Shown: positions 1-64,000 of the stretch, piece by piece
How the letters are laid out: the number at the start of each line of letters is the position of its first letter
Position numbering within the stretch: position 1 is the stretch's first letter
Assembly (NCBI GenBank): GCA_963700785.1
Contig: CAVOYZ010000010.1
Coordinates: forward strand, 14,870-78,869
Source: an uncultured Solirubrobacterales bacterium
Lineage (GTDB): Bacteria > Actinomycetota > Thermoleophilia > Solirubrobacterales > 70-9
Direction: 5' to 3'
DNA length: 64,000 nt
Made by a program: the position numbers and the translations under genes
Notes under the pieces: model-generated
Told to the model about the DNA's origin: nothing
Seen by the model: only the letters and a program-made list of their open reading frames with translations
The model's database searches: none

Positions 1-90
1 CGCGCCCGCGCCCGCGGTCGCGCGACGCGGATCGACAAGCGCTCCTGCCACATCAACGTGGCGCTCACCCCGAACCTGGACGACGAGTAG
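1..90 (+). CDS. rplV: 50S ribosomal protein L22, C-terminal fragment (gene starts upstream of window)
   Basis: Frame 1 reads [29 protein letters not shown] with TAG at 88-90. Basic L22-type C-terminus, directly upstream of rpsC as in S10 operons. Confidence 0.75.
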
Positions 91-110
91 GAACTGAGGC
101 TCAGCTAGCG

Positions 111-1245
111 ATGGGACAGAAGATCAACCCCGAGGGATTCCGGGTCGGTTACATCCACGACTGGAAGTCGAACTGGTTCGACGAGCGGAACTTCTCCGAT
201 GCCCTGATCGAGGACGTCGAGATCCGCAAGCACATCGAGACGAAGCTGAGCCATGCCGGGCTCTCCGACATCGAGATCAAGAAGCAGCGCGGTGAGGTGA
301 CGGTCGATATCCACACGGCCCGGCCGGGCATCGTGATCGGCAAGTCGGGCTCGGAGGTGGACGCGCTGCGCAAGGAGCTGCACAAGATCACCGGCAAGCC
401 GGTGCGGGTCAACATCCGCGAGATCAAGCGCCCCGAGCTCGACGCGAAGCTCGTCGCGCAGTCGATCGCCGAGCAGCTCGAGAACCGCGTCGCCTTCCGG
501 CGGGCGATGAAGCGGGCGCTGACCTCGGCGATGCGCTCCGGCGCCAAGGGCGTCAAGGTCCAGGTCTCCGGGACGGCTCGGCGGCGCCGAGATGGCTCGG
601 ACCGAGGGCTATTCCGACGGCCGGGTGCCCCTGCACACGCTGCGGGCTGACATCGACTACGGCTTCGTCGAGGCGAGGACGACGACCGGGCGGATCGGCG
701 TCAAGTGCTGGATCAACAAGGGCGAGGTGATGCCCGAGGGTTACGGCTCCGCGGTCGAGGACGACCTCGGTGGTCGCGGCCGCCGACCCGGTGGCCGCGG
801 CGGCGCCGAGGCGCCCGGAGCGGGCCAGGGCCCGGCCCTGCGCAGGCCCCGCAAGCCGCCGCCCCGCCCGGCCCCGCAGGCTCCCGCTCAGGCATCGAAG
901 CCGGCCCCCGCCGATCCGAAGCCGGCTGCGGCGCCGGCCGCGGCGAAGGCACCGGCCCCCGAACCGCCCGCCCCCGCGGCGACTGAGGCCCCGGCCCCCG
1001 AGACGACCGAGGCACCCGCCGGCAAGGCGACTGAGGCACCGGCCGCCAAGCCGACTGATGCACCGGCCACCGAGGCGGCCGAGTCTGCTGTCCCCGAGAC
1101 GGCCGAGGCTGCAACTGCCGAGACGACCGAGCCCGCGGCCTCTCCCGCGGCGCCCGAGTCGCCGGCCGACGAGGCGAAGCCGGCCGAGAAGGCTCCCGAG
1201 ACGGCGCCCGAGAAGGCTCCCGAGCAGAGTGAGGACGATTCCTGA
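111..1245 (+). CDS. rpsC: 30S ribosomal protein S3 (frame disrupted near 573 in this sequence; long low-complexity C-terminal tail)
   Basis: ORF 111-650 gives the S3 N-terminal core ([13 protein letters not shown]...KGVKVQVSG). The invariant continuation [31 protein letters not shown]...KCWINKGEV lies in the +1 frame (ORF 592-1245). One extra base near 573 separates them. Confidence 0.9.
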
Positions 1246-1655
1246 TGTTGATGCCGAAGCGGGTCAAGCACCGCAAGCAGCATCGGGGCCGGATGCGCGG
1301 CAACTCGCGCGGCGGCACCGAAGTCCATTTCGGCGAGTACGGCCTGAAGGCGCTCGACCGCGGCTGGATCACGAACCGCCAGATCGAGGCTGCCCGGGTC
1401 GCGATGACGCGCAAGATCAAGCGCGGCGGCAAGGTCTGGATCAACATCTTCCCCGACAAGCCGTACACGAAGAAGCCGGCCGAGACGAGGATGGGCTCCG
1501 GCAAGGGCAACCCCGAGGGCTGGGTCGCCGTGGTCAAGCCCGGCCGCGTGATGTTCGAGCTGTCCGGCGTCTCCGAGGAGCTCGCCCGCGAGGCGATGGC
1601 GCTCGCGGGCCACAAGCTGCCGGTGAAGACCAAGTTCGTGAAGAAGGGCAGCTGA
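1245..1655 (+). CDS. rplP: 50S ribosomal protein L16
   Basis: 136 aa, [19 protein letters not shown]...[29 protein letters not shown] overlaps the rpsC stop (TGATG); true start may be ATG 1251. Confidence 0.97.
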
Positions 1656-1867
1656 TGAAGGCCGCTGAGGCACACGCGCTTGGAGATGCGGAGCTGGTCG
1701 AGAAGCTCCGGGACTCGAGGGAGGAGGCGTTCAACCTGCGTCTCAAGCACGCCACCGGAGAGCTCGAGGACAGCGCCAGACTGCCGCGAGCCCGGCGGGA
1801 CGTGGCCCGGCTGCTGACCATCGCCCGCGAGCGCGGCATCGATCTGGAGAAGGAACTGAAGAGCTGA
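1655..1867 (+). CDS. rpmC: 50S ribosomal protein L29
   Basis: 70 aa, [64 protein letters not shown] 1655 overlaps the rplP stop. Read from the tail of track ORF 770-1867. Confidence 0.9.
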   Translation: MKAAEAHALGDAELVEKLRDSREEAFNLRLKHATGELEDSARLPRARRDVARLLTIARERGIDLEKELKS

Positions 1868-2564
1868 TGGCAGACGAAGAGAAGAACGAGCAGGAGGCAG
1901 AGGCCCCGACCGAGGACGCCCCGGCGGAGGAGGCTCCGGCGGAGGAGACCCCTGCCGAGGAGACCCCGCGGAAGAGACCCCTGCCGCGGAGGCTCCCACC
2001 GAGGAGCCTCCGGCCGACGACGAGGAGCCTTCCGAGCCCGAGCAGGCCGAGGCCCCGGAAAAGAAGGCTGCGCCGGCCGCCGCCAAGCCGAAGGACGATG
2101 GCGAGCCGGAAGAGGTCCCGACGCCGAAGCAGATTCGCAAGCGCGCCCGCTCAGCCCACAAGGGCGAGGTGAACCCGTCCCGCACCGTCGAGGAACGAGC
2201 CGCCGAGCGGCAGGCTGGACGCAAGCGGAAGGCAGCCGAGCGCAGTCGCTACCGCGCCGCCGCGAGGAAGCGGAAGGACGAGCAGCTGGAGGGCACCCCG
2301 CCCGCCGAGCGGCAGCCGGGCACCCAGAAGGTGCGCCTCGGAATCGTCACCGGCTCGAAGGCCGACAAGACGATCACCGTGCAGATCGAGAGCGCCCGCC
2401 GCCACCCCGCCTACGAGAAGATCGTCCGCCGCTCGAAGTCACTGCACGTGCACGACGAGAACAACGAGGCCGACGAGGGCGACACGGTGCGGGTGATCGA
2501 GACCCGGCCGATGTCGAAGACCAAGCGCTGGCGCCTGGTCGAGGTCGTGGAGAAGGCGGAGTAG
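1867..2564 (+). CDS. rpsQ: 30S ribosomal protein S17 with ~150-aa N-terminal extension (frame disrupted near 1968)
   Basis: S17 core KVRLGIVTGSKADKTITVQIESARRHPAYEKIVRRSKSLHVHDENNEADEGDTVRVIETRPMSKTKRWRLVEVV is in ORF 2169-2564. ATG 1867 overlaps the rpmC stop and opens an acidic PAEE-repeat reading frame. That frame joins the S17 frame if one base is restored in the 14-nt repeat unit at 1966-1979. Confidence 0.85.
1906..2009 (+). repeat. Coding tandem repeat, seven 15-nt units ([35 protein letters not shown]); the fourth-from-start PAEET unit (1966-1979) is only 14 nt
   Basis: Read directly: ccgaccgaggacgcc / ccggcggaggaggct / ccggcggaggagacc / cctgccgaggagacc / ccgcggaagagacc / cctgccgcggaggct / cccaccgaggagcct. 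Confidence 0.9.
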
Positions 2565-2622
2565 CCATGTCCCGGGTCGGAACGCAAATCAACCGGCGTA
2601 GCTCCGCGGAAGTGGGCATCGC

Positions 2623-2991
2623 GTGATCCAGCAGGAGTCGAGACTCAAGGTCGCCGACAACTCCGGCGCGCGCGAGATCCTCTGCATCCGCGTCAAGGGC
2701 GGTCACCACCGCCGCTACGCGAGCGTCGGCGATGTGATCACCGCGACGGTCAAGCATGCGACCCCGAATGCCGGCGTCAAGAAGGGCGAGGTCGTGCAGG
2801 CGGTCGTCGTTCGCACGGTCAAGAAGCTCGGTCGCTCCGACGGCACCTACATCAGCTTCGACGAGAACGCGGCGGTGCTGATCGATCCGCAGAACAACCC
2901 GCGTGGCACCCGCATCTTCGGCCCGGTCGCGCGCGAGCTCCGCGATCGCAACTTCATGAAGATCGTCTCGCTGGCGCCGGAGGTGCTCTGA
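2623..2991 (+). CDS. rplN: 50S ribosomal protein L14
   Basis: 122 aa, [27 protein letters not shown]...[25 protein letters not shown]; GTG start. Confidence 0.97.
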
Positions 2992-2994
2992 GCG

Positions 2995-3333
2995 ATGTCC
3001 CGGGCAATGCGAATCAAGACCGACGACACGGTGATCGTCACCAGTGGGAAGGACAAGGGCAAGAGCGGCCGCGTGATCCGCGTCAACCCGGCCCGGCGCA
3101 AGGTCTTCGTCGAGGGGCTTAACATGATCAAGCGACACCAGCGGCCGCGCACGATGGACTCCCAGAAGCAGAGCTCTCAGGGGGGAATCATCGAGAAGGA
3201 AGGCCCGATCGACGTCTCGAACGTGATGCTGCTGGATCCGAGCGACAACAAGCCGACCCGGGTTGGCATGGAGGTCGCCGACGACGGCGCGCGCGTCAGG
3301 GTCAGCAAGCGCACCGGCAAGCCGATCGATTGA
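2995..3333 (+). CDS. rplX: 50S ribosomal protein L24
   Basis: 112 aa, KOW-type motif [24 protein letters not shown]; position between rplN and rplE. Confidence 0.95.
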
Positions 3334-3341
3334 CGAGCGAG

Positions 3342-4132
3342 ATGGAAGCTGCAACACCGACAACCGAGACACCACAGGCCCAGGCGGCGCCACCGCCCGG
3401 CTGCGCGATCGCTATCGCGACGAGGTGCTGCCGGCGCTGACCGAGAAGTTCGGTTACTCGACGCCGATGTCGGCTCCGCGGATCACCAAGGTGACGGTCA
3501 ACATGGGCGTCGGCGAGGCGAGCCGCACCTCGGGCGTGATCGACGAGGCGATCGAGGAGCTGGCGACGATCGCAGGCCAGCGCCCCAACGTCCGCCGGGC
3601 GAAGAAGTCGATCGCCGCCTTCAAGATCCGCGACGGAATGCCGGTCGGATGCGCCGTGACCCTGCGCAAGGCGCGGATGTGGGAGTTCCTCGACCGGCTG
3701 ATCACGATCGCGACCCCACGGATTCGTGACTTCCGCGGCTACAACCCGCGCGCCTTCGACGGCCGCGGCAACTTCACGCTCGGCATCCGCGAGCAGATCA
3801 TCTTCCCCGAGATCGACTACGACGCGGTCAAGGAGGTTCGTGGCCTCGACGTGACGGTCACGACCACCGCGGCGACGGACGAGGAGGCGTTCGAGCTGTT
3901 GCTCGGGCTCGGCTTCCCGTTCGCGCAGGAGGGCCGTCCGGGTGCCGCCGACCTCGAGGCGGAGGAGGCGGCGGCGGAGGAGGCCCGCAAGGAGGAGGCC
4001 CGCAAGCGGGCCGAGGCCGAGCAGGCGGCGCTCGAGCAGCTCAAGGAGGAGAACCCCGAGGCCTACGCCAAGCCGGAGCCGTCCGAGGAAGAGGACGGCG
4101 AAGGCGAGGCCGGCGAGGAACAGGAAGAGTAG
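3342..4132 (+). CDS. rplE: 50S ribosomal protein L5 with ~67-aa acidic C-terminal tail (frame disrupted near 3396-3398)
   Basis: L5 core [41 protein letters not shown]...[12 protein letters not shown] is in ORF 3263-4132. That frame has no start codon after the rplX stop. ATG 3342 ([18 protein letters not shown]) is one base out of frame and joins perfectly if the C-run at 3396-3398 has one more C (..[14 protein letters not shown]). Confidence 0.9.
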
Positions 4133-4144
4133 GAGACGAGAGCG

Positions 4145-4330
4145 ATGGCAAAGACTTCACAACGCGTCAGACAACAGAAGGGCTCGAAGTTCAAGAGCCG
4201 CAACTACACCCGCTGCCGCAAGTGCGGCCGGTCCCGCGCCGTATACCGCAAGTTCGGCCTCTGCCGGATCTGCCTGCGCGAGGCGGCCCACAGCGGCTAC
4301 GTCCCCGGCATGACCAAGTCGAGCTGGTAG
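4145..4330 (+). CDS. rpsN: 30S ribosomal protein S14, short zinc-ribbon (type Z) form
   Basis: 61 aa with CRKC...CRIC and C-terminal [11 protein letters not shown]. Confidence 0.95.
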
Positions 4331-4343
4331 CGAGGAAGCGAAG

Positions 4344-4739
4344 ATGCTCACCGACCCAGTCTCCGATTACCTGACGCGGATCCGCAACGCCCTGGGAGCC
4401 GACCTACCCGAGGTCGAGATCCCGGCCTCTCGCCTGAAGAAGGAGATGTCCCGGATCCTCCAGGAGCAGGGCTACATCTCCGGCTTCGAGGTCGAGCCGA
4501 CGCCGGTCGGCGAGGCGATCCGGATCACGCTCAAGTACACCGACGACCGCGACCCCGTGATCAGCGGCATGAAGCGGATCTCCCGCCCGGGCCGCCGCCG
4601 CTACGTCGGCGGCAGCCGCGTGCCGAAGGTCCAGGGTGGCATGGGCACTGCGATCATCTCGACCTCGGCCGGCGTGATGACCGGCCACGAGGCACGCGAG
4701 AAGGGCGTCGGCGGCGAGGTTGTCGCCTACGTCTGGTGA
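4344..4739 (+). CDS. rpsH: 30S ribosomal protein S8
   Basis: 131 aa, MLTDPVSDYLTRIRNA...GGEVVAYVW. Confidence 0.97.
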   Translation: MLTDPVSDYLTRIRNALGADLPEVEIPASRLKKEMSRILQEQGYISGFEVEPTPVGEAIRITLKYTDDRDPVISGMKRISRPGRRRYVGGSRVPKVQGGMGTAIISTSAGVMTGHEAREKGVGGEVVAYVW

Positions 4740-4763
4740 GCCTGGAGCGACCGAGGATTCCCG

Positions 4764-5297
4764 ATGAGCCGAATTGGCAACAAGCCGCTTCCGATCCCCG
4801 ACGGGGTGACCGTCGAGATCGCCCCTGGCCGGGTCGATGTCAAGGGCCCGAGGGGTGAGCTGAGCCAGGCGATCGACCCGGCGATGACGGTGGCGATCGA
4901 CGACGGCGTGGTCACGGTCAGCCGCCCGACCGACCGCGGGCCGCATCGGGCCCTGCACGGTCTGACGCGGAGTCTGATCGCGAACATGGTCGAGGGCGTC
5001 ACGAACGGCTTCGAGAAGAAGCTCGAGATCCAGGGTGTCGGCTATCGCGCCAAGTCCCAGGGCAAGGGGCTGGAGCTGTCGCTCGGCTTCTCCCACCCGA
5101 TCACGGTCTCCGCGGTCGAGGGAATCGAGTTCGACGTGCCGCAGCCGACCGAGGTGATCGTCCGCGGGATCGACAAGCAGCAGGTCGGCGAGATCGCTGC
5201 CCAGATCCGTCGCCACCGGCCGCCGGAGCCGTACAAGGGCAAGGGCGTGCGCTACGCGGACGAGCAGGTACGTCGCAAGGTCGGCAAGCGGGCCTAG
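4764..5297 (+). CDS. rplF: 50S ribosomal protein L6
   Basis: 177 aa, [19 protein letters not shown]...[14 protein letters not shown]. Confidence 0.97.
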
Positions 5298-5314
5298 GAC
5301 CGAAGGAGCTTCTG

Positions 5315-5668
5315 ATGGCAATCAAGACAGCAGGACAGAGAAGGCTTCGCCGCCGCCGGCGGGTCCGCGCCAAGGTGCGTGGCAGCGCCGATCGGCCGCG
5401 GCTCAGCGTCTTCCGCTCGAATCGCGGCCTGACCGCGCAGTTGATCGACGATGACGCCGGGAGCACCCTCGCCCAGGTCAGCTGGACCGAGGCCGATCTG
5501 CGCGAGCTCGAGACCGCTGAGCGGGCGAAGCGGGCCGGGGCCCTGCTTGCCGACCGTGCCAAGGCGGCCGGGGTCGAAACCTGCGTCTTCGATCGCGGCG
5601 GATACAAGTTCCACGGCAACGTCGCCCGCCTCGCCGAGGGCGCCCGCGAGGGCGGGCTCCAGTTCTGA
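5315..5668 (+). CDS. rplR: 50S ribosomal protein L18
   Basis: 117 aa, [20 protein letters not shown]...[27 protein letters not shown]. Confidence 0.95.
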
Positions 5669-5688
5669 GCTAACTTGAGAAGGGTCCG

Positions 5689-6401
5689 ATGAGCATCACC
5701 AGCTATGAGAAAGTCAGCGCCCAGGGTCTCGACCTGCAGGAGCGCGTGATCGAGATCAACCGCGTCGCCAAGGTCGTCAAGGGCGGCCGCCGGTTCTCGT
5801 TCACGGCGCTGGTCGCAGTCGGCGACGAACGCAACGTGGTCGGCATCGGCTACGGCAAGGCGCGCGAGGTTCCGCTCGCGATCCAGAAGGCCGTCGAGAA
5901 CGCCCGCAAGGACCTGATCAAGGTCCCTCAGTACGGGCAGACGCTTCCCCACTTCGTGATCGGCAACTTCGGCGCCGGGCACGTCGTCCTGCGGCCTGCC
6001 TCGGAGGGCACCGGCGTGATCGCCGGCGGTGGCGTGCGGGCGGTGCTCGAGCTGGCCGGCTACCGCGACGTGCTCACGAAGTCGATCGGGACCAACAACC
6101 CGATCAACCAGGTGAAGGCGACGATGGCCGGGCTCAAGGCATTGCGCAAGCCCGAGGACGTCGCCGAGCTCCGCGGACTGTCCGTGAACCAGGTGCTGGG
6201 GATCAAAAAGCAGCGCAAGACCGAGGAGGTTGAGCCCGCCGCCGGCGAGGCGGTGACCGCGGTCGCGGTTGCGACCGAGGAGGCACCCGCCGAGGAGGCA
6301 CCCGCCGAGGACGCGCCGCCGAGCAGGCGCCGCCCGAGGCCACTGCCGACGCCGCCGAGCCTCCCGCGACGCCGCCTTCCGAGGAGCCGGGCGATGGCTG
6401 A
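5689..6401 (+). CDS. rpsE: 30S ribosomal protein S5 with acidic C-terminal tail (as given it reads in frame into rpmD; tail and stop are in the +1 frame after ~6315)
   Basis: S5 core [31 protein letters not shown]...[19 protein letters not shown] is present. After [12 protein letters not shown] the given frame turns into [20 protein letters not shown] and runs straight into the L30 Met. The alternative frame reads [28 protein letters not shown] with TGA at 6399-6401, overlapping the rpmD ATG. Confidence 0.88.
6277..6350 (+). repeat. Coding 15-nt periodic repeat ([13 protein letters not shown].. [10 protein letters not shown]) with one 14-nt unit at 6307-6320
   Basis: gaggaggcacccgcc occurs twice (6277-6306), followed by gaggacgcgccgcc (14 nt) and further 15-nt units. 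Confidence 0.8.
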
Positions 6402-6576
6402 GCTGGTGATCAAGCAGGTCCGATCCGCGAACGGCGCCACCCCGCGTCAGCGTGACACGCTGCGCACCCTCCGGCTCGGCCGGATCGGCTCGCAGACGAC
6501 GCGCAGCGACTCGCCGCAGCTCCAGGGCCTGATCGACAAGGTCGCCCATCTGGTCACGATCGAGGGGGCGGGCTGA
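6394..6576 (+). CDS. rpmD: 50S ribosomal protein L30
   Basis: 60 aa, [60 protein letters not shown]; read from the tail of track ORF 5689-6576. Confidence 0.9.
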
Positions 6577-7067
6577 TGGCGAGGATCGAACCCGAGGACG
6601 TCGGTCTCGAGAACCTGAGCCCGAAGCCGGGCTCACGGCGATCGACCAAGCGACTGGGCCGTGGCCACGGCTCCGGCCAGGGCAAGACAGCCGGCCGCGG
6701 TCACAAGGGCTATGGCGCCCGCTCGGGCAGCAAGAGCAAGGCCGCCTACGAGGGCGGTCAGAACCCGATCCACATGCGGATGCGGAAGCTGCGCGGACCG
6801 AACAAGAAGATGTCGATGCCGTTCGAGCGGTTTCGCACCCATACGCAGCCGGTCAACGTCTCCGCCCTCGAGGAGCGCTTCGAGGCGGGTGCGGAGGTCA
6901 CGCCCGAGTCGCTGCGTGAGGTGAACCTGGCGACTCGCAGGCACCCGGTAAAGATCCTCGGCAAGGGCGAGCTCTCGAAGAAGCTCACCGTCCGCGCTCA
7001 CGCCTTCAGCAACACAGCCCGCGAGAAGATCGAGGCGGCCGGTGGCACGGTCGAGGTACTCGACTAG
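6576..7067 (+). CDS. rplO: 50S ribosomal protein L15
   Basis: 163 aa, KRLGRGHGSGQGKTAGRGHKG...; ATG overlaps the rpmD stop. Confidence 0.95.
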   Translation: MARIEPEDVGLENLSPKPGSRRSTKRLGRGHGSGQGKTAGRGHKGYGARSGSKSKAAYEGGQNPIHMRMRKLRGPNKKMSMPFERFRTHTQPVNVSALEERFEAGAEVTPESLREVNLATRRHPVKILGKGELSKKLTVRAHAFSNTAREKIEAAGGTVEVLD

Positions 7068-7082
7068 CTAGCTTCTGGCTGC

Positions 7083-8354
7083 ATGATTCGAACGATCGGC
7101 AACGCCTTCGCGATCCCCGAGATCCGGAGGAAGCTGGCCTTCACGGCCGCGATGCTGGCCCTCTACCGGCTCGGCGCGTTCATCCCGGCGCCGGGGGTGG
7201 ATACCGGCGCGCTCGACGCGATCGAGCAGAACTTCGCCGGTGGCAACATCCTCGGGTTCCTGAACCTGTTCAGCGGCGGGGCCCTGTCGCAGCTGTCGCT
7301 GTTCGCGCTCGGGATCATGCCCTACATCACGGCCTCGATCATCCTGCAGCTGCTCACGGTGGTCGTCCCCTCGCTGGAGAAGCTGCAGAAGGAGGGCGAG
7401 GTCGGACAGCAGAAGATCACCCAGTACACGCGCTATCTGACCGTCGGCCTGGCCTTCGCCCAGTCGCTCGGCTACGTGTTCCTGTTCGAGTCGTTCGGCG
7501 GCAGCGGCCAGAGCGTCGTCGGCGGCGAGCTGACCGGCCCGAAGCTGATGCTGATCGTCGTCTCGCTGACCGCCGGCTGCACCCTGCTGATGTGGTTCGG
7601 CGAGCTGATCACCCAGCGCGGCATCGGCAACGGCATCTCGCTGATGATCTTCGCCTCGATCGTCTCCGGCCTGCCCTCCGGGATCCAGGCCTGGTGGACG
7701 AACCCGGATCAGGTCTTCATCGTGATGATGCCGTTCGTCGCGCTCGCGGTGATCGTCGGAATCGTCTACGTACAGGAGGGCCAGCGGCGGATCCCGGTCC
7801 AGTATGCAAAGCGCCAGGTCGGTCGCAAGATGACCACCGGGGGCTCGACCTACCTGCCGCTGAGGGTCAACATGGCCGGCGTCATCCCGGTCATCTTCGC
7901 CGCCTCGATCATGGCCTTTCCACCGACCGTGGGGCAGCTGCTGAACACGCCGTGGGCACTCGACTTCGCCGCCTTCTTCAGTCCCGACTCCTGGGCCTTC
8001 ATCGTCGGCGAGGTCTTCTTCATCATCATCTTCACCTACTTCTACACGGCGGTCACCTTCAATCCGGTGGACCAGGCCGACAACCTGAAGAAGTACGGCG
8101 GCTTCATCCCCGGCGTGCGCCCGGGCCGGCCGACGGCCGAGTATCTCGACCGGATCCTGACCCGCCTGACCTTCGCCGGTGCCCTCTACCTGGGAGCGGT
8201 TGCGGCGCTGCCGACGGTGCTGATCAGCCAGACCTCCGCCAACTTCTTCTTCGGCGGCACCTCGATCCTGATCGTCGTCGGCGTCGCCCTCGACACGGTC
8301 AAGCAGCTCGAGTCGCAGCTGATGATGCGCAACTACGAGGGCTTCCTGAAGTAG
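7083..8354 (+). CDS. secY: Preprotein translocase subunit SecY
   Basis: 423 aa polytopic membrane protein, IPEIRRKLAFT...LFALGIMPYITASIILQLL...MMRNYEGFLK; canonical position after rplO. Confidence 0.97.
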   Translation: MIRTIGNAFAIPEIRRKLAFTAAMLALYRLGAFIPAPGVDTGALDAIEQNFAGGNILGFLNLFSGGALSQLSLFALGIMPYITASIILQLLTVVVPSLEKLQKEGEVGQQKITQYTRYLTVGLAFAQSLGYVFLFESFGGSGQSVVGGELTGPKLMLIVVSLTAGCTLLMWFGELITQRGIGNGISLMIFASIVSGLPSGIQAWWTNPDQVFIVMMPFVALAVIVGIVYVQEGQRRIPVQYAKRQVGRKMTTGGSTYLPLRVNMAGVIPVIFAASIMAFPPTVGQLLNTPWALDFAAFFSPDSWAFIVGEVFFIIIFTYFYTAVTFNPVDQADNLKKYGGFIPGVRPGRPTAEYLDRILTRLTFAGALYLGAVAALPTVLISQTSANFFFGGTSILIVVGVALDTVKQLESQLMMRNYEGFLK

Positions 8355-8374
8355 GCGGCCCGGGAGTGCGCTGC

Positions 8375-8427
8375 CCTGCGTCCTCGTCGGCTTGCGTGGC
8401 GCTGCCACGCGGCGCCTCCTGCGTCCT
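8375..8427 (+). other. Perfect 7-bp hairpin (gcgtggc-gct-gccacgc, 8394-8410) flanked by a 10-nt direct repeat cctgcgtcct (8375-8384, 8418-8427) in the secY-adk spacer
   Basis: Read directly from the sequence; function unknown (attenuator or processing site are guesses). Confidence 0.3.
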
Positions 8428-8478
8428 TGATCAGCACCCTCCCAACCTCGCCTACTTTGCGGCAAACTCCCCAGAGCC

Positions 8479-9153
8479 ATGTCAGAGCTGAACCTGATTC
8501 TGCTTGGGCCGCCCGGGTCCGGGAAGGGGACGCAGGGGGAGCGCCTCCAGGAGGACTTCCACCTGCCCTACTACGCGACCGGGGACATTCTCCGGGCGGC
8601 GGTCAAGGACGGCACCGAGCTCGGCATCACCGCGAAGCGGTTCATGGACGAGGGCGGGCTGGTGCCGGACGAGGTGATCATCGGCGTGATCGCCGCCAGG
8701 GTCGAGGGGCCCGATTCGGCCGATGGCTTCATCCTCGACGGGTTTCCCCGGACGATCGGCCAGGCCGAAGCGCTGGCCGAGGAGATGGGGAAGCTCGGGC
8801 GCTCGCTCACGGCGGTGGTCCTGATCGAGACCGACGACGACGAGGTCCAGCGGCGGCTCGGCGGGCGCCGCACCTGCGCCAAGAACGGGCACATCTTCCA
8901 CGTCGACTTCGACCCGCCGAAGAACGACGACGTCTGCGACGTCTGCGGCGCCCGGCTGATCGTCCGCGACGACGACAAGCCCGAGGTGATCGCCAAGCGG
9001 CTCGAGACCTACCACGCCCAGACCGAGCCGCTGGTCGAGTTCTACGAGGAGAAGGGCCTGTTGAAGCGGGTTGACGGCTCGCTGCCGCCGGACGAGGTCG
9101 GCGATCGGATCCGGGCGCTGCTGGCGACGCTGCGGCTCGAGGAGGAGCTGTAG
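8479..9153 (+). CDS. adk: Adenylate kinase
   Basis: 224 aa, P-loop LLGPPGSGKGTQ, LID region RRTCAKNGHIFH...CDVCG. Confidence 0.97.
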   Translation: MSELNLILLGPPGSGKGTQGERLQEDFHLPYYATGDILRAAVKDGTELGITAKRFMDEGGLVPDEVIIGVIAARVEGPDSADGFILDGFPRTIGQAEALAEEMGKLGRSLTAVVLIETDDDEVQRRLGGRRTCAKNGHIFHVDFDPPKNDDVCDVCGARLIVRDDDKPEVIAKRLETYHAQTEPLVEFYEEKGLLKRVDGSLPPDEVGDRIRALLATLRLEEEL

Positions 9154-9176
9154 CCAGCGACCCGGCCGGCGTCACC

Positions 9177-9941
9177 ATGTATCGCGGAACGATCACCCCG
9201 AAGACCCCTGAGCAGATCGAGAAGATGGCCGCCGCCGGCGCCGTGCTCTGCCGCTGTCACAAGATGCTGAAGAAGAGCGCCCGCCCCGGGGTCACCACCA
9301 AGCACCTCGACGAGATCGCGGAGAAGTTCATTCGCTCGCAGGATGCGACCCCCGCGTTCAAGGGCTACCGGGGCTTCCCGGGCTCGATCTGCGCCTCGCC
9401 GAACTCGATGGTCGTCCACGGGATTCCCGGCAGCTACGAGTTGAAGCGCGGTGACGTGCTCAGCGTCGACATCGGCGTGATCAAGGACGGCTGGGTCGCG
9501 GACGCCGCCCAGACCTACGGAATCGGCCCGATCGGCCCCCCGGCGGAGAAGCTGCTCGAGGTCACCCGGGCATCCCTGTTCGACGGGATCGCCGAGGCGC
9601 GGGCGGAGAACACGCTCGGCGACATCTCGCACGCGATCCAGGCGCGGGTCGAGTCCGAGGGCCTGCACGTGATCAAGAGCCTGGTGGGCCACGGCATCGG
9701 CACCGAGATGCACGAGGAGCCGCAGATCCCGAACTACGGCGAGCCCGGCACCGGCCCGACCCTGGTCGAGGGGATGACGCTGGCGATCGAGCCGATGGTC
9801 AACATCGGCACCGATCAGATCCGGGTCGGCGCCGATCACTGGGCCGTCTACTCGGCCGACGGATCGCTCGCGGCCCACTTCGAGTTCACGGTCGCCGTCG
9901 GCGCCGACGGCCCGCGGATCCTGACGCCCTGGCACGAATGA
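9177..9941 (+). CDS. map: Methionine aminopeptidase type I
   Basis: 254 aa, VVHGIPG...DIGV..DGW.ADAA...VGHGIG.EMHE...AIEPM pattern. Confidence 0.97.
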   Translation: MYRGTITPKTPEQIEKMAAAGAVLCRCHKMLKKSARPGVTTKHLDEIAEKFIRSQDATPAFKGYRGFPGSICASPNSMVVHGIPGSYELKRGDVLSVDIGVIKDGWVADAAQTYGIGPIGPPAEKLLEVTRASLFDGIAEARAENTLGDISHAIQARVESEGLHVIKSLVGHGIGTEMHEEPQIPNYGEPGTGPTLVEGMTLAIEPMVNIGTDQIRVGADHWAVYSADGSLAAHFEFTVAVGADGPRILTPWHE

Positions 9942-10111
9942 AACGCGACTCCCGGGCCGGCGCGGGCCGACTCCCGCCGGGTCGGGCTCGAACACGCGCA
10001 GGATCGACTAGTTGCTACCATTCCGGACTCGGCTCAAGGGCCGTCCCTGCCTGCCTGCTGTCCGATTCATGGGACGAGCGGGCCACCTAGTCAGATACGA
10101 GTTGGAGAGCG

Positions 10112-10225
10112 ATGAAGGTTCGCGCGTCCGTAAAACCCATGTGTGAGCGTTGCCAGGTGATCCGGCGGCGCGGCCGCGTGCTCGTGATCTGCTCGAATCC
10201 GCGACACAAGCAGCGGCAGGGCTAG
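10112..10225 (+). CDS. rpmJ: 50S ribosomal protein L36 (zinc-ribbon form)
   Basis: Not in the ORF track (37 aa). My translation: [37 protein letters not shown], preceded by ggagag. Confidence 0.9.
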
Positions 10226-10227
10226 GC

Positions 10228-10611
10228 ATGGCACGGATCTCAGGCGTCAATCTGCCGCTCAACAAGCGGGTCGTTGTCGGCCTCACCTACGTCCACGGCG
10301 TCGGCCGGTCGAGCGCCGAGGACATCGTCGAGGTCTGCGGCGTCGATTCGGACACCAGGGTCGGCGACCTGACCGAGGAGGAGGTCGTCAAGCTCCGCGA
10401 CGCGGTCGAGCAGCACCAGGTCGAGGGCGACCTGCGGCGCGACCGCTCGCAGAACATCAAGCGACTGATGGAGATCGGCTCGTACCGCGGGCTTCGCCAC
10501 CGCCGTGGCCTTCCGGTTCGCGGCCAGCGGACGAAGACGAACGCGCGAACCCGCAAGGGCCCCAGCCGGATGAGCGTCGCCGGCAAGAAGCGGGCCCCGA
10601 CACCGAAGTAA
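10228..10611 (+). CDS. rpsM: 30S ribosomal protein S13
   Basis: [33 protein letters not shown]...[30 protein letters not shown] 10228 lies inside track ORF 10150-10611, 2 nt after the rpmJ stop. Confidence 0.95.
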
Positions 10612-10637
10612 CGACGAGGATTCAGGAACTGACTTAG

Positions 10638-11036
10638 ATGCCGCAGCCGAAGAAGGGAAAGGGCCGGACCAAGCGCCGCACGAAGAAGAACGTGCCGTTC
10701 GGGCAGGCCCACATCAAGACGAGCTTCAACAACACGATCGTCACCCTGACCGATCCACAGGGGAACGTGGTCGCCTGGGAGTCGGCCGGTTCTGCCGGGT
10801 TCAAGGGGTCCCGCAAGTCGACCCCGTTCGCCGCCCAGGTGACCGCTGACAACGCCGCCCGCAAGGGTATGGAACACGGCCTCGAGCGGGTCGAGGTGCT
10901 CGCCAAGGGCGCCGGATCCGGCCGCGAGACGGCGATCCGCGCGCTGCAGGCGGCCGGCCTGCAGGTGACGACGGTGCGCGACGTCTCCCCGCAGGCACAC
11001 AACGGCTGCCGGCCGAAGAAGCGGCGCAGGGTCTAG
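10638..11036 (+). CDS. rpsK: 30S ribosomal protein S11
   Basis: 132 aa, [44 protein letters not shown]. Confidence 0.97.
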
Positions 11037-11047
11037 GTGCACGGCTG

Positions 11048-11668
11048 ATGGCTCGCGATACCTCACCCCAGTGCAAGCAGTGCCGCCGGGAGGGACAGAA
11101 GCTGTTCCTCAAGGGCGAGCGCTGCATGACCGACAAGTGCGGCGTCGAGCGGCGCTCCTACCCGCCGGGCGAGCACGGCCGCGCCCGGATGCGGGCCTCC
11201 GAGTACCGCCAGCAGCTGCGCGAGAAGCAGAAGGCGCGCCGTTTCTACCAGGTGCTCGAGAAGCAGTTCCGCGGCTACTACGAGAAGGCCTCACGCCAGG
11301 ACGGCGTCACCGGCGAGAACCTGCTGCGGATGCTCGAGCGCCGACTCGACAACGTGCTCGTCAGGCTCGGCTTCGCCGCCTCCCGGCGCCAGGCGCGCCA
11401 GCTCGTCCGCCACGGTCACTGGCAGGTCAACGGCCGACGCGTGAACATCCCCAGCTACCAGATCAAGCCCGAGGACATCATCTCGATTCGGTCCGGCAGC
11501 TCGGCGGAGACGACCGTCAGGGTCGCCACCGAACTTATCTCCACCGTGCCCCCCTGGCTGCAGGCCGATCACGACGCGCTGACCGCGAAGGTCCTGCGCC
11601 TCCCCGAGAGGGACGAGATCGACTCGCCGGTGGAGGAGCAGCTCATCGTCGAGCTCTACTCCAAGTAG
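11048..11668 (+). CDS. rpsD: 30S ribosomal protein S4
   Basis: 206 aa, [18 protein letters not shown]...[10 protein letters not shown]...[26 protein letters not shown]. Confidence 0.97.
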
Positions 11669-11701
11669 GGCCACCGAAAACCCGCCGACGGAAGGACGCC
11701 A

Positions 11702-12655
11702 ATGACCACCCTGCCCGAGTTCCAGGAACCCAGCATCAGCAGCGAAGACAGCGACGAGACGAAGGGATCGTTCGTGATCGAGCCCCTCGACAAGGGGTTC
11801 GGCTACACCTACGGCAACAGCCTGCGCCGCGTCCTGCTCTCCTCGCTCGGCGGCGCGGCGATCAAGTCCGTCCGGATCGAGGGCGTCGCCCACGAGTTCT
11901 CGAACATCGACGGCGTCAAGGAGGACGTGACCGACATCGTCCTCAACCTCAAGGACATCGTGATCCGGATGCACACCGACGCGGATGAGGTCGAGGTGCC
12001 GCTCGTGGCGACCGGCCCAGGCGAGGTCACCGCGGCGGACATCGACCTGCCCGCCGGCGTTGAGATCCTCAACCCCTCGGCGCCGATCGCGACGCTGGAG
12101 AAGAAGACCAAGCTCGAGATGTACCTCAGCGTCGGTCGTGGCCGCGGCTACTCGCCGGCCGAGGAGAACAAGAGCGAGGACCAGCCGATCGGCGTGATTC
12201 CGATCGACTCGATCTTCTCGCCGATCCGCCGCGCCTCCTACCGGGTCGATTCGGCCCGGGTCGGGCAGCGGACCGACTTCGACAAGCTGACGCTGGAGGT
12301 CGAGACCGACGGCTCGCTGGAGCCGGGATCCGCTCTCCGCGAGGCGGCCGAGTTGATGATCAAGAGCCTGGCGATCTTCACCGACGCCGACCGGCTCGAC
12401 GAGTTGACCCAAACCAACGGCTCGGGACCGGGCGAGGAGCTCGGCCTCAGCGAGGGCGATGACCGCCTGATCGAGGAGCTCGAGATCGGCGTCCGCGCCT
12501 ACAACTGCCTGAAGCGCGCCGGCGTGCAGACGATCGGGGACCTGACTTCGAAGTCGTTCTCCGAGCTGACCGCGATTCCGAACTTCGGCGAGCGGTCGAT
12601 CGAGGAGGTCGTCGAGGCGCTCTCCCAGCTGGGGCTCAGCCTCCGCGAGGAGTAG
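11702..12655 (+). CDS. rpoA: DNA-directed RNA polymerase alpha subunit
   Basis: 317 aa, FVIEPLDKGFGYTYGNSLRRVLLSSL...; C-terminal domain LEIGVRAYNCLKRAGVQTIGDL. Confidence 0.97.
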   Translation: MTTLPEFQEPSISSEDSDETKGSFVIEPLDKGFGYTYGNSLRRVLLSSLGGAAIKSVRIEGVAHEFSNIDGVKEDVTDIVLNLKDIVIRMHTDADEVEVPLVATGPGEVTAADIDLPAGVEILNPSAPIATLEKKTKLEMYLSVGRGRGYSPAEENKSEDQPIGVIPIDSIFSPIRRASYRVDSARVGQRTDFDKLTLEVETDGSLEPGSALREAAELMIKSLAIFTDADRLDELTQTNGSGPGEELGLSEGDDRLIEELEIGVRAYNCLKRAGVQTIGDLTSKSFSELTAIPNFGERSIEEVVEALSQLGLSLREE

Positions 12656-12660
12656 GCGCG

Positions 12661-13014
12661 ATGCGGCACCGCAGGAGCAGGCACAAGCTGAGCCGCGATG
12701 CGGCCCATCGCAAGGCGCTGCTGAGGAACCTCAGCAAGCAGCTGATCGAGCACGAGCGGATCAAGACCTCGCAGGCGAAGGCGAAGGCGGTCAAGCCCGA
12801 GGTCGAGAAGGTGATCACCCTCGCCAAGCGCGGCGACCTGCACGCCCGCCGGCAGCTGCTGGCGCGGTTCGGTCAGGACAAGTTCGTGGTCCACAAGCTG
12901 GTCGAGGAGATCGCGCCCCGATACTCCGAGCGCCCCGGCGGCTACACGCGGATCACGAAGCTCGGTCCGCGCCGCTCGGACTCGACCGAGATGGTGTTCC
13001 TCGAGCTGGTCTAG
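12661..13014 (+). CDS. rplQ: 50S ribosomal protein L17
   Basis: 117 aa, MRHRRSRHKLSRDAAHRKALLRNL...GGYTRITKLGPRRSDSTEMVFLELV. Confidence 0.95.
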   Translation: MRHRRSRHKLSRDAAHRKALLRNLSKQLIEHERIKTSQAKAKAVKPEVEKVITLAKRGDLHARRQLLARFGQDKFVVHKLVEEIAPRYSERPGGYTRITKLGPRRSDSTEMVFLELV

Positions 13015-13063
13015 TCCGCGGGCGCCTGAGCGCGGGCGATCAATCGGAGCATCGCCGTAACCC

Positions 13064-13804
13064 GTGGCCAGCTACCGGCTCGACATCAGCTACGACGGCA
13101 CCCGGTTCCGGGGCTGGGCGCGCCAGGACGGGCTGCGGACCGTCCAGGGTGAGATCGAGGCCGCTCTGGAGAAGCTCTTCTCCGCGCCGGTGCGGTTGAC
13201 CGTCGCCGGACGGACCGACGCCGGCGTGCACGCGACCGGACAGGTAGCGAGCTTCCATTCCCCGGAGGGCCGGCGGCCGCCCGAGCAGTTCCGCCGGGCG
13301 CTCAACGCCCTGACCGCCGATGATCTGGCGATCACCGAGGTGGGCGAGGTCGCCGCCGGCTTCGACGCGCGCCGCGACGCCGTCTCGCGCCGCTACGCCT
13401 ACCGGCTCTGGGTCGACCAGGTGCAGAGCCCGTTCGAGCGCCGCTACGCCGTCCACTGGCCCTTTCCGCTCGTGCGGGAGCCGCTCGAGCGGTGCGCGGC
13501 GATGCTGATCGGGAGCCACGACTTCACCGCCTTCACCCCGACCGAGACCGAGCACGTGCGCTTCGAGCGCAACGTGATCGAAGCGGCCTGGGAGGATGAG
13601 TGCGAGCGGGTCCTGCGGTTCGAGATCGAGGCCGACGCGTTCATGCGCAACATGGTCCGGGCGCTGGTCGGGACGATGCTCGAGGTCGGCGGCGGCCGTC
13701 GCGACCCCGCTGACTTCGAGCGCCTGCTCGAGGGCCGGCCGCGCCCGGAGGGGGGCGAGACGGCCCCCGCCCGCGGGCTGTCGCTGATCGCCGTGCGGTA
13801 CTGA
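13064..13804 (+). CDS. truA: tRNA pseudouridine(38-40) synthase
   Basis: 246 aa, YDGTRFRGWARQ...AGRTDAGVHATGQVASF; usual position after rplQ. GTG start assumed. Confidence 0.92.
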   Translation: MASYRLDISYDGTRFRGWARQDGLRTVQGEIEAALEKLFSAPVRLTVAGRTDAGVHATGQVASFHSPEGRRPPEQFRRALNALTADDLAITEVGEVAAGFDARRDAVSRRYAYRLWVDQVQSPFERRYAVHWPFPLVREPLERCAAMLIGSHDFTAFTPTETEHVRFERNVIEAAWEDECERVLRFEIEADAFMRNMVRALVGTMLEVGGGRRDPADFERLLEGRPRPEGGETAPARGLSLIAVRY

Positions 13805-13837
13805 TCCGACCTCGCCGAGCCGGTTGGCCCTGGCGAG

Positions 13838-13864
13838 TTAGGGATACCTAATACCTGCTATTCT
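13838..13864 (+). promoter_or_regulatory. AT-rich operator/promoter-like element upstream of the iron permease: inverted repeat TTAGG-gata-CCTAA (13838-13851), tandem ATACCTA/ATACCT, and TATTCT -10-like hexamer (13859-13864)
   Basis: Read directly; the only AT-rich patch in the 119-nt truA-permease spacer. Confidence 0.4.
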
Positions 13865-13923
13865 CGCGACCCCGCGGCCGCTTCGGCGCCGCGACCGATC
13901 AGCAGCAAGGTGGAGGCACAGGC

Positions 13924-14691
13924 TTGGGTTCATTCGTAATCACGCTTCGGGAGGGCTTTGAGGCCGCCCTGATCGTCGGTTTGATCATGGCGTACCTAAA
14001 GAAGACCGGGAACCTCGCCGCCCACGCGCGGACCGTCTGGACCGGCGTCGGGCTGGCGATCGGCTTCAGCGTGCTGCTCGGTGCGGTTCTGTTCATCTCG
14101 GTGGGCGAGCTGGAGGGCACCGCCGAGCAGTTCTACGAGGGCATCGCGATGATCGTCGCCGCCGTCGTCGTCACCTGGATGGTCTTCTGGATGCGCAAGC
14201 AGGCTGCAACGATCGGCTCGCATCTGCGCGAGCAGGTCGGTGCCTCGCTGCTGGCCGGCGGCGGGCTCGCGCTCGCCGCGGTCGCCTTCATCGGGGTCGC
14301 GCGCGAGGGCCTGGAGACCGCGCTGTTCCTGTTCGCCTCGGTCGGGGACGACGGGGTCCTGGTGACCGTGATCGGCGGTGCGCTGGGCTTCATCGTCGCG
14401 ATCGGCCTCGGTGTCGCCTTCTACCAGGGCGCGCTGCGTCTCGACCTGAAGCGCTTCTTCACCGTGACCGGGGTGCTGGTCATCGCCTTCGCCGCCTGGC
14501 TGCTCGCCGGCGCCGTGCATGAGATCGGCGAGGTGGCCGGCAGCGAGCTGCTCGAGGGGATCGGCCCGCTGGTCGGGGCGATCTACGGGATCGCGCTCGC
14601 CGCGATCTACCTGCGCGGGATCAAGGGGCCTCCAAGCCCGGCAGGAGCTTCCGACACGGAGGCGGCTGCCGAGGCAGGCTCCAGCGCCTGA
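13924..14691 (+). CDS. FTR1/EfeU-family high-affinity iron permease
   Basis: 255 aa polytopic protein with the two family signature motifs REGFE (aa 9-13) and REGLE. TTG start preceded by ggtggagg. Confidence 0.85.
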   Translation: MGSFVITLREGFEAALIVGLIMAYLKKTGNLAAHARTVWTGVGLAIGFSVLLGAVLFISVGELEGTAEQFYEGIAMIVAAVVVTWMVFWMRKQAATIGSHLREQVGASLLAGGGLALAAVAFIGVAREGLETALFLFASVGDDGVLVTVIGGALGFIVAIGLGVAFYQGALRLDLKRFFTVTGVLVIAFAAWLLAGAVHEIGEVAGSELLEGIGPLVGAIYGIALAAIYLRGIKGPPSPAGASDTEAAAEAGSSA

Positions 14692-14732
14692 TCGAACGCC
14701 GCTCGCCGGCGCGAGCCCGCGGTCCGCGTCCA

Positions 14733-14738
14733 TAGAAT
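14733..14738 (+). promoter_or_regulatory. -10-like hexamer TAGAAT 7 nt upstream of the surE ATG (leaderless-type arrangement)
   Basis: catagaatcgcggtaATG; no Shine-Dalgarno sequence between hexamer and start codon. Confidence 0.35.
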
Positions 14739-14745
14739 CGCGGTA

Positions 14746-17594
<2,849 letters not shown>

Positions 17595-17604
17595 GCGGCG
17601 CCTG

Positions 17605-17632
17605 TTGACAGAGGCACCGGTGGTGTTAGGGT
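17605..17632 (+). promoter_or_regulatory. Sigma-70-like promoter for the hyp operon: TTGACA (17605-17610), 16-nt spacer, TAGGGT (17627-17632)
   Basis: Perfect -35 hexamer and TAnnnT -10 in the 69-nt ligA-hypC spacer. agagagg RBS precedes ATG 17664. Confidence 0.5.
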
Positions 17633-17663
17633 CGATGGGAGTTGCCGACAAGAGAGGTCCCGG

Positions 17664-17942
17664 ATGTGCTTGGCGATACCGGGCCAGGTTCTCGAGATGG
17701 TCGACGAGGAGAACCGGCTCGCGAAGGTGGATGTGGCGGGTGTCCGCCGCAACGTCAACGTCGCCCTGCTCGACGCCGAGCCGGGCGGCGTCGCGGTCGG
17801 CGACTGGGTCTTGATTCACGTCGGCTTCGCGCTCTCGAAGGTCGATCAGGAGGAGGCCCTTGCGACGCTCGAGCTGCTCGAGGGCATGGGTGCCGCCTAC
17901 GAGGCCGAGCTGGACGAGCTCAAGGGCAGCGTGATCGAGTGA
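17664..17942 (+). CDS. hypC: Hydrogenase maturation chaperone HypC/HupF
   Basis: 92 aa beginning MCLAIPGQV (essential Cys2); ...GDWVLIHVGFAL. Confidence 0.9.
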   Translation: MCLAIPGQVLEMVDEENRLAKVDVAGVRRNVNVALLDAEPGGVAVGDWVLIHVGFALSKVDQEEALATLELLEGMGAAYEAELDELKGSVIE

Positions 17943-17991
17943 GGTCGCTGCGACGACGGGCGCGATCGGGAAGCCGGAGGGGGCGGCGCCG

Positions 17992-18228
17992 GTGAGCCGT
18001 TCGCTCGATGACCGCTGCATCACCTGCGGCGACGTGGCTACGCCTCGTGAGGTCGTTGCCGTCGACGAAGCCCGGTGTCTGGCTCTCTGCCGGGACGAAC
18101 GCGACCATCGGGAGACGGTCGAGATCGGGCTGGTGCTGCCGGTCGCGCCCGGCGACCGGCTCCTGGTGCACGCGGGCACCGCGCTCGGCCACGTCCCCTC
18201 CGGCTCCGGCGGAGATCGGGCCGGATGA
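17992..18228 (+). CDS. HypC-family-like protein, atypical (no Met-Cys start; internal CITCGD)
   Basis: 78 aa, MSRSLDDRCITCGDVATPREVVAVDE...VEIGLVLPVAPGDRLLVHAGTAL parallels the HypC fold pattern (...V.L.LV....GD.VLVH.G.A). GTG start; stop overlaps the hypD ATG. Confidence 0.6.
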   Translation: MSRSLDDRCITCGDVATPREVVAVDEARCLALCRDERDHRETVEIGLVLPVAPGDRLLVHAGTALGHVPSGSGGDRAG

Positions 18229-19343
18229 TGCGCTTCGTCGATGAGTTCCGTGATCCCGAGCTGGGACGGGCCTTGACCGCCGAGATCCTCGAGCGGGTCG
18301 ACCCCGACCGCGAGTACAAGCTGATGGAGGTCTGCGGCGGCCACACCCACTCGATCTACAAGTACGGCATCGATGACCTGCTGCCGGAGAACGTCGAGTT
18401 GGTGCACGGCCCCGGCTGCCCGGTTTGCGTGATCCCGATGGGGCGGGTCGATGACGGGATCGCGATCGCCCGCAACGAGGAGGTGATCTTCACCTGCTTC
18501 GGCGACATGATGCGGGTGCCGGGGTCCGAGCAGAGCTTCGCCGACGCCAAGGCCGAGGGCGCCGACATCCGCATGGTCTACTCACCGCTCGACGCGCTGC
18601 GGATCGCGACGTCCAACCCCGACCGCACCGTCGTCTTCTTCGCGATCGGCTTCGAGACGACCGCGCCGTCGACGGCGCTGACGCTGAAGCGGGCCAAGGC
18701 GGAGGGCGTGGACAACTTCCTCTGCGTCTGCAACCACGTGACGATCGTGCCGCCGCTGCGCGCTCTGCTCGACTCCCCCGACCTCCGCCTCGACGGCTTC
18801 ATCGGACCGGGGCACGTCTCGACCGTCGTCGGCGTCCGCCCGTTCGAGTTCATCCCCGACCGGTACGGCAAGCCGCTGGTCACCTGCGGCTTCGAGCCGC
18901 TCGACATCCTTCAGGGAATCCGGATGATCCTCGCCCAGCTCGAGCAGGGTCGCTGCGAGGTCGAGAACCAGTACAGCCGGGTGGTCCCCTACGACGGGAA
19001 TCCGGCCGCGCTCGCCGTGCTGGCCGAGGTGTTCGAGCTGCGACCGCACTTCGAGTGGCGCGGCCTCGGCTTCATCAGCCAGAGCGCGCTGAAGCTCTCC
19101 GACGCGTACGCGGACTTCGATGCCGAACAGCGGTACGCGACGCCCGGCGTCCGCGTGGCTGACCCGAAGGCCTGCCAATGCGGCGAGGTGCTGAAGGGCG
19201 TGATCAAGCCCTGGGAGTGCAAGGTGTTCGGGACCGCCTGCACGCCCGAGCACGCGATCGGCACCTGCATGGTCTCGCCCGAGGGAGCCTGCGCCGCCTA
19301 CTACAACTACGGCCGCTACAGGCGTGAGCGCGAGGTGGTCTGA
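18225..19343 (+). CDS. hypD: Hydrogenase maturation protein HypD
   Basis: MMRFVDEFRDPE...MEVCGGHTHSIYKYG...HGPGCPVCV...GFETTAPS...; the upstream part of track ORF 18075-19343 is Arg/Pro-rich noise. Confidence 0.95.
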   Translation: MMRFVDEFRDPELGRALTAEILERVDPDREYKLMEVCGGHTHSIYKYGIDDLLPENVELVHGPGCPVCVIPMGRVDDGIAIARNEEVIFTCFGDMMRVPGSEQSFADAKAEGADIRMVYSPLDALRIATSNPDRTVVFFAIGFETTAPSTALTLKRAKAEGVDNFLCVCNHVTIVPPLRALLDSPDLRLDGFIGPGHVSTVVGVRPFEFIPDRYGKPLVTCGFEPLDILQGIRMILAQLEQGRCEVENQYSRVVPYDGNPAALAVLAEVFELRPHFEWRGLGFISQSALKLSDAYADFDAEQRYATPGVRVADPKACQCGEVLKGVIKPWECKVFGTACTPEHAIGTCMVSPEGACAAYYNYGRYRREREVV

Positions 19344-20449
19344 TGGCGGCTCGGAGCGACGCATCGCTGAGCGACCGCGAGCAACGGATTCTCGAGATCA
19401 TCGAGACCACGCGCGCCAAGCGCCCGAGGCTGAAGGGCGAGCGCGTGAACATGGCGCACGGGGCCGGCGGCAAGGCCACCCAGACGCTGATCGAGGGGCT
19501 GCTCGTCCCCGCTTTCGACCCACGGGCGTCCGGGCTCGCCGAGCTTGGCGACGCAGGGGTCGTGACGATCGCGGGCTCGGGGATCGCAATCACGACCGAC
19601 AGCTTCGTCGTCAAGCCGATCCGCTTTCCGGGCGGCTCGATCGGAGAGCTGGCGGTGAACGGCACGGTCAACGATCTCGCCGTTGCGGGGGCCCGGCCGG
19701 CGGCGATCAGCGTCGCGATGATCCTCGAGGAAGGGCTGCCGTTCGACGTCCTCGGGGAGGAGGTCGAGGCGGTCGCCCTGGCCGCGAACGAGGCGGGCGT
19801 CGAGATCGTCGCCGGCGATACCAAGGTGGTCGAGCGGGGGCACGCCGACGGGCTCTACATCACGACCACCGGGGTAGGTCTCGTCGATCCCCGGGCAGCG
19901 CTGAGCCCGGCCGCGATCAGGCCGGGCGATCAGGTGCTCGTCAGCGGTCCGATCGGCGAGCACGGCACCGCGATCATGCTCGCCCGCGACGAGTTTCAGC
20001 TCGACGCCGAGATCGAGTCCGACACGCAACCGCTCTGGGCGGCGGCTGACGCGCTGCTCGAGGCGACCGGAGCCGACCTGCGCTGCATGCGCGACGCGAC
20101 CCGCGGGGGCGTGGCGACGGTTCTCAACGAGCTCGCCCGGGCGAGCGGCGTCGCGATCGTCGCCAGGGAGAGCGATGTTCCGGTCAGCCCCGCGGTCGCG
20201 GGCGCCGCGGAGATCCTCGGGATCGATCCGATGTACGTCGCCAACGAGGGCCGCCTGGTCGCGTTCGTCGCGCCGGAGTCCGCCGACGCGGCACTCGAGG
20301 CTCTGCGATCGGTCCCGGGCTCGGAGCGCAGCGCCTCGATCGGCGAGGTGCGCAGCGAGCCGCCCGGCATGGTCCTGGTCGACACCGCCTTCGGCGGCAC
20401 CCGCGTCATGGACCTGCTGGCGGGCGATCCGCTGCCGAGGATCTGCTGA
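19343..20449 (+). CDS. hypE: Hydrogenase maturation protein HypE (carbamoyl dehydratase)
   Basis: 368 aa, NMAHGAGGKATQ..., AIR-synthase-like fold pattern, C-terminal PLPRIC motif. ATG overlaps the hypD stop; about 30 extra N-terminal residues relative to the HGxGG start I expect. Confidence 0.95.
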   Translation: MAARSDASLSDREQRILEIIETTRAKRPRLKGERVNMAHGAGGKATQTLIEGLLVPAFDPRASGLAELGDAGVVTIAGSGIAITTDSFVVKPIRFPGGSIGELAVNGTVNDLAVAGARPAAISVAMILEEGLPFDVLGEEVEAVALAANEAGVEIVAGDTKVVERGHADGLYITTTGVGLVDPRAALSPAAIRPGDQVLVSGPIGEHGTAIMLARDEFQLDAEIESDTQPLWAAADALLEATGADLRCMRDATRGGVATVLNELARASGVAIVARESDVPVSPAVAGAAEILGIDPMYVANEGRLVAFVAPESADAALEALRSVPGSERSASIGEVRSEPPGMVLVDTAFGGTRVMDLLAGDPLPRIC

Positions 20450-20473
20450 TCATGGTCACCGCGGTTGACGCCC

Positions 20474-20911
20474 ATGCATGAGCTCTCGGTCTCTTCGGCG
20501 ATCGTCGAGACGGTGATCCGTCACGCAGAAGGCCGGCGGGTCAACACGGTCCACCTGCAGGTCGGCACGCTGCGCCAGGTCGTTCCCGAGTCGCTCGACT
20601 TCTACTTCGCCGTCGCCAGCCGCGACACGCTCTGCGAGGGGGCGGAGCTGGACGTGGATCTGGTCGATGCGCTGATGCGCTGCAGGCAGTGCGGATGCGA
20701 GTGGGACCCGGCCCCAGAGCCGCTGCACTCCGGTGATCCCGCGGCGGCGCTGCCACGGTTCCGGTGCCCGGCCTGCGAGTCGGCGGGAGCCGAGGTGCTC
20801 GCCGGAAACGACCTGCTGATCGACTCGATCGACGTCGAGACCCAACCCGCCGTCGCCGGCAACGGCAGCTCCAACGGCCGCGATCCGCGCGATCTGCTGA
20901 AGGGCAGGTAG
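20474..20911 (+). CDS. hypA: Hydrogenase nickel-insertion protein HypA
   Basis: Begins MHELSV (the N-terminal MHE nickel motif requires ATG 20474, not the TTG at 20465). Zinc site CRQCG...CPACES. Confidence 0.9.
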   Translation: MHELSVSSAIVETVIRHAEGRRVNTVHLQVGTLRQVVPESLDFYFAVASRDTLCEGAELDVDLVDALMRCRQCGCEWDPAPEPLHSGDPAAALPRFRCPACESAGAEVLAGNDLLIDSIDVETQPAVAGNGSSNGRDPRDLLKGR

Positions 20912-20918
20912 CTGCAGC

Positions 20919-21599
20919 ATGCACCAGACCAAGGTCAAGGTCGCCGAGGACGCGCTCGACGCGAACACCACGATCGCGACCGCCAATCGGGCTGATTTCG
21001 ACCGCGCCGGCGTCGCGGTCGTCAACCTGATGAGCGCCCCGGGGGCGGGCAAGACGATGTTGCTGGAGCGCGCCCTGGCGGAGCGCGGCGATCTGCGCGT
21101 CGGGGTTCTCGAGGGAGACGTGCAGGGCTCGATCGACGCGGACCGGCTCTCCGCCCTGCATGTGCCGGTCGTTCAGATCAACACCGACTCCGGCTTCGGC
21201 GGCGAGTGCCACCTCGACGCCAACATGGTTCGCTCGGCCCTCGCCGAGCTGAGGCTCGGCGAGCTCGACCTGCTGGTCGTCGAGAACGTCGGCAACCTCG
21301 TCTGCCCGGCCGAGTTCCGGATCGGCGAGGACGCGAAGGCGATGATCTGCTCGGTCACCGAGGGGGAGGACAAGCCGCTCAAGTACCCGCTGATGTTCCG
21401 TTCCTGCGAGCTGGTGGTGATCAACAAGACGGATCTGCTTCCACATCTCGACTACGACGTCGACGCGCTGCTTGCCAACATCGACCGGGTCAACCCGGAG
21501 GCGGTCGTGATGCAGCTCAGCGCCCGCACCGGGGAGGGGGTCGATCGCTTTCGGGAGTGGCTGTTCGGCATCGCCGATCGGGCGCCGGCCGGGGGCTAG
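20919..21599 (+). CDS. hypB: Hydrogenase nickel-incorporation GTPase HypB
   Basis: 226 aa, P-loop SAPGAGKT, ENVGNLVCPA, INKTDL. No His-rich stretch or N-terminal CxxCGC motif. Confidence 0.93.
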   Translation: MHQTKVKVAEDALDANTTIATANRADFDRAGVAVVNLMSAPGAGKTMLLERALAERGDLRVGVLEGDVQGSIDADRLSALHVPVVQINTDSGFGGECHLDANMVRSALAELRLGELDLLVVENVGNLVCPAEFRIGEDAKAMICSVTEGEDKPLKYPLMFRSCELVVINKTDLLPHLDYDVDALLANIDRVNPEAVVMQLSARTGEGVDRFREWLFGIADRAPAGG

Positions 21600-21608
21600 G
21601 GGGAGCGG

Positions 21609-22874
21609 GTGGAGCTCGCCGGCGCGACGGGCCGGGACCAGCTGGCGCCGTGGCTGGAGCGGGCGCTTGCCGCGCGGCGCGAGGCCGGCTCGACGATGTT
21701 CGAGCGCGAGTCGCCACGGATCGCCCGCTGCTGCCACCGAATGGCCCAGCGCTTCGCGAGCGGCGGCCGGCTGATCTCGCTCGGCGCGGATCCCGCCGCC
21801 CGCTCCGACGCTCGTCACGTCTCGGTCGAGTTCGTGCATCCGGTGATCGTCGGCAAGCGGGCGTTGCCCGCCACCGCGCTGACGGGCGAGGGTGGCCCGC
21901 TCACGGCGCAGCTCGAGGCGGTCGTCGGTCGCGACGACATCGTGATCGGCTTCGGGCTCGGCGCCGGTGGTGCCGCCGCCGGGGAGACCGCGGAGGCGTT
22001 GGCGGCCGCTGCCGGTCATGGCTGCATGACGATCGCCTTCGGCCCCGGAGGGCCCGTCGACGGGGACGGTCACTGGCTGTTCGAGCCGCCGAGCGCGGAT
22101 CCGGCGATTCGCCAGGAGCTGGTCGAGACCCTCTACCACGTCCTCTGGGAGCTGGTTCACGTCTTCTTCGAGCACCGCGGACTGCTGGCGGGACCCGGCG
22201 ATCAGCCGTCCGCTCGGAGCCCGGCCGGCTTTCTCTACCCGTTCCTGGAGGGTGGTGAGGCCGATCTCGACGCGGTGCTCTCAGACGTGTCCGCCTCGGT
22301 GCGGATGAAGTCGGACGAGGTTGGGGAGCTGCGCGCCCAGACGTTGCGTGAGAACGCCGCCGAGCTGGCTTCCGCGGCCGAGACGCTCAGGGCCTGCTTC
22401 GAGGCCGGCGGGCGGGTGCTGGCCTTCGGCAACGGCGGCTCGGCGACGGATGCGATGGATCTCGTCGCCGACCTCCGCCTGCCCGAGGTCGCCGGATGGC
22501 GCTCCCGACCGGCGCTGGACCTCACCGAGGACACGGGAATCATCACCGCGGTCGCCAACGATGTCGGCGTTGCGGAGATCTTCCAGCGGCAGCTGATCGC
22601 ATCCGGGCGCGAGGGTGACGTGGCGGTCGCCTTCTCGACCAGCGGTGGCTCCGAGAACCTGATCGAGGGCCTCGCGGAGGCGCGACGAAGGCGGATCGGC
22701 ACGGTTGCGTTCGTCGGCTACGACGGCGGGCGAATCGTCGCCGATCGCCTCGCCGACGCGGTGATCATCAGCCGCTCTCAGCACATACCCCGGATCCAGG
22801 AGGCGCAGGCCAGCGCCTACCACCTGTTGCGGGAGCTGGTCGAGACGGCGGAGATGGGCGGGGCGCGGCAATGA
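21609..22874 (+). CDS. Tandem SIS-domain protein (degenerate N-terminal + intact GmhA/DiaA-like C-terminal domain) embedded in the hyp operon
   Basis: 421 aa. The C-half has GmhA-type motifs: GGRVLAFGNGGSATDAMDL, ANDVG...IFQRQ, STSGGSENL, VGYDGG, IPRIQEAQ. The N-half has the same spacing but altered motifs: GGRLISLGADPAARSDARH, GFGLGAGG. GTG start 9 nt after hypB; stop overlaps the hypF ATG. Confidence 0.8.
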   Translation: MELAGATGRDQLAPWLERALAARREAGSTMFERESPRIARCCHRMAQRFASGGRLISLGADPAARSDARHVSVEFVHPVIVGKRALPATALTGEGGPLTAQLEAVVGRDDIVIGFGLGAGGAAAGETAEALAAAAGHGCMTIAFGPGGPVDGDGHWLFEPPSADPAIRQELVETLYHVLWELVHVFFEHRGLLAGPGDQPSARSPAGFLYPFLEGGEADLDAVLSDVSASVRMKSDEVGELRAQTLRENAAELASAAETLRACFEAGGRVLAFGNGGSATDAMDLVADLRLPEVAGWRSRPALDLTEDTGIITAVANDVGVAEIFQRQLIASGREGDVAVAFSTSGGSENLIEGLAEARRRRIGTVAFVGYDGGRIVADRLADAVIISRSQHIPRIQEAQASAYHLLRELVETAEMGGARQ

Positions 22875-25213
22875 GCACCGCGCTCGAGAGCCGTCGGCGG
22901 GTCTGCGTCCGGGTCGAGGGCATCGTCCAGGGGGTCGGCTTCCGGCCCTACGTCCACAGGCTCGCCGGGGATCTCGACCTCGGCGGCTTCGTCCTCAACG
23001 ACGGGCGCGGGGTCCTGATCGAGGTCGAGGGCGATCGGCGCGCGGTCGAGAGCTTCCTCGAGCGGCTTCCGGCCGAGGCGCCGCCGCTCGCCCGCCTCGA
23101 GCGGATCGCGTCCGATCGGATCGCGCCCCGCGGCGAGGAGCGGTTCGCGATCGAGGCCAGCCGGGACACCGGGGCGGGCGACACCCAGATCAGTCCCGAC
23201 AACGCCACCTGCGCCGACTGCCTCTCGGAGCTGCGGGATCCCGCCGACCGGCGCTACCGCTATCCGTTCATCAACTGCACGAACTGCGGTCCCCGGTTCA
23301 CGATCGTCGCCGGCGTCCCATACGACCGGTCGCTGACGACGATGGCGGCGTTCGAGATGTGCCGGGCCTGCCGGGCCGAGTACGACGATCCCGATGATCG
23401 TCGCTTCCATGCCCAGCCCAACGCCTGCCCGGAGTGCGGACCGACGGTCCGGCTGCTCGATCCCTCGGGTGGCGAGGTGCACGAGCCGGGAGCCGACGCG
23501 GTGGCCGCGACCGGCCGGGCTCTGCGCTCCGGGCTGATCGTCGCGGTCAAGGGCATCGGCGGCTATCACCTCGCCTGCCGCGCCGACAGCGAGCCCGCCG
23601 TGGCGACGCTTCGCGCTCGCAAGCGGCGCGAGGAGAAGCCGTTCGCGGTGATGACGAGAAGCCTCGAGAGCGCCGCCTCCCTGATCGAGCTCAGCGAGGC
23701 GGAGCGGGCGCTGCTGGCCGGCCCCCAGCGGCCGATCGTGATCGCGCGGCGCCGGTCGGCCGCCTCGGTCGCCGCGTCGGTCGCCCCGGACAGCCCCGAC
23801 CTCGGCGTGATGCTCCCGTACTCGCCCCTGCACCACCTGCTGGCGGCGGACGCGGGGGTCGATCTGGTGATGACGTCCGGCAACGTGAGCGACGAGCCGA
23901 TCGCCTACGAGGATGACGAGGCGCTCGACCGGCTCGGTGCGATTGCCGATCGCCTCTGCGTTCACGATCGCAAGATCCACACTCGCACCGACGACTCCGT
24001 CGTCCGTGCGCTCGACCGGCGGCTGCGATCCGAGCCCCTGATCCTGCGCCGCTCCCGCGGCTGGGTCCCCGGCGCCCTCGACATGCCGAACGAGGCAGCC
24101 CGCCCGGTGCTGGCCTGCGGGGCTGAGCTGAAGAGCACCTTCTGCCTCGCGCGGGGGCGCCACGCCTGGGTCTCCCACCACATCGGCGATCTCAAGAACT
24201 TCGAGACCCTGACCTCGTTCCGCAGGGGGATCGAGCACTTCGAGGACCTCCTCGAGGTCGAGCCCTCGGTCGTCGCCCACGACATGCACCCCGACTACCT
24301 CTCGACCGCCTACGCCCTGGAGCGGGCGGGCGTCGAGCGCGTCGCCGTGCAGCACCACCACGCCCACCTCGCGGCGGTGCTCGCCGAGCACGGGTCCGAG
24401 GGCCCCGCGGTTGGGGCGATCTACGACGGCGTTGGATACGGGGCCGACGGCACGGCCTGGGGCGGCGAGCTGCTGGTCGGGGGCCTCGGCTCCTACGATC
24501 GCGCCGGGCTGCTGCTTCCGGTCCGCCTGCCCGGCGGCGACAAGGGCGCCCGCCAGCCCTGGCGGATGGCCTGCTCGTGGCTGGCCGCAGCCTTCGACGG
24601 AGCGCCGGAGCGGGCGCCTGAGCCGCTCGCCGGGCTCGTCGACCCCGGCGCCTGGGAGGCGGTCGCCGGGATCTGTCGGACCGGCCTGGCGTCGCCGCTG
24701 ACGACGAGCGCAGGCAGGCTGTTCGACGCGGTTGCCGCGCTCTGCGGGCTGCGGAGCGAGATCCACTACGAGGGGCAGGCCGCGATCGAGCTCGAAGCCG
24801 CCGCCGCTGCCGATCCGGTCGATCAGCAGCCGTATCCGATGCCGCTGCTCGACCAGCGTCCCGGACCGATCGTGATCGACGCCCGGCCGACGGTTCGCGC
24901 GATCGTCGCCGACCTGGATCGCGAGACCGTGCCCACGATCGCGGCCCGCTTCCACGCGGCGATCGCCACCGCCACCGCAGAGGCCTTGGGCCGGCTGGCG
25001 GAGCGACAAGGGCTCTCTGATGTCGTGCTTTCCGGTGGCGTCTTCCAGAACCGGCTGCTGCTCGAGGGTGTGGTCCCCGCTCTGTCGGCCCGCGGGCTGC
25101 GGCCGCTGCTGCCGCTGCGACTGCCGGCCAACGATGCGGCGATCGCCTACGGGCAGGCGGCGATCGCCGCCCATGCCGCGACCCCGATCGGCGCAGGCCC
25201 GGTGGCGCGGTGA
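22871..25213 (+). CDS. hypF: Carbamoyltransferase HypF
   Basis: 780 aa: acylphosphatase-like N-terminus (VRVEGIVQGVGFRPYV), two zinc-finger pairs (CADC...CTNCGPRF; CRAC...CPECGP), YrdC-like and Kae1-like domains. Confidence 0.97.
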   Translation: MSTALESRRRVCVRVEGIVQGVGFRPYVHRLAGDLDLGGFVLNDGRGVLIEVEGDRRAVESFLERLPAEAPPLARLERIASDRIAPRGEERFAIEASRDTGAGDTQISPDNATCADCLSELRDPADRRYRYPFINCTNCGPRFTIVAGVPYDRSLTTMAAFEMCRACRAEYDDPDDRRFHAQPNACPECGPTVRLLDPSGGEVHEPGADAVAATGRALRSGLIVAVKGIGGYHLACRADSEPAVATLRARKRREEKPFAVMTRSLESAASLIELSEAERALLAGPQRPIVIARRRSAASVAASVAPDSPDLGVMLPYSPLHHLLAADAGVDLVMTSGNVSDEPIAYEDDEALDRLGAIADRLCVHDRKIHTRTDDSVVRALDRRLRSEPLILRRSRGWVPGALDMPNEAARPVLACGAELKSTFCLARGRHAWVSHHIGDLKNFETLTSFRRGIEHFEDLLEVEPSVVAHDMHPDYLSTAYALERAGVERVAVQHHHAHLAAVLAEHGSEGPAVGAIYDGVGYGADGTAWGGELLVGGLGSYDRAGLLLPVRLPGGDKGARQPWRMACSWLAAAFDGAPERAPEPLAGLVDPGAWEAVAGICRTGLASPLTTSAGRLFDAVAALCGLRSEIHYEGQAAIELEAAAAADPVDQQPYPMPLLDQRPGPIVIDARPTVRAIVADLDRETVPTIAARFHAAIATATAEALGRLAERQGLSDVVLSGGVFQNRLLLEGVVPALSARGLRPLLPLRLPANDAAIAYGQAAIAAHAATPIGAGPVAR

Positions 25214-25986
25214 GCTTCGAGTTCCTGTTCACGCCGCTCGAGCAGGTCGACGCCGAGCTCACCGAGCTGTTCGCCGCGGCGCCGCTGCTGGTCGCGCTCG
25301 GTGCGGCCCTGTTGCTCGGTCTCCGTCACGCCTCCGATCCCGATCACCTGGTCGCCGTCACCTCGTTGGTCGCCCGTGACGATCGCGGCGTTCGCTCGGC
25401 GTTCAGGATCGGGGCCTGGTGGGGGCTCGGACATGCGCTCGTTCTGATCGCGCTCGGCATGCCGCTGATCCTGCTCAAGTCGTCGCTGCCGAGCTGGCTC
25501 GAACGCGGCGCGGAGATCGGCGTCGGAGTGATCATCGTCGTGCTCGCCGGGCGACTGATCGGCAAGTGGGTTCGAGGCGACTACCGGGCGGCCGGCCACC
25601 GCCACGATCCGGGGGCGCCCGGCTCGGGGCCGGCCGGCGTGCACCGGCATCTGCAACCCGCGGGCGGCGCGGGCCACACCCATCCTGCGGCCGAGGACGC
25701 CCGGACGCCGGGGCAGGCGTTCGCGATCGGCGCGATCCACGGCCTGGCGGGCACCGGTGCGGTCGTCGTCCTGTTGATCGCGTCGCTGCCGACTCGTCTC
25801 GAGGCGGCCGCCGCGCTCGCCGTCTTCGCGCCGATGTCGATCGTCTCGATGTCGTTCGTGACGGCGGCGCTTGCCTGGACCCTGACCCGCCCGTTCGTCG
25901 AGCCGGTCTACCGGAGCGTGCTGATCCCGGGCCTGGGGCTGTTCGGGCTGCTGTTCGGTGTCTGGTACGCGGCGCTCGGCGCCTGA
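25210..25986 (+). CDS. Short NicO/NiCoT-related (UreH-like) nickel/cobalt transporter
   Basis: 258 aa, about 6 TM segments, signature GLRHASDPDH (HxxxxDH of NiCoT-type permeases). Central loop has three HxH motifs (GHRHD, VHRHL, GHTHP). GTG start overlaps the hypF stop. Confidence 0.7.
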   Translation: MSFEFLFTPLEQVDAELTELFAAAPLLVALGAALLLGLRHASDPDHLVAVTSLVARDDRGVRSAFRIGAWWGLGHALVLIALGMPLILLKSSLPSWLERGAEIGVGVIIVVLAGRLIGKWVRGDYRAAGHRHDPGAPGSGPAGVHRHLQPAGGAGHTHPAAEDARTPGQAFAIGAIHGLAGTGAVVVLLIASLPTRLEAAAALAVFAPMSIVSMSFVTAALAWTLTRPFVEPVYRSVLIPGLGLFGLLFGVWYAALGA

Positions 25987-26062
25987 GACAGCGCCGGCCG
26001 GCGTGGCGCAGCCCGGGCCGCGGCGACCCTGTCGGGGCGGGGTCGAGCCGGGACCGCCGGGC

Positions 26063-27013
26063 TCAGGCCGCGGTCGTCGCGTCGGCTGCGGAGCCGATCT
26101 CGATCGTCTCCCCGGTCTCCTGCTCGGAGACCTGCCAGAGCCTTGCGATCCCCTCGCTCATGCCGATCCTTCGCAGGATCGGCTTGCGGACCGGCGGTCC
26201 GCTGTTGACCCAGAGCGGTCCATAGAACTCGCCGCCTCGCGCATTCGGATCGGTCGCCGCCCGGAGCTGGGAGAGGGCGCCCTGAGCCGGTTCCATCCCC
26301 GAGCGGGCCGCCATGCCGTGGAAGAAGCGCGCCCAGCGATCGCCGGCGTTCTCGCTCGCGGCGTGGGCCTGTAGGTCGGTGTTCGAGAGCCCCGGGTGAG
26401 CGATCAGGCTCGCCGCCGAGACTCCGGCCTGCTCGAAGCGGCGCTGCAGGCCGATCCCGAAGTGGAAGTTGGCGAGCTTCGACTGCCCGTAGGACTTCCA
26501 GGGACCGTAGTTGCCCTCGAGGTGGGGATTCGACGGGTCGACGGCGCGGCCCATGTGGTGCGCCGTGCTGGTCACGCTGACGACCCTGGCGGCGGGAGCC
26601 TGCAGGAGCGCCGGCATCAGCCTCGACGTGAGCACCCAGTGCCCGAGGTGATTGACGCCGAGCTGCATCTCGAAGCCGTCCGCGGTGCGTCGCTCGGGCA
26701 TCGCCATCAGTCCGGCGTTGTTGACGAGGATGTCGATCTCGGAGTGGTCCTCGAGGACCGCGGTGGCTGCCTCCCTGACCGAGTCGAGCGAGCCGAGGTC
26801 GAGCGGCACGACCTCGAGCACGGCATCGGGGCTCTCGGCGCGGATCTCGGCCTCGGCCGCGGCCGCCTTCTCCTGGTTTCTGGCCGCCATCAGGACTCGG
26901 GCCCCCTTTGCCGCGAGCGCCCGCGCCGTCTGGAGCCCGAGGCCGCCGTTGGCGCCGGTGATCAGCGCGGTGCGCCCCTCGAGGCCGGGGATGTCATCAC
27001 TGCTCCAGGACAT
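26063..27013 (-). CDS. Short-chain dehydrogenase/reductase family oxidoreductase
   Basis: 316 aa, TALITGANGGLG, NNAG, YGQSK catalytic motif. Confidence 0.9.
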   Translation of the reverse strand: MSWSSDDIPGLEGRTALITGANGGLGLQTARALAAKGARVLMAARNQEKAAAAEAEIRAESPDAVLEVVPLDLGSLDSVREAATAVLEDHSEIDILVNNAGLMAMPERRTADGFEMQLGVNHLGHWVLTSRLMPALLQAPAARVVSVTSTAHHMGRAVDPSNPHLEGNYGPWKSYGQSKLANFHFGIGLQRRFEQAGVSAASLIAHPGLSNTDLQAHAASENAGDRWARFFHGMAARSGMEPAQGALSQLRAATDPNARGGEFYGPLWVNSGPPVRKPILRRIGMSEGIARLWQVSEQETGETIEIGSAADATTAA

Positions 27014-27044
27014 GCGCTCCTCCGTCGAGTGAGTGAGTACCCGT

Positions 27045-27647
27045 TCAGGCTACCCGGGAACGCGCGGGCGCGAGGATCAGCTCGACGTATCCGTCGGCGA
27101 TCTGCTCGGCCCTCAGCGGGCCCCGGGGCCGGTACCACTGGACCGTGTGGTTGACCATCCCGAGCAGCGCGTAGCGGGCGAGCTCGGCGCTGGGGACTGC
27201 GGCGGCATCCAGTGCCCCGGCCAGCAGCTGCTCGAACTCCTTGCGGCTGCGGCGCACCCCGCGCCACTGATCGCCGTGATCGACCACGTGACGGACCTGG
27301 GTGAAGACCAGCAGGTGGTCCCGGTGCGCGACCACGTGCGAGACCCAGAGCCGCACCAGGTCGCGGAGCTGATCCTCGGCCGGCGAGGAATCCGTTGCGA
27401 GCAGCTCGCGTGAGGCCGCGAGCAGCGGCTCCATGAGCTGGTCGCAGATCTCGATCAGGAGCTCCTCCTTGCCGTGGAAGTAGTGGTAGAGCGCACCAGT
27501 CGCCAGCCCGAGCCGCGCCGCCAGCTCCGACACCGAGGTCTCGGCGTACCCGTGCTCGGCGAAGATCCGCGCCGACGAGCCGACCACCTCGGCTCGGCGG
27601 CGGTCGTAGCGGGCGCGGAGGGCCGGGCGTGTGGGTCTGGCGGCCAC
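27045..27647 (-). CDS. TetR-family transcriptional regulator
   Basis: [39 protein letters not shown] place the start at GTG 27647 ([10 protein letters not shown]...) because the longer track ORF (to 27872) would overlap the divergent carboxylase gene. Confidence 0.85.
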
Positions 27648-27681
27648 CGCTGCAGATGGTAGCCCAATCTCCGAGCGTTCG

Positions 27682-27717
27682 TTCGAACATCGAATGAATA
27701 TTCGGTATATTGAGCCG
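27682..27717 (+). promoter_or_regulatory. Promoter/operator module: TTCGAA (-35-like), CGAA-N6-TTCG inverted repeat, TATATT (27706-27711), 6 nt, then ATG 27718 (leaderless-type)
   Basis: Read directly. 15-mer ttcggtatattgagc (27701-27715) plus CGAA (27691-27694) and TT..A of the -35 recur in the same register at 62821-62854. Confidence 0.5.
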
Positions 27718-29659
27718 ATGGAGGGCAGCGATTCAGGCGTCCAGGGGCTCGGGCCGGTACTGGTCGCCAACCGCGGCGAGATCTCGGTCCGGGTGCAGCG
27801 CAGCGCTCGGGAGCTCGGTCTGCGGACGGTCGCCGTCTTCGCCGCCCCCGATCGCGGCGCCCCGCACGCCACGCTCGCCGACGAGTCGGTCCTGGTCTCG
27901 AGCTATCTCGACTCCGACGAGCTGATCCGCGCCGCGCGGGTGAGCGGCGCCCGCTCGGTCCATCCCGGCTACGGCTTTCTCAGCGAGAACGCGGACTTCG
28001 CCCGGGCGGTCGATCGGGCGGGGATCACCTGGATCGGGCCGCCGGCGGCGGCGATCGAGCTGATGGGGGACAAGGCCCGCTCGAAGCAGCTCGCATTGGA
28101 GTCGGGCGTCCCGGTCGTCCCCGGCACCGAGGGCGCCGACGCGAGCGCCGAGCAGATCCGCGCCCTCGCGGCGGAGCACGGCTACCCGCTGATCATCAAG
28201 GCGCTTGCCGGCGGCGGCGGCAAGGGCATGCGGGTCGTTGCCGCCGCCGACGACCTCGACGCCGCGCTTGAGGCCGCCCGGCGCGAGGCGGAGGCTGCCT
28301 TCGGCGACGGGCGGGTGCTGGCGGAGCGCTACCTGGAGCGGCCGCGCCACATCGAGATCCAGGTGCTCGCCGACTCGCATGGCAATGCGGTCCACCTCGG
28401 GGAGCGCGAGTGCTCGCTGCAGCGACGCCATCAGAAGGTGATCGAGGAGGCCCCTTCGCCGATCGTCGACGCCCGCTTGCGGGAGGAGATGGGATCGGCC
28501 GCCGTTGCGCTGGCGATCGCCTGCGACTACGAGGGAGCCGGCACGGTCGAGTTCATCGTTCCCGCCTCCGGCGAGCGCTTCTTCTTTCTCGAGATGAACA
28601 CGCGGCTGCAGGTTGAGCACCCGGTCACCGAGATGGTTTGGGGAGTCGACCTCGTCTGCCAGCAGCTTCGCCTCGCCGCCGGTGAGCGGCTCGACGAGGG
28701 TCTGGCCTCGTCAGGGCCCGTCGGGCATGCGGTCGAGGCCCGCCTGTACGCCGAGGACCCTGCAGCGGGCTTTCTGCCCTCGACCGGCGTCGTCAGGCGC
28801 TGGTGCGAGCCGGTCGGCGCCGGGATCCGGATCGACTCGGGCGTCGCGGCGGGAAGTGTGGTCGGCACCGAGTTCGATCCGATGCTCGCGAAGCTGATCG
28901 CTCACGGGCCCGACCGGCCGACGGCGCTCGGCCGCCTCGACCGGGCGCTCGCAGAGCTCGAGCTGCTCGGCGTCACCAGCAGCGCCGCGTTCAGCCGCGC
29001 CCTGCTCGCCGATCCGGAGGTCAGGGCCGGGCGGCTTGACACGACGCTGCTCGAACGGCTGCTGGAGGGGCTCGACCTGACCGTCCCCGACGACCTGATC
29101 GCCGCGGGCGCACTCGGGCTGTTTCTCGCCGACACCGAGGGCTTCGGGATCGGCGCCGGTCCCTGGCGTCGGCGCTTTGCTCGGCTCGGCGGAGATCCGG
29201 ATCGGCGACGGCGGGATCAGCGGCGCGGTTCGGTTCGCGCGGGCCGAGGCGCGACGGCTCGACGACGGCTCGCTGCTCTGCGAGCTCGACGGGCTCGCCA
29301 GGACCTATGCGGCATCGCTTGACGGGGACGCGATCTGGATCGCGCGTGACGGCCACCAGCTGCGGATGGAGCCGGAGCGCAGGACGCGCGGGGCTCCCGA
29401 GGCGGCGGGCTCGCTCGAGGCGCCGATGCCCGGCGTGGTGCTGATCGTCGAGGCCGCCAACGGAGACCGGGTCGAGCGCGGCCAGGTCCTGCTCGTGCTC
29501 GAATCGATGAAGATGGAGCTGCAGGTGACCGCACCGGCCGCCGGCGTGGTCGAGGGTCTCGAGCTGAGGGTCGGAGATCGCGTCGCCCAGGGCGACGCCC
29601 TGGCCGTGATCGGCGCCGATCCTGATCAGGGTCCCGCCGACGGGATCGAGGAGGGCTGA
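27718..29659 (+). CDS. Biotin-dependent acyl-CoA carboxylase alpha subunit (biotin carboxylase + BCCP), MCCase-alpha-like; frame disrupted near 29180
   Basis: [12 protein letters not shown]..., ATP-grasp [24 protein letters not shown] in ORF 27631-29322. The biotinyl domain with ESMKMEL is in ORF 29177-29659, one frame off. Confidence 0.85.
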
Positions 29660-31220
29660 TGAGTCACCGCGATGCGCACGAGGAGCTGATCGCCGATCTC
29701 GAGCGGCGCCTGACCCGCGCTCGCGCCGGCGGCGGCCCGAGCGCAATGGAGCGGCACGTCGGCCGCGGCAAGCTTCCGGCCCGCGATCGGGTCGAGCTGC
29801 TCTGCGATCCGGGCGCCCCGTTTCTCGAGCTCTCGCCGCTCGCGGCCGAGGAGATGTACGGGGGTGATGCGCCCGGCGCCGGGATCGTCACCGGGGTCGG
29901 CTCGTCGAGGGCCGGCGCTGCGCGATCGTTGCCAACGACGCGACCGTGAAGGGCGGCACCTACTACCCGATCACGGTCAAGAAGCACCTGCGCGCTCAGG
30001 AGGTCGCGCTCGACAACAACCTCCCCTGCGTCTACCTGGTCGACTCGGGGGGCGCCTTCCTGCCGATGCAGGACGAGGTCTTTCCCGATCGCGAGCACTT
30101 CGGGCGGATCTTCTTCAACCAGGCGACGATGTCGAAGCGCGGCATCCCGCAGATCAGCGCGGTGATGGGGTCCTGCACGGCCGGTGGTGCATACGTGCCG
30201 GCGATGAGCGACGAGACCGTGATCGTCCGCGGGCAGGGAACGATCTTCCTCGGCGGCCCGCCGCTGGTCAAGGCGGCCACCGGCGAGGAGGTGAGCGCCG
30301 AGGATCTGGGTGGAGGTGACGTGCACGCCCGTCGCTCCGGCGTCGTCGATCACCTCGCCGACGACGATCAGCACGCGCTCGAGATCGTCCGCTCGATCAT
30401 CGCGACCCTTCCTCCCCAGCAGTCTGCCCCCTGGGAGCGACGCGAGTCTCGGCCCCCGGCTGCGGACCCGGACGGACTGCTCGATCTGGTCCCGCTCGAT
30501 CCCCGCACGCCCTTCGCGGTCCACGAGGTGCTCCGCCGGATCGTCGACGGCTCCGAGCTGGACGAGTTCAAGGAGCTCTACGGGACCACCGTCGTCTGCG
30601 CGTTCGCCCACATCGACGGCCACCGGGTCGGGGTGATCGCCAACAACGGCATCCTCTTCAGCGAGTCGGCGCTGAAGGCCGCGCACTTCATCGAGCTCTG
30701 CGATCGCCGCGGCATTCCGATCGTCTTCGTCCAGAACATCAGCGGCTTCATGGTCGGCAGGGACTACGAGGCGGGCGGAATCGCGAAGGACGGTGCGAAG
30801 TTGGTCACCGCCGTCTCCTGTGCCCGGGTCCCGAAGCTGACCGTGATCATCGGCGGCTCCTACGGGGCCGGGAACTACGGGATGTGCGGGCGGGCCTACT
30901 CGCCGCGCTTTCTGTTCATCTGGCCGAACGCGAGGATCAGCGTGATGGGCGGCGAGCAGGCGGCCACCGTGCTGAGCACGATCCGCCGCGAGCGGGCCGA
31001 GGCGGCCGGGGACGAGTGGCCCCCTGAGCAGGAGGAGGATTTCAAGCGTCGCCTCCGCGACCAGTTCGAGCATCAGGGCAACCCGATCTACTCGACGGCG
31101 CGGCTCTGGGACGACGGCGTGATCGACCCGCGCCAGACGCGAGATGTCCTCGCAAAGGCCCTCGCGGCCTGCGCCCCGGCGCCGCTCGCCGAGCTCGGCT
31201 ACGGAGTGTTCAGAATGTAG
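29659..31220 (+). CDS. Acyl-CoA carboxylase carboxyltransferase (beta) subunit, 3-methylcrotonyl-CoA carboxylase-beta-like; frame disrupted near 29900
   Basis: ORF 29659-29949 (..[34 protein letters not shown]) continues in ORF 29946-31220. That frame read upstream gives [60 protein letters not shown] one-base deletion in ggcc fits. Confidence 0.88.
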
Positions 31221-31222
31221 TC

Positions 31223-31660
31223 ATGGCCGCCCGTCCCCAATACCGGCTGCTGCCGGCGGGCGAGGCCCACTGGCGCGAGTCGAACCAGATGAAGGTGCTG
31301 AACACCGACCTTGCGAAGCAGCTCGAGGCGACGGCGGTGGGCGCGAGGCTCTGGCGGCTGCGTCCCGGCGAGGCGTCGACCCGGCACCGGCACGGCACCC
31401 AGGAGGAGCTGTACCTGCTGCTCGAGGGCCGGGGACGGGCCCGCGTCGGCGACGAGCTGCTGACGCTCGAGCCGCTGGATTCGCTGCTGGTCGATCCGCC
31501 GCTGGTCCGCCAGATCTTCAACGACACCGATCAGGACGCGCTCTGGCTCGTCGTCGGCGCCCCGCCTGAGCCCGCGAACACGCTCGAGATGAGCGCGGCG
31601 CAGCTCGCCGAGCTCTACCCGGACGGCCCGCAGGCGCTGCCGCCTGAGCTCGGCGGATGA
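31223..31660 (+). CDS. Cupin-domain protein
   Basis: 145 aa, G.A..RH.H...[18 protein letters not shown] pattern typical of small cupins. Confidence 0.7.
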
Positions 31661-31682
31661 GCCCGGCCGGGCCGCGTGCCGA

Positions 31683-31688
31683 TACGGT
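31683..31688 (+). promoter_or_regulatory. -10-like hexamer TACGGT 6 nt upstream of the zwf ATG (leaderless-type arrangement)
   Basis: gatacggtgagctgATG; no SD sequence. Confidence 0.35.
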
Positions 31689-31694
31689 GAGCTG

Positions 31695-33086
31695 ATGGCC
31701 GAGACGGCAAATGAGCTGGTGATCTTCGGGATCACCGGCGATCTCGCCCGCAGGAAGACGTTTGCGGCGCTCTACCACCTCGAGGCGCGCCGCGACATAC
31801 CCTGCCGGATCATCGGCGTCGGCCGCCGCGAGTGGAGCGACTCCGATCTCCGCGAGCAGGCGGCCCGGGCGATCTCGGAGACGGTCGAGGCGCCGGACGC
31901 CGAGACGGTCGACCGGCTGCTCGGCCGGCTCAGCTACCTGGCGGGCGGCTACGACGAGGACGACACCTACGCGCGGATCAGCGAACGCGTCAACGGCGAG
32001 TACAGGCTCTTCTACCTCGAGACGCCACCGTCGCTGTTCGCGCCCATCGTCCACCGGCTCGCCGCCGCCGGTCTCGTCGAGGACTCCCGGGTCGTCGTCG
32101 AGAAGCCGTTCGGCCACGACCTCGCCTCGGCCCGCGAGCTGAACCGCAGCCTGCGCGACGTCCTCGCTGAGGACCAGATCCTGCGGCTCGATCACTTCCT
32201 GGGCAAGGAGCCGGTGATGGACATCCTCTACCTGCGGTTCGCGAACGCGATCCTCGAGCCGGTCTGGAATCGCCGCTACGTCGACTCGGTCCAGATCACG
32301 ATGGCCGAGGCGTTCGGGGTCGAGGGCCGCGGTTTCTTCTTCGATCCCGTCGGGGCGCTGCGCGACGTGGTCCAGAACCACCTGCTGCAGGTGCTCTCGC
32401 TGGTTGCGATGGAACCTCCGTCAGCCGGGCCCGACGACCTCGACGCGATCCGCTCGCGCAAGACGGACCTGTTCCGGGCGATGCCTGCGGCCGACCCGAG
32501 CCGTTACGTGCGCGGTCAGTACCGCGGCTACCGCGAGATCGAGGGCGTCGCCGCCGATTCGCAGACCGAGACCTTCGCCGCCCTGCAGCTCGGGATCGAC
32601 AACTGGCGCTGGGAGGGAGTGCCGTTCTTCATCCGCGCCGGCAAGCAGCTGCCGGTCGATGCGACCGAGGTGCGGATCGTCTTTCAGCGACCCCCTCGGC
32701 TCGGGATCGGCGGGCGGACTGTCCCGGACGCAAACGAGCTGATCATCCGCATGAAGCCGGATCCGGGCGCGGAGCTCTGCCTGATCGCGAAACGGGCCGG
32801 GGAGGAGGCGATGCACCGCGTTCATCTCGATCTGTTCTTCGAGGAGCAGGTCGGGGAGCAGCCCGAGCCTTACGAGCGACTGCTGCGCGACGCGATCCAC
32901 GGCGATTTCGAGCTGTTCCCGGGCCAGGACTCGGTCGAGCAGACTTGGCGCATCGTCCAGCCTCTGCTCGACGTCGATCTCGCTCCCGAGCCCTATGACT
33001 CGGGAACATGGGGGCCGAGCGCCGCCGAGCACCTGTTGGCGGGTCATGGCGGCTGGCGCCGGCCATGGGTGGGGGGCAGGCCCTGA
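31695..33086 (+). CDS. zwf: Glucose-6-phosphate 1-dehydrogenase
   Basis: 463 aa, [27 protein letters not shown] signature. Confidence 0.95.
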
Positions 33087-33096
33087 GCGGTCGCGA

Positions 33097-34443
33097 TCAG
33101 GGCCGGTAGCGAGCGATCTCGATCGTCATCTGATCCTGAATCTTGCGGGCCGCCTCGTAGCTGTAGACGCCGTTCATCAGCAGCGAGAAGGCGACCCGCC
33201 CGCGTCCTGACCGGCAGTAGCCGGACAGTGCGGAGACGCCGGTGATCGTGCCGGTCTTCGCCCGGCAGCGGCCGGCGGCGGCGGTTCCCTCCATGCGCTC
33301 GTCGAGGGTTCCCTCCTTGCCGGCCCTGGGCAGCGAGCCGTAGAAGGCGCGCCCGGCACGATGATCGAGCATCGTGGCGAGCAGGCGGACGACGCTGCGC
33401 GGCGCGGCGCGGTTGTTGTCGCTCAGGCCCGAGCCGTCGAGCTGGTCGATCTTCGCCCCCAGGCTTCGGGCGAAGCGCTCCGACGCCTTGGCGCCCCCGC
33501 GGGTCGTGCCGCGCCGATCCCCCGTCGCCCAGAGCCGCTTCAGGAGCATCTCGGCGTAGAAGTTGTTCGAGGGCTTGTTGGTGGCCTCGGCGATCGCCGC
33601 GATCGTCGGCGAGGCGACGCTCGCCAGGGGCCTGCGGCCGGCCGCCTTGCGCGGCGTCTTGCCGACCCTGACCCCACCGGTGACCTTGACGCCGCGCTTC
33701 TTCAGGGCGCTCTTCAGCGCGGCGGCGGCCTCCTTTGCCGGATCGATCGAGTAGGTCGAGCCGCCGTAGACGAGCCCGGAGAGCGGCGCGATGTAGGGGC
33801 TCGGCCCGAAGCCCGAGTCGGGGACCCCGCGCCTGCGGTCGAAGACGCTGTCGTCGGCCACGATTCGCCCCTTGACGCGGCGAATTCCAGCCCGCTCGAC
33901 CCCGGTCGCCAGTTCGCGCATCTCGCCCTTGCCGAGCGTCGGATCGCCGCCCCCGACGAGGAACAGGTCGCCCTCGAGCCGGCCGTTGCCGTTGCGCCTG
34001 CCCCGCGCCAGGAGCGCGGTCTCGATCCGCCCGTCGGCGCCCAGCCTGTCGAGCGCCGCGGCGGTCGTGAACAGCTTCGTGTTCGAGGCGAGCTTGCGCC
34101 GCTTGCCCTCCTTGCGGTCGAAGAGCACGCGGCGATTGCGGGCGTCGGTGTCGTACACGTAGAAGCCGCTCGAGCCGGGCGCCTTGCGGGCCAGGCGCTT
34201 GAGGCTGCGACGAAGCTGGGAGCGGTTGATGCTGCCGCTGGCTGTCGCCCGGGCGAGCCCCGGGCTCGACCTCTGGGCGATGTCGGGGCCCGGCAGCAGC
34301 GCCCCGCCCGCTACCCCGCCCGTGTCCGGCGCGGAGGGCGATGCGTGCGCCGCCACCGGCACCGCCAGGGCCAGCGCCAGCGCGATCAGTCCCACCTGGA
34401 TCCGCATCGCGACGATGGTAGAGACTGGGCAGGTTTGGTCCAA
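33097..34443 (-). CDS. dacB: D-alanyl-D-alanine carboxypeptidase/endopeptidase, PBP4 (S13) family
   Basis: 448 aa, signal peptide (alternative start MRIQVGLIALALALA at 34407), SxxK motif ASNTKLFT, GDPTLG, KTGT. Confidence 0.85.
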   Translation of the reverse strand: MDQTCPVSTIVAMRIQVGLIALALALAVPVAAHASPSAPDTGGVAGGALLPGPDIAQRSSPGLARATASGSINRSQLRRSLKRLARKAPGSSGFYVYDTDARNRRVLFDRKEGKRRKLASNTKLFTTAAALDRLGADGRIETALLARGRRNGNGRLEGDLFLVGGGDPTLGKGEMRELATGVERAGIRRVKGRIVADDSVFDRRRGVPDSGFGPSPYIAPLSGLVYGGSTYSIDPAKEAAAALKSALKKRGVKVTGGVRVGKTPRKAAGRRPLASVASPTIAAIAEATNKPSNNFYAEMLLKRLWATGDRRGTTRGGAKASERFARSLGAKIDQLDGSGLSDNNRAAPRSVVRLLATMLDHRAGRAFYGSLPRAGKEGTLDERMEGTAAAGRCRAKTGTITGVSALSGYCRSGRGRVAFSLLMNGVYSYEAARKIQDQMTIEIARYRP

Positions 34444-34499
34444 GCAGGGCCGGCGGTGGACCGAGCCATCGGCGCAATGCCGCGTGGAAAGCCCCGCCC

Positions 34500-35135
34500 T
34501 CAGCCGCCGAGTTCGGTGACCCGGACCCCGGTCTCGGCGCGAACCCGACCGGCCAGGCTCTCAGCGTCGCTCCAGTCCAGCTCGTCCCCGGGGACCAGCA
34601 GGACCTCATCCGCCGGGAACTCCCGTAGCCCGTCGAGCAGGCAGCGCATCGGTTCAGCCTCCTCGTCGACCTGGCCGGACGCGGCGACACCCGTGGCGGA
34701 GAGTCTCTTGACTGCCGCGCTGATCCGCTCGCGTGCGCGCGTAGTCTCGACGTCGACATCGTCGGAGATCCTCCGTGCGGGCGACGATGCGGGCGCGGGC
34801 GCGATCAGCTTGAGCTCGAGCGGTCCCTGTTTGGCCCGAAGCGCGACCTCACTGTCGAGCGCTGGATTCCCCAGACCCTGGTTGGCGATCACGAGGACCT
34901 GCTGTGCGGTCTCCGCGGACGGCGGGGCGATGTCGCTGATGTCGGCAGGGCCGCGGCTCGTCAGGGAGATGAGGTAGAAGCTCAGCGCCACGATCGCCGC
35001 GCCGAACAGGATCCCGGCGATCGGGCCGGCGACCAGGAAGATCACGAGTGCCAAGCCGACGATGACGACAACGGCGATCGTGGCGTAGACGCCGATCAGG
35101 TCGCTCTGCATCCACTGTCGAAGGCGCTCGCCCAC
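34500..35135 (-). CDS. Hypothetical membrane-anchored protein (two N-terminal TM helices + soluble alpha/beta-like domain)
   Basis: 211 aa; the hydrophobic N-terminus and coding-like composition are the only evidence. Confidence 0.5.
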   Translation of the reverse strand: MGERLRQWMQSDLIGVYATIAVVVIVGLALVIFLVAGPIAGILFGAAIVALSFYLISLTSRGPADISDIAPPSAETAQQVLVIANQGLGNPALDSEVALRAKQGPLELKLIAPAPASSPARRISDDVDVETTRARERISAAVKRLSATGVAASGQVDEEAEPMRCLLDGLREFPADEVLLVPGDELDWSDAESLAGRVRAETGVRVTELGG

Positions 35136-35253
35136 CGCACTCGACTCTATCTCACGTCGGGTCGCTCGCGGCCCATCGTCACGTGAAACGTAGGGCCACG
35201 ACGATTCGACGTGGTGTCAAGTCGGCTGGCCAGCCTGCTAGTTTGGGTGGGCT

Positions 35254-36507
35254 GTGAGCGAGGTCGTAAAGCTCGATCCGGCCGCCCGTCGCGCGGCGGG
35301 GTCGCGCCGGAAGAGGCAGTCGAAAACTGCTCTCGTGCTCGGCGGTGGCGGGTTCACCGGCGCCGTCTACGAGATCGGCGCCTTGCGCGCCTTCGACCTG
35401 TTGGCCGTCAACCGGACCGTCAACGAGTTCGACGTCTACGTCGGCACCAGCGCCGGGTCCTTCGTCGCGGCGGCGGTCGCCAACGGCGTTACCCCGGAGG
35501 AGATGATGCGGGTCCTGAACAAGAACCTGCCCTCGCCGCTCCGCGACATGGATCTCAACATGCTGCTGCGACCGAACTACCGGGGCTTCGTCGAATCGGC
35601 TGCGCTGCTGCCCTTCCGGCTGCTCGGCGTTGCCCGGCAGGTCGCCTCGACGATCGGTGACGTCTCGGTGATGGACGTCGCTCAGGGTCTGGCCGCCGGA
35701 CTGCCGAAAGGGCTCTACCGGGGGAACGGGATCGAGGACTACGTGGCCGAGATGCTCGCCGATCCGGACCGGACCGACGACTTCCGGATGCTCGAGCGCG
35801 AGCTGTACCTGACGGCGACCGACCTCGACACCACCGATCGGGTGGTGCTCGGCGACGGCGAGTGGCGCGACATCCCGATCTCGCTCGCGGTTGCGGCCTC
35901 GACGGCGTTGCCGCTGGTCTATGAGCCGGTCGAGATCAAGGGCAGGGAGATGGTCGACGGCGGCATCCGCTCGACGACCAACGTCGACATCGCCGTCGAG
36001 AACGGGGCCAAGTTCATCGTCGTCGTCAATCCGATCGTCCCCTTCGTCAATGACTTCGGCAAGCGGGTCCCGACGATCCTCGGCTCGCGCGTGCGGCGCG
36101 TCTCCGACATGGGCTTCGTCGCGATCGCCAACCAGGCGCTGCGGATGATCGCCCACGACCGCCTGCACCGCGCCGTCCAGGAGTGGGAGATCCGCTACCC
36201 CGGAGTCGACATCCTGCTGATCGAGCCGGAGTTCGACGACGAGCTGATGTTCGGGACCTCGATCATGGATTACGCGGCCCGCCTGCAGATCGCCAAGCAC
36301 GGCTTCGAGTCCGTCACCCTGCGCCTCGCCCGCGAGTACGAGCGCTACAAGGCGATCGCCGAGCGCCACGGGATCGAGATCTCGGCACGCCGGATCCGGC
36401 ACGTGCTCGACCAGGTTGAGCGCGAGCGCGACCAGGCCCCCGCCTGGCGCCGCGTCTTCGAGCAGACGACCAGCGCCCTGATGGGTCAGGGCAACGACGC
36501 CGGCTAG
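35254..36507 (+). CDS. Patatin-like phospholipase
   Basis: 417 aa, oxyanion GGGGFTG and nucleophile elbow GTSAGS, DGG near the C-terminal part of the catalytic domain. Confidence 0.85.
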   Translation: MSEVVKLDPAARRAAGSRRKRQSKTALVLGGGGFTGAVYEIGALRAFDLLAVNRTVNEFDVYVGTSAGSFVAAAVANGVTPEEMMRVLNKNLPSPLRDMDLNMLLRPNYRGFVESAALLPFRLLGVARQVASTIGDVSVMDVAQGLAAGLPKGLYRGNGIEDYVAEMLADPDRTDDFRMLERELYLTATDLDTTDRVVLGDGEWRDIPISLAVAASTALPLVYEPVEIKGREMVDGGIRSTTNVDIAVENGAKFIVVVNPIVPFVNDFGKRVPTILGSRVRRVSDMGFVAIANQALRMIAHDRLHRAVQEWEIRYPGVDILLIEPEFDDELMFGTSIMDYAARLQIAKHGFESVTLRLAREYERYKAIAERHGIEISARRIRHVLDQVERERDQAPAWRRVFEQTTSALMGQGNDAG

Positions 36508-37007
36508 GCGCTGACGACGATCGTCAGCTTCATCACCGTTCGGTGCACGGAGCAGACGAACCTGTAGGTGCCGGGCCGCTTCAGCCTGCGGCTGAACCTG
36601 AGGCCGATCGAGCCGGTTCCCGACTTGAAGTTTCGCTTGCGGACCTTCGGCGGCGCCTTGCGGAGAGTCACGTCGTGGACGTGCAGGTTCCCCGGCAGCC
36701 AGCGCCACTTGACCCTCGCGCAGCGCTCGACCGCGACCCGCCGCGGCGCGAAGAAGTCGTCACCGATCCGCACCCGGACGATTTCGTTTGATGTGCACTT
36801 GTGCTGGCCCGCCGCCCGCGGCGCGATCGAGCCGTCGCCGTCGCTGCCGATCGGGGCCACCGCGAACAGCGCGGTCGTCCCGATCAGGGTCGCGAGCGCG
36901 ACCCTGAGCCGTCTCCCTCGTCTCACCCGGAATCCGATTCCCCGCTCCCACATCCTGCCGTCGACGGGCATGTTGTCCTTTGTCAGCGAGATCCAGGGCT
37001 CGCTCAT
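36504..37007 (-). CDS. Secreted cupredoxin-like (type-1 copper) protein, Arg-rich paralog
   Basis: 167 aa. DDFFAP...VKWRWLPGNLHVHDVTL...GTYRFVCSVHRTVM gives His...Cys-x2-His-x3-Met ligand spacing. Start overlaps the stop of the upstream gene by 4 nt. Confidence 0.75.
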   Translation of the reverse strand: MSEPWISLTKDNMPVDGRMWERGIGFRVRRGRRLRVALATLIGTTALFAVAPIGSDGDGSIAPRAAGQHKCTSNEIVRVRIGDDFFAPRRVAVERCARVKWRWLPGNLHVHDVTLRKAPPKVRKRNFKSGTGSIGLRFSRRLKRPGTYRFVCSVHRTVMKLTIVVSA

Positions 37008-37744
37008 CGGGCGCGGTTCTTGGCGCGAGCGATCCGGAAGCGCAGCTTGAACGGGCGGGTCGCGTTAGCGGACCTGTCGATCGCCCTGACCTTGGCCAGG
37101 TAGCGGCCCGTGCGGGCCGGGAAGTTCGTTCGCTTGATCCCGAACCGGAGCCCGTTGGCGCCGATGTGGCCGCCCTTGTAGCGTGCGTATCCGGCGAAGC
37201 GCCGGCCGCCCCCGCGCTTGTCCCGCAGGTACTCGATCTCGATCCGGGCCCGCTCATTGATCGAGTACTTCATCGAGGTCCCCTTACGGCGAACGGTGCT
37301 GCTCCCGAGGCGGAGGTCGCGGAGGTTCGGGGGCTCGAGGTCCACCTGGCTGCGGGGGATCGGGTCCGGTTCGGTCACCGGGTCGCCGGGGGTCGACGAG
37401 ACGGTCACCGTGCCTCTGACGGTCGAGTGCAGCTTGCAGCGGAAGCTGTAGACCCCGGGCTCGTCGAAGTCGAGCCTGAAGCTGTCGCCGATCCTGTGCT
37501 GCGGCTGGTTGGTCTGCGGATCGGAGTCGAGCCCCGCCGAATCGGGCGAGTCACCGGTGATCGAGTGCATCGTGTCGGGCCCGATCCAGTACCAGCTGAC
37601 GTGCTCGCCGCGGTCGATCGCAAAGTCCATGTCCGACCAGGCGTAGTTGCTGATCGAGATCCGCCGGTTCTCGGCGGAGGCCGCCGCCGGCACCAGCAGC
37701 GCCCCGACCGCAAGCACGGGAAGCAGGCGCAGCAGCCGGCTCAC
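37004..37744 (-). CDS. Secreted cupredoxin-like domain + Ig-like C-terminal domain protein
   Basis: 246 aa, signal peptide MSRLLRLLPVLAVGALLVPAAASA. GEHVSWYWIGPDTMHSITG...GVYSFRCKLHSTVRGTVTV has Cys-x2-His but Arg where the paralogs have the axial Met. C-terminal ...GRYLAKVRAIDRSANATRPFKLRF. Confidence 0.65.
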   Translation of the reverse strand: MSRLLRLLPVLAVGALLVPAAASAENRRISISNYAWSDMDFAIDRGEHVSWYWIGPDTMHSITGDSPDSAGLDSDPQTNQPQHRIGDSFRLDFDEPGVYSFRCKLHSTVRGTVTVSSTPGDPVTEPDPIPRSQVDLEPPNLRDLRLGSSTVRRKGTSMKYSINERARIEIEYLRDKRGGGRRFAGYARYKGGHIGANGLRFGIKRTNFPARTGRYLAKVRAIDRSANATRPFKLRFRIARAKNRAR

Positions 37745-38787
37745 TCGACGATGTACCAGCCGGTCATCCCCTGGTGGAGATGGCTGAACACGTGGCAGTG
37801 GTAGAGCCAGCGACCGGGGTTGTCCTCGACGTACTCGGCGCTGATCGTGTCGCCGGGTCCGAGGGTGACGTTGTCGACCATCTTGCCGCGGTCGTTCCAG
37901 CGGCGCCCGTGGATGTGGAAGGTGTGGAACTCATTGTCGATGCCGTAGACGTGCCAGGCGACGCGCTCGCCGACGCGGGCCCGGTAGTTCTCCGTGTTGC
38001 CCGTGTAGGCACGGCCGTTCATGCACCAGAACGCCTGGTTGAGGCCGGTGGCGACCGGCTGGAACGAGTGGAAGGCGACGAAGAACTCCTTGTCCGGCGG
38101 GGTCGCGCCCTTCTCGCGGATGATGATCGGCCCGAACAGGCCCTTGTAGACGGGCACCGGGTCGAGCGGCCCGTGGTCGTGGTAGAACCAGGCGCCGACC
38201 GTCTCCGGGGTCGCCTCCCAGACGTACTGATAGGTCTCGCCCTGCTGGACGAAACCGCCGGGGTCGGTGTACTTGCCCTTGTAGGCCCCGTCCATCTCGA
38301 TCGAGTACTGGACGCCGTGCGGGTGGATCGTGACCGGCGAGCTCAGCGTGTTCTGGAAGTTGACGACGATCGTGTCGCCGACCTCCGCCTCGATCAGCGG
38401 GCCCGGGATCTTCGCCTTGCCGATCGGGCTCGCGAAGCCCGGGGTGTAGGCGCGGTATCCGAACGCCGTGAACTTGGTCTTGCCCTTGACCTTCTTGCCG
38501 AGCATCTGATCGCGGCCCTTGGGAACGATGTTCCAGCGCCGCTGCTCGGCCTTGATCCAGTACTCGCGCCGCTTGCCGCCGGACGCGGTGAACACCGCCG
38601 GCGCCGCGGACGCGGCGCCTGAGGCGCTCGCGGCCCGCACCTTGGGCGGGACCTCGATCTCCCGCGCCAACTCCTCGACGTCCGCCTCCCGGTCGTTGCG
38701 GATCTGCTGACCGCCGAGCGTGCAGAGCAGCAGGCCGCCGCCGCCCGCCGCGAGGAACTGACGTCGATCTACCGGGGGCCCGGCCAT
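37741..38787 (-). CDS. Two-domain multicopper oxidase (small-laccase type), TAT-exported
   Basis: 348 aa, twin-arginine signal DRRQFLAAGG. All four MCO copper motifs are present: HPHG, WFYHDHG, HTFHIHG, HCHVFSHLHQGM. Confidence 0.9.
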   Translation of the reverse strand: MAGPPVDRRQFLAAGGGGLLLCTLGGQQIRNDREADVEELAREIEVPPKVRAASASGAASAAPAVFTASGGKRREYWIKAEQRRWNIVPKGRDQMLGKKVKGKTKFTAFGYRAYTPGFASPIGKAKIPGPLIEAEVGDTIVVNFQNTLSSPVTIHPHGVQYSIEMDGAYKGKYTDPGGFVQQGETYQYVWEATPETVGAWFYHDHGPLDPVPVYKGLFGPIIIREKGATPPDKEFFVAFHSFQPVATGLNQAFWCMNGRAYTGNTENYRARVGERVAWHVYGIDNEFHTFHIHGRRWNDRGKMVDNVTLGPGDTISAEYVEDNPGRWLYHCHVFSHLHQGMTGWYIVE

Positions 38788-38791
38788 CGGC

Positions 38792-39211
38792 CTACTTCTT
38801 GACCGTGATCGTCTGCGTCATCGTGGTCCGGTGGATCGTGCAGACGAACTTGTACTTGCCGGTCTTCTCCAGCTTGCGGTTGAACTTGATCCCGATCGAG
38901 CCGGTGGCCGACTTGAAGTCCTTCTTCTTGACCTTCTTCGGACCGCTGGTCAGCGTCACGTTGTGCGGGTTCAGGTTCTCGGGAAGCCAGTTCCACTTCA
39001 CCTTCGTGCACTTCTTGACGCTCGTCTTCGCGGGTGCGAAGAAGTCGTCGGCGACGTCGATCTTCTTTTTCTTCTTCGACTTCTTGCACTTGCTCTTGCC
39101 GGCGATGTCGGCCGTCGGACCGGGGGCGGCGCTGCCAACCGGGGCGACCACGACCATCGCGAGCGCCGCGACCAGGGCCACAAGCACCCCGCGTGTTGCT
39201 GTCTTGCTCAT
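38792..39211 (-). CDS. Secreted cupredoxin-like (type-1 copper) protein, Lys-rich paralog
   Basis: 139 aa. Collinear with 36504-37007: DDFFAP..VKKCTKVKWNWLPENLNPHNVTL..FKSATGSIGIKF..GKYKFVCTIHRTTM. By my count 28 Lys / 3 Arg, versus 9 Lys / 25 Arg in the paralog. Confidence 0.75.
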   Translation of the reverse strand: MSKTATRGVLVALVAALAMVVVAPVGSAAPGPTADIAGKSKCKKSKKKKKIDVADDFFAPAKTSVKKCTKVKWNWLPENLNPHNVTLTSGPKKVKKKDFKSATGSIGIKFNRKLEKTGKYKFVCTIHRTTMTQTITVKK

Positions 39212-39233
39212 AGCTGCTTTCTCCTTGTTCTGA

Positions 39234-40586
39234 TCAGGGGCAGTCCGGGCCGGGCGTCAGCTCGTACGGCTTGAAGTCCTCGAACGGCGGGTGCGGGTGC
39301 TCCGTCCATGAGCACTGCTGCGTCTCGAACGGGTTCGAGGTCACGTAGCCGAGCAGGTCGCCGAGCTGCTGGTCGGGGTCGCCGAGGCTGGCGCCTGTTC
39401 CGGCTGCCGGCGGCGCCGGCGCCGGGCAGGTCGGGTAGAGGAACGCGTCCGTCGCCGAGCTGCTCGGATCGAACGTCGAGCTGCTGTTGCCGGCGTAGCA
39501 GTTACCGCTGCCCGAGCCGTCGCTGAAGTAGTCGACCGCGTTCGTGTCGGTTCCACCGCGACCGTTCGTGTTGTTGGTCATCGTGTTGTCGGTCGAGATC
39601 GCATCGTCGCCGTCGTTGAAGGGGTCCGAGAAGACCGCGGTGCCCCACTTGAAGTTGCCGAAGATCTCGTTGTCCTTGACGACGGTGTTGTCGGTCCCGA
39701 ACAGCAGCACCCCGACGCCGGTCGGGTAGTTGATCGGGTTGCCCCCGACCTCGCCGAGGCCGCCGGTGCCGACGGTGCCGACCGGCGAGTTCGGCAGGAA
39801 GTAGTTGAAGTTGTTCCAGAAGATGTAGTTGTCCCGGATGACGCTGTCGCCGGCCGGCTCGTAGGGCTCGACGTCGAGCGTGTTCGGGGCGATCCCGGCT
39901 CCGTTGTTATAGAAATAGGAGTCCTTGATCGTCACGTAGTGGGAGTTCGTCCCCGAGAAGCCGAGCACGTTCTTGTAGCTCTCCAGCTTCTTCAGGACGT
40001 TCTTCTTCGGGTTCTTGTTCTGAACCGGCGTCGCGCCGACGTAGTAGCCGGAGTCGCCGTGGCCCCAGGCCTCCGACTTGCTCATCTCGCCGCCCTTGCA
40101 GTCGAAGGCGTAGAGCCCGTAGGAGCGGTTGAACTTCGCCCGCAGGTTGCTCATCGTGTAGTTCTTGCAGTCGTGGTAGAAGAACCCGTTGGTCGCGTAG
40201 TTCTGCGCGGTCATGTTCTTGACCGTCACGTTCTTGGCGCCGATCACCTCGACGCCGTTCTGCGCCAGTCCGTTCTCGTTCTTGGCGTTCTTGCCCTCGA
40301 GGACGACCTTCTTCGCGTTCTTCTTCGTGCCCTTGATCGTCAGGCCGTTGTACTTGGACCCGTCGACGATCACGCCCTCCTTGTAGGTCCCGGGCTTGAC
40401 CTTGACCGTCGCATTCTTCTTGCCCTTGAGCTTGTCGACCGCCTTCTGGATCTTCTTCTGGTCACAGCCGAACTTGCAGACGGTGAGCGTCTTGTTCTTC
40501 TTCTTGGCTGCGGCGGTGGCCGGCAGCGCGACGGTCAGCCCCGCCAGGGCGAACATCGTGCAGGCGACGATCAGAAACCTCTTCAT
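39234..40586 (-). CDS. Secreted right-handed parallel beta-helix repeat protein (NosD-like)
   Basis: 450 aa, signal peptide MKRFLIVACTMFALAGLTVALPATAAA. Repeated beta-helix rungs (NGVEVIGAKNVTVKNMT, SHYVTIKDSYFYNNGAGI, SVIRDNYIFWNN, NTVVKDNEIFGN). Lys/Asn-rich. Confidence 0.75.
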   Translation of the reverse strand: MKRFLIVACTMFALAGLTVALPATAAAKKKNKTLTVCKFGCDQKKIQKAVDKLKGKKNATVKVKPGTYKEGVIVDGSKYNGLTIKGTKKNAKKVVLEGKNAKNENGLAQNGVEVIGAKNVTVKNMTAQNYATNGFFYHDCKNYTMSNLRAKFNRSYGLYAFDCKGGEMSKSEAWGHGDSGYYVGATPVQNKNPKKNVLKKLESYKNVLGFSGTNSHYVTIKDSYFYNNGAGIAPNTLDVEPYEPAGDSVIRDNYIFWNNFNYFLPNSPVGTVGTGGLGEVGGNPINYPTGVGVLLFGTDNTVVKDNEIFGNFKWGTAVFSDPFNDGDDAISTDNTMTNNTNGRGGTDTNAVDYFSDGSGSGNCYAGNSSSTFDPSSSATDAFLYPTCPAPAPPAAGTGASLGDPDQQLGDLLGYVTSNPFETQQCSWTEHPHPPFEDFKPYELTPGPDCP

Positions 40587-40706
40587 GAAAATCCAAACCT
40601 CGATCGGTGTCGTGTTTCCGATCCCCGCGGGACCGATTGCTTTCCCCCCAACGCTAAGACCCGCAACCTACCACGGCGACGAAAGTTGCGGTCCCCGCCG
40701 AACCGC

Positions 40707-42749
40707 TCAGGAGCCGACGTCCTCCTGCTCGTCGATCGCGATCGCGTAGCGGTCCCGCTCGCACTCCCTGAGGTGGGCGATGATCTGCTCGGACGCGTGC
40801 TCGACCGCGACCGTGCTCAGCAGACCTAGATCCGCGAGGTGGCGAAGCTCGCGCTCGGAGGCGAGCCGACCGAGATCGGCGGCGTAGTGGCGCTCGGCGC
40901 TTGCGACCGCGACCCGGTCCGCGTTCTCGATCAGCCGGTGCAGGTCCTCGATCGACTTGCCCCGCCATCGCTCGAATCGTCCGCGTGCCCGGTCGATGGC
41001 CGGATCGGGCACCGCTCCGCAGCGGGCGAGTACCTCGATCGCCTCGGCCGCATCGCCGGTGGCGCGGATCCTCGCGCTCGCATCACGGAACGCGAGCTCG
41101 ACCCACTTCTCGGCGGTGAGCCTGCCGCCGTGGATCCGGCGCGCCGTCGCATAGACGATCCGGCCGACCCCGCGGACCTCGAACAGACCCCGATGCGGCT
41201 CGCGGCCGAGCTGCAGCTCGTCGAGCACGTCCTCGAGGGCGTAGAGGGCAACCCGGCCGTGCCACTGAGGCACGAGCCCCTCGTCGATCAGCTCCTCGAG
41301 GGTCCGGCGCTCGACGGCGAGCCCGCGCCGGAGCAGCGCCTGGTAGTGCTCGTCCTCGCTCATCTCCAGCGCCGCGATCTCGTCGGCGGCCGCCTGCTCG
41401 ACCTCGCGGAGCCGTGCCTCGATCTCGGCGTTGGCAGCGATCTCGTGCAGTTCCTCTCGCGCGGCCGCGGCACCGTCGAAACGCGCCGCCGCGGCGACGA
41501 AGCGGCCGACGCGGTCCGGCCGGTCGAGGCCGAGGTAGCGGACCAGGGCCCCGATCGTCGTCGCGTTGATCAGCAGGCTCGCGATGACCACCGCGGCGGT
41601 CATCGCGATGAACGTCTCCTGCTCGGGCAGCGCATCGGGGATCGCCAGCGCCAGCGCCAGCGCGACCCCGCCCCGCAATCCGCCCCAGACGAGGACCAGT
41701 TCGTTGTGTCGGCCGATCTCGGGAATCCGGGCCAGCCGGGTGACGAGCGGCATCACCGCGAAGATCGCCAGCGGCCGGGTGATCGCCACGGCGGCGACGG
41801 CGAGCGCGATCGCGTCGAGGTTGTCGAGGATCAGCCCGGCGTCGATCACGACCCCGATCAGGAGGAAGAGCACGCCGTTGGCGATGAATGCGACCGACTC
41901 CCAGAACGCGTGCCAGGTCTGGACCTCCTCTTTCGGGATCAAGGTGTGGGCGAACGCGGCCAGCACCAACCCGGCCGAGACCGACGCCATGACCCCGCTG
42001 AAACCGAAGATCTCCTCGCCGGCGGCGAACGCCCCGTAGGCGAGCGCGACGGTCAGCGCCGTCGAGGGCAGCCGCCCGAGGCGGCCGGCGATCTCGGCCA
42101 CCCCGAGGCCAAGAGCCGTGCCGAGCGCGACTCCACCTACGAACACCCAGAGGAACTGCAACACGCCCTCGGCGACGCCGACCTGCTCGGTGCCGAGCGC
42201 GGCGACGAGCAGGATGTTGAAGAGGACGATCGCGATCCCGTCGTTGAGCAGCGACTCACCCTCGACCAGCACCAGCAGCCGGTTCGGCACGCCGAGCTCA
42301 CGGAAGGTCGCGGTGACGGCGACGGGATCAGTCGCCGAGATCAGGGCACCGAAGAGCAGCGCCGCGGTCAGACTGATGCCGAGGCCGAAGTGGACCATCA
42401 GCCCGACCAGCACGGTGGCGATTACGAGGGCGACGACCGCGAGCGCCAGGATCGGGACCAGGTTCTTGACGAACACCCGGGCCGGGAGGGCGAGGGCCGC
42501 CTCGAAGACGAGCGCCGGCAGGAAGGCGAACAGCAGCACGTCGTGGAACGTCTCCCCCTCGATCGGCAGCTCGACGCCGGCCCCGCGGGCCAGCTCGCCG
42601 GCCACGAAGCCGACGATCACCAGCAGCAGGGTCAGCGGCACCCGGGTGCGACGGGTCAGGACCGCGAGCAGCGAGGCGATCGCGAGCAGCACCGAGACCG
42701 CCAGGGTGACCTCGGCGATCCCGTCGATTACGACCTCTCCGAGCGGCAT
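40707..42749 (-). CDS. CPA1-family Na+/H+ antiporter (NhaP type) with ~270-aa helical cytoplasmic C-terminal domain
   Basis: 680 aa, GALISATDPVAV, EGESLLNDG motifs, about 12 TM segments. Confidence 0.9.
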   Translation of the reverse strand: MPLGEVVIDGIAEVTLAVSVLLAIASLLAVLTRRTRVPLTLLLVIVGFVAGELARGAGVELPIEGETFHDVLLFAFLPALVFEAALALPARVFVKNLVPILALAVVALVIATVLVGLMVHFGLGISLTAALLFGALISATDPVAVTATFRELGVPNRLLVLVEGESLLNDGIAIVLFNILLVAALGTEQVGVAEGVLQFLWVFVGGVALGTALGLGVAEIAGRLGRLPSTALTVALAYGAFAAGEEIFGFSGVMASVSAGLVLAAFAHTLIPKEEVQTWHAFWESVAFIANGVLFLLIGVVIDAGLILDNLDAIALAVAAVAITRPLAIFAVMPLVTRLARIPEIGRHNELVLVWGGLRGGVALALALAIPDALPEQETFIAMTAAVVIASLLINATTIGALVRYLGLDRPDRVGRFVAAAARFDGAAAAREELHEIAANAEIEARLREVEQAAADEIAALEMSEDEHYQALLRRGLAVERRTLEELIDEGLVPQWHGRVALYALEDVLDELQLGREPHRGLFEVRGVGRIVYATARRIHGGRLTAEKWVELAFRDASARIRATGDAAEAIEVLARCGAVPDPAIDRARGRFERWRGKSIEDLHRLIENADRVAVASAERHYAADLGRLASERELRHLADLGLLSTVAVEHASEQIIAHLRECERDRYAIAIDEQEDVGS

Positions 42750-42802
42750 CGCGGCGAGCGTACCGTCCGCCGGCCCGGGGTGAGCGGGCCGGCCTGGCCC
42801 CG

Positions 42803-44614
42803 TCAGCCCTCGTAGAGGGCGTCCACCTCGCCGGCGTACTTATCGGCCACCACGTTGCGCTTGACCTTCATCGTCGGCGTCAACTCGCCGCCCTCCTGAG
42901 AAAGGTCCTGGGGCAGGATCTTGATCTTCTTCACCTGCTCGACCCGGGCGAACTTCTCGTTGATCCCGTCGATGTGCGCCAGGATCGACGCCTTCACGTC
43001 GGGGTTACCGGCAATCGCCTCGGGATCCTCGGGCAGACCGTTCTCCTTCGCGTACTTGACCGCCTCCTCGGGGTCGAGCGTCACCAGGGCGACCAGGTAC
43101 GGTCGCCGGTCACCGATCACCACGCACTGGCTGACCATCGGGTGTTGCTTGATCTCCGCCTCGAGGTTGGCGGGGGTGATGTTCTTGCCTCCGGCGGTGA
43201 TGATGATGTCCTTCTTGCGGCCGGTGATCTTCAGGAACCCCTCGGAGTCGACCTCGCCGATGTCGCCGGTGTGCAGCCAGCCGTCGACCAGGGTCTCTGC
43301 AGTCGCCTCCTCGTTCTTGTAGTAGCCCTGGAAGATGTTCGGGCCCTTGATCAGGACCTCGCCGTCCTCGGCGATCTTGATCTCGCAGGCGTCAAGCGCC
43401 CGCCCGACGGTGCCGATCTTGAACGCCTCGGGAGTCGAGATCGTGGCGGCGGTCGAGGTCTCGGTCATCCCGTAGCCCTCGAGGATCAGCACCCCGGCGG
43501 CGTCGAAGAAGCGCAGGATCTCCGGGTTGATCGGCGCCGCTCCCGTCAGGCACTGACTGATGTTGGCGCCAAAGGCGCCACGGATCTTCGAGAGGACCAT
43601 CTTGTCGGCGAGGTCGTACTGCCTTTGCAGCAAAAAGCCGGGCTCCTTGCCGGCCCGCTGCTGCTCGCGCACCCGCGTGCCCACCCGCACAGCCCAGTCG
43701 AAGATCACCTTCTTGACGCCGCCCGATTTCTCGACGTCGGAGGTGACGGCGGTGTAGATCTTCTCGAAGATCCGCGGCACCGAGGGGAAGTAGTGGGGGT
43801 TGACCTCGGAGAGGTTCGGGATGATCTTCAGCGGATCGCGCTCCCAGTAGGCGATCACGCCGCCGACGTCGATGCTGCCGAGCTGGATCAGCAGGGCGAA
43901 TGAGTGCGCAAGCGGCAGGAACAGGTAGACGGTCTGCCCCGGCTCGATCACGGCCGCGCGCTGGGTCATGCTCACCATCTCGCGGTAGTTGCCGTGGCTG
44001 ATCACGCAGCCCTTCGGCGGGCCGGTGGTGCCGGACGTGTAGATGAAGGTGCAGATGTCGTCGGTGGTCACCGACGAGTAGCGCTGCTTCCACTCGGAGT
44101 CGTCACGACCCTCGCCGCGGGCCGAGAGCTGGGCCATCGAGATCGTGTCGTCGGTCTCGCCCTCGATCAGGATCACGTGCTCGAGCTTCGGCAGGGTGTC
44201 GCGCACCCGGCGCACCTTGTCGAGCTGCTCGGCGTCCTCGACGATCACCGCCCTGGCGTCGGAGTTCTCGAGCACGTACTGGCACTCCTCGGGCGAGTTG
44301 GTCTGGTAGATCGGCACCACGGTCGCGCCCGCGGTCAGCGCCGCGAAATCGAAGTAGGTCCACTCGGGCCGGGTGTTGGCGAGGATCGAGACCTTGTCGC
44401 CCTTCTCGATCCCGAGGTCGATCAGGCCGAGCGACAGCCTGCGGACGGTCTCGCCCACCTCCCGGTAGCTGCGATCGACCCAGACGCCCGACTCGTTCTT
44501 GTACTTGACCGCCGTCTGGCTGCCGTACCGCTCCGCCGCCAACGGCAGCAGGTCGGCGAGCGTCGCGCTATCGGTTCCCCCGGTCGTCTCCGCACCTGCG
44601 GTCGCGGCCTCCAT
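42803..44614 (-). CDS. fadD: Long-chain fatty acid-CoA ligase (AMP-forming)
   Basis: 603 aa, AMP-binding motif YTSGTTGPPKG, GYGMTE, TGDIGEVD..GFLKITGRKKD. Confidence 0.9.
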   Translation of the reverse strand: MEAATAGAETTGGTDSATLADLLPLAAERYGSQTAVKYKNESGVWVDRSYREVGETVRRLSLGLIDLGIEKGDKVSILANTRPEWTYFDFAALTAGATVVPIYQTNSPEECQYVLENSDARAVIVEDAEQLDKVRRVRDTLPKLEHVILIEGETDDTISMAQLSARGEGRDDSEWKQRYSSVTTDDICTFIYTSGTTGPPKGCVISHGNYREMVSMTQRAAVIEPGQTVYLFLPLAHSFALLIQLGSIDVGGVIAYWERDPLKIIPNLSEVNPHYFPSVPRIFEKIYTAVTSDVEKSGGVKKVIFDWAVRVGTRVREQQRAGKEPGFLLQRQYDLADKMVLSKIRGAFGANISQCLTGAAPINPEILRFFDAAGVLILEGYGMTETSTAATISTPEAFKIGTVGRALDACEIKIAEDGEVLIKGPNIFQGYYKNEEATAETLVDGWLHTGDIGEVDSEGFLKITGRKKDIIITAGGKNITPANLEAEIKQHPMVSQCVVIGDRRPYLVALVTLDPEEAVKYAKENGLPEDPEAIAGNPDVKASILAHIDGINEKFARVEQVKKIKILPQDLSQEGGELTPTMKVKRNVVADKYAGEVDALYEG

Positions 44615-44763
44615 CCTCGCCCTCTCCTCTCGTCACGTCCGGGCCGGGTCGGCCCCCCGGGGAGTGTATGCATGAGCGAGCGGCCGGCGCACCCGGACAG
44701 CGGCCTCGCATGCGATCGCCTCGCGCTCGGGGGTGCGCGGCCCGCCGCGCACGGCTGATCCTC

Positions 44764-44940
44764 TCAGGCGGCTCGCTTGCCGGAGTCGGCCTGAAGCTGG
44801 CGGAGCGAGCTCGCGAACAGGGTCTTGTCGATGCGTCCGTGCAGGATCGGAACCCCCATCTGCAAGCACCTGGCGATCACCTCCTGCCGTTTCATCTGGA
44901 CCTCGTCGGCCAGCTCGGTCGGCGTCAGGTGATTGGCCAA
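44764..44940 (-). CDS. Small helix-turn-helix-like protein, function unknown
   Basis: 58 aa from TTG 44940 (MANHLTPTELADEVQMKRQEVIARCLQMGVPILHGRIDKTLF...), preceded by GGAGGAGGA 6-7 nt upstream. The longer track ORF (to 45045) lacks an RBS. Confidence 0.5.
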   Translation of the reverse strand: MANHLTPTELADEVQMKRQEVIARCLQMGVPILHGRIDKTLFASSLRQLQADSGKRAA

Positions 44941-44990
44941 GATGCGTCCTCCTCCTGCGGGTTGCCGCTGATCCTCTCGCGTCCGCCGAA

Positions 44991-45018
44991 GGTATATCGC
45001 TTGTGGCGGATGTGTCAA
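44991..45018 (-). promoter_or_regulatory. Sigma-70-like promoter for the small HTH gene: TTGACA (comp. 45013-45018), 16 nt, TATACC (comp. 44991-44996)
   Basis: Read on the minus strand: ttgacacatccgccacaagcgatatacc. Confidence 0.45.
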
Positions 45019-45064
45019 GGCCGATTTCGCCCAATTTGCGGGCATCGGACCGGCGCTGCCGCCG

Positions 45065-45828
45065 CTAGACCGGGTTCGGCACGTCGATGAACTCCGCGCT
45101 GACGCCGAACCGATCGGCGATCAGCTCGCCGAGCCGCCGGATCCCGAGCGTCTCGGTCGCGTGGTGCCCGGCGGCGTAGAAGTGGATGCCGCCCTCGCGG
45201 GCGTCGGCGGTCACGTGCTCGGCGGGCTCGCCGGTCAGCAGGGCGTCGAGGCCGAGGGCGACGGCCTCATGCGTGTAGGAGGCGCCGGCTCCCGAGACGA
45301 AGCCGACGGTGCTGATCGGATCGGGTCCGGCGCCGAGCACCTGCGGCTCGCGATCCAGCAGGGTGCCGATCCGGGAGTTGAGCTCGGCGGCCGAGATCGG
45401 CTCCGGCGCGGTGCCGACCACGCCGATCGCGCGGCCACGGGCCGCGGCGAAGCCGGCCGTCGGCTCGAAACCCAGCGCCCGGCAGAGCAGGGCGTTGTTG
45501 CCGACCTCGGGGTGGGCGTCGAGCGGCAGGTGGTAGGCGGCGACGGTCAGCCCATGGTCAGCGCGGCGCGCAGTCGCGCCGCCATCTGCTCGCTCAGAGC
45601 CCTCGGCAGGAACTCCCAGAAGAGCCCGTGATGGACGGCCAGCAGGTCGGCGTCGGCGGCGATCGCCCGCTCGATCAGCTCGAGGTGGGCCGAGACCCCG
45701 GTGACGATCTTGCGAACCTCGCGACGCCCGGGCACCTGCATCCCGTTCGGCCCGTAGTCGTCGAACTCGTCGACCGCGAGCAGATCGTCGCACCAGCCGA
45801 GGATCTCGTCGCGGTCGGCAGAGCTCAT
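45065..45828 (-). CDS. Nif3-family dinuclear metal centre protein (YbgI-like); frame disrupted near 45550-45600
   Basis: N-terminal part MSSADRDEILGWCDDLLAVDEFDDYGPNGMQV...LAVHHGLFW is in ORF 45547-45981. Continuation HGLTVAAYHLPLDAHPEVGNN...AGHHATE is in ORF 45065-46042, one frame off. Confidence 0.85.
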
Positions 45829-45941
45829 CGGCGGCGATCTTTGCACGGCAACGGCCGCCGTGGAGCCGAGCATGGGCAATTCGTCCAGTCGGGGCCAAGA
45901 AGGTGTTGTCGCGGGTGCGCGATCCCGATGCGGGACCTGCG

Positions 45942-46496
45942 ATGACCACGCGGAGAGCCCCAATCCTGTTGGCGGCGGCACTGGCCGCCTGTGCGCTGAT
46001 CGCCGTGCTCGGCTCGACGGCGACCGCGTCGGCCGCCTGCAAGTCCGCCGATCAGGCCGCGCACAAGCTGACCAGCAAGAAGGCCCGCAAGGCGACCCTC
46101 TGCCTGATCAACAAGCAGCGGGCCAAGCACCGGGCTCCGAAGCTGAAGGCGAAGTACTCGCTCCGCAAGGCGGCCAAGCGGCACACCCGGAGGATGCTGA
46201 AGAAGAGCTGCTACTCGCACACCTGCCCCGGCGAGGCCGACCTCGTGGGACGGATCAACGCCACCGGCTATCTGCCCTGCGGGTGCGCCTGGGGCGTGGG
46301 CGAGAACATCGCCTACGGATTCGGGGGGCGAAGCAGTCCCAGGGCGATCGTCAAGGCCTGGATGAAGTCGCCGGCGCACCGGTCGAACATCCTCAGCCGC
46401 TCCTTCGAGCACATCGGCGTCGGGATCAAGCGCGGGGCTCCCGTCGGCAGCGGGCCCGCCGCCACCTACACGACCACCTTCGGCTACCGGCGCTGA
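45942..46496 (+). CDS. Secreted CAP/SCP/PR1-like domain protein
   Basis: Signal peptide MTTRRAPILLAAALAACALIAVLG. C-terminal GENIAYG...WMKSPAHRSNIL...HIGVG pattern of CAP domains. Confidence 0.8.
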   Translation: MTTRRAPILLAAALAACALIAVLGSTATASAACKSADQAAHKLTSKKARKATLCLINKQRAKHRAPKLKAKYSLRKAAKRHTRRMLKKSCYSHTCPGEADLVGRINATGYLPCGCAWGVGENIAYGFGGRSSPRAIVKAWMKSPAHRSNILSRSFEHIGVGIKRGAPVGSGPAATYTTTFGYRR

Positions 46497-46560
46497 CCGG
46501 TCCCTGCCCGGCGCCCTGCCCGGCAACGAACTTCACCTCCCAACTCATATCTCCTGGTCA

Positions 46561-46593
46561 GCGTTCCGGCCCCGCACCGCGGGGCCGGAACGC
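46561..46593 (+). terminator. Strong GC hairpin (14-bp perfect stem gcgttccggccccg / cggggccggaacgc, 5-nt loop) downstream of the CAP-domain gene; no U-tract
   Basis: Read directly; 64 nt after the stop at 46496. Confidence 0.6.
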
Positions 46594-46634
46594 GTTCGCG
46601 CCGACTCTGAGGCCGGCCCGGCTGCCGCGCCGAA

Positions 46635-46640
46635 TACGAT
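46635..46640 (+). promoter_or_regulatory. -10-like hexamer TACGAT 6 nt upstream of ATG 46647 (leaderless-type arrangement)
   Basis: gaatacgatggggtgATG. Confidence 0.3.
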
Positions 46641-46646
46641 GGGGTG

Positions 46647-46916
46647 ATGGCTGAGCCCACTCCCAAGGCCCCGGCGGCTGCAGCGATCGACGGCGGCTTC
46701 GTCGAGTCGCTGATGGACACCGATCTCTACTCGATCGGCGCCTACTTCTGCGATCAGAACCCCGGGCTCGTCGACGAGGTCGTCGAGCGCAGCGCCGAGA
46801 TCGAGGCGGCCGGCCTCCGCGACTGGGCCGAGCGCGAGCGGATGGCGGTCGAGGAGGCGTTCGGCCTGCTGCTCACCGGGCTCGCCGTCCGCTACTACAA
46901 GGCCGTCACCGGCTGA
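46647..46916 (+). CDS. Hypothetical protein (89 aa)
   Basis: Coding-like acidic composition (...DTDLYSIGAYFCDQNPGLVDEVVERSAEIEAAGLRDWAERERM...); no family recognised. Confidence 0.45.
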   Translation: MAEPTPKAPAAAAIDGGFVESLMDTDLYSIGAYFCDQNPGLVDEVVERSAEIEAAGLRDWAERERMAVEEAFGLLLTGLAVRYYKAVTG

Positions 46917-46936
46917 CCTGCGGCCGAGCCGTCGAG

Positions 46937-47617
46937 ATGCGCAACCGCTGGATCCCGATCACTTTCCTGACCCTCGGCGCGATTGGCGTGATTGCCCTCG
47001 TCGTCTCGATCTCGGTCGGGGAGCAGGGCCGGCAGACGATCCGCCTCGACGAGACCGGGGAGGTGCAGGAGCTGATCGCCGGGATTCGCCAGCTCGACAG
47101 CCGGCTCGGCGATTCCGACGCGCCGGTGACGATCAACCTGTTCATCGACGTCCAGTGCCGCGTCTGCGCCGACTATGCGCGCGAGGTGGTGAACCCGGTG
47201 ATCGCCGACTACGTTCGGACCGGGGAGGCGCAGATCATCCTCCGCCATCGTCCGGTCGGGACGAAGCCGGCGACCCTGGGGGCGTTCGGAACCCTGGCGG
47301 CGGCTGAGCAGGATCGCGGCTGGCAGTACGCGGAGATCTTCATGCGGAACCTCGACCAGGTGCCCGAGCTCGGCGTCGACGAGGACTTCCTCAACGAGGT
47401 CGCGGCCGTCACCCCGAAGCTCGATACCGGGCAGTGGGAGCAGGACGTGCTCGACGAGGACGTCCGCGCCCAGGCTCAGGCCGACGACGAGTTGGCCGCC
47501 GAGCTCCGGATCCCCGGCGACACGGCGCTCGTGATCGAGGGCGCGAGTGGCTCAGAGACGCTCGAGCGGGCGCCGCCGCTGGCGGACGTGATCGCAGCGA
47601 TCGAGCGCGTCCGGTGA
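46937..47617 (+). CDS. DsbA-family thiol:disulfide oxidoreductase, membrane-anchored
   Basis: 226 aa, N-terminal TM helix, thioredoxin-type active site DVQCRVCA, DsbA-like helical insert. Confidence 0.75.
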   Translation: MRNRWIPITFLTLGAIGVIALVVSISVGEQGRQTIRLDETGEVQELIAGIRQLDSRLGDSDAPVTINLFIDVQCRVCADYAREVVNPVIADYVRTGEAQIILRHRPVGTKPATLGAFGTLAAAEQDRGWQYAEIFMRNLDQVPELGVDEDFLNEVAAVTPKLDTGQWEQDVLDEDVRAQAQADDELAAELRIPGDTALVIEGASGSETLERAPPLADVIAAIERVR

Positions 47618-47661
47618 GCCTCGTTCCCGGATCGCTGATGCCTGCCATACTCCCGCCACCT

Positions 47662-47735
47662 CGGGGCGTGGCGCAGCCTGGTAGCGCGCACCGTTCGGGT
47701 CGGTGAGGTCCCCGGTTCGAATCCGGGCGCCCCGA
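47662..47735 (+). tRNA. tRNA-Pro (anticodon CGG), CCA not encoded
   Basis: Hand-folded cloverleaf: acceptor CGGGGCG/CGCCCCG, D stem GCGC/GCGC, anticodon stem CACCG/CGGTG with loop TTCGGGT, T stem CCCGG/CCGGG with loop TTCGAAT, discriminator A; 74 nt. Confidence 0.95.
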
Positions 47736-47851
47736 TTGCCTTCACCTCGCGGCCCGCGCGGAGGAACCGGTGGGCGACGACCCGGCCGGTGTAGATTTCC
47801 ATCAGCCGCGCAAACGGCGAACGGAACACACCCGCCACAGAAGGAGACAGC

Positions 47852-48460
47852 ATGGCCTTTTCCGTACCCGATCTTCCCTACGACTACGACGCCCTGGAGC
47901 CGCACATCGACGAACAGACGATGCGGATCCATCACGATAAGCACCATCAGGCATACGTCGACAAGGCGAACGCCGCGCTGGAGGGCACGGACTGGGCCGA
48001 CAAGGAGGTCGACGTGGTCGTCGCCAATCTCGACCAGCTACCGGCGGACAAGCAGGGCCCGGTCCGCAACAACGCCGGGGGGCACTCGAACCACTCCTTC
48101 TTCTGGAAGGTCATGAGTCCCGACGGCGGTGGCGAGCCGAGCGGCGATCTGGCTGCCGCGATCGACGAGACGTTCGGCAGCTTCGACTCGTTCAAGGAGG
48201 AGTTCAAGAACGCCGGCGTCAACCGCTTCGGCTCCGGCTGGGCCTGGCTGATCCACGACGGGACCGGCCTGCTGGTCAGCTCGACGCCGAATCAGGACTC
48301 GCCGATCACCGATGGGCAGACGCCGGTGCTCGGGGTCGACGTCTGGGAGCACGCCTACTACCTCAAGTACCAGAACGTGCGGCCCGCCTACCTCGACGCG
48401 TTCTGGAACGTCGTCAACTGGGACGAGGCGGCGGCGCGGTTCGCCGCAGCCGCCGGCTGA
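47852..48460 (+). CDS. sodA: Fe/Mn-family superoxide dismutase
   Basis: 202 aa, [27 protein letters not shown]...[13 protein letters not shown]. Metal specificity not decidable by eye. RBS gaaggag. Confidence 0.95.
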
Positions 48461-48506
48461 TCGCTGAGAGCATGGGCCCGGGCGCCGAGGCCCGGCCCGG
48501 CCTGTC

Positions 48507-49061
48507 CTAGAACTTGACCTCGGTCGGCTCGCGCTCGGCCGCGTCGCCGATCTCGAAGAACTCGCGGGCGGTGAAGCCGCCGTAGTTGGCGATGATCGAG
48601 TTCGGGAAGACCTGGATCTTGGTGTTGTAGGACTGGACGTTCGAGTTGTAGATCCGCCGCGAGGCCTGGATCTCGTCCTCGATCTCGTTCAGGTCCCGCT
48701 GCAGCTGCTGGAAGTTCTCGGTCGCCCGCAGGTCCGGGTACTGCTCGGCTACCGCGCGCAGGTCGGTCAGCGCTCCGGAGAGCTTCGCCTCGGCGTCCTG
48801 GGTGGCCTCGACGCTGCCGGCCTTCATCGCCTCCGACCGTGCCCGGGCCGTCGCCTCGAACACCTTCTGCTCGTGCGTGGCGTAGCCCTTCACCGTCTCG
48901 ACCAGGTTCGGCACCAGATCGTGGCGGCGCTTGAGCTGAACGTCGATGCCGCTCCAGGCCTCGTCGACCCGGTTGCGGGACCCGATCATCGAGTTGCGGG
49001 TCAAAACGAAGACGAGCGCCGCGATCAGCAGCAGGCCGAGTATCACCAGGAACACAGTCAC
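48507..49061 (-). CDS. lemA: LemA-family protein
   Basis: 184 aa, N-terminal TM helix, ...RNRVDEAWSGIDVQLKRRHDLVPNLVETVKGYA.HE...RRIYN..V..YN pattern. Confidence 0.9.
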   Translation of the reverse strand: MTVFLVILGLLLIAALVFVLTRNSMIGSRNRVDEAWSGIDVQLKRRHDLVPNLVETVKGYATHEQKVFEATARARSEAMKAGSVEATQDAEAKLSGALTDLRAVAEQYPDLRATENFQQLQRDLNEIEDEIQASRRIYNSNVQSYNTKIQVFPNSIIANYGGFTAREFFEIGDAAEREPTEVKF

Positions 49062-49093
49062 TGAGCGGATCCTAGCCGGTCACTCGGACCGAG

Positions 49094-49861
49094 GTGGTCA
49101 TTAAGCTGCCGCGGCGTGACGCCCCCGATCTCAGCCCTCCTGCTTCGACGGCGGTCGGGGCTCCGGTGAGCGGCTCCCAACAGCGGCAGGCCTGGGTTGC
49201 CGCGGTCCGCTCGCTGGCCAGGGACCGGGGCCTGATCTACGAAGAGGTCGGCGGCGTCAATCCCCGGGGCGCACCGACGGCCCTCTGCCCCGGCGGCAGC
49301 AATCGGCTGGTCGGCGAGCTGACCGAGGGCTTCTGGGGGGGAAGCTGCGATGCGCTCGAGCGGGAGCGCGGCGGCTTGTGGCGCAAGACGGTGCTCCCCG
49401 ATGCGGTGCTGGTCAAGTCCCACATGCCCGAGCTGGCCTCGGTCGTGCCGGCCTTCGACGTCGAGTCGATCGAGGCGACCCCCGACGAGCAGCTGCGCAA
49501 GCGGGTCTCGCGCCGGGTCAAGTTCGAGTCGATCGAGTTCAACTCGAGGTTCATCGCGACGGTGCCGAAGGATCACGATCCGATCGCGCTGCGCGAGCTG
49601 TTCAGCCCCGCCTTCCTCACCTGGGCGACGACGATCGATCGCGAGGTCGACTTCGGTGGCTCCGAGCACCAGCTCTACTTCATGTGGAGGCTGCGCGAGC
49701 GATCACGGGGCGAGCTCGAGATCGCGCTCGACAACGCCGCGAAGCTGTACGCCCGGCTGCGCCGGGAGCTGGAGGGTGCGAACGTAGTTCCCTATCCGCC
49801 GGGCCCCTGGAACGCGGGGCTCGAGCCGTTCCCCACCGGGCCGGCCGCAGCCGGCGGCTAG
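49094..49861 (+). CDS. Hypothetical protein divergent from lemA
   Basis: 255 aa. The segment KFESIEFNSRFIATVPKDHDPIALRELFSPAFLTWA reminds me of DUF3137-type proteins (recollection only, needs an HMM check). Confidence 0.5.
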   Translation: MVIKLPRRDAPDLSPPASTAVGAPVSGSQQRQAWVAAVRSLARDRGLIYEEVGGVNPRGAPTALCPGGSNRLVGELTEGFWGGSCDALERERGGLWRKTVLPDAVLVKSHMPELASVVPAFDVESIEATPDEQLRKRVSRRVKFESIEFNSRFIATVPKDHDPIALRELFSPAFLTWATTIDREVDFGGSEHQLYFMWRLRERSRGELEIALDNAAKLYARLRRELEGANVVPYPPGPWNAGLEPFPTGPAAAGG

Positions 49862-49865
49862 CGAC

Positions 49866-50462
49866 TCAGTCGGGATAGCGCGGGTCGCCCGGCAGCAGCA
49901 CGTCGAACGACTCGCGGCTGCCGACGACCTTGGGCAGGATCGGATCGACCGGGCGTTCAACCGCCGCGTCGAGCACCGCGTCGGCCTCGCCGTAGCGATG
50001 CAGCTCATGCAGGTGGTGGACCGTCGGGAACGAGATCTCCATCTCATCGCGCTCGGCCGCGGCCAGCGCCCGCTCCGGCGCGATCCACAGCGCCCGGTCC
50101 ATCTCGATGCCGTCGGGCTCGGGCTCGCTGTGCGGCGGGGCGAGAGCGACGTAGAAGCGCGTGTCGAAGCGCACCGGCACCGGCTCGGGCGTGATCCACC
50201 GCGACCACGGCCTGAGGTCGGCCGCCGCGACCTCGATCCCCGCCTCCTCGGCGAGCTCGCGGGCGCCGCAGATCCGGTGGGCCCACTCCTCGGCATCGAC
50301 CCCGGCGGGCGGGTCGGCAGCGGCATCGGCGTCCTCGGGATCGACGACTCCGCCGGCGAACACCCAGACGCCCGGCATGAAGCGGGCGTCGGTCCCGCGC
50401 TGGAGCATCAGCAGCTCGATGCCGAGCTCGGCGTGGGTGCCGCCGCGGCGCATCAGGATCAC
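49866..50462 (-). CDS. NUDIX-family hydrolase
   Basis: 198 aa. Nudix-box-like GGVVDPED...AHRICGARELAEEAGI with an insertion inside the box. Confidence 0.7.
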   Translation of the reverse strand: MILMRRGGTHAELGIELLMLQRGTDARFMPGVWVFAGGVVDPEDADAAADPPAGVDAEEWAHRICGARELAEEAGIEVAAADLRPWSRWITPEPVPVRFDTRFYVALAPPHSEPEPDGIEMDRALWIAPERALAAAERDEMEISFPTVHHLHELHRYGEADAVLDAAVERPVDPILPKVVGSRESFDVLLPGDPRYPD

Positions 50463-50561
50463 CGTTGCCGCGGGGCGCGGGCTGACTGGGGTCGACTCGA
50501 TCGCCGGACCATATTTGACCCGGCGCCGGTCGTTCGGTCCGATCGCTAGGCTGCTCCGCCA

Positions 50562-50738
50562 ATGGCTGAGACTGAAACGCAGTGGATCTGCACATCGTGC
50601 GGCTACATATACGACCCCGACGAGGGTGACCCGGACGGCGGGATCCCGGCCGGGACCAAGTTCGAGGACATTCCCGACGACTGGTTCTGCCCGGTGTGCG
50701 GGGCCCGCAAGGCGGACTTCGAGCGCTACGAGGGCTAG
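50562..50738 (+). CDS. Rubredoxin
   Basis: Not in the ORF track (58 aa). My translation: [58 protein letters not shown], with both CxxCG knuckles. Confidence 0.9.
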
Positions 50739-50741
50739 CGG

Positions 50742-51968
50742 CTAGCTCTCGTCGAGGGCGCGGTTGCGGCGCCGGCGACGGACGCCGAGCGCGATCGCGT
50801 ACGCGGCGGCAGCGAGGATCGCAAGCGGGGCGAGGATCGCGGCGCTGATCAGCAGCACGCCGGCGATCGTCTTCAGGACCGAGAGCGCGTCGTCGGCGGC
50901 GTCGCCGAGGGTCCAGCCGTCCTTACGCGCCGCCGGGGGTGCCCTCGATCGTCATGCTGATCTGCGAGGTGCGGGCCCGGCGGGCGATGTTGTCGAAGGC
51001 GGCCTCGGCGCGCGAGATCCGGCGGCGGGCGTCGCGAAGCTGCTCGCGCAGCGCGTCGGCCTCGGCCTCGGTCGAGGCGTTGCCGAGCGCCCGCAACAGC
51101 TGCCGTCGCTCGGCCCGCGCATCGCGCAGATCGTCCTGGGCGGAGACGAACGGCCGGGTGATGTCGACTGCGGCCTCGTTCAGGGTCTCAACCGTTGCCA
51201 GGTCGGTGAGCCGGTCGAGGGTCGGGTCGAGCTCCCGGGTCGGGATCGAGAGCTCGAGGCTCGCGGTCGACCGCTGCTCGGTCTCGCTGAGCTGCGATGA
51301 CAGCACGACCCCGCCGGCCGACTCGGTGATCTGGATCGCCTGATCGGAGACGTCGCGCACCTCGTCGGTGCCGGTCTTCAGCGCCAGGAAGGCGTTGCGA
51401 TCCTGCCGGCGCTTGGCCTTGCCGGGGGCCGTGCGGTTGCTTCCCGGGAGCGGCGGCGCGGTCGCAACCTCGTCCGCGGCAGCGCCGCAGTCGCGATCGA
51501 ACTCCTGAGCGCTTTCGCACCGGCGGCGCCGGCCTTGGTGCCCTTCGCGGCCCCGGCGCCCTCTGCCGAGGAGCCTGTGGAGCTGTCGAGCTGAGAGCTC
51601 GTTTCCCGGAGCGGCTCAAGGTTCTGGTCGGTGCCGCCGTCTCCCAGCGAGCTGATCCCGACCCCGACCACGACCAGCGCCGTCGCGAGCGCGCCGGCCG
51701 GCAGCAGCATCCGCCGCGGCCGCTCCGGCAGCAGGCGTCGCAGCGAGGGCACGCGGGAGCCGCCGAACCCCGCCCGCGCCCTCGCGTCCATCTCCAGCGC
51801 CCACTGCTCGGGTGGCGCGGCGCGCTCGGCCCGCAGGTCGGCGGTCAGCGTCGCGAGCTCGGCGAGGTCGGGATCGACCGGCTCGCCGGCGAGCGCCCGG
51901 TCGATCGCTGCGAGCTGTCGCTCGATCTCGGGGTCGAGGCTCTCGTCGGTCCGGTCAGGAGACTTCAT
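50742..51968 (-). CDS. Anti-sigma factor with extracytoplasmic DUF4349-like domain and C-terminal TM helix; two frame disruptions (about 51381-51500 and about 50928-50940)
   Basis: Three collinear minus-strand pieces. ORF 51378-51968: N-terminal anti-sigma part + TM. ORF 50923-51360 and its upstream extension: ..RQDRNAFLALKTGTDEVRDVSDQAIQITESAGGVVLSS...DITRPF..AQDDL... A third frame ends at TAG 50742-50744: RKDGWTLGDAADDALSVLKTIAGVLLISAAILAPLAILAAAAYAIALGVRRRRRN. Confidence 0.75.
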
Positions 51969-52533
51969 TGCAGGCCCTCCTCAGCTTCTCGATTGCGCGG
52001 TGCAGCCTGGTCCCGGCGTTCGACTCGCTGACGCCGATCACGCCGGCGATCTCGGCGTTGCTCAGCCCGGCGAAGAACTTGAGCGAGATCAGCTCTCGCT
52101 CGCGCGGCTCGAGCCGGCCGATCGCCTGGCGGAGCGCGGCGCGGCGCAGCGCCACCTCGGCGCCCTGCTCGGGGTTCGGGGTCTCGACGTCCTCGGGGTC
52201 GGCGGTGAGCTCGGTCTGCCGCCTGCGGCGGCGCAGCTCGTCGAGCGCCGCGTTGCGGGCGATCCCGAACAGCCAGGCGCGCCGCGAGCCCTTGCGGCCG
52301 TCGAAGCGGGAGCGCTTGCGGTAGGCGCGCTCGAATGCCTGGGCGGTCACGTCCTCGGCCGCCGAGCGGTCGCGGAGCAGGCCGGCGACGTAGGCGAAGA
52401 CGTCGTCGCGGCTGGTCCTGTAGAGGGCCTCGAAGGCCGCATCGACGGGGTCGGTTCGGCTCGGTGATTCCGCGACGGGGGCGGTCAGCGTCTGCTCCAT
52501 ACCCCTACTACGGGGTCGGCGGCGATCCATCAC
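51955..52533 (-). CDS. ECF-type (group 4) sigma-70 family sigma factor
   Basis: Region 2 (FEALYRTSRDDVFAYV...AEDVTAQAFERAY) and region 4 HTH (LSNAEIAGVIGVSESNAGTRLHRA). Start may be ATG 52500 (MEQTL). Overlaps the anti-sigma start by 14 nt. Confidence 0.9.
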   Translation of the reverse strand: MMDRRRPRSRGMEQTLTAPVAESPSRTDPVDAAFEALYRTSRDDVFAYVAGLLRDRSAAEDVTAQAFERAYRKRSRFDGRKGSRRAWLFGIARNAALDELRRRRRQTELTADPEDVETPNPEQGAEVALRRAALRQAIGRLEPRERELISLKFFAGLSNAEIAGVIGVSESNAGTRLHRAIEKLRRACNEVS

Positions 52534-52569
52534 AGCGATTATCGGCCGATCGGCACCTGCGCCCGCGCC

Positions 52570-52609
52570 GTGAACGGTTGAGTGCGCGATCGCCCCCCGA
52601 ACCGTTCAC
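52570..52609. promoter_or_regulatory. Perfect 10-bp inverted repeat GTGAACGGTT-N20-AACCGTTCAC between the SDR stop and the ECF sigma start
   Basis: Read directly. The spacer contains the palindrome GCGATCGC. Could be a terminator-like hairpin for the bio operon or an operator/promoter element for the sigma gene. Confidence 0.4.
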
Positions 52610-52621
52610 TCTCGGAGGGGC

Positions 52622-53476
52622 TCAGGGGAGCTTCAGGCTGCGGGCGACGAGCGCGTCCCAGACGCGGTCGGGCAGCAGCCGGGAGGCGGTCTTCATCGCG
52701 AGCGCGTCGCGGCCGACGGTGTAGCGGGCGCGGGGGCGCTTGACGGTCAGCGCCTTGTGGATCGTCCGCGCCACCTCCTCGGGCGGGATCCCGCGGGCCC
52801 CCGTCTCGGCGCTGATCTGCGAGGTCCGGTCGATCGCCCGGCCGTAGAGGCCCTCGGCCTCGGGCTCCATCCGCCCGCGCACCTCGTCGGCGATCTCCTG
52901 ACCGCGGTTCCAGATCTCGGTCGCGACGCTGCCGGGCTCGATCGCGATCGTCCTGATCCCCCAGGGGCGCAGCTCGCCCCGGAGGCAGTCGCTGACCGCC
53001 TCGAGGCCGAACTTCGAGGCACAGTACGGCCCGTAGAACGGGGTCGCGACGAGGCCGCCGATCGAGGTCACGTTGACGATCCGCCCGCGGGCGGTCCGTA
53101 GCTGGGGCAGCATCGCCCGGATCACCGCGAGCTGGCCGATCAGATTGACCTCGAGCTGACGGCGGACGTCGTCGAGCGGCACGAACTCGAGCGGGCCGGC
53201 ATAGGCGACGCCGGCGTTGTTGACGAGCGCGGAGAGGCCGGCGCCGCCGGCGCGGCTCTCGATCTCCGCGGCTGCAGCGGCGATCGCCTCGCCGTCGGTC
53301 ACGTCGATGATCAAGGGCTCGAGCTCCCCGGCGGCCTCGGTCTGCACGCTCTCGCCGTCGGCCGGCTTGCGGACCCCGGCGAAGACATGGAACCCGCAGC
53401 GGGCCAGCTCGAGCGCCGTCGCTCGCCCGATCCCGGTCGAGGCGCCGGTGACGAGGGCGGCGCGCCGCTCGCTCAT
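52622..53476 (-). CDS. Short-chain dehydrogenase/reductase, translationally coupled to bioA
   Basis: 284 aa, AALVTGASTGIG, NNAG, YCASK. ATG overlaps the bioA stop (ATGA). Confidence 0.9.
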   Translation of the reverse strand: MSERRAALVTGASTGIGRATALELARCGFHVFAGVRKPADGESVQTEAAGELEPLIIDVTDGEAIAAAAAEIESRAGGAGLSALVNNAGVAYAGPLEFVPLDDVRRQLEVNLIGQLAVIRAMLPQLRTARGRIVNVTSIGGLVATPFYGPYCASKFGLEAVSDCLRGELRPWGIRTIAIEPGSVATEIWNRGQEIADEVRGRMEPEAEGLYGRAIDRTSQISAETGARGIPPEEVARTIHKALTVKRPRARYTVGRDALAMKTASRLLPDRVWDALVARSLKLP

Positions 53477-54825
53477 GCCGCCCGAGCCGTTCCCGCCGCC
53501 GCTTCGGGCGAGGCCTCGCGGAGCCGTGGGCGCCGCTCGCCGGCGTAGGCCCCGGCGCTGGCCGCGCGGATCGCGGCGACCGTGATCTCGACCAGCCGGA
53601 CCAGCTCCGACTTGCTGATCGCCGGCGGCGGCATCAGCACGACGGTGTCCCCGAGCGGCCGGATGATCGCGCCGCGCTCCCGTGCTTCGATCGCCACGCG
53701 GTGGCCGAGGCCGAGCGCGGGATCGTGCTCGCCGAGGTCGATCCCGACCATCAGCCCGCGGCCACGAACCTCCTCGACCTCGTCCATCGCCGCGACCGGC
53801 TCGAGGATGTCGTGCAGAAGCCGGATCTTCGGCTGCAGGCGCAGCAGCGTGTGCTCGGTCTCGAACACGTCGAGGCTGGCGATCGCCGCCGAGCAGGCGA
53901 GTGGATTGCCGGTGAACGTGTGACCGTGGAAGAAGGTCCTGAGCTCGGTCGGCTCGCCGAGAAAGCCCTCGTAGATCCGCTCCGATGTGATCGTCGCCGC
54001 GAGCGGCATGTAGCCGTTGGTCAGGCCCTTGCCGAGGCAGAGCAGGTCCGGTGCCACACGCTCCTGCTCGCAGGCGAACATCGTCCCGGTGCGCCCGAAG
54101 CCGGTTGCCACCTCGTCGCAGATCAAGAGGACCCCGTGCTCGTCGCAGAGCCGGCGCAGCGCCCGCAGATAGCCCGGGGGCTGGGTGCGGATGCCGGCCG
54201 CGCCCTGGACGAGCGGCTCGACGATCACAGCGGCGATCTGACCCCCGTCGGCGTCGAGCGTCCGCGCGAGGGCGTCGACGTCGCCCGGCGGCACCTGATG
54301 GCCGTCGAACAGCAGCGGCGCGTAGGCGGAGTGGAAGAGGTCGATGCCCCCGACCGATACCGATCCGACGGTGTCGCCGTGATACGCGCCGGCAAGGTTG
54401 ACGAAGCTGGTCCGGTCGGCGTCTCGCCCGCCCCGCTGCCGCCAGTACTGGAACGCCATCTTCAGGGCGATCTCGACCGCGGTCGAGCCCGAGTCCGAGT
54501 AGAAGACCCTGGTCAGGCCGGGCGGGGCGATATCGATCAGGCGGCCGGCCAGCTCGACCGCGGGAGCGTGCGTCAGCCCGAGCAGGGTCGAGTGCGCGAC
54601 CCGATCGAGCTGGTCACGGACGGCCTGATCGATCAGCGGGTGACGATGCCCGTGGACGTTGCACCACAGCGACGAGACCCCATCGATGTAGCGCCTCCCG
54701 TCGACGTCGATCAGATCGGTCCCCTCGGCTGCGGCGATCACCAGCGGCTGCTCCCGCTCCCAGCTGCGCTGCTGAGTGAACGGGTGCCAGAGGTGCCGGT
54801 GGTCGAGCTCGCCGAGCGAAGACAT
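53473..54825 (-). CDS. bioA: Adenosylmethionine-8-amino-7-oxononanoate aminotransferase
   Basis: From MSSLGELDHRHLWHPFTQ...; class-III aminotransferase motifs, DEVATGFGRTG, LCLGKGLTNGY. The upstream part of the track ORF is Arg-rich noise. Confidence 0.93.
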   Translation of the reverse strand: MSSLGELDHRHLWHPFTQQRSWEREQPLVIAAAEGTDLIDVDGRRYIDGVSSLWCNVHGHRHPLIDQAVRDQLDRVAHSTLLGLTHAPAVELAGRLIDIAPPGLTRVFYSDSGSTAVEIALKMAFQYWRQRGGRDADRTSFVNLAGAYHGDTVGSVSVGGIDLFHSAYAPLLFDGHQVPPGDVDALARTLDADGGQIAAVIVEPLVQGAAGIRTQPPGYLRALRRLCDEHGVLLICDEVATGFGRTGTMFACEQERVAPDLLCLGKGLTNGYMPLAATITSERIYEGFLGEPTELRTFFHGHTFTGNPLACSAAIASLDVFETEHTLLRLQPKIRLLHDILEPVAAMDEVEEVRGRGLMVGIDLGEHDPALGLGHRVAIEARERGAIIRPLGDTVVLMPPPAISKSELVRLVEITVAAIRAASAGAYAGERRPRLREASPEAAAGTARAA

Positions 54826-54839
54826 CGTCGGTGCTGAAT

Positions 54840-55562
54840 CTAGGCCGGTACCCGGTCGGACCTGCGGTCCGACAAACGCCCAGTTTGCGGTGGCGGCCCG
54901 GTTGCGAGATCGAGCCCGGGCCAGCTCTCGGTCCGCGCCGGATCGAGAGCCGGCAGCAGCTCGACCTCGACCTCGCCCAGTGCCTCGATCGAGTCGCGGT
55001 TCGAGCGCTCGAGCCGCGACGGTTTCGCCGGCCACGGGTTCAGCACGACCGCCCTGACGGTCAGGCCGACGGCCCTGATCGCCTCCAGGGTGAGCAGCGT
55101 GTGGTTGATCGTGCCGAGCCCCGGTGCCGCGACCACGACCATCGGCAGGCCGAGGTCGGCGGCCAGGTCCCGGACCAGGTAGTCGCCGGCCAGTGGAACG
55201 AGCAGGCCGCCGACGCCCTCGCAGACGAGCAGATCCGCTCCGTCGGCGGCGAGCGCGGCCGAGGTCCGCAGCCGCCGCGGCTCGATCGGCTCGCCCGCCA
55301 GCTCGGCCGCGAGGTGAGGGGAGACGGCCGGGCCGTACCGGTACGGCGCGATCTCGTCGTCGCTCTGAGGCGACCCCGATGCGCGCCGCAACAGCGCGTG
55401 GTCGGGCTCGCCGCCCTGCTCGAGCCCGGAGACGGCGGGCTTGAAGACCCGCACCCTCGCTCCCGCCCTCGCCGCGGTCCGGGCGATCACGGCGGCGACG
55501 ACGCTCTTGCCGACCTCGGTACCGGTGCCGGTCACGAACAGGCCTCTGAGCGCCTCCGGCAT
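54840..55562 (-). CDS. bioD: Dethiobiotin synthase
   Basis: 240 aa, LFVTGTGTEVGKS P-loop, CEGVGG, GTINHTLL. Confidence 0.9.
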   Translation of the reverse strand: MPEALRGLFVTGTGTEVGKSVVAAVIARTAARAGARVRVFKPAVSGLEQGGEPDHALLRRASGSPQSDDEIAPYRYGPAVSPHLAAELAGEPIEPRRLRTSAALAADGADLLVCEGVGGLLVPLAGDYLVRDLAADLGLPMVVVAAPGLGTINHTLLTLEAIRAVGLTVRAVVLNPWPAKPSRLERSNRDSIEALGEVEVELLPALDPARTESWPGLDLATGPPPQTGRLSDRRSDRVPA

Positions 55563-55568
55563 CGGTGC

Positions 55569-56786
55569 CTAGGCGGCGAGCTCGAGGGCCGCGTCCGCAC
55601 CGCGCACCGCCGTCCCGACCACCGCCGCGGCCCGCTTCAGGTCGGCGGGCTGGTGCGAGGCCATCACCGTCATCCGCAGCCTCGAGCTGCCCTCGGGCAC
55701 GGTCGGCGGGCGGATCGCCTGGGCGTAGACGCCCCCGTCGAGGGCTCGGGCCGACGCCTCGAGCGTCCGGACCGGGTCGCCGAGCGTCACCGGAATGATC
55801 TGGGTGTCGGTCTCGGGGATGCTGAAGCCCTCCTCGAGGAGCCCGGCGCGCAGCACCGCCGCGTTGCTCTGCAGCCGTGCGATCCGCTCCGGCTCGCGCT
55901 CGATCACGTCGAGAGCGGCCTCGGCCGCGGCGGCGATCGCGGGCGGCAGGCCGGTCGAGAAGATCAGCGGCCGGGCGCTGTTGACGAGCAGCTCCCGCAG
56001 GCTCCGGTCGAGCGCCGCATAGGCGCCGTAGCCGCCGAGGGCCTTGCCGAGCGTGCCGGTCAGCACGTCGACCTCCTCGGCGAGGCCGGCCGCCGCGGCC
56101 ACCCCGCGGCCGCCGGGGCCGTAGGTGCCGACGGCGTGGGCCTCGTCGACCATCAGCCGCGCCCCGTGCTCCCGCGCGAGCTCGACCAGCCCCCCCAGCG
56201 GAGCGATGTCCCCGTCCATCGAGAAGAGCCCATCGGTGACGATCAGCGACGGCGGCGCCTGCGCCCGATCCAGCGCCCAGCGGAGATGCTCCGGGTCGCC
56301 GTGCCGGTAGACGAAGATCGCCGCTCCCGCCAGGCGGCAGCCGTCGACGATGCTGGCGTGGTTGAGCGCGTCGGAGTAGACGATCTCCCCGCGCTGGGCG
56401 AGGGCGGCGATCACCCCCGTGTTCGCGAGATAGCCGGAACCGAACAGCAGCGCATCCTCGCGCTCGTGGAAGCCGGCGAGCCGCCGCTCGAGCCTCTCGT
56501 GCGCGGTCATGTTTCCCGAGACCAGGCGCGAGGCCCCGGCGCCGGCGCCGGAGTCGCGATATGCCTGCGCCCCCGCTGAGCGCACCCGCGGGTCCTCGGC
56601 GAGCCCGAGGTAGTTGTTCGAGCAGAGCAGGATCACCTCGGAGCCGTCGATCGTGACCCGCGGCCCCTGGGCGCCCGCTACCGTCCGCATCCGCCGGTGC
56701 AGGCCGGCCTCGCGCAGGGCCGCGAGTCGCTCGGCCGCGGCCGGCGGCCCCGTTGCGGGTCGAGCTCGATCAGCGGCGGCGGCCAT
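55569..56786 (-). CDS. bioF: 8-amino-7-oxononanoate synthase
   Basis: 405 aa, NNYLGL, DALNHASI, DEAHAVG, TLGKALG (PLP lysine). Confidence 0.93.
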   Translation of the reverse strand: MAAAADRARPATGPPAAAERLAALREAGLHRRMRTVAGAQGPRVTIDGSEVILLCSNNYLGLAEDPRVRSAGAQAYRDSGAGAGASRLVSGNMTAHERLERRLAGFHEREDALLFGSGYLANTGVIAALAQRGEIVYSDALNHASIVDGCRLAGAAIFVYRHGDPEHLRWALDRAQAPPSLIVTDGLFSMDGDIAPLGGLVELAREHGARLMVDEAHAVGTYGPGGRGVAAAAGLAEEVDVLTGTLGKALGGYGAYAALDRSLRELLVNSARPLIFSTGLPPAIAAAAEAALDVIEREPERIARLQSNAAVLRAGLLEEGFSIPETDTQIIPVTLGDPVRTLEASARALDGGVYAQAIRPPTVPEGSSRLRMTVMASHQPADLKRAAAVVGTAVRGADAALELAA

Positions 56787-56799
56787 CGCCGGAGCCGGG

Positions 56800-57933
56800 C
56801 TAGGCAGCCTGCCGCCGCTCCGGATAGGCGGGCGGCTTCGCCTTCTTCTTGATCACGCGCAGCTGGGTGGACGGATCCCAGAGCGAGGTCTCGCGCCGGC
56901 TGTCGACGAGATCGTCGATCGGGGTGGCGGGCGTCTCGCCTTCGAGCCATCCGTCGCGGTTGTCCGGGCGGGGGTCGGCGCCGTTGTCCGGCTGGCGGGC
57001 GACGTTGAGCCCGTGCTCGGTGAACATCGCGCGGTCGTCGGCGGGCTCGGCGCCGAGGGTCGTCAGGAAGTTCCCCATCATCACGCCGTTGAGCCCGGCC
57101 CGCACCGCCAGCGGCTGCAGCTCGCCGAGGTTCTCGACGCGGCCACCACAGAGCCGGAACAGGGCTCCGGGGATGATCAGGCGGAAGATCGCGACCCACT
57201 TGACGACCTCCCATGGGTCCATCAGCTCGCGGTCCCCGAACTTGGTGCCGGAGCGCGGGTTGAGCAGATTGATCGGCACCGACGTGGGGTCGATCTCGGA
57301 CAGCTCGAAGGCCATCTCGACCCGCTGACGCGGGGATTCGCCAAGGTTCAGGATCCCGCCGACGCAGGTTTCGAGGCCGGCGTCGCGGACCGCCTCGATC
57401 GTCCGCACCCGGCCCTCGTAGCGGACCGTGGTCGTCACCTCCTCGTAGTAGGAGCGCGCCGTCTCGACGTTGTGGTGGACCCGCTGGACGCCGGCCTCCG
57501 CCAGTCGCTCGGCGCGGTCGCGGGAGATGTGGCCGATCGAGACGCAGCGCTTGAGATTGGTCTGCTCGGAGACCAGCCTCGCGCCCTCGACGATCTTCTC
57601 GAAGTCGCGCTTCGAGAGTCCCTGACCCTGGGTGACCATGCAGAAGCGATGGGCGCCGGCGGCCTCGGCCGCCCGCGCGTGCTCGAGGATCTGGTCGGGA
57701 TCCATCATCGGGTGCATCGGCGTGTCGGCTTCGGCGTAGCGGGACTGGGCGCAGAAGCCGCAGTCCTCGGCGCAGCCGCCGGACTTCGCGTTGACCAGCG
57801 AGCACATGTCCGTCGAGTCCCCGAAGCGCTCGGTTCGGACCTGCCAGGCGCGCTCGACCAGGTCGCCGATGGCGTCTTGGTCGGTGATCGCGCCGAGCTC
57901 GAGCGCTTCCTCAAAGCTGATCAGGGGCGGCAT
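56800..57933 (-). CDS. bioB: Biotin synthase (radical SAM)
   Basis: 377 aa, CAEDCGFCAQS radical-SAM motif, HNVET, CGGILNLGE-type region. About 30-50 extra C-terminal residues compared with my expectation for BioB. Confidence 0.95.
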   Translation of the reverse strand: MPPLISFEEALELGAITDQDAIGDLVERAWQVRTERFGDSTDMCSLVNAKSGGCAEDCGFCAQSRYAEADTPMHPMMDPDQILEHARAAEAAGAHRFCMVTQGQGLSKRDFEKIVEGARLVSEQTNLKRCVSIGHISRDRAERLAEAGVQRVHHNVETARSYYEEVTTTVRYEGRVRTIEAVRDAGLETCVGGILNLGESPRQRVEMAFELSEIDPTSVPINLLNPRSGTKFGDRELMDPWEVVKWVAIFRLIIPGALFRLCGGRVENLGELQPLAVRAGLNGVMMGNFLTTLGAEPADDRAMFTEHGLNVARQPDNGADPRPDNRDGWLEGETPATPIDDLVDSRRETSLWDPSTQLRVIKKKAKPPAYPERRQAA

Positions 57934-57996
57934 CCTCGATCCCTCCGTTCGCGGTTGCGAGGGAGGCTAGGAGCGAACCCGGACGGGTCCGGCAGC

Positions 57997-58947
57997 TCAG
58001 CCGGCGGGCTCCGCTCCCTGCCCGCCGGCCGCCGCGGATTGGTCCTGCTGGCAGCGCTTCAGCGCCCGCGCGTAGAAGTGCATGTAGCGCCGCCAGTTCG
58101 AGTTCCAGTAGGAGCTCTCGTGCCCACCCTCGCCGATGTACGGCCTGCCCTTGGCCCCGCCGGCGTCGAGCGCGGCCGCCAGTGCCTCGTCAGCCTCACG
58201 AAACGGGTCCTCGTCACCGACGTCGAGCCAGTAGCGCTTCTCGGCCAGCGGCGAGCCCGGCTGCCCGAGCAGCGCGATCAGGTCACGCCGCTCGAAGTCG
58301 GCGGCATCGTCGAACGCCCCCTCCGCCGTCTCCGAGGCCTCCGTCCAGACCGCCGGGGAGTGGCCGCCGACCGCGCAGAACGTCGCCGGGCGCCCGCTGA
58401 GCAGCCGGAACGGCTCCTGGCGAGCGATGTCGAAGGCCCCGAATCCCCCCATCGAGATGCCGCCGATCGCGATCCGCTCCGGTTCGATCTCGAAGCGCTC
58501 GGCCAGCGCCGGCAGCAACTCCTCGAGCACGTACGAACCCCAGGCACCGCCCTCGGCCCGGTCGTGCCAGTACGACTCCGGGCCGCCTCGTGGGAAGGCG
58601 ACGATCGGCGCCCGGCCACCCTGGCGGGCCAGGGCCCGGAACATCTGCTCGTCCAGGTAGCTGCGCTCGTCCTCGCCGCGACCGTGGAGGAAGACGAGCA
58701 GCGCGCGGCGCCCGTCCCTGGCGCCGCGAGGGACGACGACCTTGACCGGCAGCGTCTCGCCGATCAGCTCGCTATCGACCTCGTAGTCGACCACCCGGGC
58801 TCCTGCGGTCGCGGAGAGGCCCGGTCGCGAGTCGAGCAGCAGCTCGCTGACGGCGATCGAGGCGACGACCACCAGCGCGGCCGCGAGCACCCGCAGCGCC
58901 AAGCCGGAGCGCGAGTAGCGGGGGGCGGCGTCGCCGGTGCTCTCCAT
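57997..58947 (-). CDS. Membrane-anchored alpha/beta-hydrolase (putative esterase family)
   Basis: From MESTGDAAPRYS..., TM helix LALRVLAAALVVVASIAV, nucleophile elbow GISMGG. The longer track ORF would overlap the divergent gene at 59099. Confidence 0.75.
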   Translation of the reverse strand: MESTGDAAPRYSRSGLALRVLAAALVVVASIAVSELLLDSRPGLSATAGARVVDYEVDSELIGETLPVKVVVPRGARDGRRALLVFLHGRGEDERSYLDEQMFRALARQGGRAPIVAFPRGGPESYWHDRAEGGAWGSYVLEELLPALAERFEIEPERIAIGGISMGGFGAFDIARQEPFRLLSGRPATFCAVGGHSPAVWTEASETAEGAFDDAADFERRDLIALLGQPGSPLAEKRYWLDVGDEDPFREADEALAAALDAGGAKGRPYIGEGGHESSYWNSNWRRYMHFYARALKRCQQDQSAAAGGQGAEPAG

Positions 58948-59074
58948 GCCGACAGGTTGCCAGTTGCGCCGAACCGAATCGGGGCGGGGGCGAGCCGAGC
59001 CCGGTCCGGCCCCGCCGCATGCTTGCGTGCACGCCGCGGATCTCGGCGCGGTTCGCTCGGGAGAGCGCTGCAGC

Positions 59075-59092
59075 AAGTAGTAAGTTCTACTT
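59075..59092. promoter_or_regulatory. Perfect palindrome AAGTAG-taagtt-CTACTT ending 6 nt before the start codon of carboxylase locus 2
   Basis: Read directly; the only AT-rich patch in the 151-nt divergent spacer. Confidence 0.35.
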
Positions 59093-59098
59093 CCCACA

Positions 59099-60694
59099 AT
59101 GTCAGTACTGGGAACCCGCATCGACACGGGCTCGGCGCAGTACGCCGAGAACCGGGAGAAGATGCTCGAGCGGCTCGAGAAGATGGAGTCCGAGCAGGCT
59201 GCCGCGCGCCTCGGCGGCGGCGAGGAGAAGATCGCCCGCCATCACCGGCGCGGGCGGATGCTGCCCCGCGAGCGGATCGAGCTGCTGGTGGACCGCGACT
59301 CGCCGTTTCTCGAGCTGGCGCCGCTTGCCGCCTACGGCTCCGAGTACGAGGTCGGCGGCTCCTACGTCGCGGGCATCGGGGTCGTCGAGGGTGTCGAATG
59401 CATGATCGGGGCCTCGGAGCCGACCGTCCGTGGCGGCACCTCGAATCCCTACACGCTCCGCAAGAGCCTGCGGATGCAGGAGATCGCCGCCGTCAATCGC
59501 CTGCCCTCGATCGGCTTCGTCGAGTCGGGCGGCGCCGACCTTCCACGCCAGAAGGAGATCTTCATCCCCGGCGGTGCGACCTTCCGCAACCTGACCCAGA
59601 AGTCCGCCGCCGGGATTCCGACCGTCGCCCTGGTCTGCGGCAACTCGACCGCCGGCGGTGCCTACCTGCCGGGGATGTCCGACTACGTGGTGATGGTCCG
59701 CGAGCAGGCGCTCGTCTTCCTCGGCGGTCCGCCCCTGGTGAAGATGGCGACCGGCGAGGAGGCCGAGGAGGAGGAGCTCGGCGGCGCCGAGATGCACTCG
59801 CGGGTCTCCGGCGTTTCGGAGTTCGTCGCCAGCGACGAGGTCGATCTCTGCAGGATCGGGCGAGAGATCGTCCGCAACCTGAACTGGCGCAAGCTCGGGC
59901 CGGAGCCGCGCGGGACCGGCGCCGCGCCGCTCCACGACGAGGAGGAGCTGCTCGGGATCGCCTCCCACGACCTGCGGATCCCGTTCGAGGCTCGCGAGGT
60001 GATCGCCCGCATCGTCGACGGCTCACGCTTCGACGAGTTCAAGCCCGGATACGGAAACCAGCTGGTCACGGGCTGGGCCGAGCTGCACGGCTACCCGATC
60101 GCGATCCTCGCCAACAACGGCGTGCTCTTCAACGAGGACGCCGAGAAGGCGGCCCATTTCATCCAGCTCGCGGACCAGGTGGACACGCCGCTTCTGTTCA
60201 TGCAGAACACGTCCGGCTACATCGTCGGCACCGAATACGAACAGCGCGGGATCGTCAAGGCCGGCGCGAAGATGATCAACGCCGTCGCCAACGCCGGCGT
60301 CCCGAAGCTGACCCTGATGATGGGCGGCTCCTACGGGGCCGGCAACTACGGGATGTGCGGTCGCAGCTTCGAACCCCGGTTCATCTTCGCCTGGCCCAAC
60401 TACAAGACCGCGGTGATGGGGCCCAAGCAGCTTGCCGGGGTGATGGAGATCGTCGCCCGGGGCAAGGCGGCACGTGCCGGTGAGGAGATCGACGAGCAGG
60501 GGCTGGCGGTCGTGACGAGGGCGGTCGAGGAGCAGATCGAGGCGGAGTCGGACGCGTTCGTCTCCTCCGGTGAGCTCTGGGACGACGCGATGATCGATCC
60601 GCGCGACAGCCGGACGGCGCTCGGGGTCGCGCTCTCGGCCTGCCACAACAACGAGGTCGCCGGATCCCGCCGGTTCGGCGTCTTCCGGATGTAG
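59099..60694 (+). CDS. Acyl-CoA carboxylase carboxyltransferase (beta) subunit, paralog 2 (intact)
   Basis: 531 aa, RERIELLVDRDSPFLELAPLAA, ESGGADLP, CGNSTAGGAYLPGM, GGPPLVKMATGEE; substrate not assignable by eye. Confidence 0.9.
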   Translation: MSVLGTRIDTGSAQYAENREKMLERLEKMESEQAAARLGGGEEKIARHHRRGRMLPRERIELLVDRDSPFLELAPLAAYGSEYEVGGSYVAGIGVVEGVECMIGASEPTVRGGTSNPYTLRKSLRMQEIAAVNRLPSIGFVESGGADLPRQKEIFIPGGATFRNLTQKSAAGIPTVALVCGNSTAGGAYLPGMSDYVVMVREQALVFLGGPPLVKMATGEEAEEEELGGAEMHSRVSGVSEFVASDEVDLCRIGREIVRNLNWRKLGPEPRGTGAAPLHDEEELLGIASHDLRIPFEAREVIARIVDGSRFDEFKPGYGNQLVTGWAELHGYPIAILANNGVLFNEDAEKAAHFIQLADQVDTPLLFMQNTSGYIVGTEYEQRGIVKAGAKMINAVANAGVPKLTLMMGGSYGAGNYGMCGRSFEPRFIFAWPNYKTAVMGPKQLAGVMEIVARGKAARAGEEIDEQGLAVVTRAVEEQIEAESDAFVSSGELWDDAMIDPRDSRTALGVALSACHNNEVAGSRRFGVFRM

Positions 60695-60701
60695 GGCTCA
60701 G

Positions 60702-62795
60702 ATGGCTGCTCCGACAACCCGGAGCGGGCGAGCGACGGTTGATCGCTTGACCGCTTCCCGGCCGATAACGAAGGTGCTGGTCGCCAACCGCGGCGAGATC
60801 GCGAGGCGGGTGTTCGCCGGATGCCGCGGGATGGGCATCGCGACCGCCGCCGTCTACTCCGACGCCGACGCCGAGGCGCCGTTCGTAGCCGATGCGGATG
60901 AGGCGGTTGCGCTCGGCGGCATCACCGCGGCCGAGTCCTATCTGAACGGCGATGCGGTGATCGCCGCCGCCGACGCGGTCGGGGCCGACGCGATCCATCC
61001 CGGTTACGGCTTCCTCGCCGAGAACGCGTCCTTCGCCCGCGCCGTCGACGCCGCCGGGCTCGTCTGGATCGGGCCCGGGCCGGCGGCGATCGAGGCGATG
61101 GGCTCCAAGGTCCGGGCGCGGGAGATGATGACCGAGGCCGCGGTGCCGGTGTTGCCGGGAGCGGAGCTCGGTGAGCGGGCCGACATCTCCGCCGAGGGCG
61201 CCAGGATCGGCTACCCGCTGCTGGTCAAGGCCTCCGCCGGCGGCGGCGGCAAGGGAATGCGGACGGTCCGCGACCCGGCCGCGCTCGAGGCGGCCGTCGA
61301 GTCGGCGCGGCGCGAGGCCGCCGGCGCCTTCGGCGACGACACCGTCTTCCTCGAGCGGCTGCTCGAGGAGCCGAGGCACGTCGAGATCCAGGTGCTCGCC
61401 GACGCCCACGGAAACACCGTCAGCCTCGGTGAGCGCGAGTGCTCGATCCAGCGTCGCCACCAGAAGGTGATCGAGGAGGCGCCCTCGCCCGCCGTCGATC
61501 TCGATCTCCGCGACCGGATGGGGGAGGCCGCGGTCGCGGCGGCTGAAGCCGTCGGCTACGTCGGCGCCGGCACGGTCGAGTTCCTGCTCGCGCCGGACGG
61601 GGAGTTCTTCTTCCTCGAGATGAACACGCGCCTCCAGGTCGAGCACCCGGTCACCGAGATGGTCACCGGCCTCGACCTCATCCGCCTGCAGCTGCTCGTC
61701 GCGATCGGCGCCGAGCTGCCGCCCGCGGCGCGGCTGGCCGAGCCGCTCGGCCACGCGATCGAGGCCCGCCTGTACGCGGAGGATGTGGCGGCCGGCTTCC
61801 TGCCTCAAGCCGGAACCGTCGACGGCTTCTCGTTCGATCGCCATGCGCCGGGCGGGCGGGCGGCCGAGTTCGCGGTCGCCGACCCGGCCCGGGGGGTGGC
61901 GTCGCTGCGGGTCGATTCCGGGGTCCGCTCCGGGAGCGTGGTCTCCCCGCACTACGACCCGATGCTGGCCAAGGTGATCGCCTGGGCCCCGACCCGGATC
62001 GAGGCCGCCGGCCTGCTGGCGACCGCGGTAGCCGGCGCCGAGCTGACCGGGCTGATCAGCAACCGCGATCTGCTCGTCCGCGTGCTCCGCCACCCGGACT
62101 TCCTGCGCGGCGAGACCGACACCGGCTTCCTCGAGCGGCACGACGGGCTCGACCAGCCGCTGCTCGACGCCGCCGGCGAGCGACTTCACGCCGCCGCCGC
62201 GGCGCTCGCCGCGGTCGAATCGAGCGAAGCCGGCCCGCTCGGCTTCGCGCCCCCGGGATGGCGCAACAACCGCTCTGCACCGCAGCGACGGGTCTTCGAA
62301 GGCGCCGGCGGCGAGCTCGCGGTCGAGTACGAGATCCGTCGAGGCGGGCTGGAGATCGCGGTCAACGGCGACCCGCTCGGCGCCCCGGTCGTGCACGGCT
62401 CGATCGGGACAGCCGCCCCCCGCCGGTCGATCGACCTCGAGGTCGACGGAGTCCGGCGCCGCTACGAGGTCGACGCGCGCAGCGACGGCACCGTGCTGCA
62501 CGTCCGGAGCCCGCTCGGCCACTCGACCCTGCGCGAGATGCCCCGCTATCCATCCGTCACCGAGGGCGAGGCCGAGGGTGCGCTGGTCGCCCCGATGCCC
62601 GGCAAGGTGATCCGGGTCGCGGTCGATCAGGGCGCCGAGCTCGGCGCCGGCGACCTCGTCGCGGTGCTCGAGGCGATGAAGATGGAGCATGAGCTGGTGG
62701 CCACGGTCGCCGGCACCCTGACCGAGCTGCGGGTGGCCGAGGGCGACCAGGTTGAGTCCGGCGCGATCCTCGGTGTGATCGACGGCCACCGATAG
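60702..62795 (+). CDS. Biotin-dependent acyl-CoA carboxylase alpha subunit (biotin carboxylase + BCCP), paralog 2 (intact)
   Basis: 697 aa, [36 protein letters not shown], biotinylation motif EAMKMEH. Confidence 0.92.
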   Translation: MAAPTTRSGRATVDRLTASRPITKVLVANRGEIARRVFAGCRGMGIATAAVYSDADAEAPFVADADEAVALGGITAAESYLNGDAVIAAADAVGADAIHPGYGFLAENASFARAVDAAGLVWIGPGPAAIEAMGSKVRAREMMTEAAVPVLPGAELGERADISAEGARIGYPLLVKASAGGGGKGMRTVRDPAALEAAVESARREAAGAFGDDTVFLERLLEEPRHVEIQVLADAHGNTVSLGERECSIQRRHQKVIEEAPSPAVDLDLRDRMGEAAVAAAEAVGYVGAGTVEFLLAPDGEFFFLEMNTRLQVEHPVTEMVTGLDLIRLQLLVAIGAELPPAARLAEPLGHAIEARLYAEDVAAGFLPQAGTVDGFSFDRHAPGGRAAEFAVADPARGVASLRVDSGVRSGSVVSPHYDPMLAKVIAWAPTRIEAAGLLATAVAGAELTGLISNRDLLVRVLRHPDFLRGETDTGFLERHDGLDQPLLDAAGERLHAAAAALAAVESSEAGPLGFAPPGWRNNRSAPQRRVFEGAGGELAVEYEIRRGGLEIAVNGDPLGAPVVHGSIGTAAPRRSIDLEVDGVRRRYEVDARSDGTVLHVRSPLGHSTLREMPRYPSVTEGEAEGALVAPMPGKVIRVAVDQGAELGAGDLVAVLEAMKMEHELVATVAGTLTELRVAEGDQVESGAILGVIDGHR

Positions 62796-62820
62796 GCCCG
62801 GGCCCCGCCTTCACCGGTAC

Positions 62821-62854
62821 TTGTACTTACGAACTTGATTTCGGTATATTGAGC
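62821..62854 (+). promoter_or_regulatory. Second copy of the locus-1 promoter/operator module: TTGTAC, CGAA-N6-TTCG, TATATT (62845-62850), GAGC
   Basis: 15/15 identity ttcggtatattgagc (62840-62854) with 27701-27715. CGAA and the -35 TT..A are in the same register. No start codon follows. Confidence 0.45.
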
Positions 62855-62856
62855 GG

Positions 62857-62926
62857 CCGGGGGCGGTGTTTGCTCCCCTTTACCCGCCCCCACCCTTGAG
62901 ACGGCCGCTTTCGGGCGGCCGTCTCA
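62857..62926 (+). ncRNA. Candidate small RNA (~70 nt) between the promoter copy and a terminator-like hairpin
   Basis: Predicted start about 7 nt after TATATT. Hairpin 1: GGGGGCGG (62859-62866) / CCGCCCCC (62884-62891), 17-nt loop. Hairpin 2: 62897-62926. Purely structural inference. Confidence 0.25.
62897..62926. terminator. Perfect 12-bp hairpin tgagacggccgc-tttcgg-gcggccgtctca between convergent genes (bidirectional terminator candidate)
   Basis: Read directly; begins 1 nt beyond the stop of the minus-strand glycosylase gene. No U-tract on either side. Confidence 0.6.
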
Positions 62927-62927
62927 G

Positions 62928-63554
62928 TTAACCCGGCAGCTCGACGGCCACCGCAGCCCACAGGTAGATCGCGGCCAGCGTCCGGTGTGGACGCCAGCGC
63001 TCCGCGATCGCGGTTGCCTCCTGCGGGGTGGGCGTCGCCTCGAGCCGATGGGCGATCCGGATCCCGTTTCGCAGCCCGAGATCGCCGCCGCTGAAGACGT
63101 CCTCGCGGCCGAGGTGGAACATCAGGAACATCTCGGCGCTCCAGCGCCCGAGGCCCCGGAGCCGGACCAGCTCCTCGATCACGACCTCATCGTCGGCATC
63201 GGCGAGCGCCTCGGTCTCGAGCTCGCCGGCGGCGATTGCCGCGCCGAGCCCGGAGATGTAGGAGGCCTTGCGGCCGCTGAGGCCGCAACCTCGCAGGCGC
63301 TGCTCGCCGTCCCGCGCCTCCGGCGCAGTCGGCGGACGGCCCCCGAACTCGTCACAGACGCGGGCCCAGATCGTCCGTGCGGCGCTCGTCGAGACCTGCT
63401 GGCCGGTGATGATCCGCGCCAGCGCGACGAACGGGTCCTCGGTCCCGCTCCGTCGAGCATCGAGCGACCTCGGGCCGAGCCGGTCGATCAGGGCGGCCAT
63501 CGCCGGATCGCGCTCGGCCAGGGCCCGGGCCTCTTCGCTCAGCGCCCCTGCCAT
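62928..63554 (-). CDS. alkA: DNA-3-methyladenine glycosylase II-like (HhH-GPD superfamily)
   Basis: 208 aa, ARIITGQQVSTSAARTIWARV, HhH LRGLGRWSAEMFLMF, catalytic-Asp region FSGGDLGLRNG. Confidence 0.85.
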   Translation of the reverse strand: MAGALSEEARALAERDPAMAALIDRLGPRSLDARRSGTEDPFVALARIITGQQVSTSAARTIWARVCDEFGGRPPTAPEARDGEQRLRGCGLSGRKASYISGLGAAIAAGELETEALADADDEVVIEELVRLRGLGRWSAEMFLMFHLGREDVFSGGDLGLRNGIRIAHRLEATPTPQEATAIAERWRPHRTLAAIYLWAAVAVELPG

Positions 63555-64000
63555 CTCGGCTCCCGCTTCTCGGCGAAGGCCGCGATCCCCTCGCGGAAGT
63601 CCGCGGACGAGAAGCAGGCGCGGCGCAGCTCGATCAGCTCCTGCTCCTGTCTCGGGCTCAACCGCGGGAATCGCAACAGCGTCTCGATCGCCCGCTTGTT
63701 GCCGGTCATCGACAGCGGCGCGTTGGCCGCGATCGCCGCCGCGAGCTCGAGTGAAACCGCCTCGATCTCGACCGCCGGGTGCACCTCGTGCACGAGCCCG
63801 ATCTGCTCGGCGCGGGCCCCGCCCAGGTTGCGCCCGGTGAGGAACAGCTCCCGGGTGCGCGCTGCGCCGACCGTCTCGATGAAGCGTTCGAGCCCGGTGT
63901 GCCCGTAGACCAGCCCGAGCCTCGCCGGCGGCATCCCGAGCTTCGCCTCGGCCGCGCAGATCCGGAGGTCGCAGCGAATCGCAAGCTCGAGGCCGCCGCC
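63539..64000 (-). CDS. Enoyl-CoA hydratase/isomerase (crotonase) family protein, C-terminal part (gene continues beyond window end)
   Basis: Minus-strand frame reads GGGLELAIRCDLRICAAEAKLGMPPARLGLVYGHTGLERFI...ADFREGIAAFAEKREPRW; the N-terminus is outside the window. Confidence 0.85.
   Translation of the reverse strand, partial: GGGLELAIRCDLRICAAEAKLGMPPARLGLVYGHTGLERFIETVGAARTRELFLTGRNLGGARAEQIGLVHEVHPAVEIEAVSLELAAAIAANAPLSMTGNKRAIETLLRFPRLSPRQEQELIELRRACFSSADFREGIAAFAEKREPRWQGR

Follow-up and report, generated by a model that had tools for sequence, protein, structure and literature searches.

A fused pair of GmhA-like SIS domains encoded in a hyp operon, a candidate accessory factor for the maturation of oxygen-tolerant [NiFe]-hydrogenases

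GmhA, DiaA and the SIS genes of hydrogenase clusters

The hydrogenases of group 1h (Hhy/AH) and group 2a (Huc) enable soil bacteria to live on atmospheric H2 and are assembled in the presence of oxygen; their gene clusters contain numerous conserved genes besides hyp. GmhA-like genes have been annotated in actinobacterial high-affinity (group 1h) clusters with no function assigned (PMC11879354, PMC5900883, PMC3505973), as the initial annotation of the locus described here had noted. This association is already in print, in figure legends and one review-type statement, and is not new. In the searchable literature the gmhA/SIS genes of hydrogenase clusters are mentioned in passing annotations; a functional study of, or experiment on, any member was not found. 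Here we describe such a gene from a 64-kb stretch of DNA (the window), the product of which is a fusion of two SIS domains.

Two characterized proteins are closest to this product in fold. DiaA (2yva/4u6n), a GmhA-fold protein that assembles DnaA, functions away from sugar metabolism: it is an assembly factor binding partner proteins. It is a homotetramer acting on DnaA, whereas the window protein is a two-domain fusion in an entirely different genomic context. GmhA (EC 5.3.1.28; PDB 2x3y/2xbl, 2i22, 1x92, 5i01) has the same fold as both halves of the window protein (TM up to 0.93). The metal site of GmhA is built from H61, E65 and H183 from a single monomer plus Q175 of the adjacent monomer (PMC5387315). 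Complete conservation of the four ligands among orthologues has been reported (PMC5705639), and three chains contribute residues to every active site (PMC11056994). The Zn-ligand positions and phosphate loops of GmhA are those of the two halves of the window protein taken together. The window protein differs from GmhA in consisting of two diverged, fused copies, the N half lacking the phosphate loops and the C half having Asp/Asp for His/Glu; in possessing additional invariant residues (His77, Trp180, Glu181 and His184); and in being encoded in a hyp operon instead of a heptose pathway.

Aerobic H2-oxidising Proteobacteria have single SIS proteins, encoded between hypC and hypD in Cupriavidus necator H16 (pHG1, H16_RS31885) and Afipia carboxidovorans (pHCG3B, OCA4_RS17190). 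Both proteins have the LYPFL N-terminus and the HxAVEF(V/L)HPV and YHILW(D/E)LVH motifs of the window protein, and both genes are linked to hypF, hypC, hypD and hypE; that of C. necator lies within the cluster for the group 1h hydrogenase whose structure has been solved. In these proteins a single domain of about 230 aa unites the GmhA-type features of the two halves, metal ligands as well as phosphate loops, whereas the window protein splits these roles. The single protein is presumably a homo-oligomer, and the presence of both sets of features in one chain fits an ancestral homo-oligomer.

A pair of separate SIS genes is found in Actinomycetes, including Mycobacterium; examples are the 'hypothetical protein + gmhA' of Frankia synton-2 and MIP5345/MIP5346. 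The two products are orthologous to the N-type and C-type domains of the window protein, show the same complementary residues and share its linkage to hypF and hypE. In contrast to the fusion, they are separate polypeptides, usually with an intervening HypC-like gene or domain that bears a C-x4-C-V-T-C motif, and their second site is wholly lost (Lys for the N-type Gln, Leu/Thr for the C-type Glu). The window fusion has a plain linker and retains Q169, D284 and D288. HypX, the aerobic CO-ligand synthase, is likewise an accessory, non-universal Hyp factor of aerobic H2 oxidisers; its fold (formyltransferase plus enoyl-CoA hydratase) is unrelated to SIS, and it is a possible functional analogue only.

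The SIS-SIS gene, its operon and its two domains

All features described below lie on the forward (+) strand of the window. The open reading frame (21609..22874) starts with GTG and encodes 421 aa plus stop; its product is a hydrogenase-associated SIS protein in which an N-type and a C-type domain are fused. The gene sits tightly within a hyp operon, as the initial annotation had described: hypC (17664..17942; 92 aa, N-terminus MCLAIPG...), hypD (18075..19343), hypE (19343..20449), hypA (20465..20911) and hypB (20919..21599) precede it, and hypF (22871..25213) follows. The coordinates confirm a gap of 9 nt after hypB, within which a Shine-Dalgarno-like GGGGAG is located, and a 4-nt ATGA overlap between the SIS-SIS stop and the hypF start. 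HypF is full length, with acylphosphatase, Zn-finger, YrdC and Kae1-like domains. The last gene of the tight operon (25210..25986), which overlaps hypF by 4 nt, encodes a 258-aa protein with a weak match to NicO/HoxN-type nickel transporters. Operon boundaries were taken from gene spacing only, and a promoter/terminator scan of the operon gave no signal above chance. No hydrogenase structural genes were found within the 64-kb window. Glutaredoxin-like and SIS-linked HypC-like partners, known from other phyla, were detected neither in the window nor in Thermoleophilia loci.

Internal duplication of a GmhA-like SIS domain is evident far above chance. Profiles of the N and C halves align with each other over 147 columns (hhalign, 98.2% probability, E 4.3e-14), and an AlphaFold2 model (pLDDT 86, pTM 0.86) shows two alpha/beta domains connected through a linker of low confidence (aa 191-217). 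Both results support the covalent pseudo-dimer of GmhA/DiaA-type domains originally proposed. The best PDB matches of the model (Foldseek) are GmhA and DiaA, with TM 0.86-0.93 on target; DiaA 4u6n and 2yva score 0.90-0.91. At the sequence level, the C half matches Pfam SIS_2 (PF13580) at aa 236-369 (E 1.1e-19, 71 bits; cut-off 27) and GmhA structures in PDB at E about 1e-25; sequence matches to DiaA are at about 1e-17. The N half went undetected in the Pfam search of the window protein, although N-type relatives that stand alone match SIS_2; it came to light through phmmer against PDB, the structure model and a comparison of profiles. In phmmer the N half alone matched Burkholderia pseudomallei GmhA (2xbl, E 2.2e-6) over aa 32-183, almost the entire domain. 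Both halves thus belong to the GmhA-like branch of the SIS superfamily, in agreement with the first family assignment. The window protein matches SIS families only and none of the six canonical HypA-F families; the earlier placement of SIS proteins outside the canonical HypABCDEF set holds.

All motifs quoted in the initial annotation (LGADPAA, FGLGAGG, GNGGS, STSG and IPRIQE) were found in the translation. The N-type domain (aa ~30-190; 21696..22178) has degenerate phosphate loops: GADPA (within LGADPAA, aa 58-64) replaces GNGGS, FGLGAGG (aa 115-121) replaces STSG, and the segment that reads 'TAxGND' in GmhA lacks about 13 aa. The domain retains the metal triad. The first family signature, RSDARHVSVEFVHPVIVGKRALPA (aa 65-88; 21801..21872), includes D67, H70 and E74, the equivalents of GmhA D58, H61 and E65 (E. 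coli numbering), and the family-specific H77. The second, QELVETLYHVLWELVHVFFEH (aa 169-189; 22113..22175), includes Q169 and H177, equivalent to GmhA Q172 and H180, and the family-specific W180, E181 and H184. The four GmhA ligands are present in this half, whose phosphate loops are degenerate, and the extra conserved His/Glu residues stand one or two helical turns past them. The motifs within the signatures, H-x-[AS]-V-E-F-[VL]-H-P (aa 70-78) and Y-H-x-L-W-[ED]-L-V-H (aa 176-184), show no variation among 35 close homologues, 19 diverse fused ones and 117 N-type proteins that stand alone.

The linker (aa 191-217; 22179..22259) is conserved, although modelled with low confidence. It ends in an LYPFL motif (aa 209-213), which also opens the stand-alone C-type and the proteobacterial SIS proteins, and it occupies the position at which a HypC-like domain or gene is found in other lineages.

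The C-type domain (aa ~218-417; 22260..22859) has intact GmhA-like phosphate/sugar loops. The phosphate loop, GNGGSATDAMDLVADL (aa 274-289; 22428..22475), contains GNGGS (aa 274-278), and the second phosphate-binding loop, STSGGS (aa 343-348; 22635..22652), is also intact, with the STSG core at aa 343-346. IPRIQEAQASAYH (aa 393-405; 22785..22823) includes IPRIQE (aa 393-398); its Q397 is the equivalent of the Gln that GmhA gives to the Zn site of the neighbouring subunit, and H405 corresponds to GmhA H180. D281 is kept. A full GmhA motif set had been ascribed to this half; that claim fails at the metal ligands, since D284 and D288 stand at the His61 and Glu65 positions.

The initial annotation had further interpreted the N half as a dead site. 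Degeneration of its phosphate loops stands; its His/Glu/His triad is retained, and its conservation equals that of the C half (mean pairwise identity 69.4% versus 70.3%; 53 of 161 versus 59 of 196 columns invariant). The N half is not decaying, and both halves are under equal purifying selection.

Distribution, gene order and hydrogenase class

The N-half signature was found in 1115 protein clusters (50% identity) at E<=1e-3 and in 610 at E<=1e-10. Among 185,579 species genomes, at least 596 were confirmed to carry related loci, 'VEFVHPVI' being one of two patterns used in their retrieval. Linkage to hyp genes, first noted for the source genome, extends well beyond it. In about 90% of the 80 related loci the SIS gene is flanked by hypB and hypF; it adjoins hypB in 73 of 78, and hypF is within 150 nt in 55 of 74 and within 700 nt in 66 of 74. 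The hyp linkage of the SIS module spans Actinomycetota, Gemmatimonadota, Deinococcota, Bacillota and Pseudomonadota. A position beside hypC, hypD, hypE or hypF is found in other phyla, where hypA and hypB are located elsewhere.

Gene order varies among lineages. Actinomycetes have two coupled SIS genes, which a HypC-like gene or domain often separates; in Actinomadura the genes for SIS-N, HypC-like protein, SIS-C and HypF follow each other with overlaps of 4 nt, and in Mycobacterium intracellulare the order is hypF, hypC, [SIS-N + HypC-like], SIS-C, hypE. In Thermus and Sulfobacillus a SIS-SIS gene and a glutaredoxin gene lie between hypE and hypF, in the order hypE, SIS-SIS, glutaredoxin, hypF. 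Together with the single proteobacterial gene, these arrangements suggest an evolutionary series from one complete protein through two genes to a fusion. Domain fusions in relatives (SIS-HypC-SIS, SIS-SIS-Grx and SIS-SIS-HypF N-terminus) provide Rosetta-stone links of the SIS module with HypC, glutaredoxin and HypF.

A hydrogenase structural block was identified in 55 of 61 related loci. The large subunit of one of them (L001) matches C. necator HofG (5aa5, group 1h; 7.8e-273), and those of M. intracellulare (E = 0) and Sulfobacillus (1.8e-255) match Huc (7utd/7uus, group 2a). The hydrogenases associated with the SIS module in these relatives are those of groups 1h and 2a; the window itself has no structural genes.

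Predicted composite site and role in maturation

The distribution of GmhA residues between the two halves is the same over a broad range of proteins. Among 19 diverse fused proteins, H70, E74, H77, E170, W180, E181 and H184 never vary, and GNGGS, TSG, Q397 and H405 hardly do. Stand-alone N-type proteins have His/Glu/His and the extra His/Trp/Glu/His in 117 of 117 cases; their trans Gln is gone (Lys in 111 of 117), as are the phosphate loops. Stand-alone C-type proteins have GNGGS, STSGxS, ND and Gln in 114 of 114 cases, and in these proteins D/A/E/Q stand in place of the His ligand and L/T/M in place of the Glu ligand. Such complementary degeneration points to one composite site rather than one live and one dead site, and the sharing of the GmhA metal site across subunits offers a logic for a hetero(pseudo)dimer. 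Neither half amounts to a complete GmhA, and both together should form one composite site.

The fusion would consist of two paralogous, subfunctionalised GmhA-derived domains. The N-type domain would give the metal triad (H70, E74 and H177) and the family-specific H77, E181 and H184, and the C-type domain the trans Gln (Q397) and all of the phosphate/sugar loops, GNGGS, T..ANDxG and STSGxS. A metal and a phosphorylated ligand would be bound at the N/C interface, formed either inside one chain or between chains in a dimer of fusions. We infer this geometry from the residue patterns and the published GmhA structures; the metal, the ligand and the maturation step are likewise predictions. Fused lineages keep Q169 in the N half and D284, D288 and H405 in the C half, so a second, altered site made of these residues, or another partition of roles, is possible.

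We consider it likely that the protein serves as an accessory factor in the maturation of oxygen-tolerant [NiFe]-hydrogenases of groups 1h and 2a, acting through a fused, subfunctionalised SIS pair with the predicted composite site. The most likely partners are HypC, HypD, HypE and HypF, and the most likely stage is the assembly of Fe(CN)2CO, where a small phosphorylated molecule would probably be bound or converted for the synthesis or transfer of cofactor ligands under oxic conditions. If so, the SIS module would represent a widespread helper gene set of oxygen-tolerant, atmospheric-H2-consuming hydrogenases, and a protein routinely mis-annotated as 'sedoheptulose-7-phosphate isomerase' becomes a defined object with named candidate ligand residues and a predicted single composite site.

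A non-catalytic, DiaA-like scaffold has some claim, and we regard it as possible but unlikely. The role of such a protein would be limited to docking and arranging HypC, HypD, HypE and HypF (and glutaredoxin), allowing air-sensitive cofactor intermediates to be passed on within a protected complex. DiaA is among the best matches in structure (TM 0.90-0.91) and in sequence (about 1e-17); the fusions of the SIS module with HypC, with glutaredoxin and with the N-terminus of HypF, and the translational coupling with hypF, are also consistent with docking, and the linker, conserved but modelled at low confidence, could be a docking motif. However, a scaffold leaves unexplained the invariance of the exact GmhA catalytic set (His/Glu/His, trans Gln, both phosphate loops and the ND loop) and the complementary split of this set between paralogues over large evolutionary distances.

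A more specific variant of the maturation-factor reading, to which we assign a low probability, makes the composite site an enzyme that produces or delivers a precursor of the diatomic ligands in air, for example CO made independently of HypX from a phosphorylated carbon compound. Its product might be passed straight to a dedicated HypC-like carrier and be kept reduced by the linked glutaredoxin. This CO route is compatible with the conserved catalytic constellation and the HypC and glutaredoxin fusions, with the restriction of the examined cases to hydrogenase clusters of aerobes (1h/2a in four typed clusters), and with the absence of HypX from all 88 loci examined, among them the window, and from several clusters that are self-contained on plasmids. 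A HypX homologue was found neither in the window nor in the 87 related loci, each covered by +/-10 kb only. On plasmids, HypX occurs with the SIS gene on pHG1 and in Bradyrhizobium and is absent in Thermus, M. intracellulare, Sulfobacillus and Afipia. If true, the CO route would put a name to a missing step in how Hhy and Huc, hydrogenases that oxidise atmospheric H2, mature aerobically.

The maturation-factor reading also has to be weighed against two further readings, both decidedly improbable. One is a metabolite sensor, in which binding of a sugar phosphate at the composite site would tie maturation of a starvation-type hydrogenase to carbon status via HypF or HypC. Carbon limitation induces group 1h and 2a enzymes, and SIS domains sense phosphosugars in MurR/RpiR/AlsR regulators, to which the window protein has weak NCBIfam matches. 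Nevertheless, it has no DNA-binding or signalling domain, its fusion partners are maturation proteins and not regulators, and a conserved metal triad with extra His/Glu residues is more typical of catalysis.

The other, for which the prospects seem just as poor, is a factor handling Ni or Fe, storing metal on the His/Glu-rich N-type face and delivering it to HypA/HypB or HypC/HypD. A candidate face (H70, E74, H77, E170, E173, H177, E181 and H184) is available, its extra His/Glu residues lying one or two helical turns past the GmhA ligands. In the window, as in about 90% of close relatives, the gene directly follows that of the nickel-insertion GTPase HypB, and a putative nickel permease gene ends the operon. 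On the other hand, in other phyla the SIS module stands beside hypC, hypD, hypE or hypF with hypA and hypB elsewhere, and metal handling leaves the strict conservation of the C-type phosphate/sugar loops unexplained.

An ordinary GmhA, making heptose precursors as a sedoheptulose-7-phosphate isomerase and merely hitch-hiking in the hyp operon, was rejected as extremely improbable: homologues are publicly annotated as 'D-sedoheptulose 7-phosphate isomerase' and the top family matches are GmhA models, but scores against the NCBIfam equivalogs TIGR00441, NF010546, NF001628 and NF010547 (134, 127, 94 and 70.5 bits) are well below the cut-offs (276, 209, 265 and 320, respectively), no half combines four Zn ligands with intact phosphate loops, the hyp linkage is kept across five phyla, and no heptose-pathway genes (gmhB, hldE/hddA and similar) were found among the window ORFs scanned. 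The heptose-isomerase label given by automatic annotation in hundreds of genomes is probably wrong.

The SIS gene in its hyp operon

The SIS gene (21609-22874, + strand; GTG start, 421 aa) lies within a set of maturation genes identified with Pfam/NCBIfam profiles, all on the forward strand: hypC (17664-17942), hypD (18075-19343), hypE (19343-20449), hypA (20465-20911), hypB (20919-21599), and hypF (22871-25213). From hypD to the last gene of the operon, spacing is 15 nt or less, or genes overlap by 1-4 nt. The 9 nt between the end of hypB (21599) and the SIS start hold a ribosome-binding-like GGGGAG, and the hypF start at 22871 falls within the SIS stop codon (ATGA overlap). The ORF position, hypB gap, and hypF overlap reported in the initial annotation agree with the window coordinates, and every motif it quoted was found in the SIS protein at the place assigned to it.

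The order across 11702-25986 is rpoA, a 117-aa ORF, truA, an FTR1-type iron permease gene, surE, ligA, and then the hyp operon; the 117-aa ORF occupies the expected place of rplQ and is a candidate by position alone. No hydrogenase structural genes were found among the ORFs scanned in the 64-kb window. A 258-aa ORF (25210-25986, +) has a 4-nt overlap with the stop-codon end of hypF. Its matches to NicO/HoxN-type nickel transporters were weak and below threshold (Pfam E 3e-5; NCBIfam NicT 4e-6), and about 12 of the best 80 related loci have a homolog 3′ of hypF; this ORF may encode a divergent nickel permease at the end of the hyp operon. Farther downstream, 3′ of a biotin carboxylase gene (27631-29322), two forward-strand ORFs in different frames (29659-29949 and 29946-31220) match the consecutive positions 4-53 and 69-479 of the carboxyl-transferase Pfam profile, as would be seen if a gene for an acyl-CoA carboxylase beta subunit were split or frameshifted.

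Internal duplication and division of key residues

The SIS protein consists of a genuinely duplicated GmhA-like SIS domain. For the C half (aa 215-421), matches were obtained to Pfam SIS_2 (E 1e-19) and, among solved structures, to GmhA (E ~1e-25) and DiaA (~1e-17). No Pfam match was obtained for the N half. The tandem duplication described in the initial annotation is borne out by a match of the N half alone to Burkholderia pseudomallei GmhA (2xbl; E 2.2e-6, aa 32-183), by alignment of the N-half and C-half profiles from 35 homologs (98.2% probability, E 4.3e-14, 147 columns, 28% identity), and by an AlphaFold2 model from the family alignment (pLDDT 86.1, pTM 0.86), in which two alpha/beta domains are joined by a low-confidence linker (aa 191-217). 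The nearest PDB neighbors of the model were GmhA structures and DiaA (target-normalized TM 0.86-0.93).

The N half had been regarded as a dead copy, which it is not. In the 35 full-length homologs (61-85% identity to the window protein), the two cores are equally conserved: mean pairwise identity was 69.4% for the N core vs 70.3% for the C core, and invariant columns numbered 53/161 vs 59/196. Two invariant signatures, RSDARHVxVEFVHPVIVGKRALPA and QELxETxYHVLWELVHVFF, are proper to the N half. As judged from this conservation, the N half is shown to be under strong selection, as is the C half.

In GmhA the Zn ligands (H64, E68, Q175, and H183 in B. pseudomallei) are fully conserved among orthologs (PMC5705639). 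The His, Glu, and His come from one monomer and the Gln from its neighbor (PMC5387315), and each active site contains residues of three chains (PMC11056994). Both halves were aligned with E. coli and B. pseudomallei GmhA. The Asp, His, and Glu of DAxHxxxE are kept in the N half (D67, H70, E74); the C half keeps the Asp (D281) and has D284 and D288 in place of the His and Glu metal ligands, so the full motif set ascribed to it does not hold. Both halves keep the C-terminal-helix Gln and His (Q169 and H177; Q397 and H405). The phosphate loops GNGGS and STSG are degenerate in the N half (GADPA and FGLGAGG), and about 13 aa of its TAxGNDxG segment are missing; all three elements are intact in the C half. 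With Asp/Asp in the C half and no intact phosphate loops in the N half, neither is a complete GmhA, and by alignment their losses are complementary.

In Actinomycetes, the N-type and C-type halves are separate proteins; 117 N-type and 114 C-type stand-alone sequences were scored at the GmhA key columns. The His/Glu/His triad was present in 117/117 N-type sequences; in the C-type the first His is replaced by D/A/E/Q and the Glu by L/T/M, and the second His is kept in 113/114. Additional residues (His at Glu+3; Trp, Glu, and His at +3, +4, and +7 after the last His) were found in 117/117 N-type sequences. The C-type retains the Trp and Glu (114/114) and the His at Glu+3 in 61/114, and has lost the +7 His (Gln in 103/114). 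The trans Gln, the phosphate loops (GNGGS, STSGxS), and the sugar-loop ND (scored at the Asn column) were each present in 114/114 C-type sequences and lost from the N-type (Lys replacing the Gln in 111/117). This split is expected for a duplicated composite-site homo-oligomer that has retained one site. At the level of sequence, a complementary partition of metal-ligand and phosphate-loop residues between the halves is shown. The N-type subunit would give the triad and the C-type subunit the trans Gln and, presumably, the phosphate and sugar pocket; together, the two halves would build a single composite site that takes a metal and a phosphorylated ligand. Across 19 diverse fused proteins (37-60% identity to the window N half), these residues are likewise invariant or almost invariant. 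The fused proteins additionally keep Q169, D284, D288, and H405, and thus fused lineages may hold a second, chemically different site.

Distribution, hydrogenase class, and gene fusions

At a clustering level of 50% identity, an exhaustive search with the N half returned 1115 clusters with E<=1e-3, of which 610 reached <=1e-10, a mixture of fused (~400 aa) and stand-alone (~200 aa) proteins. Two N-half peptide patterns occurred at at least 600 places in species-representative genomes, at least 596 of them confirmed. The best 80 of these matches were all fused genes, from Gemmatimonadota and Thermoleophilia (Solirubrobacterales, Thermoleophilaceae, Conexibacter, Gaiellales, Miltoncostaeaceae). 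Among these 80 loci, hypB lies directly 5′ of the SIS gene in 73 of the 78 with upstream room, and hypF lies within 150 nt 3′ in 55 of the 74 with downstream room and within 700 nt in 11 more; linkage restricted to this genome, an outcome that the initial annotation had allowed for, is clearly contradicted. In the ten of those 11 that were examined, a small conserved membrane-protein gene occupies most of the SIS-hypF gap. A ~150-165-aa predicted membrane protein (motifs AAMAMTGMR and ADHLLYG) is encoded directly 3′ of the SIS fusion at ten loci (L001, 11194-11694; L009, L015, L032, L041, L042, L044, L064, L070, L077); hypF is next in 9/10, none was detected in L032, and the window lacks this membrane-protein gene.

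A ~7-kb block between hypE and hypA/hypB was present in 55 of 61 informative loci among the best 80, and its content is a group 1h structural block. At locus L001 it encodes a small subunit, a 594-aa large subunit, a NifU-Rieske protein, DUF5947, DUF6084, an unknown protein, and a maturation protease; the large subunit matched Cupriavidus necator group 1h HofG (5aa5) with E 7.8e-273. Large subunits encoded next to the SIS modules of Mycobacterium intracellulare and Sulfobacillus matched M. smegmatis Huc (7utd/7uus, group 2a) with E = 0 and 1.8e-255. The window has the rarer, contiguous hypCDEAB layout, as do L027, L046, L063, L068, and L078. Among relatives of the window gene, the SIS module goes with group 1h and 2a hydrogenases over five phyla.

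Proteobacterial aerobic H2 oxidizers have a single ~230-aa SIS protein encoded between hypC and hypD (C. necator H16 pHG1, H16_RS31885; Afipia carboxidovorans pHCG3B, OCA4_RS17190). In both, one chain holds an LYPFL N-terminus, intact GNGGS, CDAxH(I/V)AVEF(L/V)HPV, the ND loop, STSGNS, R(V/I)QE, and YHILWDLVH. In Actinomadura viridis, SIS-N (208 aa), a HypC-like protein (92 aa), SIS-C (216 aa), and hypF are joined by successive 4-nt overlaps, and the M. intracellulare plasmid has the order hypF, hypC, a 236-aa SIS-N + HypC-like fusion, SIS-C, hypE, hypC, hypD. The HypC-like gene or domain within these actinomycete pairs (L081, 10624-10902; L083, 8932-9642) lacks the N-terminal Met-Cys of HypC and has C-x4-C-V-T-C instead, and therefore looks like a distinct, module-dedicated HypC subfamily. 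Metagenomic proteins P0176 and P0260 carry SIS-N/HypC/SIS-C as a single chain, P0164 and P0186 are SIS-SIS-glutaredoxin, and P0230 runs on into HypF N-terminal domains, which may be read-through. Operon position, translational coupling, and domain fusion show SIS to be linked to HypF, HypC, HypE, and glutaredoxin in group 1h/2a clusters. The window protein is a plain fusion with its linker where others have the HypC-like insert, and no SIS-linked glutaredoxin or HypC-like gene was found in the window.

The order hypE, fused SIS-SIS, glutaredoxin-like gene, hypF is found both on Thermus thermophilus pTHTHE1601 and on a plasmid of Sulfobacillus acidophilus. The small glutaredoxin-like protein (CPYT motif; L084, 11154-11414; L087, 10102-10329; P0164, P0186), encoded 3′ of or fused to SIS-SIS in certain metagenomic sequences as well as in Thermus and Sulfobacillus, is annotated in Thermus as "Uxx-star family glutaredoxin-like (seleno)protein"; it was not found in the window or the Thermoleophilia loci. 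The S. acidophilus fused gene, flanked by hypE and the glutaredoxin gene (L087, 9001-10082; CP003180.1), has no feature in PLSDB, whose table is incomplete and omits pseudogenes, and its tblastn match is in two pieces; this copy may be frameshifted or a pseudogene.

Possible role in hydrogenase maturation

SIS/gmhA genes of hydrogenase clusters have received passing mentions. In Frankia the order is hypF2-hypC2b-hypothetical-gmhA-hypE2 (PMC11879354), and in Mycobacterium indicus pranii hypF and hypE flank two neighboring "phosphoheptose isomerase" genes (PMC3505973); the initial annotation had rightly described such GmhA-like ORFs in some actinobacterial clusters as having no assigned function. 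The gene is marked, with glutaredoxin, in acidobacterial group 1h clusters (PMC5900883), GmhA is named among induced maturation proteins of Acidithiobacillus ferrooxidans (PMC7735108), and SIS is listed among recurrent neighbors of [NiFe]-hydrogenases (PMC12727194). Neither a functional study of the hydrogenase-linked module nor a description of the complementary two-domain logic was found in the searched literature. The window gene is a real, correctly placed member of a large family noticed before, and its presence would be no surprise to a hydrogenase-maturation specialist. New here are the reading of the pseudo-dimer as one composite site, the evolutionary series that leads from a single gene through a split pair to a fused gene, the joining of SIS to HypC, glutaredoxin, and HypF domains, and the tracking of group 1h/2a hydrogenases by relatives in five phyla; the site logic and fusion partners are useful for planning first experiments.

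The SIS protein is most likely a composite-site maturation factor for group 1h/2a hydrogenases. It would act during Fe(CN)2CO assembly rather than nickel insertion, and its ligand would be a small phosphorylated metabolite. A DiaA-like scaffold is a less probable explanation, and the chances of a phosphosugar sensor or a metal-handling factor are both slight. An ordinary GmhA is hardly tenable, being contradicted by sub-threshold equivalog scores, incomplete sites in both halves, and hyp linkage that spans phyla.

The composite-site factor might also be part of an aerobic route to the CO ligand independent of HypX, the CO-ligand synthase. HypX was absent from the window, from all 87 related and comparison loci (+/-10 kb), and from several self-contained plasmid clusters. 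We consider such a route doubtful because HypX and the SIS gene occur together on pHG1 and on Bradyrhizobium plasmids.

Follow-up and report, generated by a model that had tools for sequence, protein, structure and literature searches.

Gene layout and a relic of a second β-helix gene

The window, a stretch of 64,000 nucleotides, stems from a soil actinobacterium of the class Thermoleophilia and contains five minus-strand ORFs of the copper-protein type, at the coordinates first reported. These ORFs and the features associated with them are as follows:

g1, 39234–40586, minus strand: β-helix protein, 450 aa
g2, 38792–39211, minus strand: type-1 cupredoxin, 139 aa
g3, 37741–38787, minus strand: TAT-signalled type-B two-domain multicopper oxidase (MCO), 348 aa
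g4, 37004–37744, minus strand: fusion of a cupredoxin and an Ig-like domain, 246 aa
g5, 36504–36926, minus strand: g2-type cupredoxin, ∼140 aa from its probable start, GTG 36926
BH2 relic, 36930–36988, minus strand: 59 nt from the interior of a deleted second β-helix gene
Upstream region of g1, 40587–40706, minus strand: 120 nt, intergenic, after a Na+/H+ exchanger gene

The ORF coordinates confirmed the initial annotation of five co-directional, tightly packed genes, and all five are under purifying selection (dN/dS 0.10–0.31). From g1 to g5, the junctions derived from these coordinates are 22, 4, −4, and −4 nt; the first three hold, whereas the last one, between g4 and g5, appears to result from choosing the longest ORF for g5. 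This ORF (36504–37007) starts at ATG 37007 and encodes 167 aa. In frame with g5, it contains the relic, which in blastn was 80% and 75% identical to the interior of BH2, the second β-helix gene of the closest relatives (loci L005 and L003), and the flanks of which matched the 3′ end of g4 and the region from the BH2 stop to g5 in the same two loci. The translated relic, SLTKDNMPVDGRM, is similar to ALSKDNMFVNNKM of BH2. As judged by these alignments, a β-helix/cupredoxin pair was duplicated and then lost its β-helix gene by deletion, leaving g5 as the orphan, and the in-frame relic artificially lengthens the N-terminus of the longest g5 ORF. The presence of the relic upstream of g5 therefore makes GTG 36926 the probable start and the −4 junction artefactual. 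Orthologues of g5 likewise seem to start at the site corresponding to this GTG, from which those in L005 and L003 read V-RR.RRLRVAL. The dN/dS of g5 versus L005 is 0.23, and its stop codon overlaps that of a convergent patatin gene by 4 nt.

The 120 nt preceding g1 presumably comprise the promoter and leader of the cassette. No sigma-70 consensus promoter was found in them, and a k-mer count over 79 upstream regions yielded no motif common to the loci. A Shine-Dalgarno sequence (AAGGAG) lies 8 nt before the start of g2.

Conservation of gene order and gene fusions

A census of gene neighbourhoods, as suggested initially, showed that 74 of 79 species genomes of Thermoleophilia have the order β-helix, cupredoxin, MCO, cupredoxin-Ig, with all four genes on one strand. 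This order persists down to 45% β-helix identity, and the genes flanking this four-gene core are not conserved. The claim of a dedicated set of exported copper proteins is thus borne out, but the conserved core comprises four genes and excludes g5. The g2 gene is always immediately downstream of the β-helix gene across the loci compared, and additional copies are mostly β-helix/cupredoxin pairs; one locus, L075, carries the cassette without the MCO. In proteins P0242 and P0263, the g2-type cupredoxin is fused to the C-terminal side of the β-helix; P0345 has the arrangement cupredoxin-β-helix-cupredoxin and P0360 cupredoxin-β-helix, such fusions occurring in several other lineages and in both domain orders. 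Each of the three fusions whose context was checked (P0242, P0263, and P0345) adjoins a two-domain MCO, the gene orders differing, and one of these contexts recurs in two independent assemblies. That the cassette is no functional unit, its unrelated secreted proteins being adjacent by chance, is effectively refuted by the conservation of order despite differing flanks and by the independent fusions; with all genes under purifying selection besides, we regard it as highly improbable.

Of 65 informative metagenomic loci of a sister subfamily of the β-helix, 40 have a cupredoxin gene immediately upstream of the β-helix gene, and this pairing does without an MCO. The sister β-helix gene is followed by a di-haem oxidoreductase gene (PF06537) in 8 metagenomic loci and by one for a DUF1996 protein in 23. 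It follows from these neighbours that the β-helix family habitually teams with redox proteins. The arrangement with the di-haem oxidoreductase is like that of the TIGR03805 parallel β-helix proteins, which, as we take their model to say, are encoded pairwise with members of a family of di-haem c-type cytochromes. A relation to this model is seen for g1 (51.6 bits) and more strongly for the sister subfamily (74–94 bits over nearly the whole profile), although every score is below its cut-off of 141.5 bits, and the partner of g1 is a cupredoxin (plus the MCO), not a cytochrome.

The β-helix, the cupredoxins, and the oxidase

Profile searches upheld the assignments to β-helix, cupredoxin, and Cu-oxidase families. 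The g1 protein matched the Pfam families Beta_helix (1.8e-11) and NosD (PF05048; 3.4e-6, 27.1 bits with a cut-off of 23.6), has at least 1472 homologues, and carries a Sec-type signal peptide followed by a Lys-rich mature N-terminus; its AlphaFold model (pLDDT 84) is a right-handed parallel β-helix. Eight Cys residues and, in the C-terminal subdomain, the motif W-x2-H-x-H-P are conserved (alignment A1), the HxH being limited to the close subfamily. The residues conserved in the wider family (Y156, D178, S211, and N228) look like those of hydrolases, lyases, or epimerases, or like structural ones. Fusion protein P0263 lacks the equivalents of C140/C163 and C425/C449, lost two at a time, and this pairwise absence suggests that these residues form disulfides. 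A redox cofactor site was not recognisable in the β-helix.

Of the initial description of g1 as a protein of the NosD kind, the 450-aa parallel β-helix stands, but kinship to NosD is generic only. The NosD family model TIGR04247 did not match g1 (and matched the sister subfamily only over the N-terminal cap, with 32–39 bits at a cut-off of 300), NosD chains among the PDB sequences were matched neither by g1 alone nor by its family profile, and NosD was not among the top 50 Foldseek matches of g1. In the NosDFY-NosL system for nitrous-oxide reductase maturation, an extracytoplasmic right-handed β-helix is likewise encoded beside copper proteins; however, g1 has a C-terminal Cys/His subdomain of its own, and genes for NosF, NosY, NosL, and NosZ are absent at the cassette. 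The lack of Nos, Cop, and P-type ATPase partners reported for the window was corroborated there and extends further: in 77 related loci, genes for NosF, NosY, NosL, CopA, CopZ, CopC, and CopD, or for other copper-homeostasis, copper-efflux, and ABC functions, were not systematically near the cassette.

The g2 and g5 proteins matched Copper-bind (Pfam; 1.3e-10 and 1.1e-5, respectively). All four copper ligands of g2 (H83, C124, H127, and M131) are conserved, and the C-x2-H-x3-M loop is kept in 79 of 85 g2-type family members; g5 carries H...C-S-V-H-R-T-V-M. Although the type-1 pattern His...Cys-x2-His-x3-Met was thus recognised correctly in both, the DDFFAP motif, initially considered unusual, aligned as a family variant of the ordinary plastocyanin-type first-strand [FY]-x-P, and within it only D55 and P59 are conserved to at least 90%. 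The secreted g2 protein is very basic (mature pI 10.3, net charge +22).

For g4, a Copper-bind match in the N-terminal half (1.2e-4) and the structure model (pLDDT 84.7) agree with the proposed fusion to an Ig-like domain: a secreted, acidic (pI 4.9) cupredoxin domain resembling amicyanin and plastocyanin (Foldseek; target-normalised TM ∼0.7) is connected by a Pro-rich linker to a strongly basic (pI ∼12) C-terminal β-sandwich of the Ig/FN3 type. The cupredoxin ligands are H60, C103, and H106. An axial Met is absent in all 77 orthologues, Val occupying the amicyanin Met position in each of them and Arg following in 58; H48, H83, D73, and D75 are among the invariant residues (alignment A2). Given the missing Met, g4 may not be an ordinary electron carrier, so that of the three carrier-like cupredoxins initially counted, g2 and g5 have the full type-1 set, but g4 does not.

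The oxidase g3 consists of Cu-oxidase_3 and Cu-oxidase_2 domains (Pfam; each ∼1e-19) and contains the copper motifs HPHG, HDHG, HTFHIHG, and HCHVFSHLHQGM, with the type-1 (T1) site (C-x4-H-x4-M) in the C-terminal domain. The initial call of four canonical motifs and a twin-arginine signal was right; motifs and RR are conserved to at least 90% over 66 orthologues, and dN/dS is ∼0.10. In 13–15 loci, the genes immediately after the cassette are tatA and tatC. The best single-stretch PDB matches of g3 are SLAC-type two-domain laccases (∼1e-33). The SLAC-type (type B) enzymes of Streptomyces and relatives share with g3 the two cupredoxin domains, the four motifs, the C-terminal T1 site, and the TAT signal; to our knowledge, SLAC has been studied as a stand-alone enzyme. 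g3 differs from it by having three or four dedicated partner genes and by its N-terminal segment (residues 68–115), which aligns with ceruloplasmin and factor V instead; the matches of ceruloplasmin repeats to g3 include this segment.

These features bear on whether the cassette handles copper, g1 acting as a NosD-like shuttle and the cupredoxins binding or buffering copper, be it to metallate the exported MCO or for a detoxification of Cu(I) in which the MCO acts as a cuprous oxidase. Every partner is a copper protein, g1 scores above the Pfam NosD cut-off, its HxH motif is conserved, and there are precedents: certain MCOs are metallated after TAT export, CopI, a cupredoxin-type protein, adds to copper resistance, and Cop/Pco systems combine an MCO with cupredoxin-fold proteins, which are periplasmic as in CopA/PcoA resistance. 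We nevertheless consider this reading unlikely. The NosD-specific tests were negative and Nos/Cop genes are not systematic neighbours, CopB, CopC, CopD, and copper-efflux genes being absent here; the g3 sequence shows no segment rich in Met or His and scored 65 bits on TIGR01480 (cut-off 479); and g2 has the classical buried T1 ligand set for electron transfer, not a chaperone site. The initially offered alternative of a copper-loading system for the oxidase is weakened because β-helix/cupredoxin pairs are common without a nearby MCO to load.

A proposed electron-transfer module at the cell surface

With moderate confidence, we propose that the cassette encodes a copper redox module at the cell surface of Thermoleophilia, in which electrons flow from the β-helix via the cupredoxin(s) and the MCO to O2. 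Of the possibilities raised initially, the evidence favours this one, an extracytoplasmic oxidation or electron-transfer module. The β-helix g1 would serve as a substrate-binding or catalytic platform feeding electrons into the chain and would work physically with the basic type-1 cupredoxin g2, g5 being a spare from the lost second pair. The cupredoxin would reduce the T1 site of g3 one electron at a time, and g3, a putatively trimeric two-domain MCO, would reduce O2 to water. With its three-ligand, Met-less site, g4 may be a second entry point or relay, tethered to the anionic cell envelope by its polycationic Ig-like domain. Candidate substrates might be Fe(II), Mn(II), Cu(I), or a phenolic on a polyanionic polymer; electrons are assumed to flow in the direction given. 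The TAT signal of the MCO, the Sec-type signals of the others, and the positive charge of g2 and the g4 Ig-like domain fit a surface-retained complex, held perhaps electrostatically, in a host that we take to be monoderm.

The conserved order, fusions, paired duplications, intact ligands, redox partners of the sister subfamily, adjacency of tatAC, purifying selection on all five genes, and lack of systematic copper-homeostasis, ABC, or Nos neighbours speak for the electron-transfer module; the lack of a recognisable cofactor site in g1, its conserved residues of hydrolase-like or structural appearance, its carbohydrate-active structural neighbours, and the MCO-less L075 speak against it. Type-B two-domain MCOs, the physiological role of which is described as poorly understood, have T1 sites that face a central tunnel (PMC13151041). 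A protein donor may have difficulty docking to such sites, which counts against an electron chain.

The structural neighbours of g1 raise the prospect of envelope or matrix remodelling: the β-helix would be a glycan-active enzyme (lyase, epimerase, or esterase) whose substrate is an anionic polysaccharide, either of the wall or extracellular, and phenolic or Tyr groups of this polymer would be oxidised or cross-linked by the MCO and cupredoxins. The top Foldseek matches are AlgE4 mannuronan epimerase, polysaccharide lyases, and pectin methylesterases, distant family members bear cell-wall-binding (CWB2) or membrane (RDD) modules, and the polycationic g2 and g4 Ig-like domain would bind polyanions. 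In Streptomyces, glycan synthesis is combined with copper oxidases (CslA/GlxA). The likeness is, however, that of generic carbohydrate-active β-helices (TM 0.4–0.5, 10–16% identity), the g1 family profile matched no solved carbohydrate-active enzyme significantly (only two pectinesterases marginally, E 0.02–0.03, over the N-terminal cap), and no conserved glycosyltransferase or export genes were found near the cassette among the loci compared. Fusion of a T1 carrier to the β-helix in several lineages would also be left unexplained, and we deem such remodelling improbable.

The system was not recognised initially, and the literature searched contains no published description of the cassette. 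Its products probably form an oxidase system of the cell surface that has yet to be characterised, and they indicate which proteins are the natural partners of a poorly understood class of small laccases. For the electron-transfer module, methylamine dehydrogenase offers a parallel: this periplasmic enzyme passes electrons to a dedicated cupredoxin from the same gene cluster, amicyanin, which is also the nearest structural relative of the cupredoxin domain of g4. In the cassette, however, the donor is a β-helix with no known cofactor, and the acceptor is an MCO instead of a cytochrome (c551i) and respiratory oxidase. Two other gene clusters likewise provide an MCO with small partners of its own that are redox or copper-binding proteins, in ncgABC-nirK of Nitrosomonas europaea (NcgA, a type-C two-domain MCO, with the c-type cytochromes NcgB and NcgC) and in MnxEFG of Bacillus (MnxG, a large multi-domain MCO, with MnxE and MnxF). 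Neither includes a β-helix, and the partner families differ, but the pairing of an MCO with small dedicated partners is the same.

Genes of the locus and their products

The five minus-strand ORFs (g1 to g5) for which the initial annotation had proposed an operon of secreted copper-type proteins were recovered at exactly the coordinates assigned to them, and the HMM family assignments agreed with the proposed identities (g1 matched Beta_helix and NosD, g3 matched Cu-oxidase_3 and Cu-oxidase_2, and Copper-bind was matched by g2, by g5, and by g4 in its N-terminal half).

Genes of the locus and the convergent neighbor (window coordinates; products as predicted)
39234–40586, minus: g1, beta-helix protein, 450 aa
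38792–39211, minus: g2, cupredoxin, 139 aa
37741–38787, minus: g3, two-domain multicopper oxidase (MCO), 348 aa
37004–37744, minus: g4, cupredoxin–Ig protein, 246 aa
36504–37007, minus: g5, cupredoxin, 167 aa as longest ORF
35254–36507, plus: patatin-like phospholipase, convergent with g5

These coordinates give the first three junctions as stated (22, 4, and −4 nt), whereas the last (−4 nt between g4 and g5) did not stand, because the longest g5 ORF is lengthened by the relic of a deleted gene. An acyl-CoA synthetase gene and a Na+/H+ exchanger gene precede the cluster on the same strand, with a gap of 120 nt, and the convergent patatin gene is followed by a gene for an S13 peptidase. The stop codons of g5 and the patatin gene overlap by 4 nt (36504–36507), so that no terminator would fit between the two transcription units. 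The terminator scan found no terminator-like site inside the cluster on the coding strand; all seven of its matches were plus-strand ones that lie in the Lys-rich coding region of g1 and g2 or antisense to it, and they are taken to be composition artefacts. Across 38792–40586, G+C is 63% (g1) and 60% (g2), compared with ∼70% for the window; both genes are very Lys-rich and apparently rich in AAG codons, and their low G+C together with the abundance of Lys would explain a local dip in AT skew as well as the plus-strand matches. A ribosome-binding site (AAGGAG) precedes g2. A sigma-70 scan gave no promoter match upstream of g1, and a conserved operator or promoter motif was rejected after k-mer counting in 79 upstream regions, which had only local synteny in common.

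By sequence criteria, g3 is a type-B two-domain MCO and a new member of that class: it has only two cupredoxin domains and falls within the class range of about 300–350 aa, with Cu-oxidase_3 and Cu-oxidase_2 matches at residues 126–226 and 247–347 of 348. The four copper motifs and the twin-arginine signal that had been noticed in this laccase are present and conserved. The motifs required of an MCO (HxH, HxH, HxxHxH, and HCHx3Hx4M) occur as HPHG, HDHG, HTFHIHG, and HCHVFSHLHQGM, kept at ≥90% in 66 orthologues, across which the twin-arginine motif and the Cys, His, and Met of the type-1 copper (T1) site are conserved, too. These T1 ligands are in the C-terminal domain only, and domain 1 has no Cys-containing T1 motif. 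Among solved structures, SLAC-type small laccases are the closest to g3 over a single stretch (∼1e-33), and the alignment with two-domain laccases of known structure covers 232 residues; g3 is also matched by repeats of ceruloplasmin and factor V, in matches that extend to residues 68–115. Assignment to the CopA/PcoA copper-resistance MCOs was rejected (65.5 bits on TIGR01480; cut-off, 479), and no Met-rich segment was found in the g3 sequence. The biological role and the natural electron donors of the widespread type-B two-domain laccases remain unclear (PMC13151041).

Both g2 and g5 exceed the gathering cut-off of PF00127 (42.0 and 26.1 bits, respectively, versus 21.2) and retain His, Cys, His, and Met; they are new members of the plastocyanin-type cupredoxins, with a predicted T1 copper site. 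The g2-type loop H...C-x2-H-x3-M is found in 79 of 85 family members, and the homologue search returned at least 59 single-domain g2 homologues. The DDFFAP motif, initially considered unusual, turned out to be the form that the [FY]-x-P motif, usual in the first strand of cupredoxins, takes in this family. With a pI of 10.3 and a net charge of +22, g2 is extremely basic, and its best PDB sequence match is the purple cupredoxin of Nitrosopumilus. The model of g4 (pLDDT 84.7) consists of an amicyanin/plastocyanin-like domain (target-normalized TM ∼0.7 in Foldseek; PF00127, 22.9 bits versus the cut-off of 21.2), a Pro-rich linker, and an Ig/FN3-like sandwich. Whereas its cupredoxin domain has a pI of 4.9, the Ig-like domain is polycationic (pI ∼12, net charge +25). 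Invariant residues of g4 are His60, Cys103, and His106, and also H48, H83, D73, and D75. An axial Met is absent from the 77 orthologues examined, the amicyanin-equivalent position being Val in all 77 and the g2-equivalent position Arg in 58. Judged from these residues, the N-terminal domain of g4 is a Met-less variant of a T1 cupredoxin. T1-like sites without Met can have an axial water; the Nitrosopumilus purple cupredoxin is an example (PMC12109610), and this protein is also the Foldseek match of g4 with the highest sequence identity (29%). Signal peptides, judged by eye, are of the Sec type on g1, g2, g4, and g5, and of the TAT type on g3.

The AlphaFold model of g1 (pLDDT 84) is a right-handed parallel beta-helix, a fold that is common to the whole pectin-lyase-fold superfamily and hence not specific for NosD. 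Its Foldseek neighbors (AlgE4 epimerase, RbmB lyase, tailspikes, and pectin methylesterases; TM 0.4–0.5) are generic carbohydrate-active beta-helices. The initial annotation had described g1 as a protein of the NosD kind. This kinship was rejected: g1 had no match to the NosD family model TIGR04247 (cut-off, 300 bits) at E up to 0.1, no NosD chain was matched in PDB sequence searches with g1 or with its family profile, and NosD was absent from the top 50 fold matches. Members of a sister subfamily, 32–36% identical to g1, reach 32–39 bits on TIGR04247, over the N-terminal cap only. On TIGR03805 (cut-off, 141.5 bits), g1 scores 51.6 and the sister subfamily 74–94 bits; both are related to that family but outside it. 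Eight conserved Cys residues of g1 look like four disulfides, as the equivalents of C140/C163 and C425/C449 are missing two at a time in a homologue (P0263). The C-terminal subdomain is marked by a W-x2-H-x-H-P motif confined to the close subfamily. A family profile search of 1.84 billion representative proteins, clustered at 50% identity, gave 2948 clusters with E values of 1e-3 or lower, 212 of which had 1e-30 or lower.

A conserved four-gene cassette and a lost beta-helix gene

A scan of one genome per GTDB species, with the g1 family alignment as query, returned 345 relatives, of which the best 79 loci were considered; all are labeled as Thermoleophilia or unclassified actinobacterial MAGs save one Acidobacteriota bin and one Acidimicrobiia MAG. 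The nearest relatives found for the window are MAGs labeled Solirubrobacterales or Conexibacteraceae, class Thermoleophilia. A neighborhood census bore out the grouping of the first four genes: beta-helix, cupredoxin, MCO, and cupredoxin–Ig are contiguous, in the same order and on one strand, in 74 of the 79 loci, and this order persists where beta-helix identity is as low as 45%. Of the five loci that depart from it, two are truncated by the end of a contig, one has a frameshifted MCO, one lacks the cupredoxin between a second beta-helix gene and the MCO, and one lacks the MCO. Compared with its two closest relatives, the window has dN/dS values of 0.10–0.31 for every one of the five genes. 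Flanking genes were rejected as a clue to function, none being conserved across loci beyond clade-level synteny.

In the two closest relatives (L003 and L005) and in a 60%-identity genome (L007), a second beta-helix gene is located between g4 and the g5 orthologue. In the window, one short piece is left of it:

Relic of the second beta-helix gene
36930–36988, minus: 59-nt in-frame interior piece of the deleted gene

The segments that flank the relic match the 3′ end of g4 on one side and the region from the stop of the second beta-helix gene to g5 on the other. Being in frame with g5, it gives rise to an N-terminal extension of 27 codons in the longest g5 ORF. In the g5 orthologues, the sequence from the position that corresponds to GTG 36926 onward is V-RR.RRLRVAL, and g5 is, on this basis, probably about 140 aa long and about 78 nt away from g4. 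Its dN/dS of 0.23 indicates that purifying selection persists.

Directly downstream of the cassette and on the same strand, 13–15 of the 79 loci have tatA and tatC, with tatA ∼70 nt after the cassette (e.g., L029 13672–13962 and L017 5796–6578), followed by the gene for a conserved membrane protein (257 aa, no Pfam match); neither tatA nor tatC is in the window itself. Rieske and cytochrome b genes are found ∼5 kb upstream in 12–13 loci (e.g., L014 3485–5085), separated from the cassette by a dCTP-deaminase-like gene, a proximity that probably reflects clade synteny rather than a functional link. Frameshifts inside cassette genes of related long-read assemblies (g5 in L003, 15066–15400; MCO in L082, 9700–10720, and L047, 11810–12857) are more likely assembly indels than pseudogenes, and gene calls in such MAGs therefore need care.

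The beta-helix/cupredoxin pair

The beta-helix also occurs in natural fusions with cupredoxin domains, namely as beta-helix–cupredoxin (P0242 and P0263), cupredoxin–beta-helix–cupredoxin (P0345), and cupredoxin–beta-helix (P0360). T1 ligand motifs are kept in all four, and a signal peptide is missing from the internal cupredoxin. After P0242 come an MCO gene, which is frameshifted in the assembly concerned, and a g4-like gene; P0263 is located downstream of an MCO of 357 aa, a context seen in two independent assemblies; P0345 overlaps the end of the gene for a 324-aa MCO. Chance adjacency of unrelated secreted proteins is excluded, since it is contradicted both by the conserved gene order and by these fusions. 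That the beta-helix remodels glycans fits in part: it agrees with the fold matches of g1 and with the polycationic domains but leaves the fusion to an electron carrier unexplained. Three observations argue for a single working unit of beta-helix and g2-type cupredoxin: their fusions, their duplication as pairs, and T1 ligand sets that are intact.

Metagenomes were scanned with an alignment of the sister subfamily as query; at least 578 relatives were among the first 600 pattern matches listed, and gene context was counted in the best 80 of these loci (L090–L169). Of 65 informative loci, 40 had a cupredoxin HMM match immediately upstream on the same strand; an MCO was nearby in only 1 of the 80. 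The sister beta-helix is followed by a DUF1996 lipoprotein in 23 loci or by a di-haem oxidoreductase (PF06537) in eight, ∼50 nt away (e.g., L132 1480–2415 and L100 6521–7828). Upstream cupredoxin, sister beta-helix, and DUF1996 or PF06537 gene make up a second uncharacterized three-gene redox module. One more distant family member has a cupredoxin upstream and no MCO; others are alone or carry RDD or CWB2 modules. The beta-helix family thus habitually partners with redox proteins; the pair is the core, to which an MCO has typically been added in the Thermoleophilia branch and in some fusion lineages.

The many beta-helix/cupredoxin pairs without an MCO also weaken a role of the cassette in copper delivery or detoxification, as do the failed NosD tests of g1 and the ligand set of g2, which is of the classical electron-transfer type. 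The neighborhood points in the same direction, having no Cop, Nos, or ATPase genes in the window or as a rule in 77 related loci. In agreement with the initial annotation, the motif scan of the window flagged no ABC or copper ATPase, and nothing in its gene list resembles NosZ; nothing there resembles NosL either. In the 77 loci, ABC-type ATPase motifs were within 3 kb in two, copper-homeostasis motifs (P1B ATPase, MxCxxC) were rare, none of CopB, CopC, and CopD was among the recurrent flank genes, and copper-homeostasis, ABC, and cytochrome c neighbors were essentially absent.

Proposed function and further features of the window

We favor an electron-transfer chain from the beta-helix to the MCO, based on the beta-helix/g2 unit and the recurrence of the MCO. 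In this extracytoplasmic chain, the beta-helix would bind or convert a substrate and pass electrons via g2 (and g5) to the T1 site of the MCO and on to O2, a two-domain MCO being a plausible natural oxidant for a reduced cupredoxin. g4 would provide a second copper site, tethered to the envelope. The positive charge of g2, the Ig domain of g4, and the Lys-rich N-terminus of g1 may hold the proteins on the anionic envelope of the source organism, which we take to be monoderm. Counting against the chain are the beta-helix, in which no cofactor site is evident, and the T1 sites of type-B MCOs, which face a central tunnel (PMC13151041).

As a whole, the cassette is rated a blue-copper electron-transfer or oxidase module. 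Near functional analogies are methylamine dehydrogenase/amicyanin, with its chain of enzyme, cupredoxin, and acceptor, and ncgABC-nirK and MnxEFG, in which an MCO has dedicated small partners; to our knowledge, none of the three has a beta-helix component. Full-text literature searches on the gene combination, on Thermoleophilia MCOs, and on TIGR03805/TIGR03806 found no description. The beta-helix/cupredoxin pair is the part that might be a genuinely new type of enzyme system, although we doubt it somewhat. The corresponding, equally tentative proposal is that the TIGR03805-like beta-helix represents a new kind of enzyme or substrate receptor outside the cytoplasm, whose dedicated redox partner is a type-1 cupredoxin, covalently fused to it in some cases, and that the pair is wired to its own type-B "laccase" in Thermoleophilia and a few other lineages. 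If so, the physiological substrate of these laccases would be a reduced cupredoxin, not a phenol, and the Met-less g4 would give an open-coordination or high-potential copper site for small-substrate chemistry.

The cassette supplies concrete candidate partners for the type-B two-domain laccases, and a beta-helix family of undescribed role gains a strong, fusion-supported tie to blue-copper electron transfer. Cupredoxins, MCOs, and di-haem oxidoreductases elsewhere serve to oxidize extracytoplasmic metal ions in one-electron steps; Fe(II), Mn(II), and Cu(I) are therefore reasonable first candidate substrates, as may be polymer-bound phenolics. Thermoleophilia are abundant, little-cultured soil bacteria, and if the cassette oxidizes such metals or phenolics at the cell surface, it would have a bearing on soil redox chemistry and possibly on enzyme applications.

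Among other genes, the window also carries a ribosomal protein operon as well as hyp, SOD, and bio genes. A tRNA-Pro (CGG) at 47661–47736 (plus) is the sole Rfam or ARAGORN RNA match, Rfam giving nothing else in the window at gathering score. At 17664–25213 (plus), a run of ORFs resembles [NiFe]-hydrogenase maturation genes, as judged by eye from N-terminal sequences alone, in the order hypC-like (MCLAIPGQV...), hypD, hypE, hypA, hypB, and a 780-aa hypF-like ORF.
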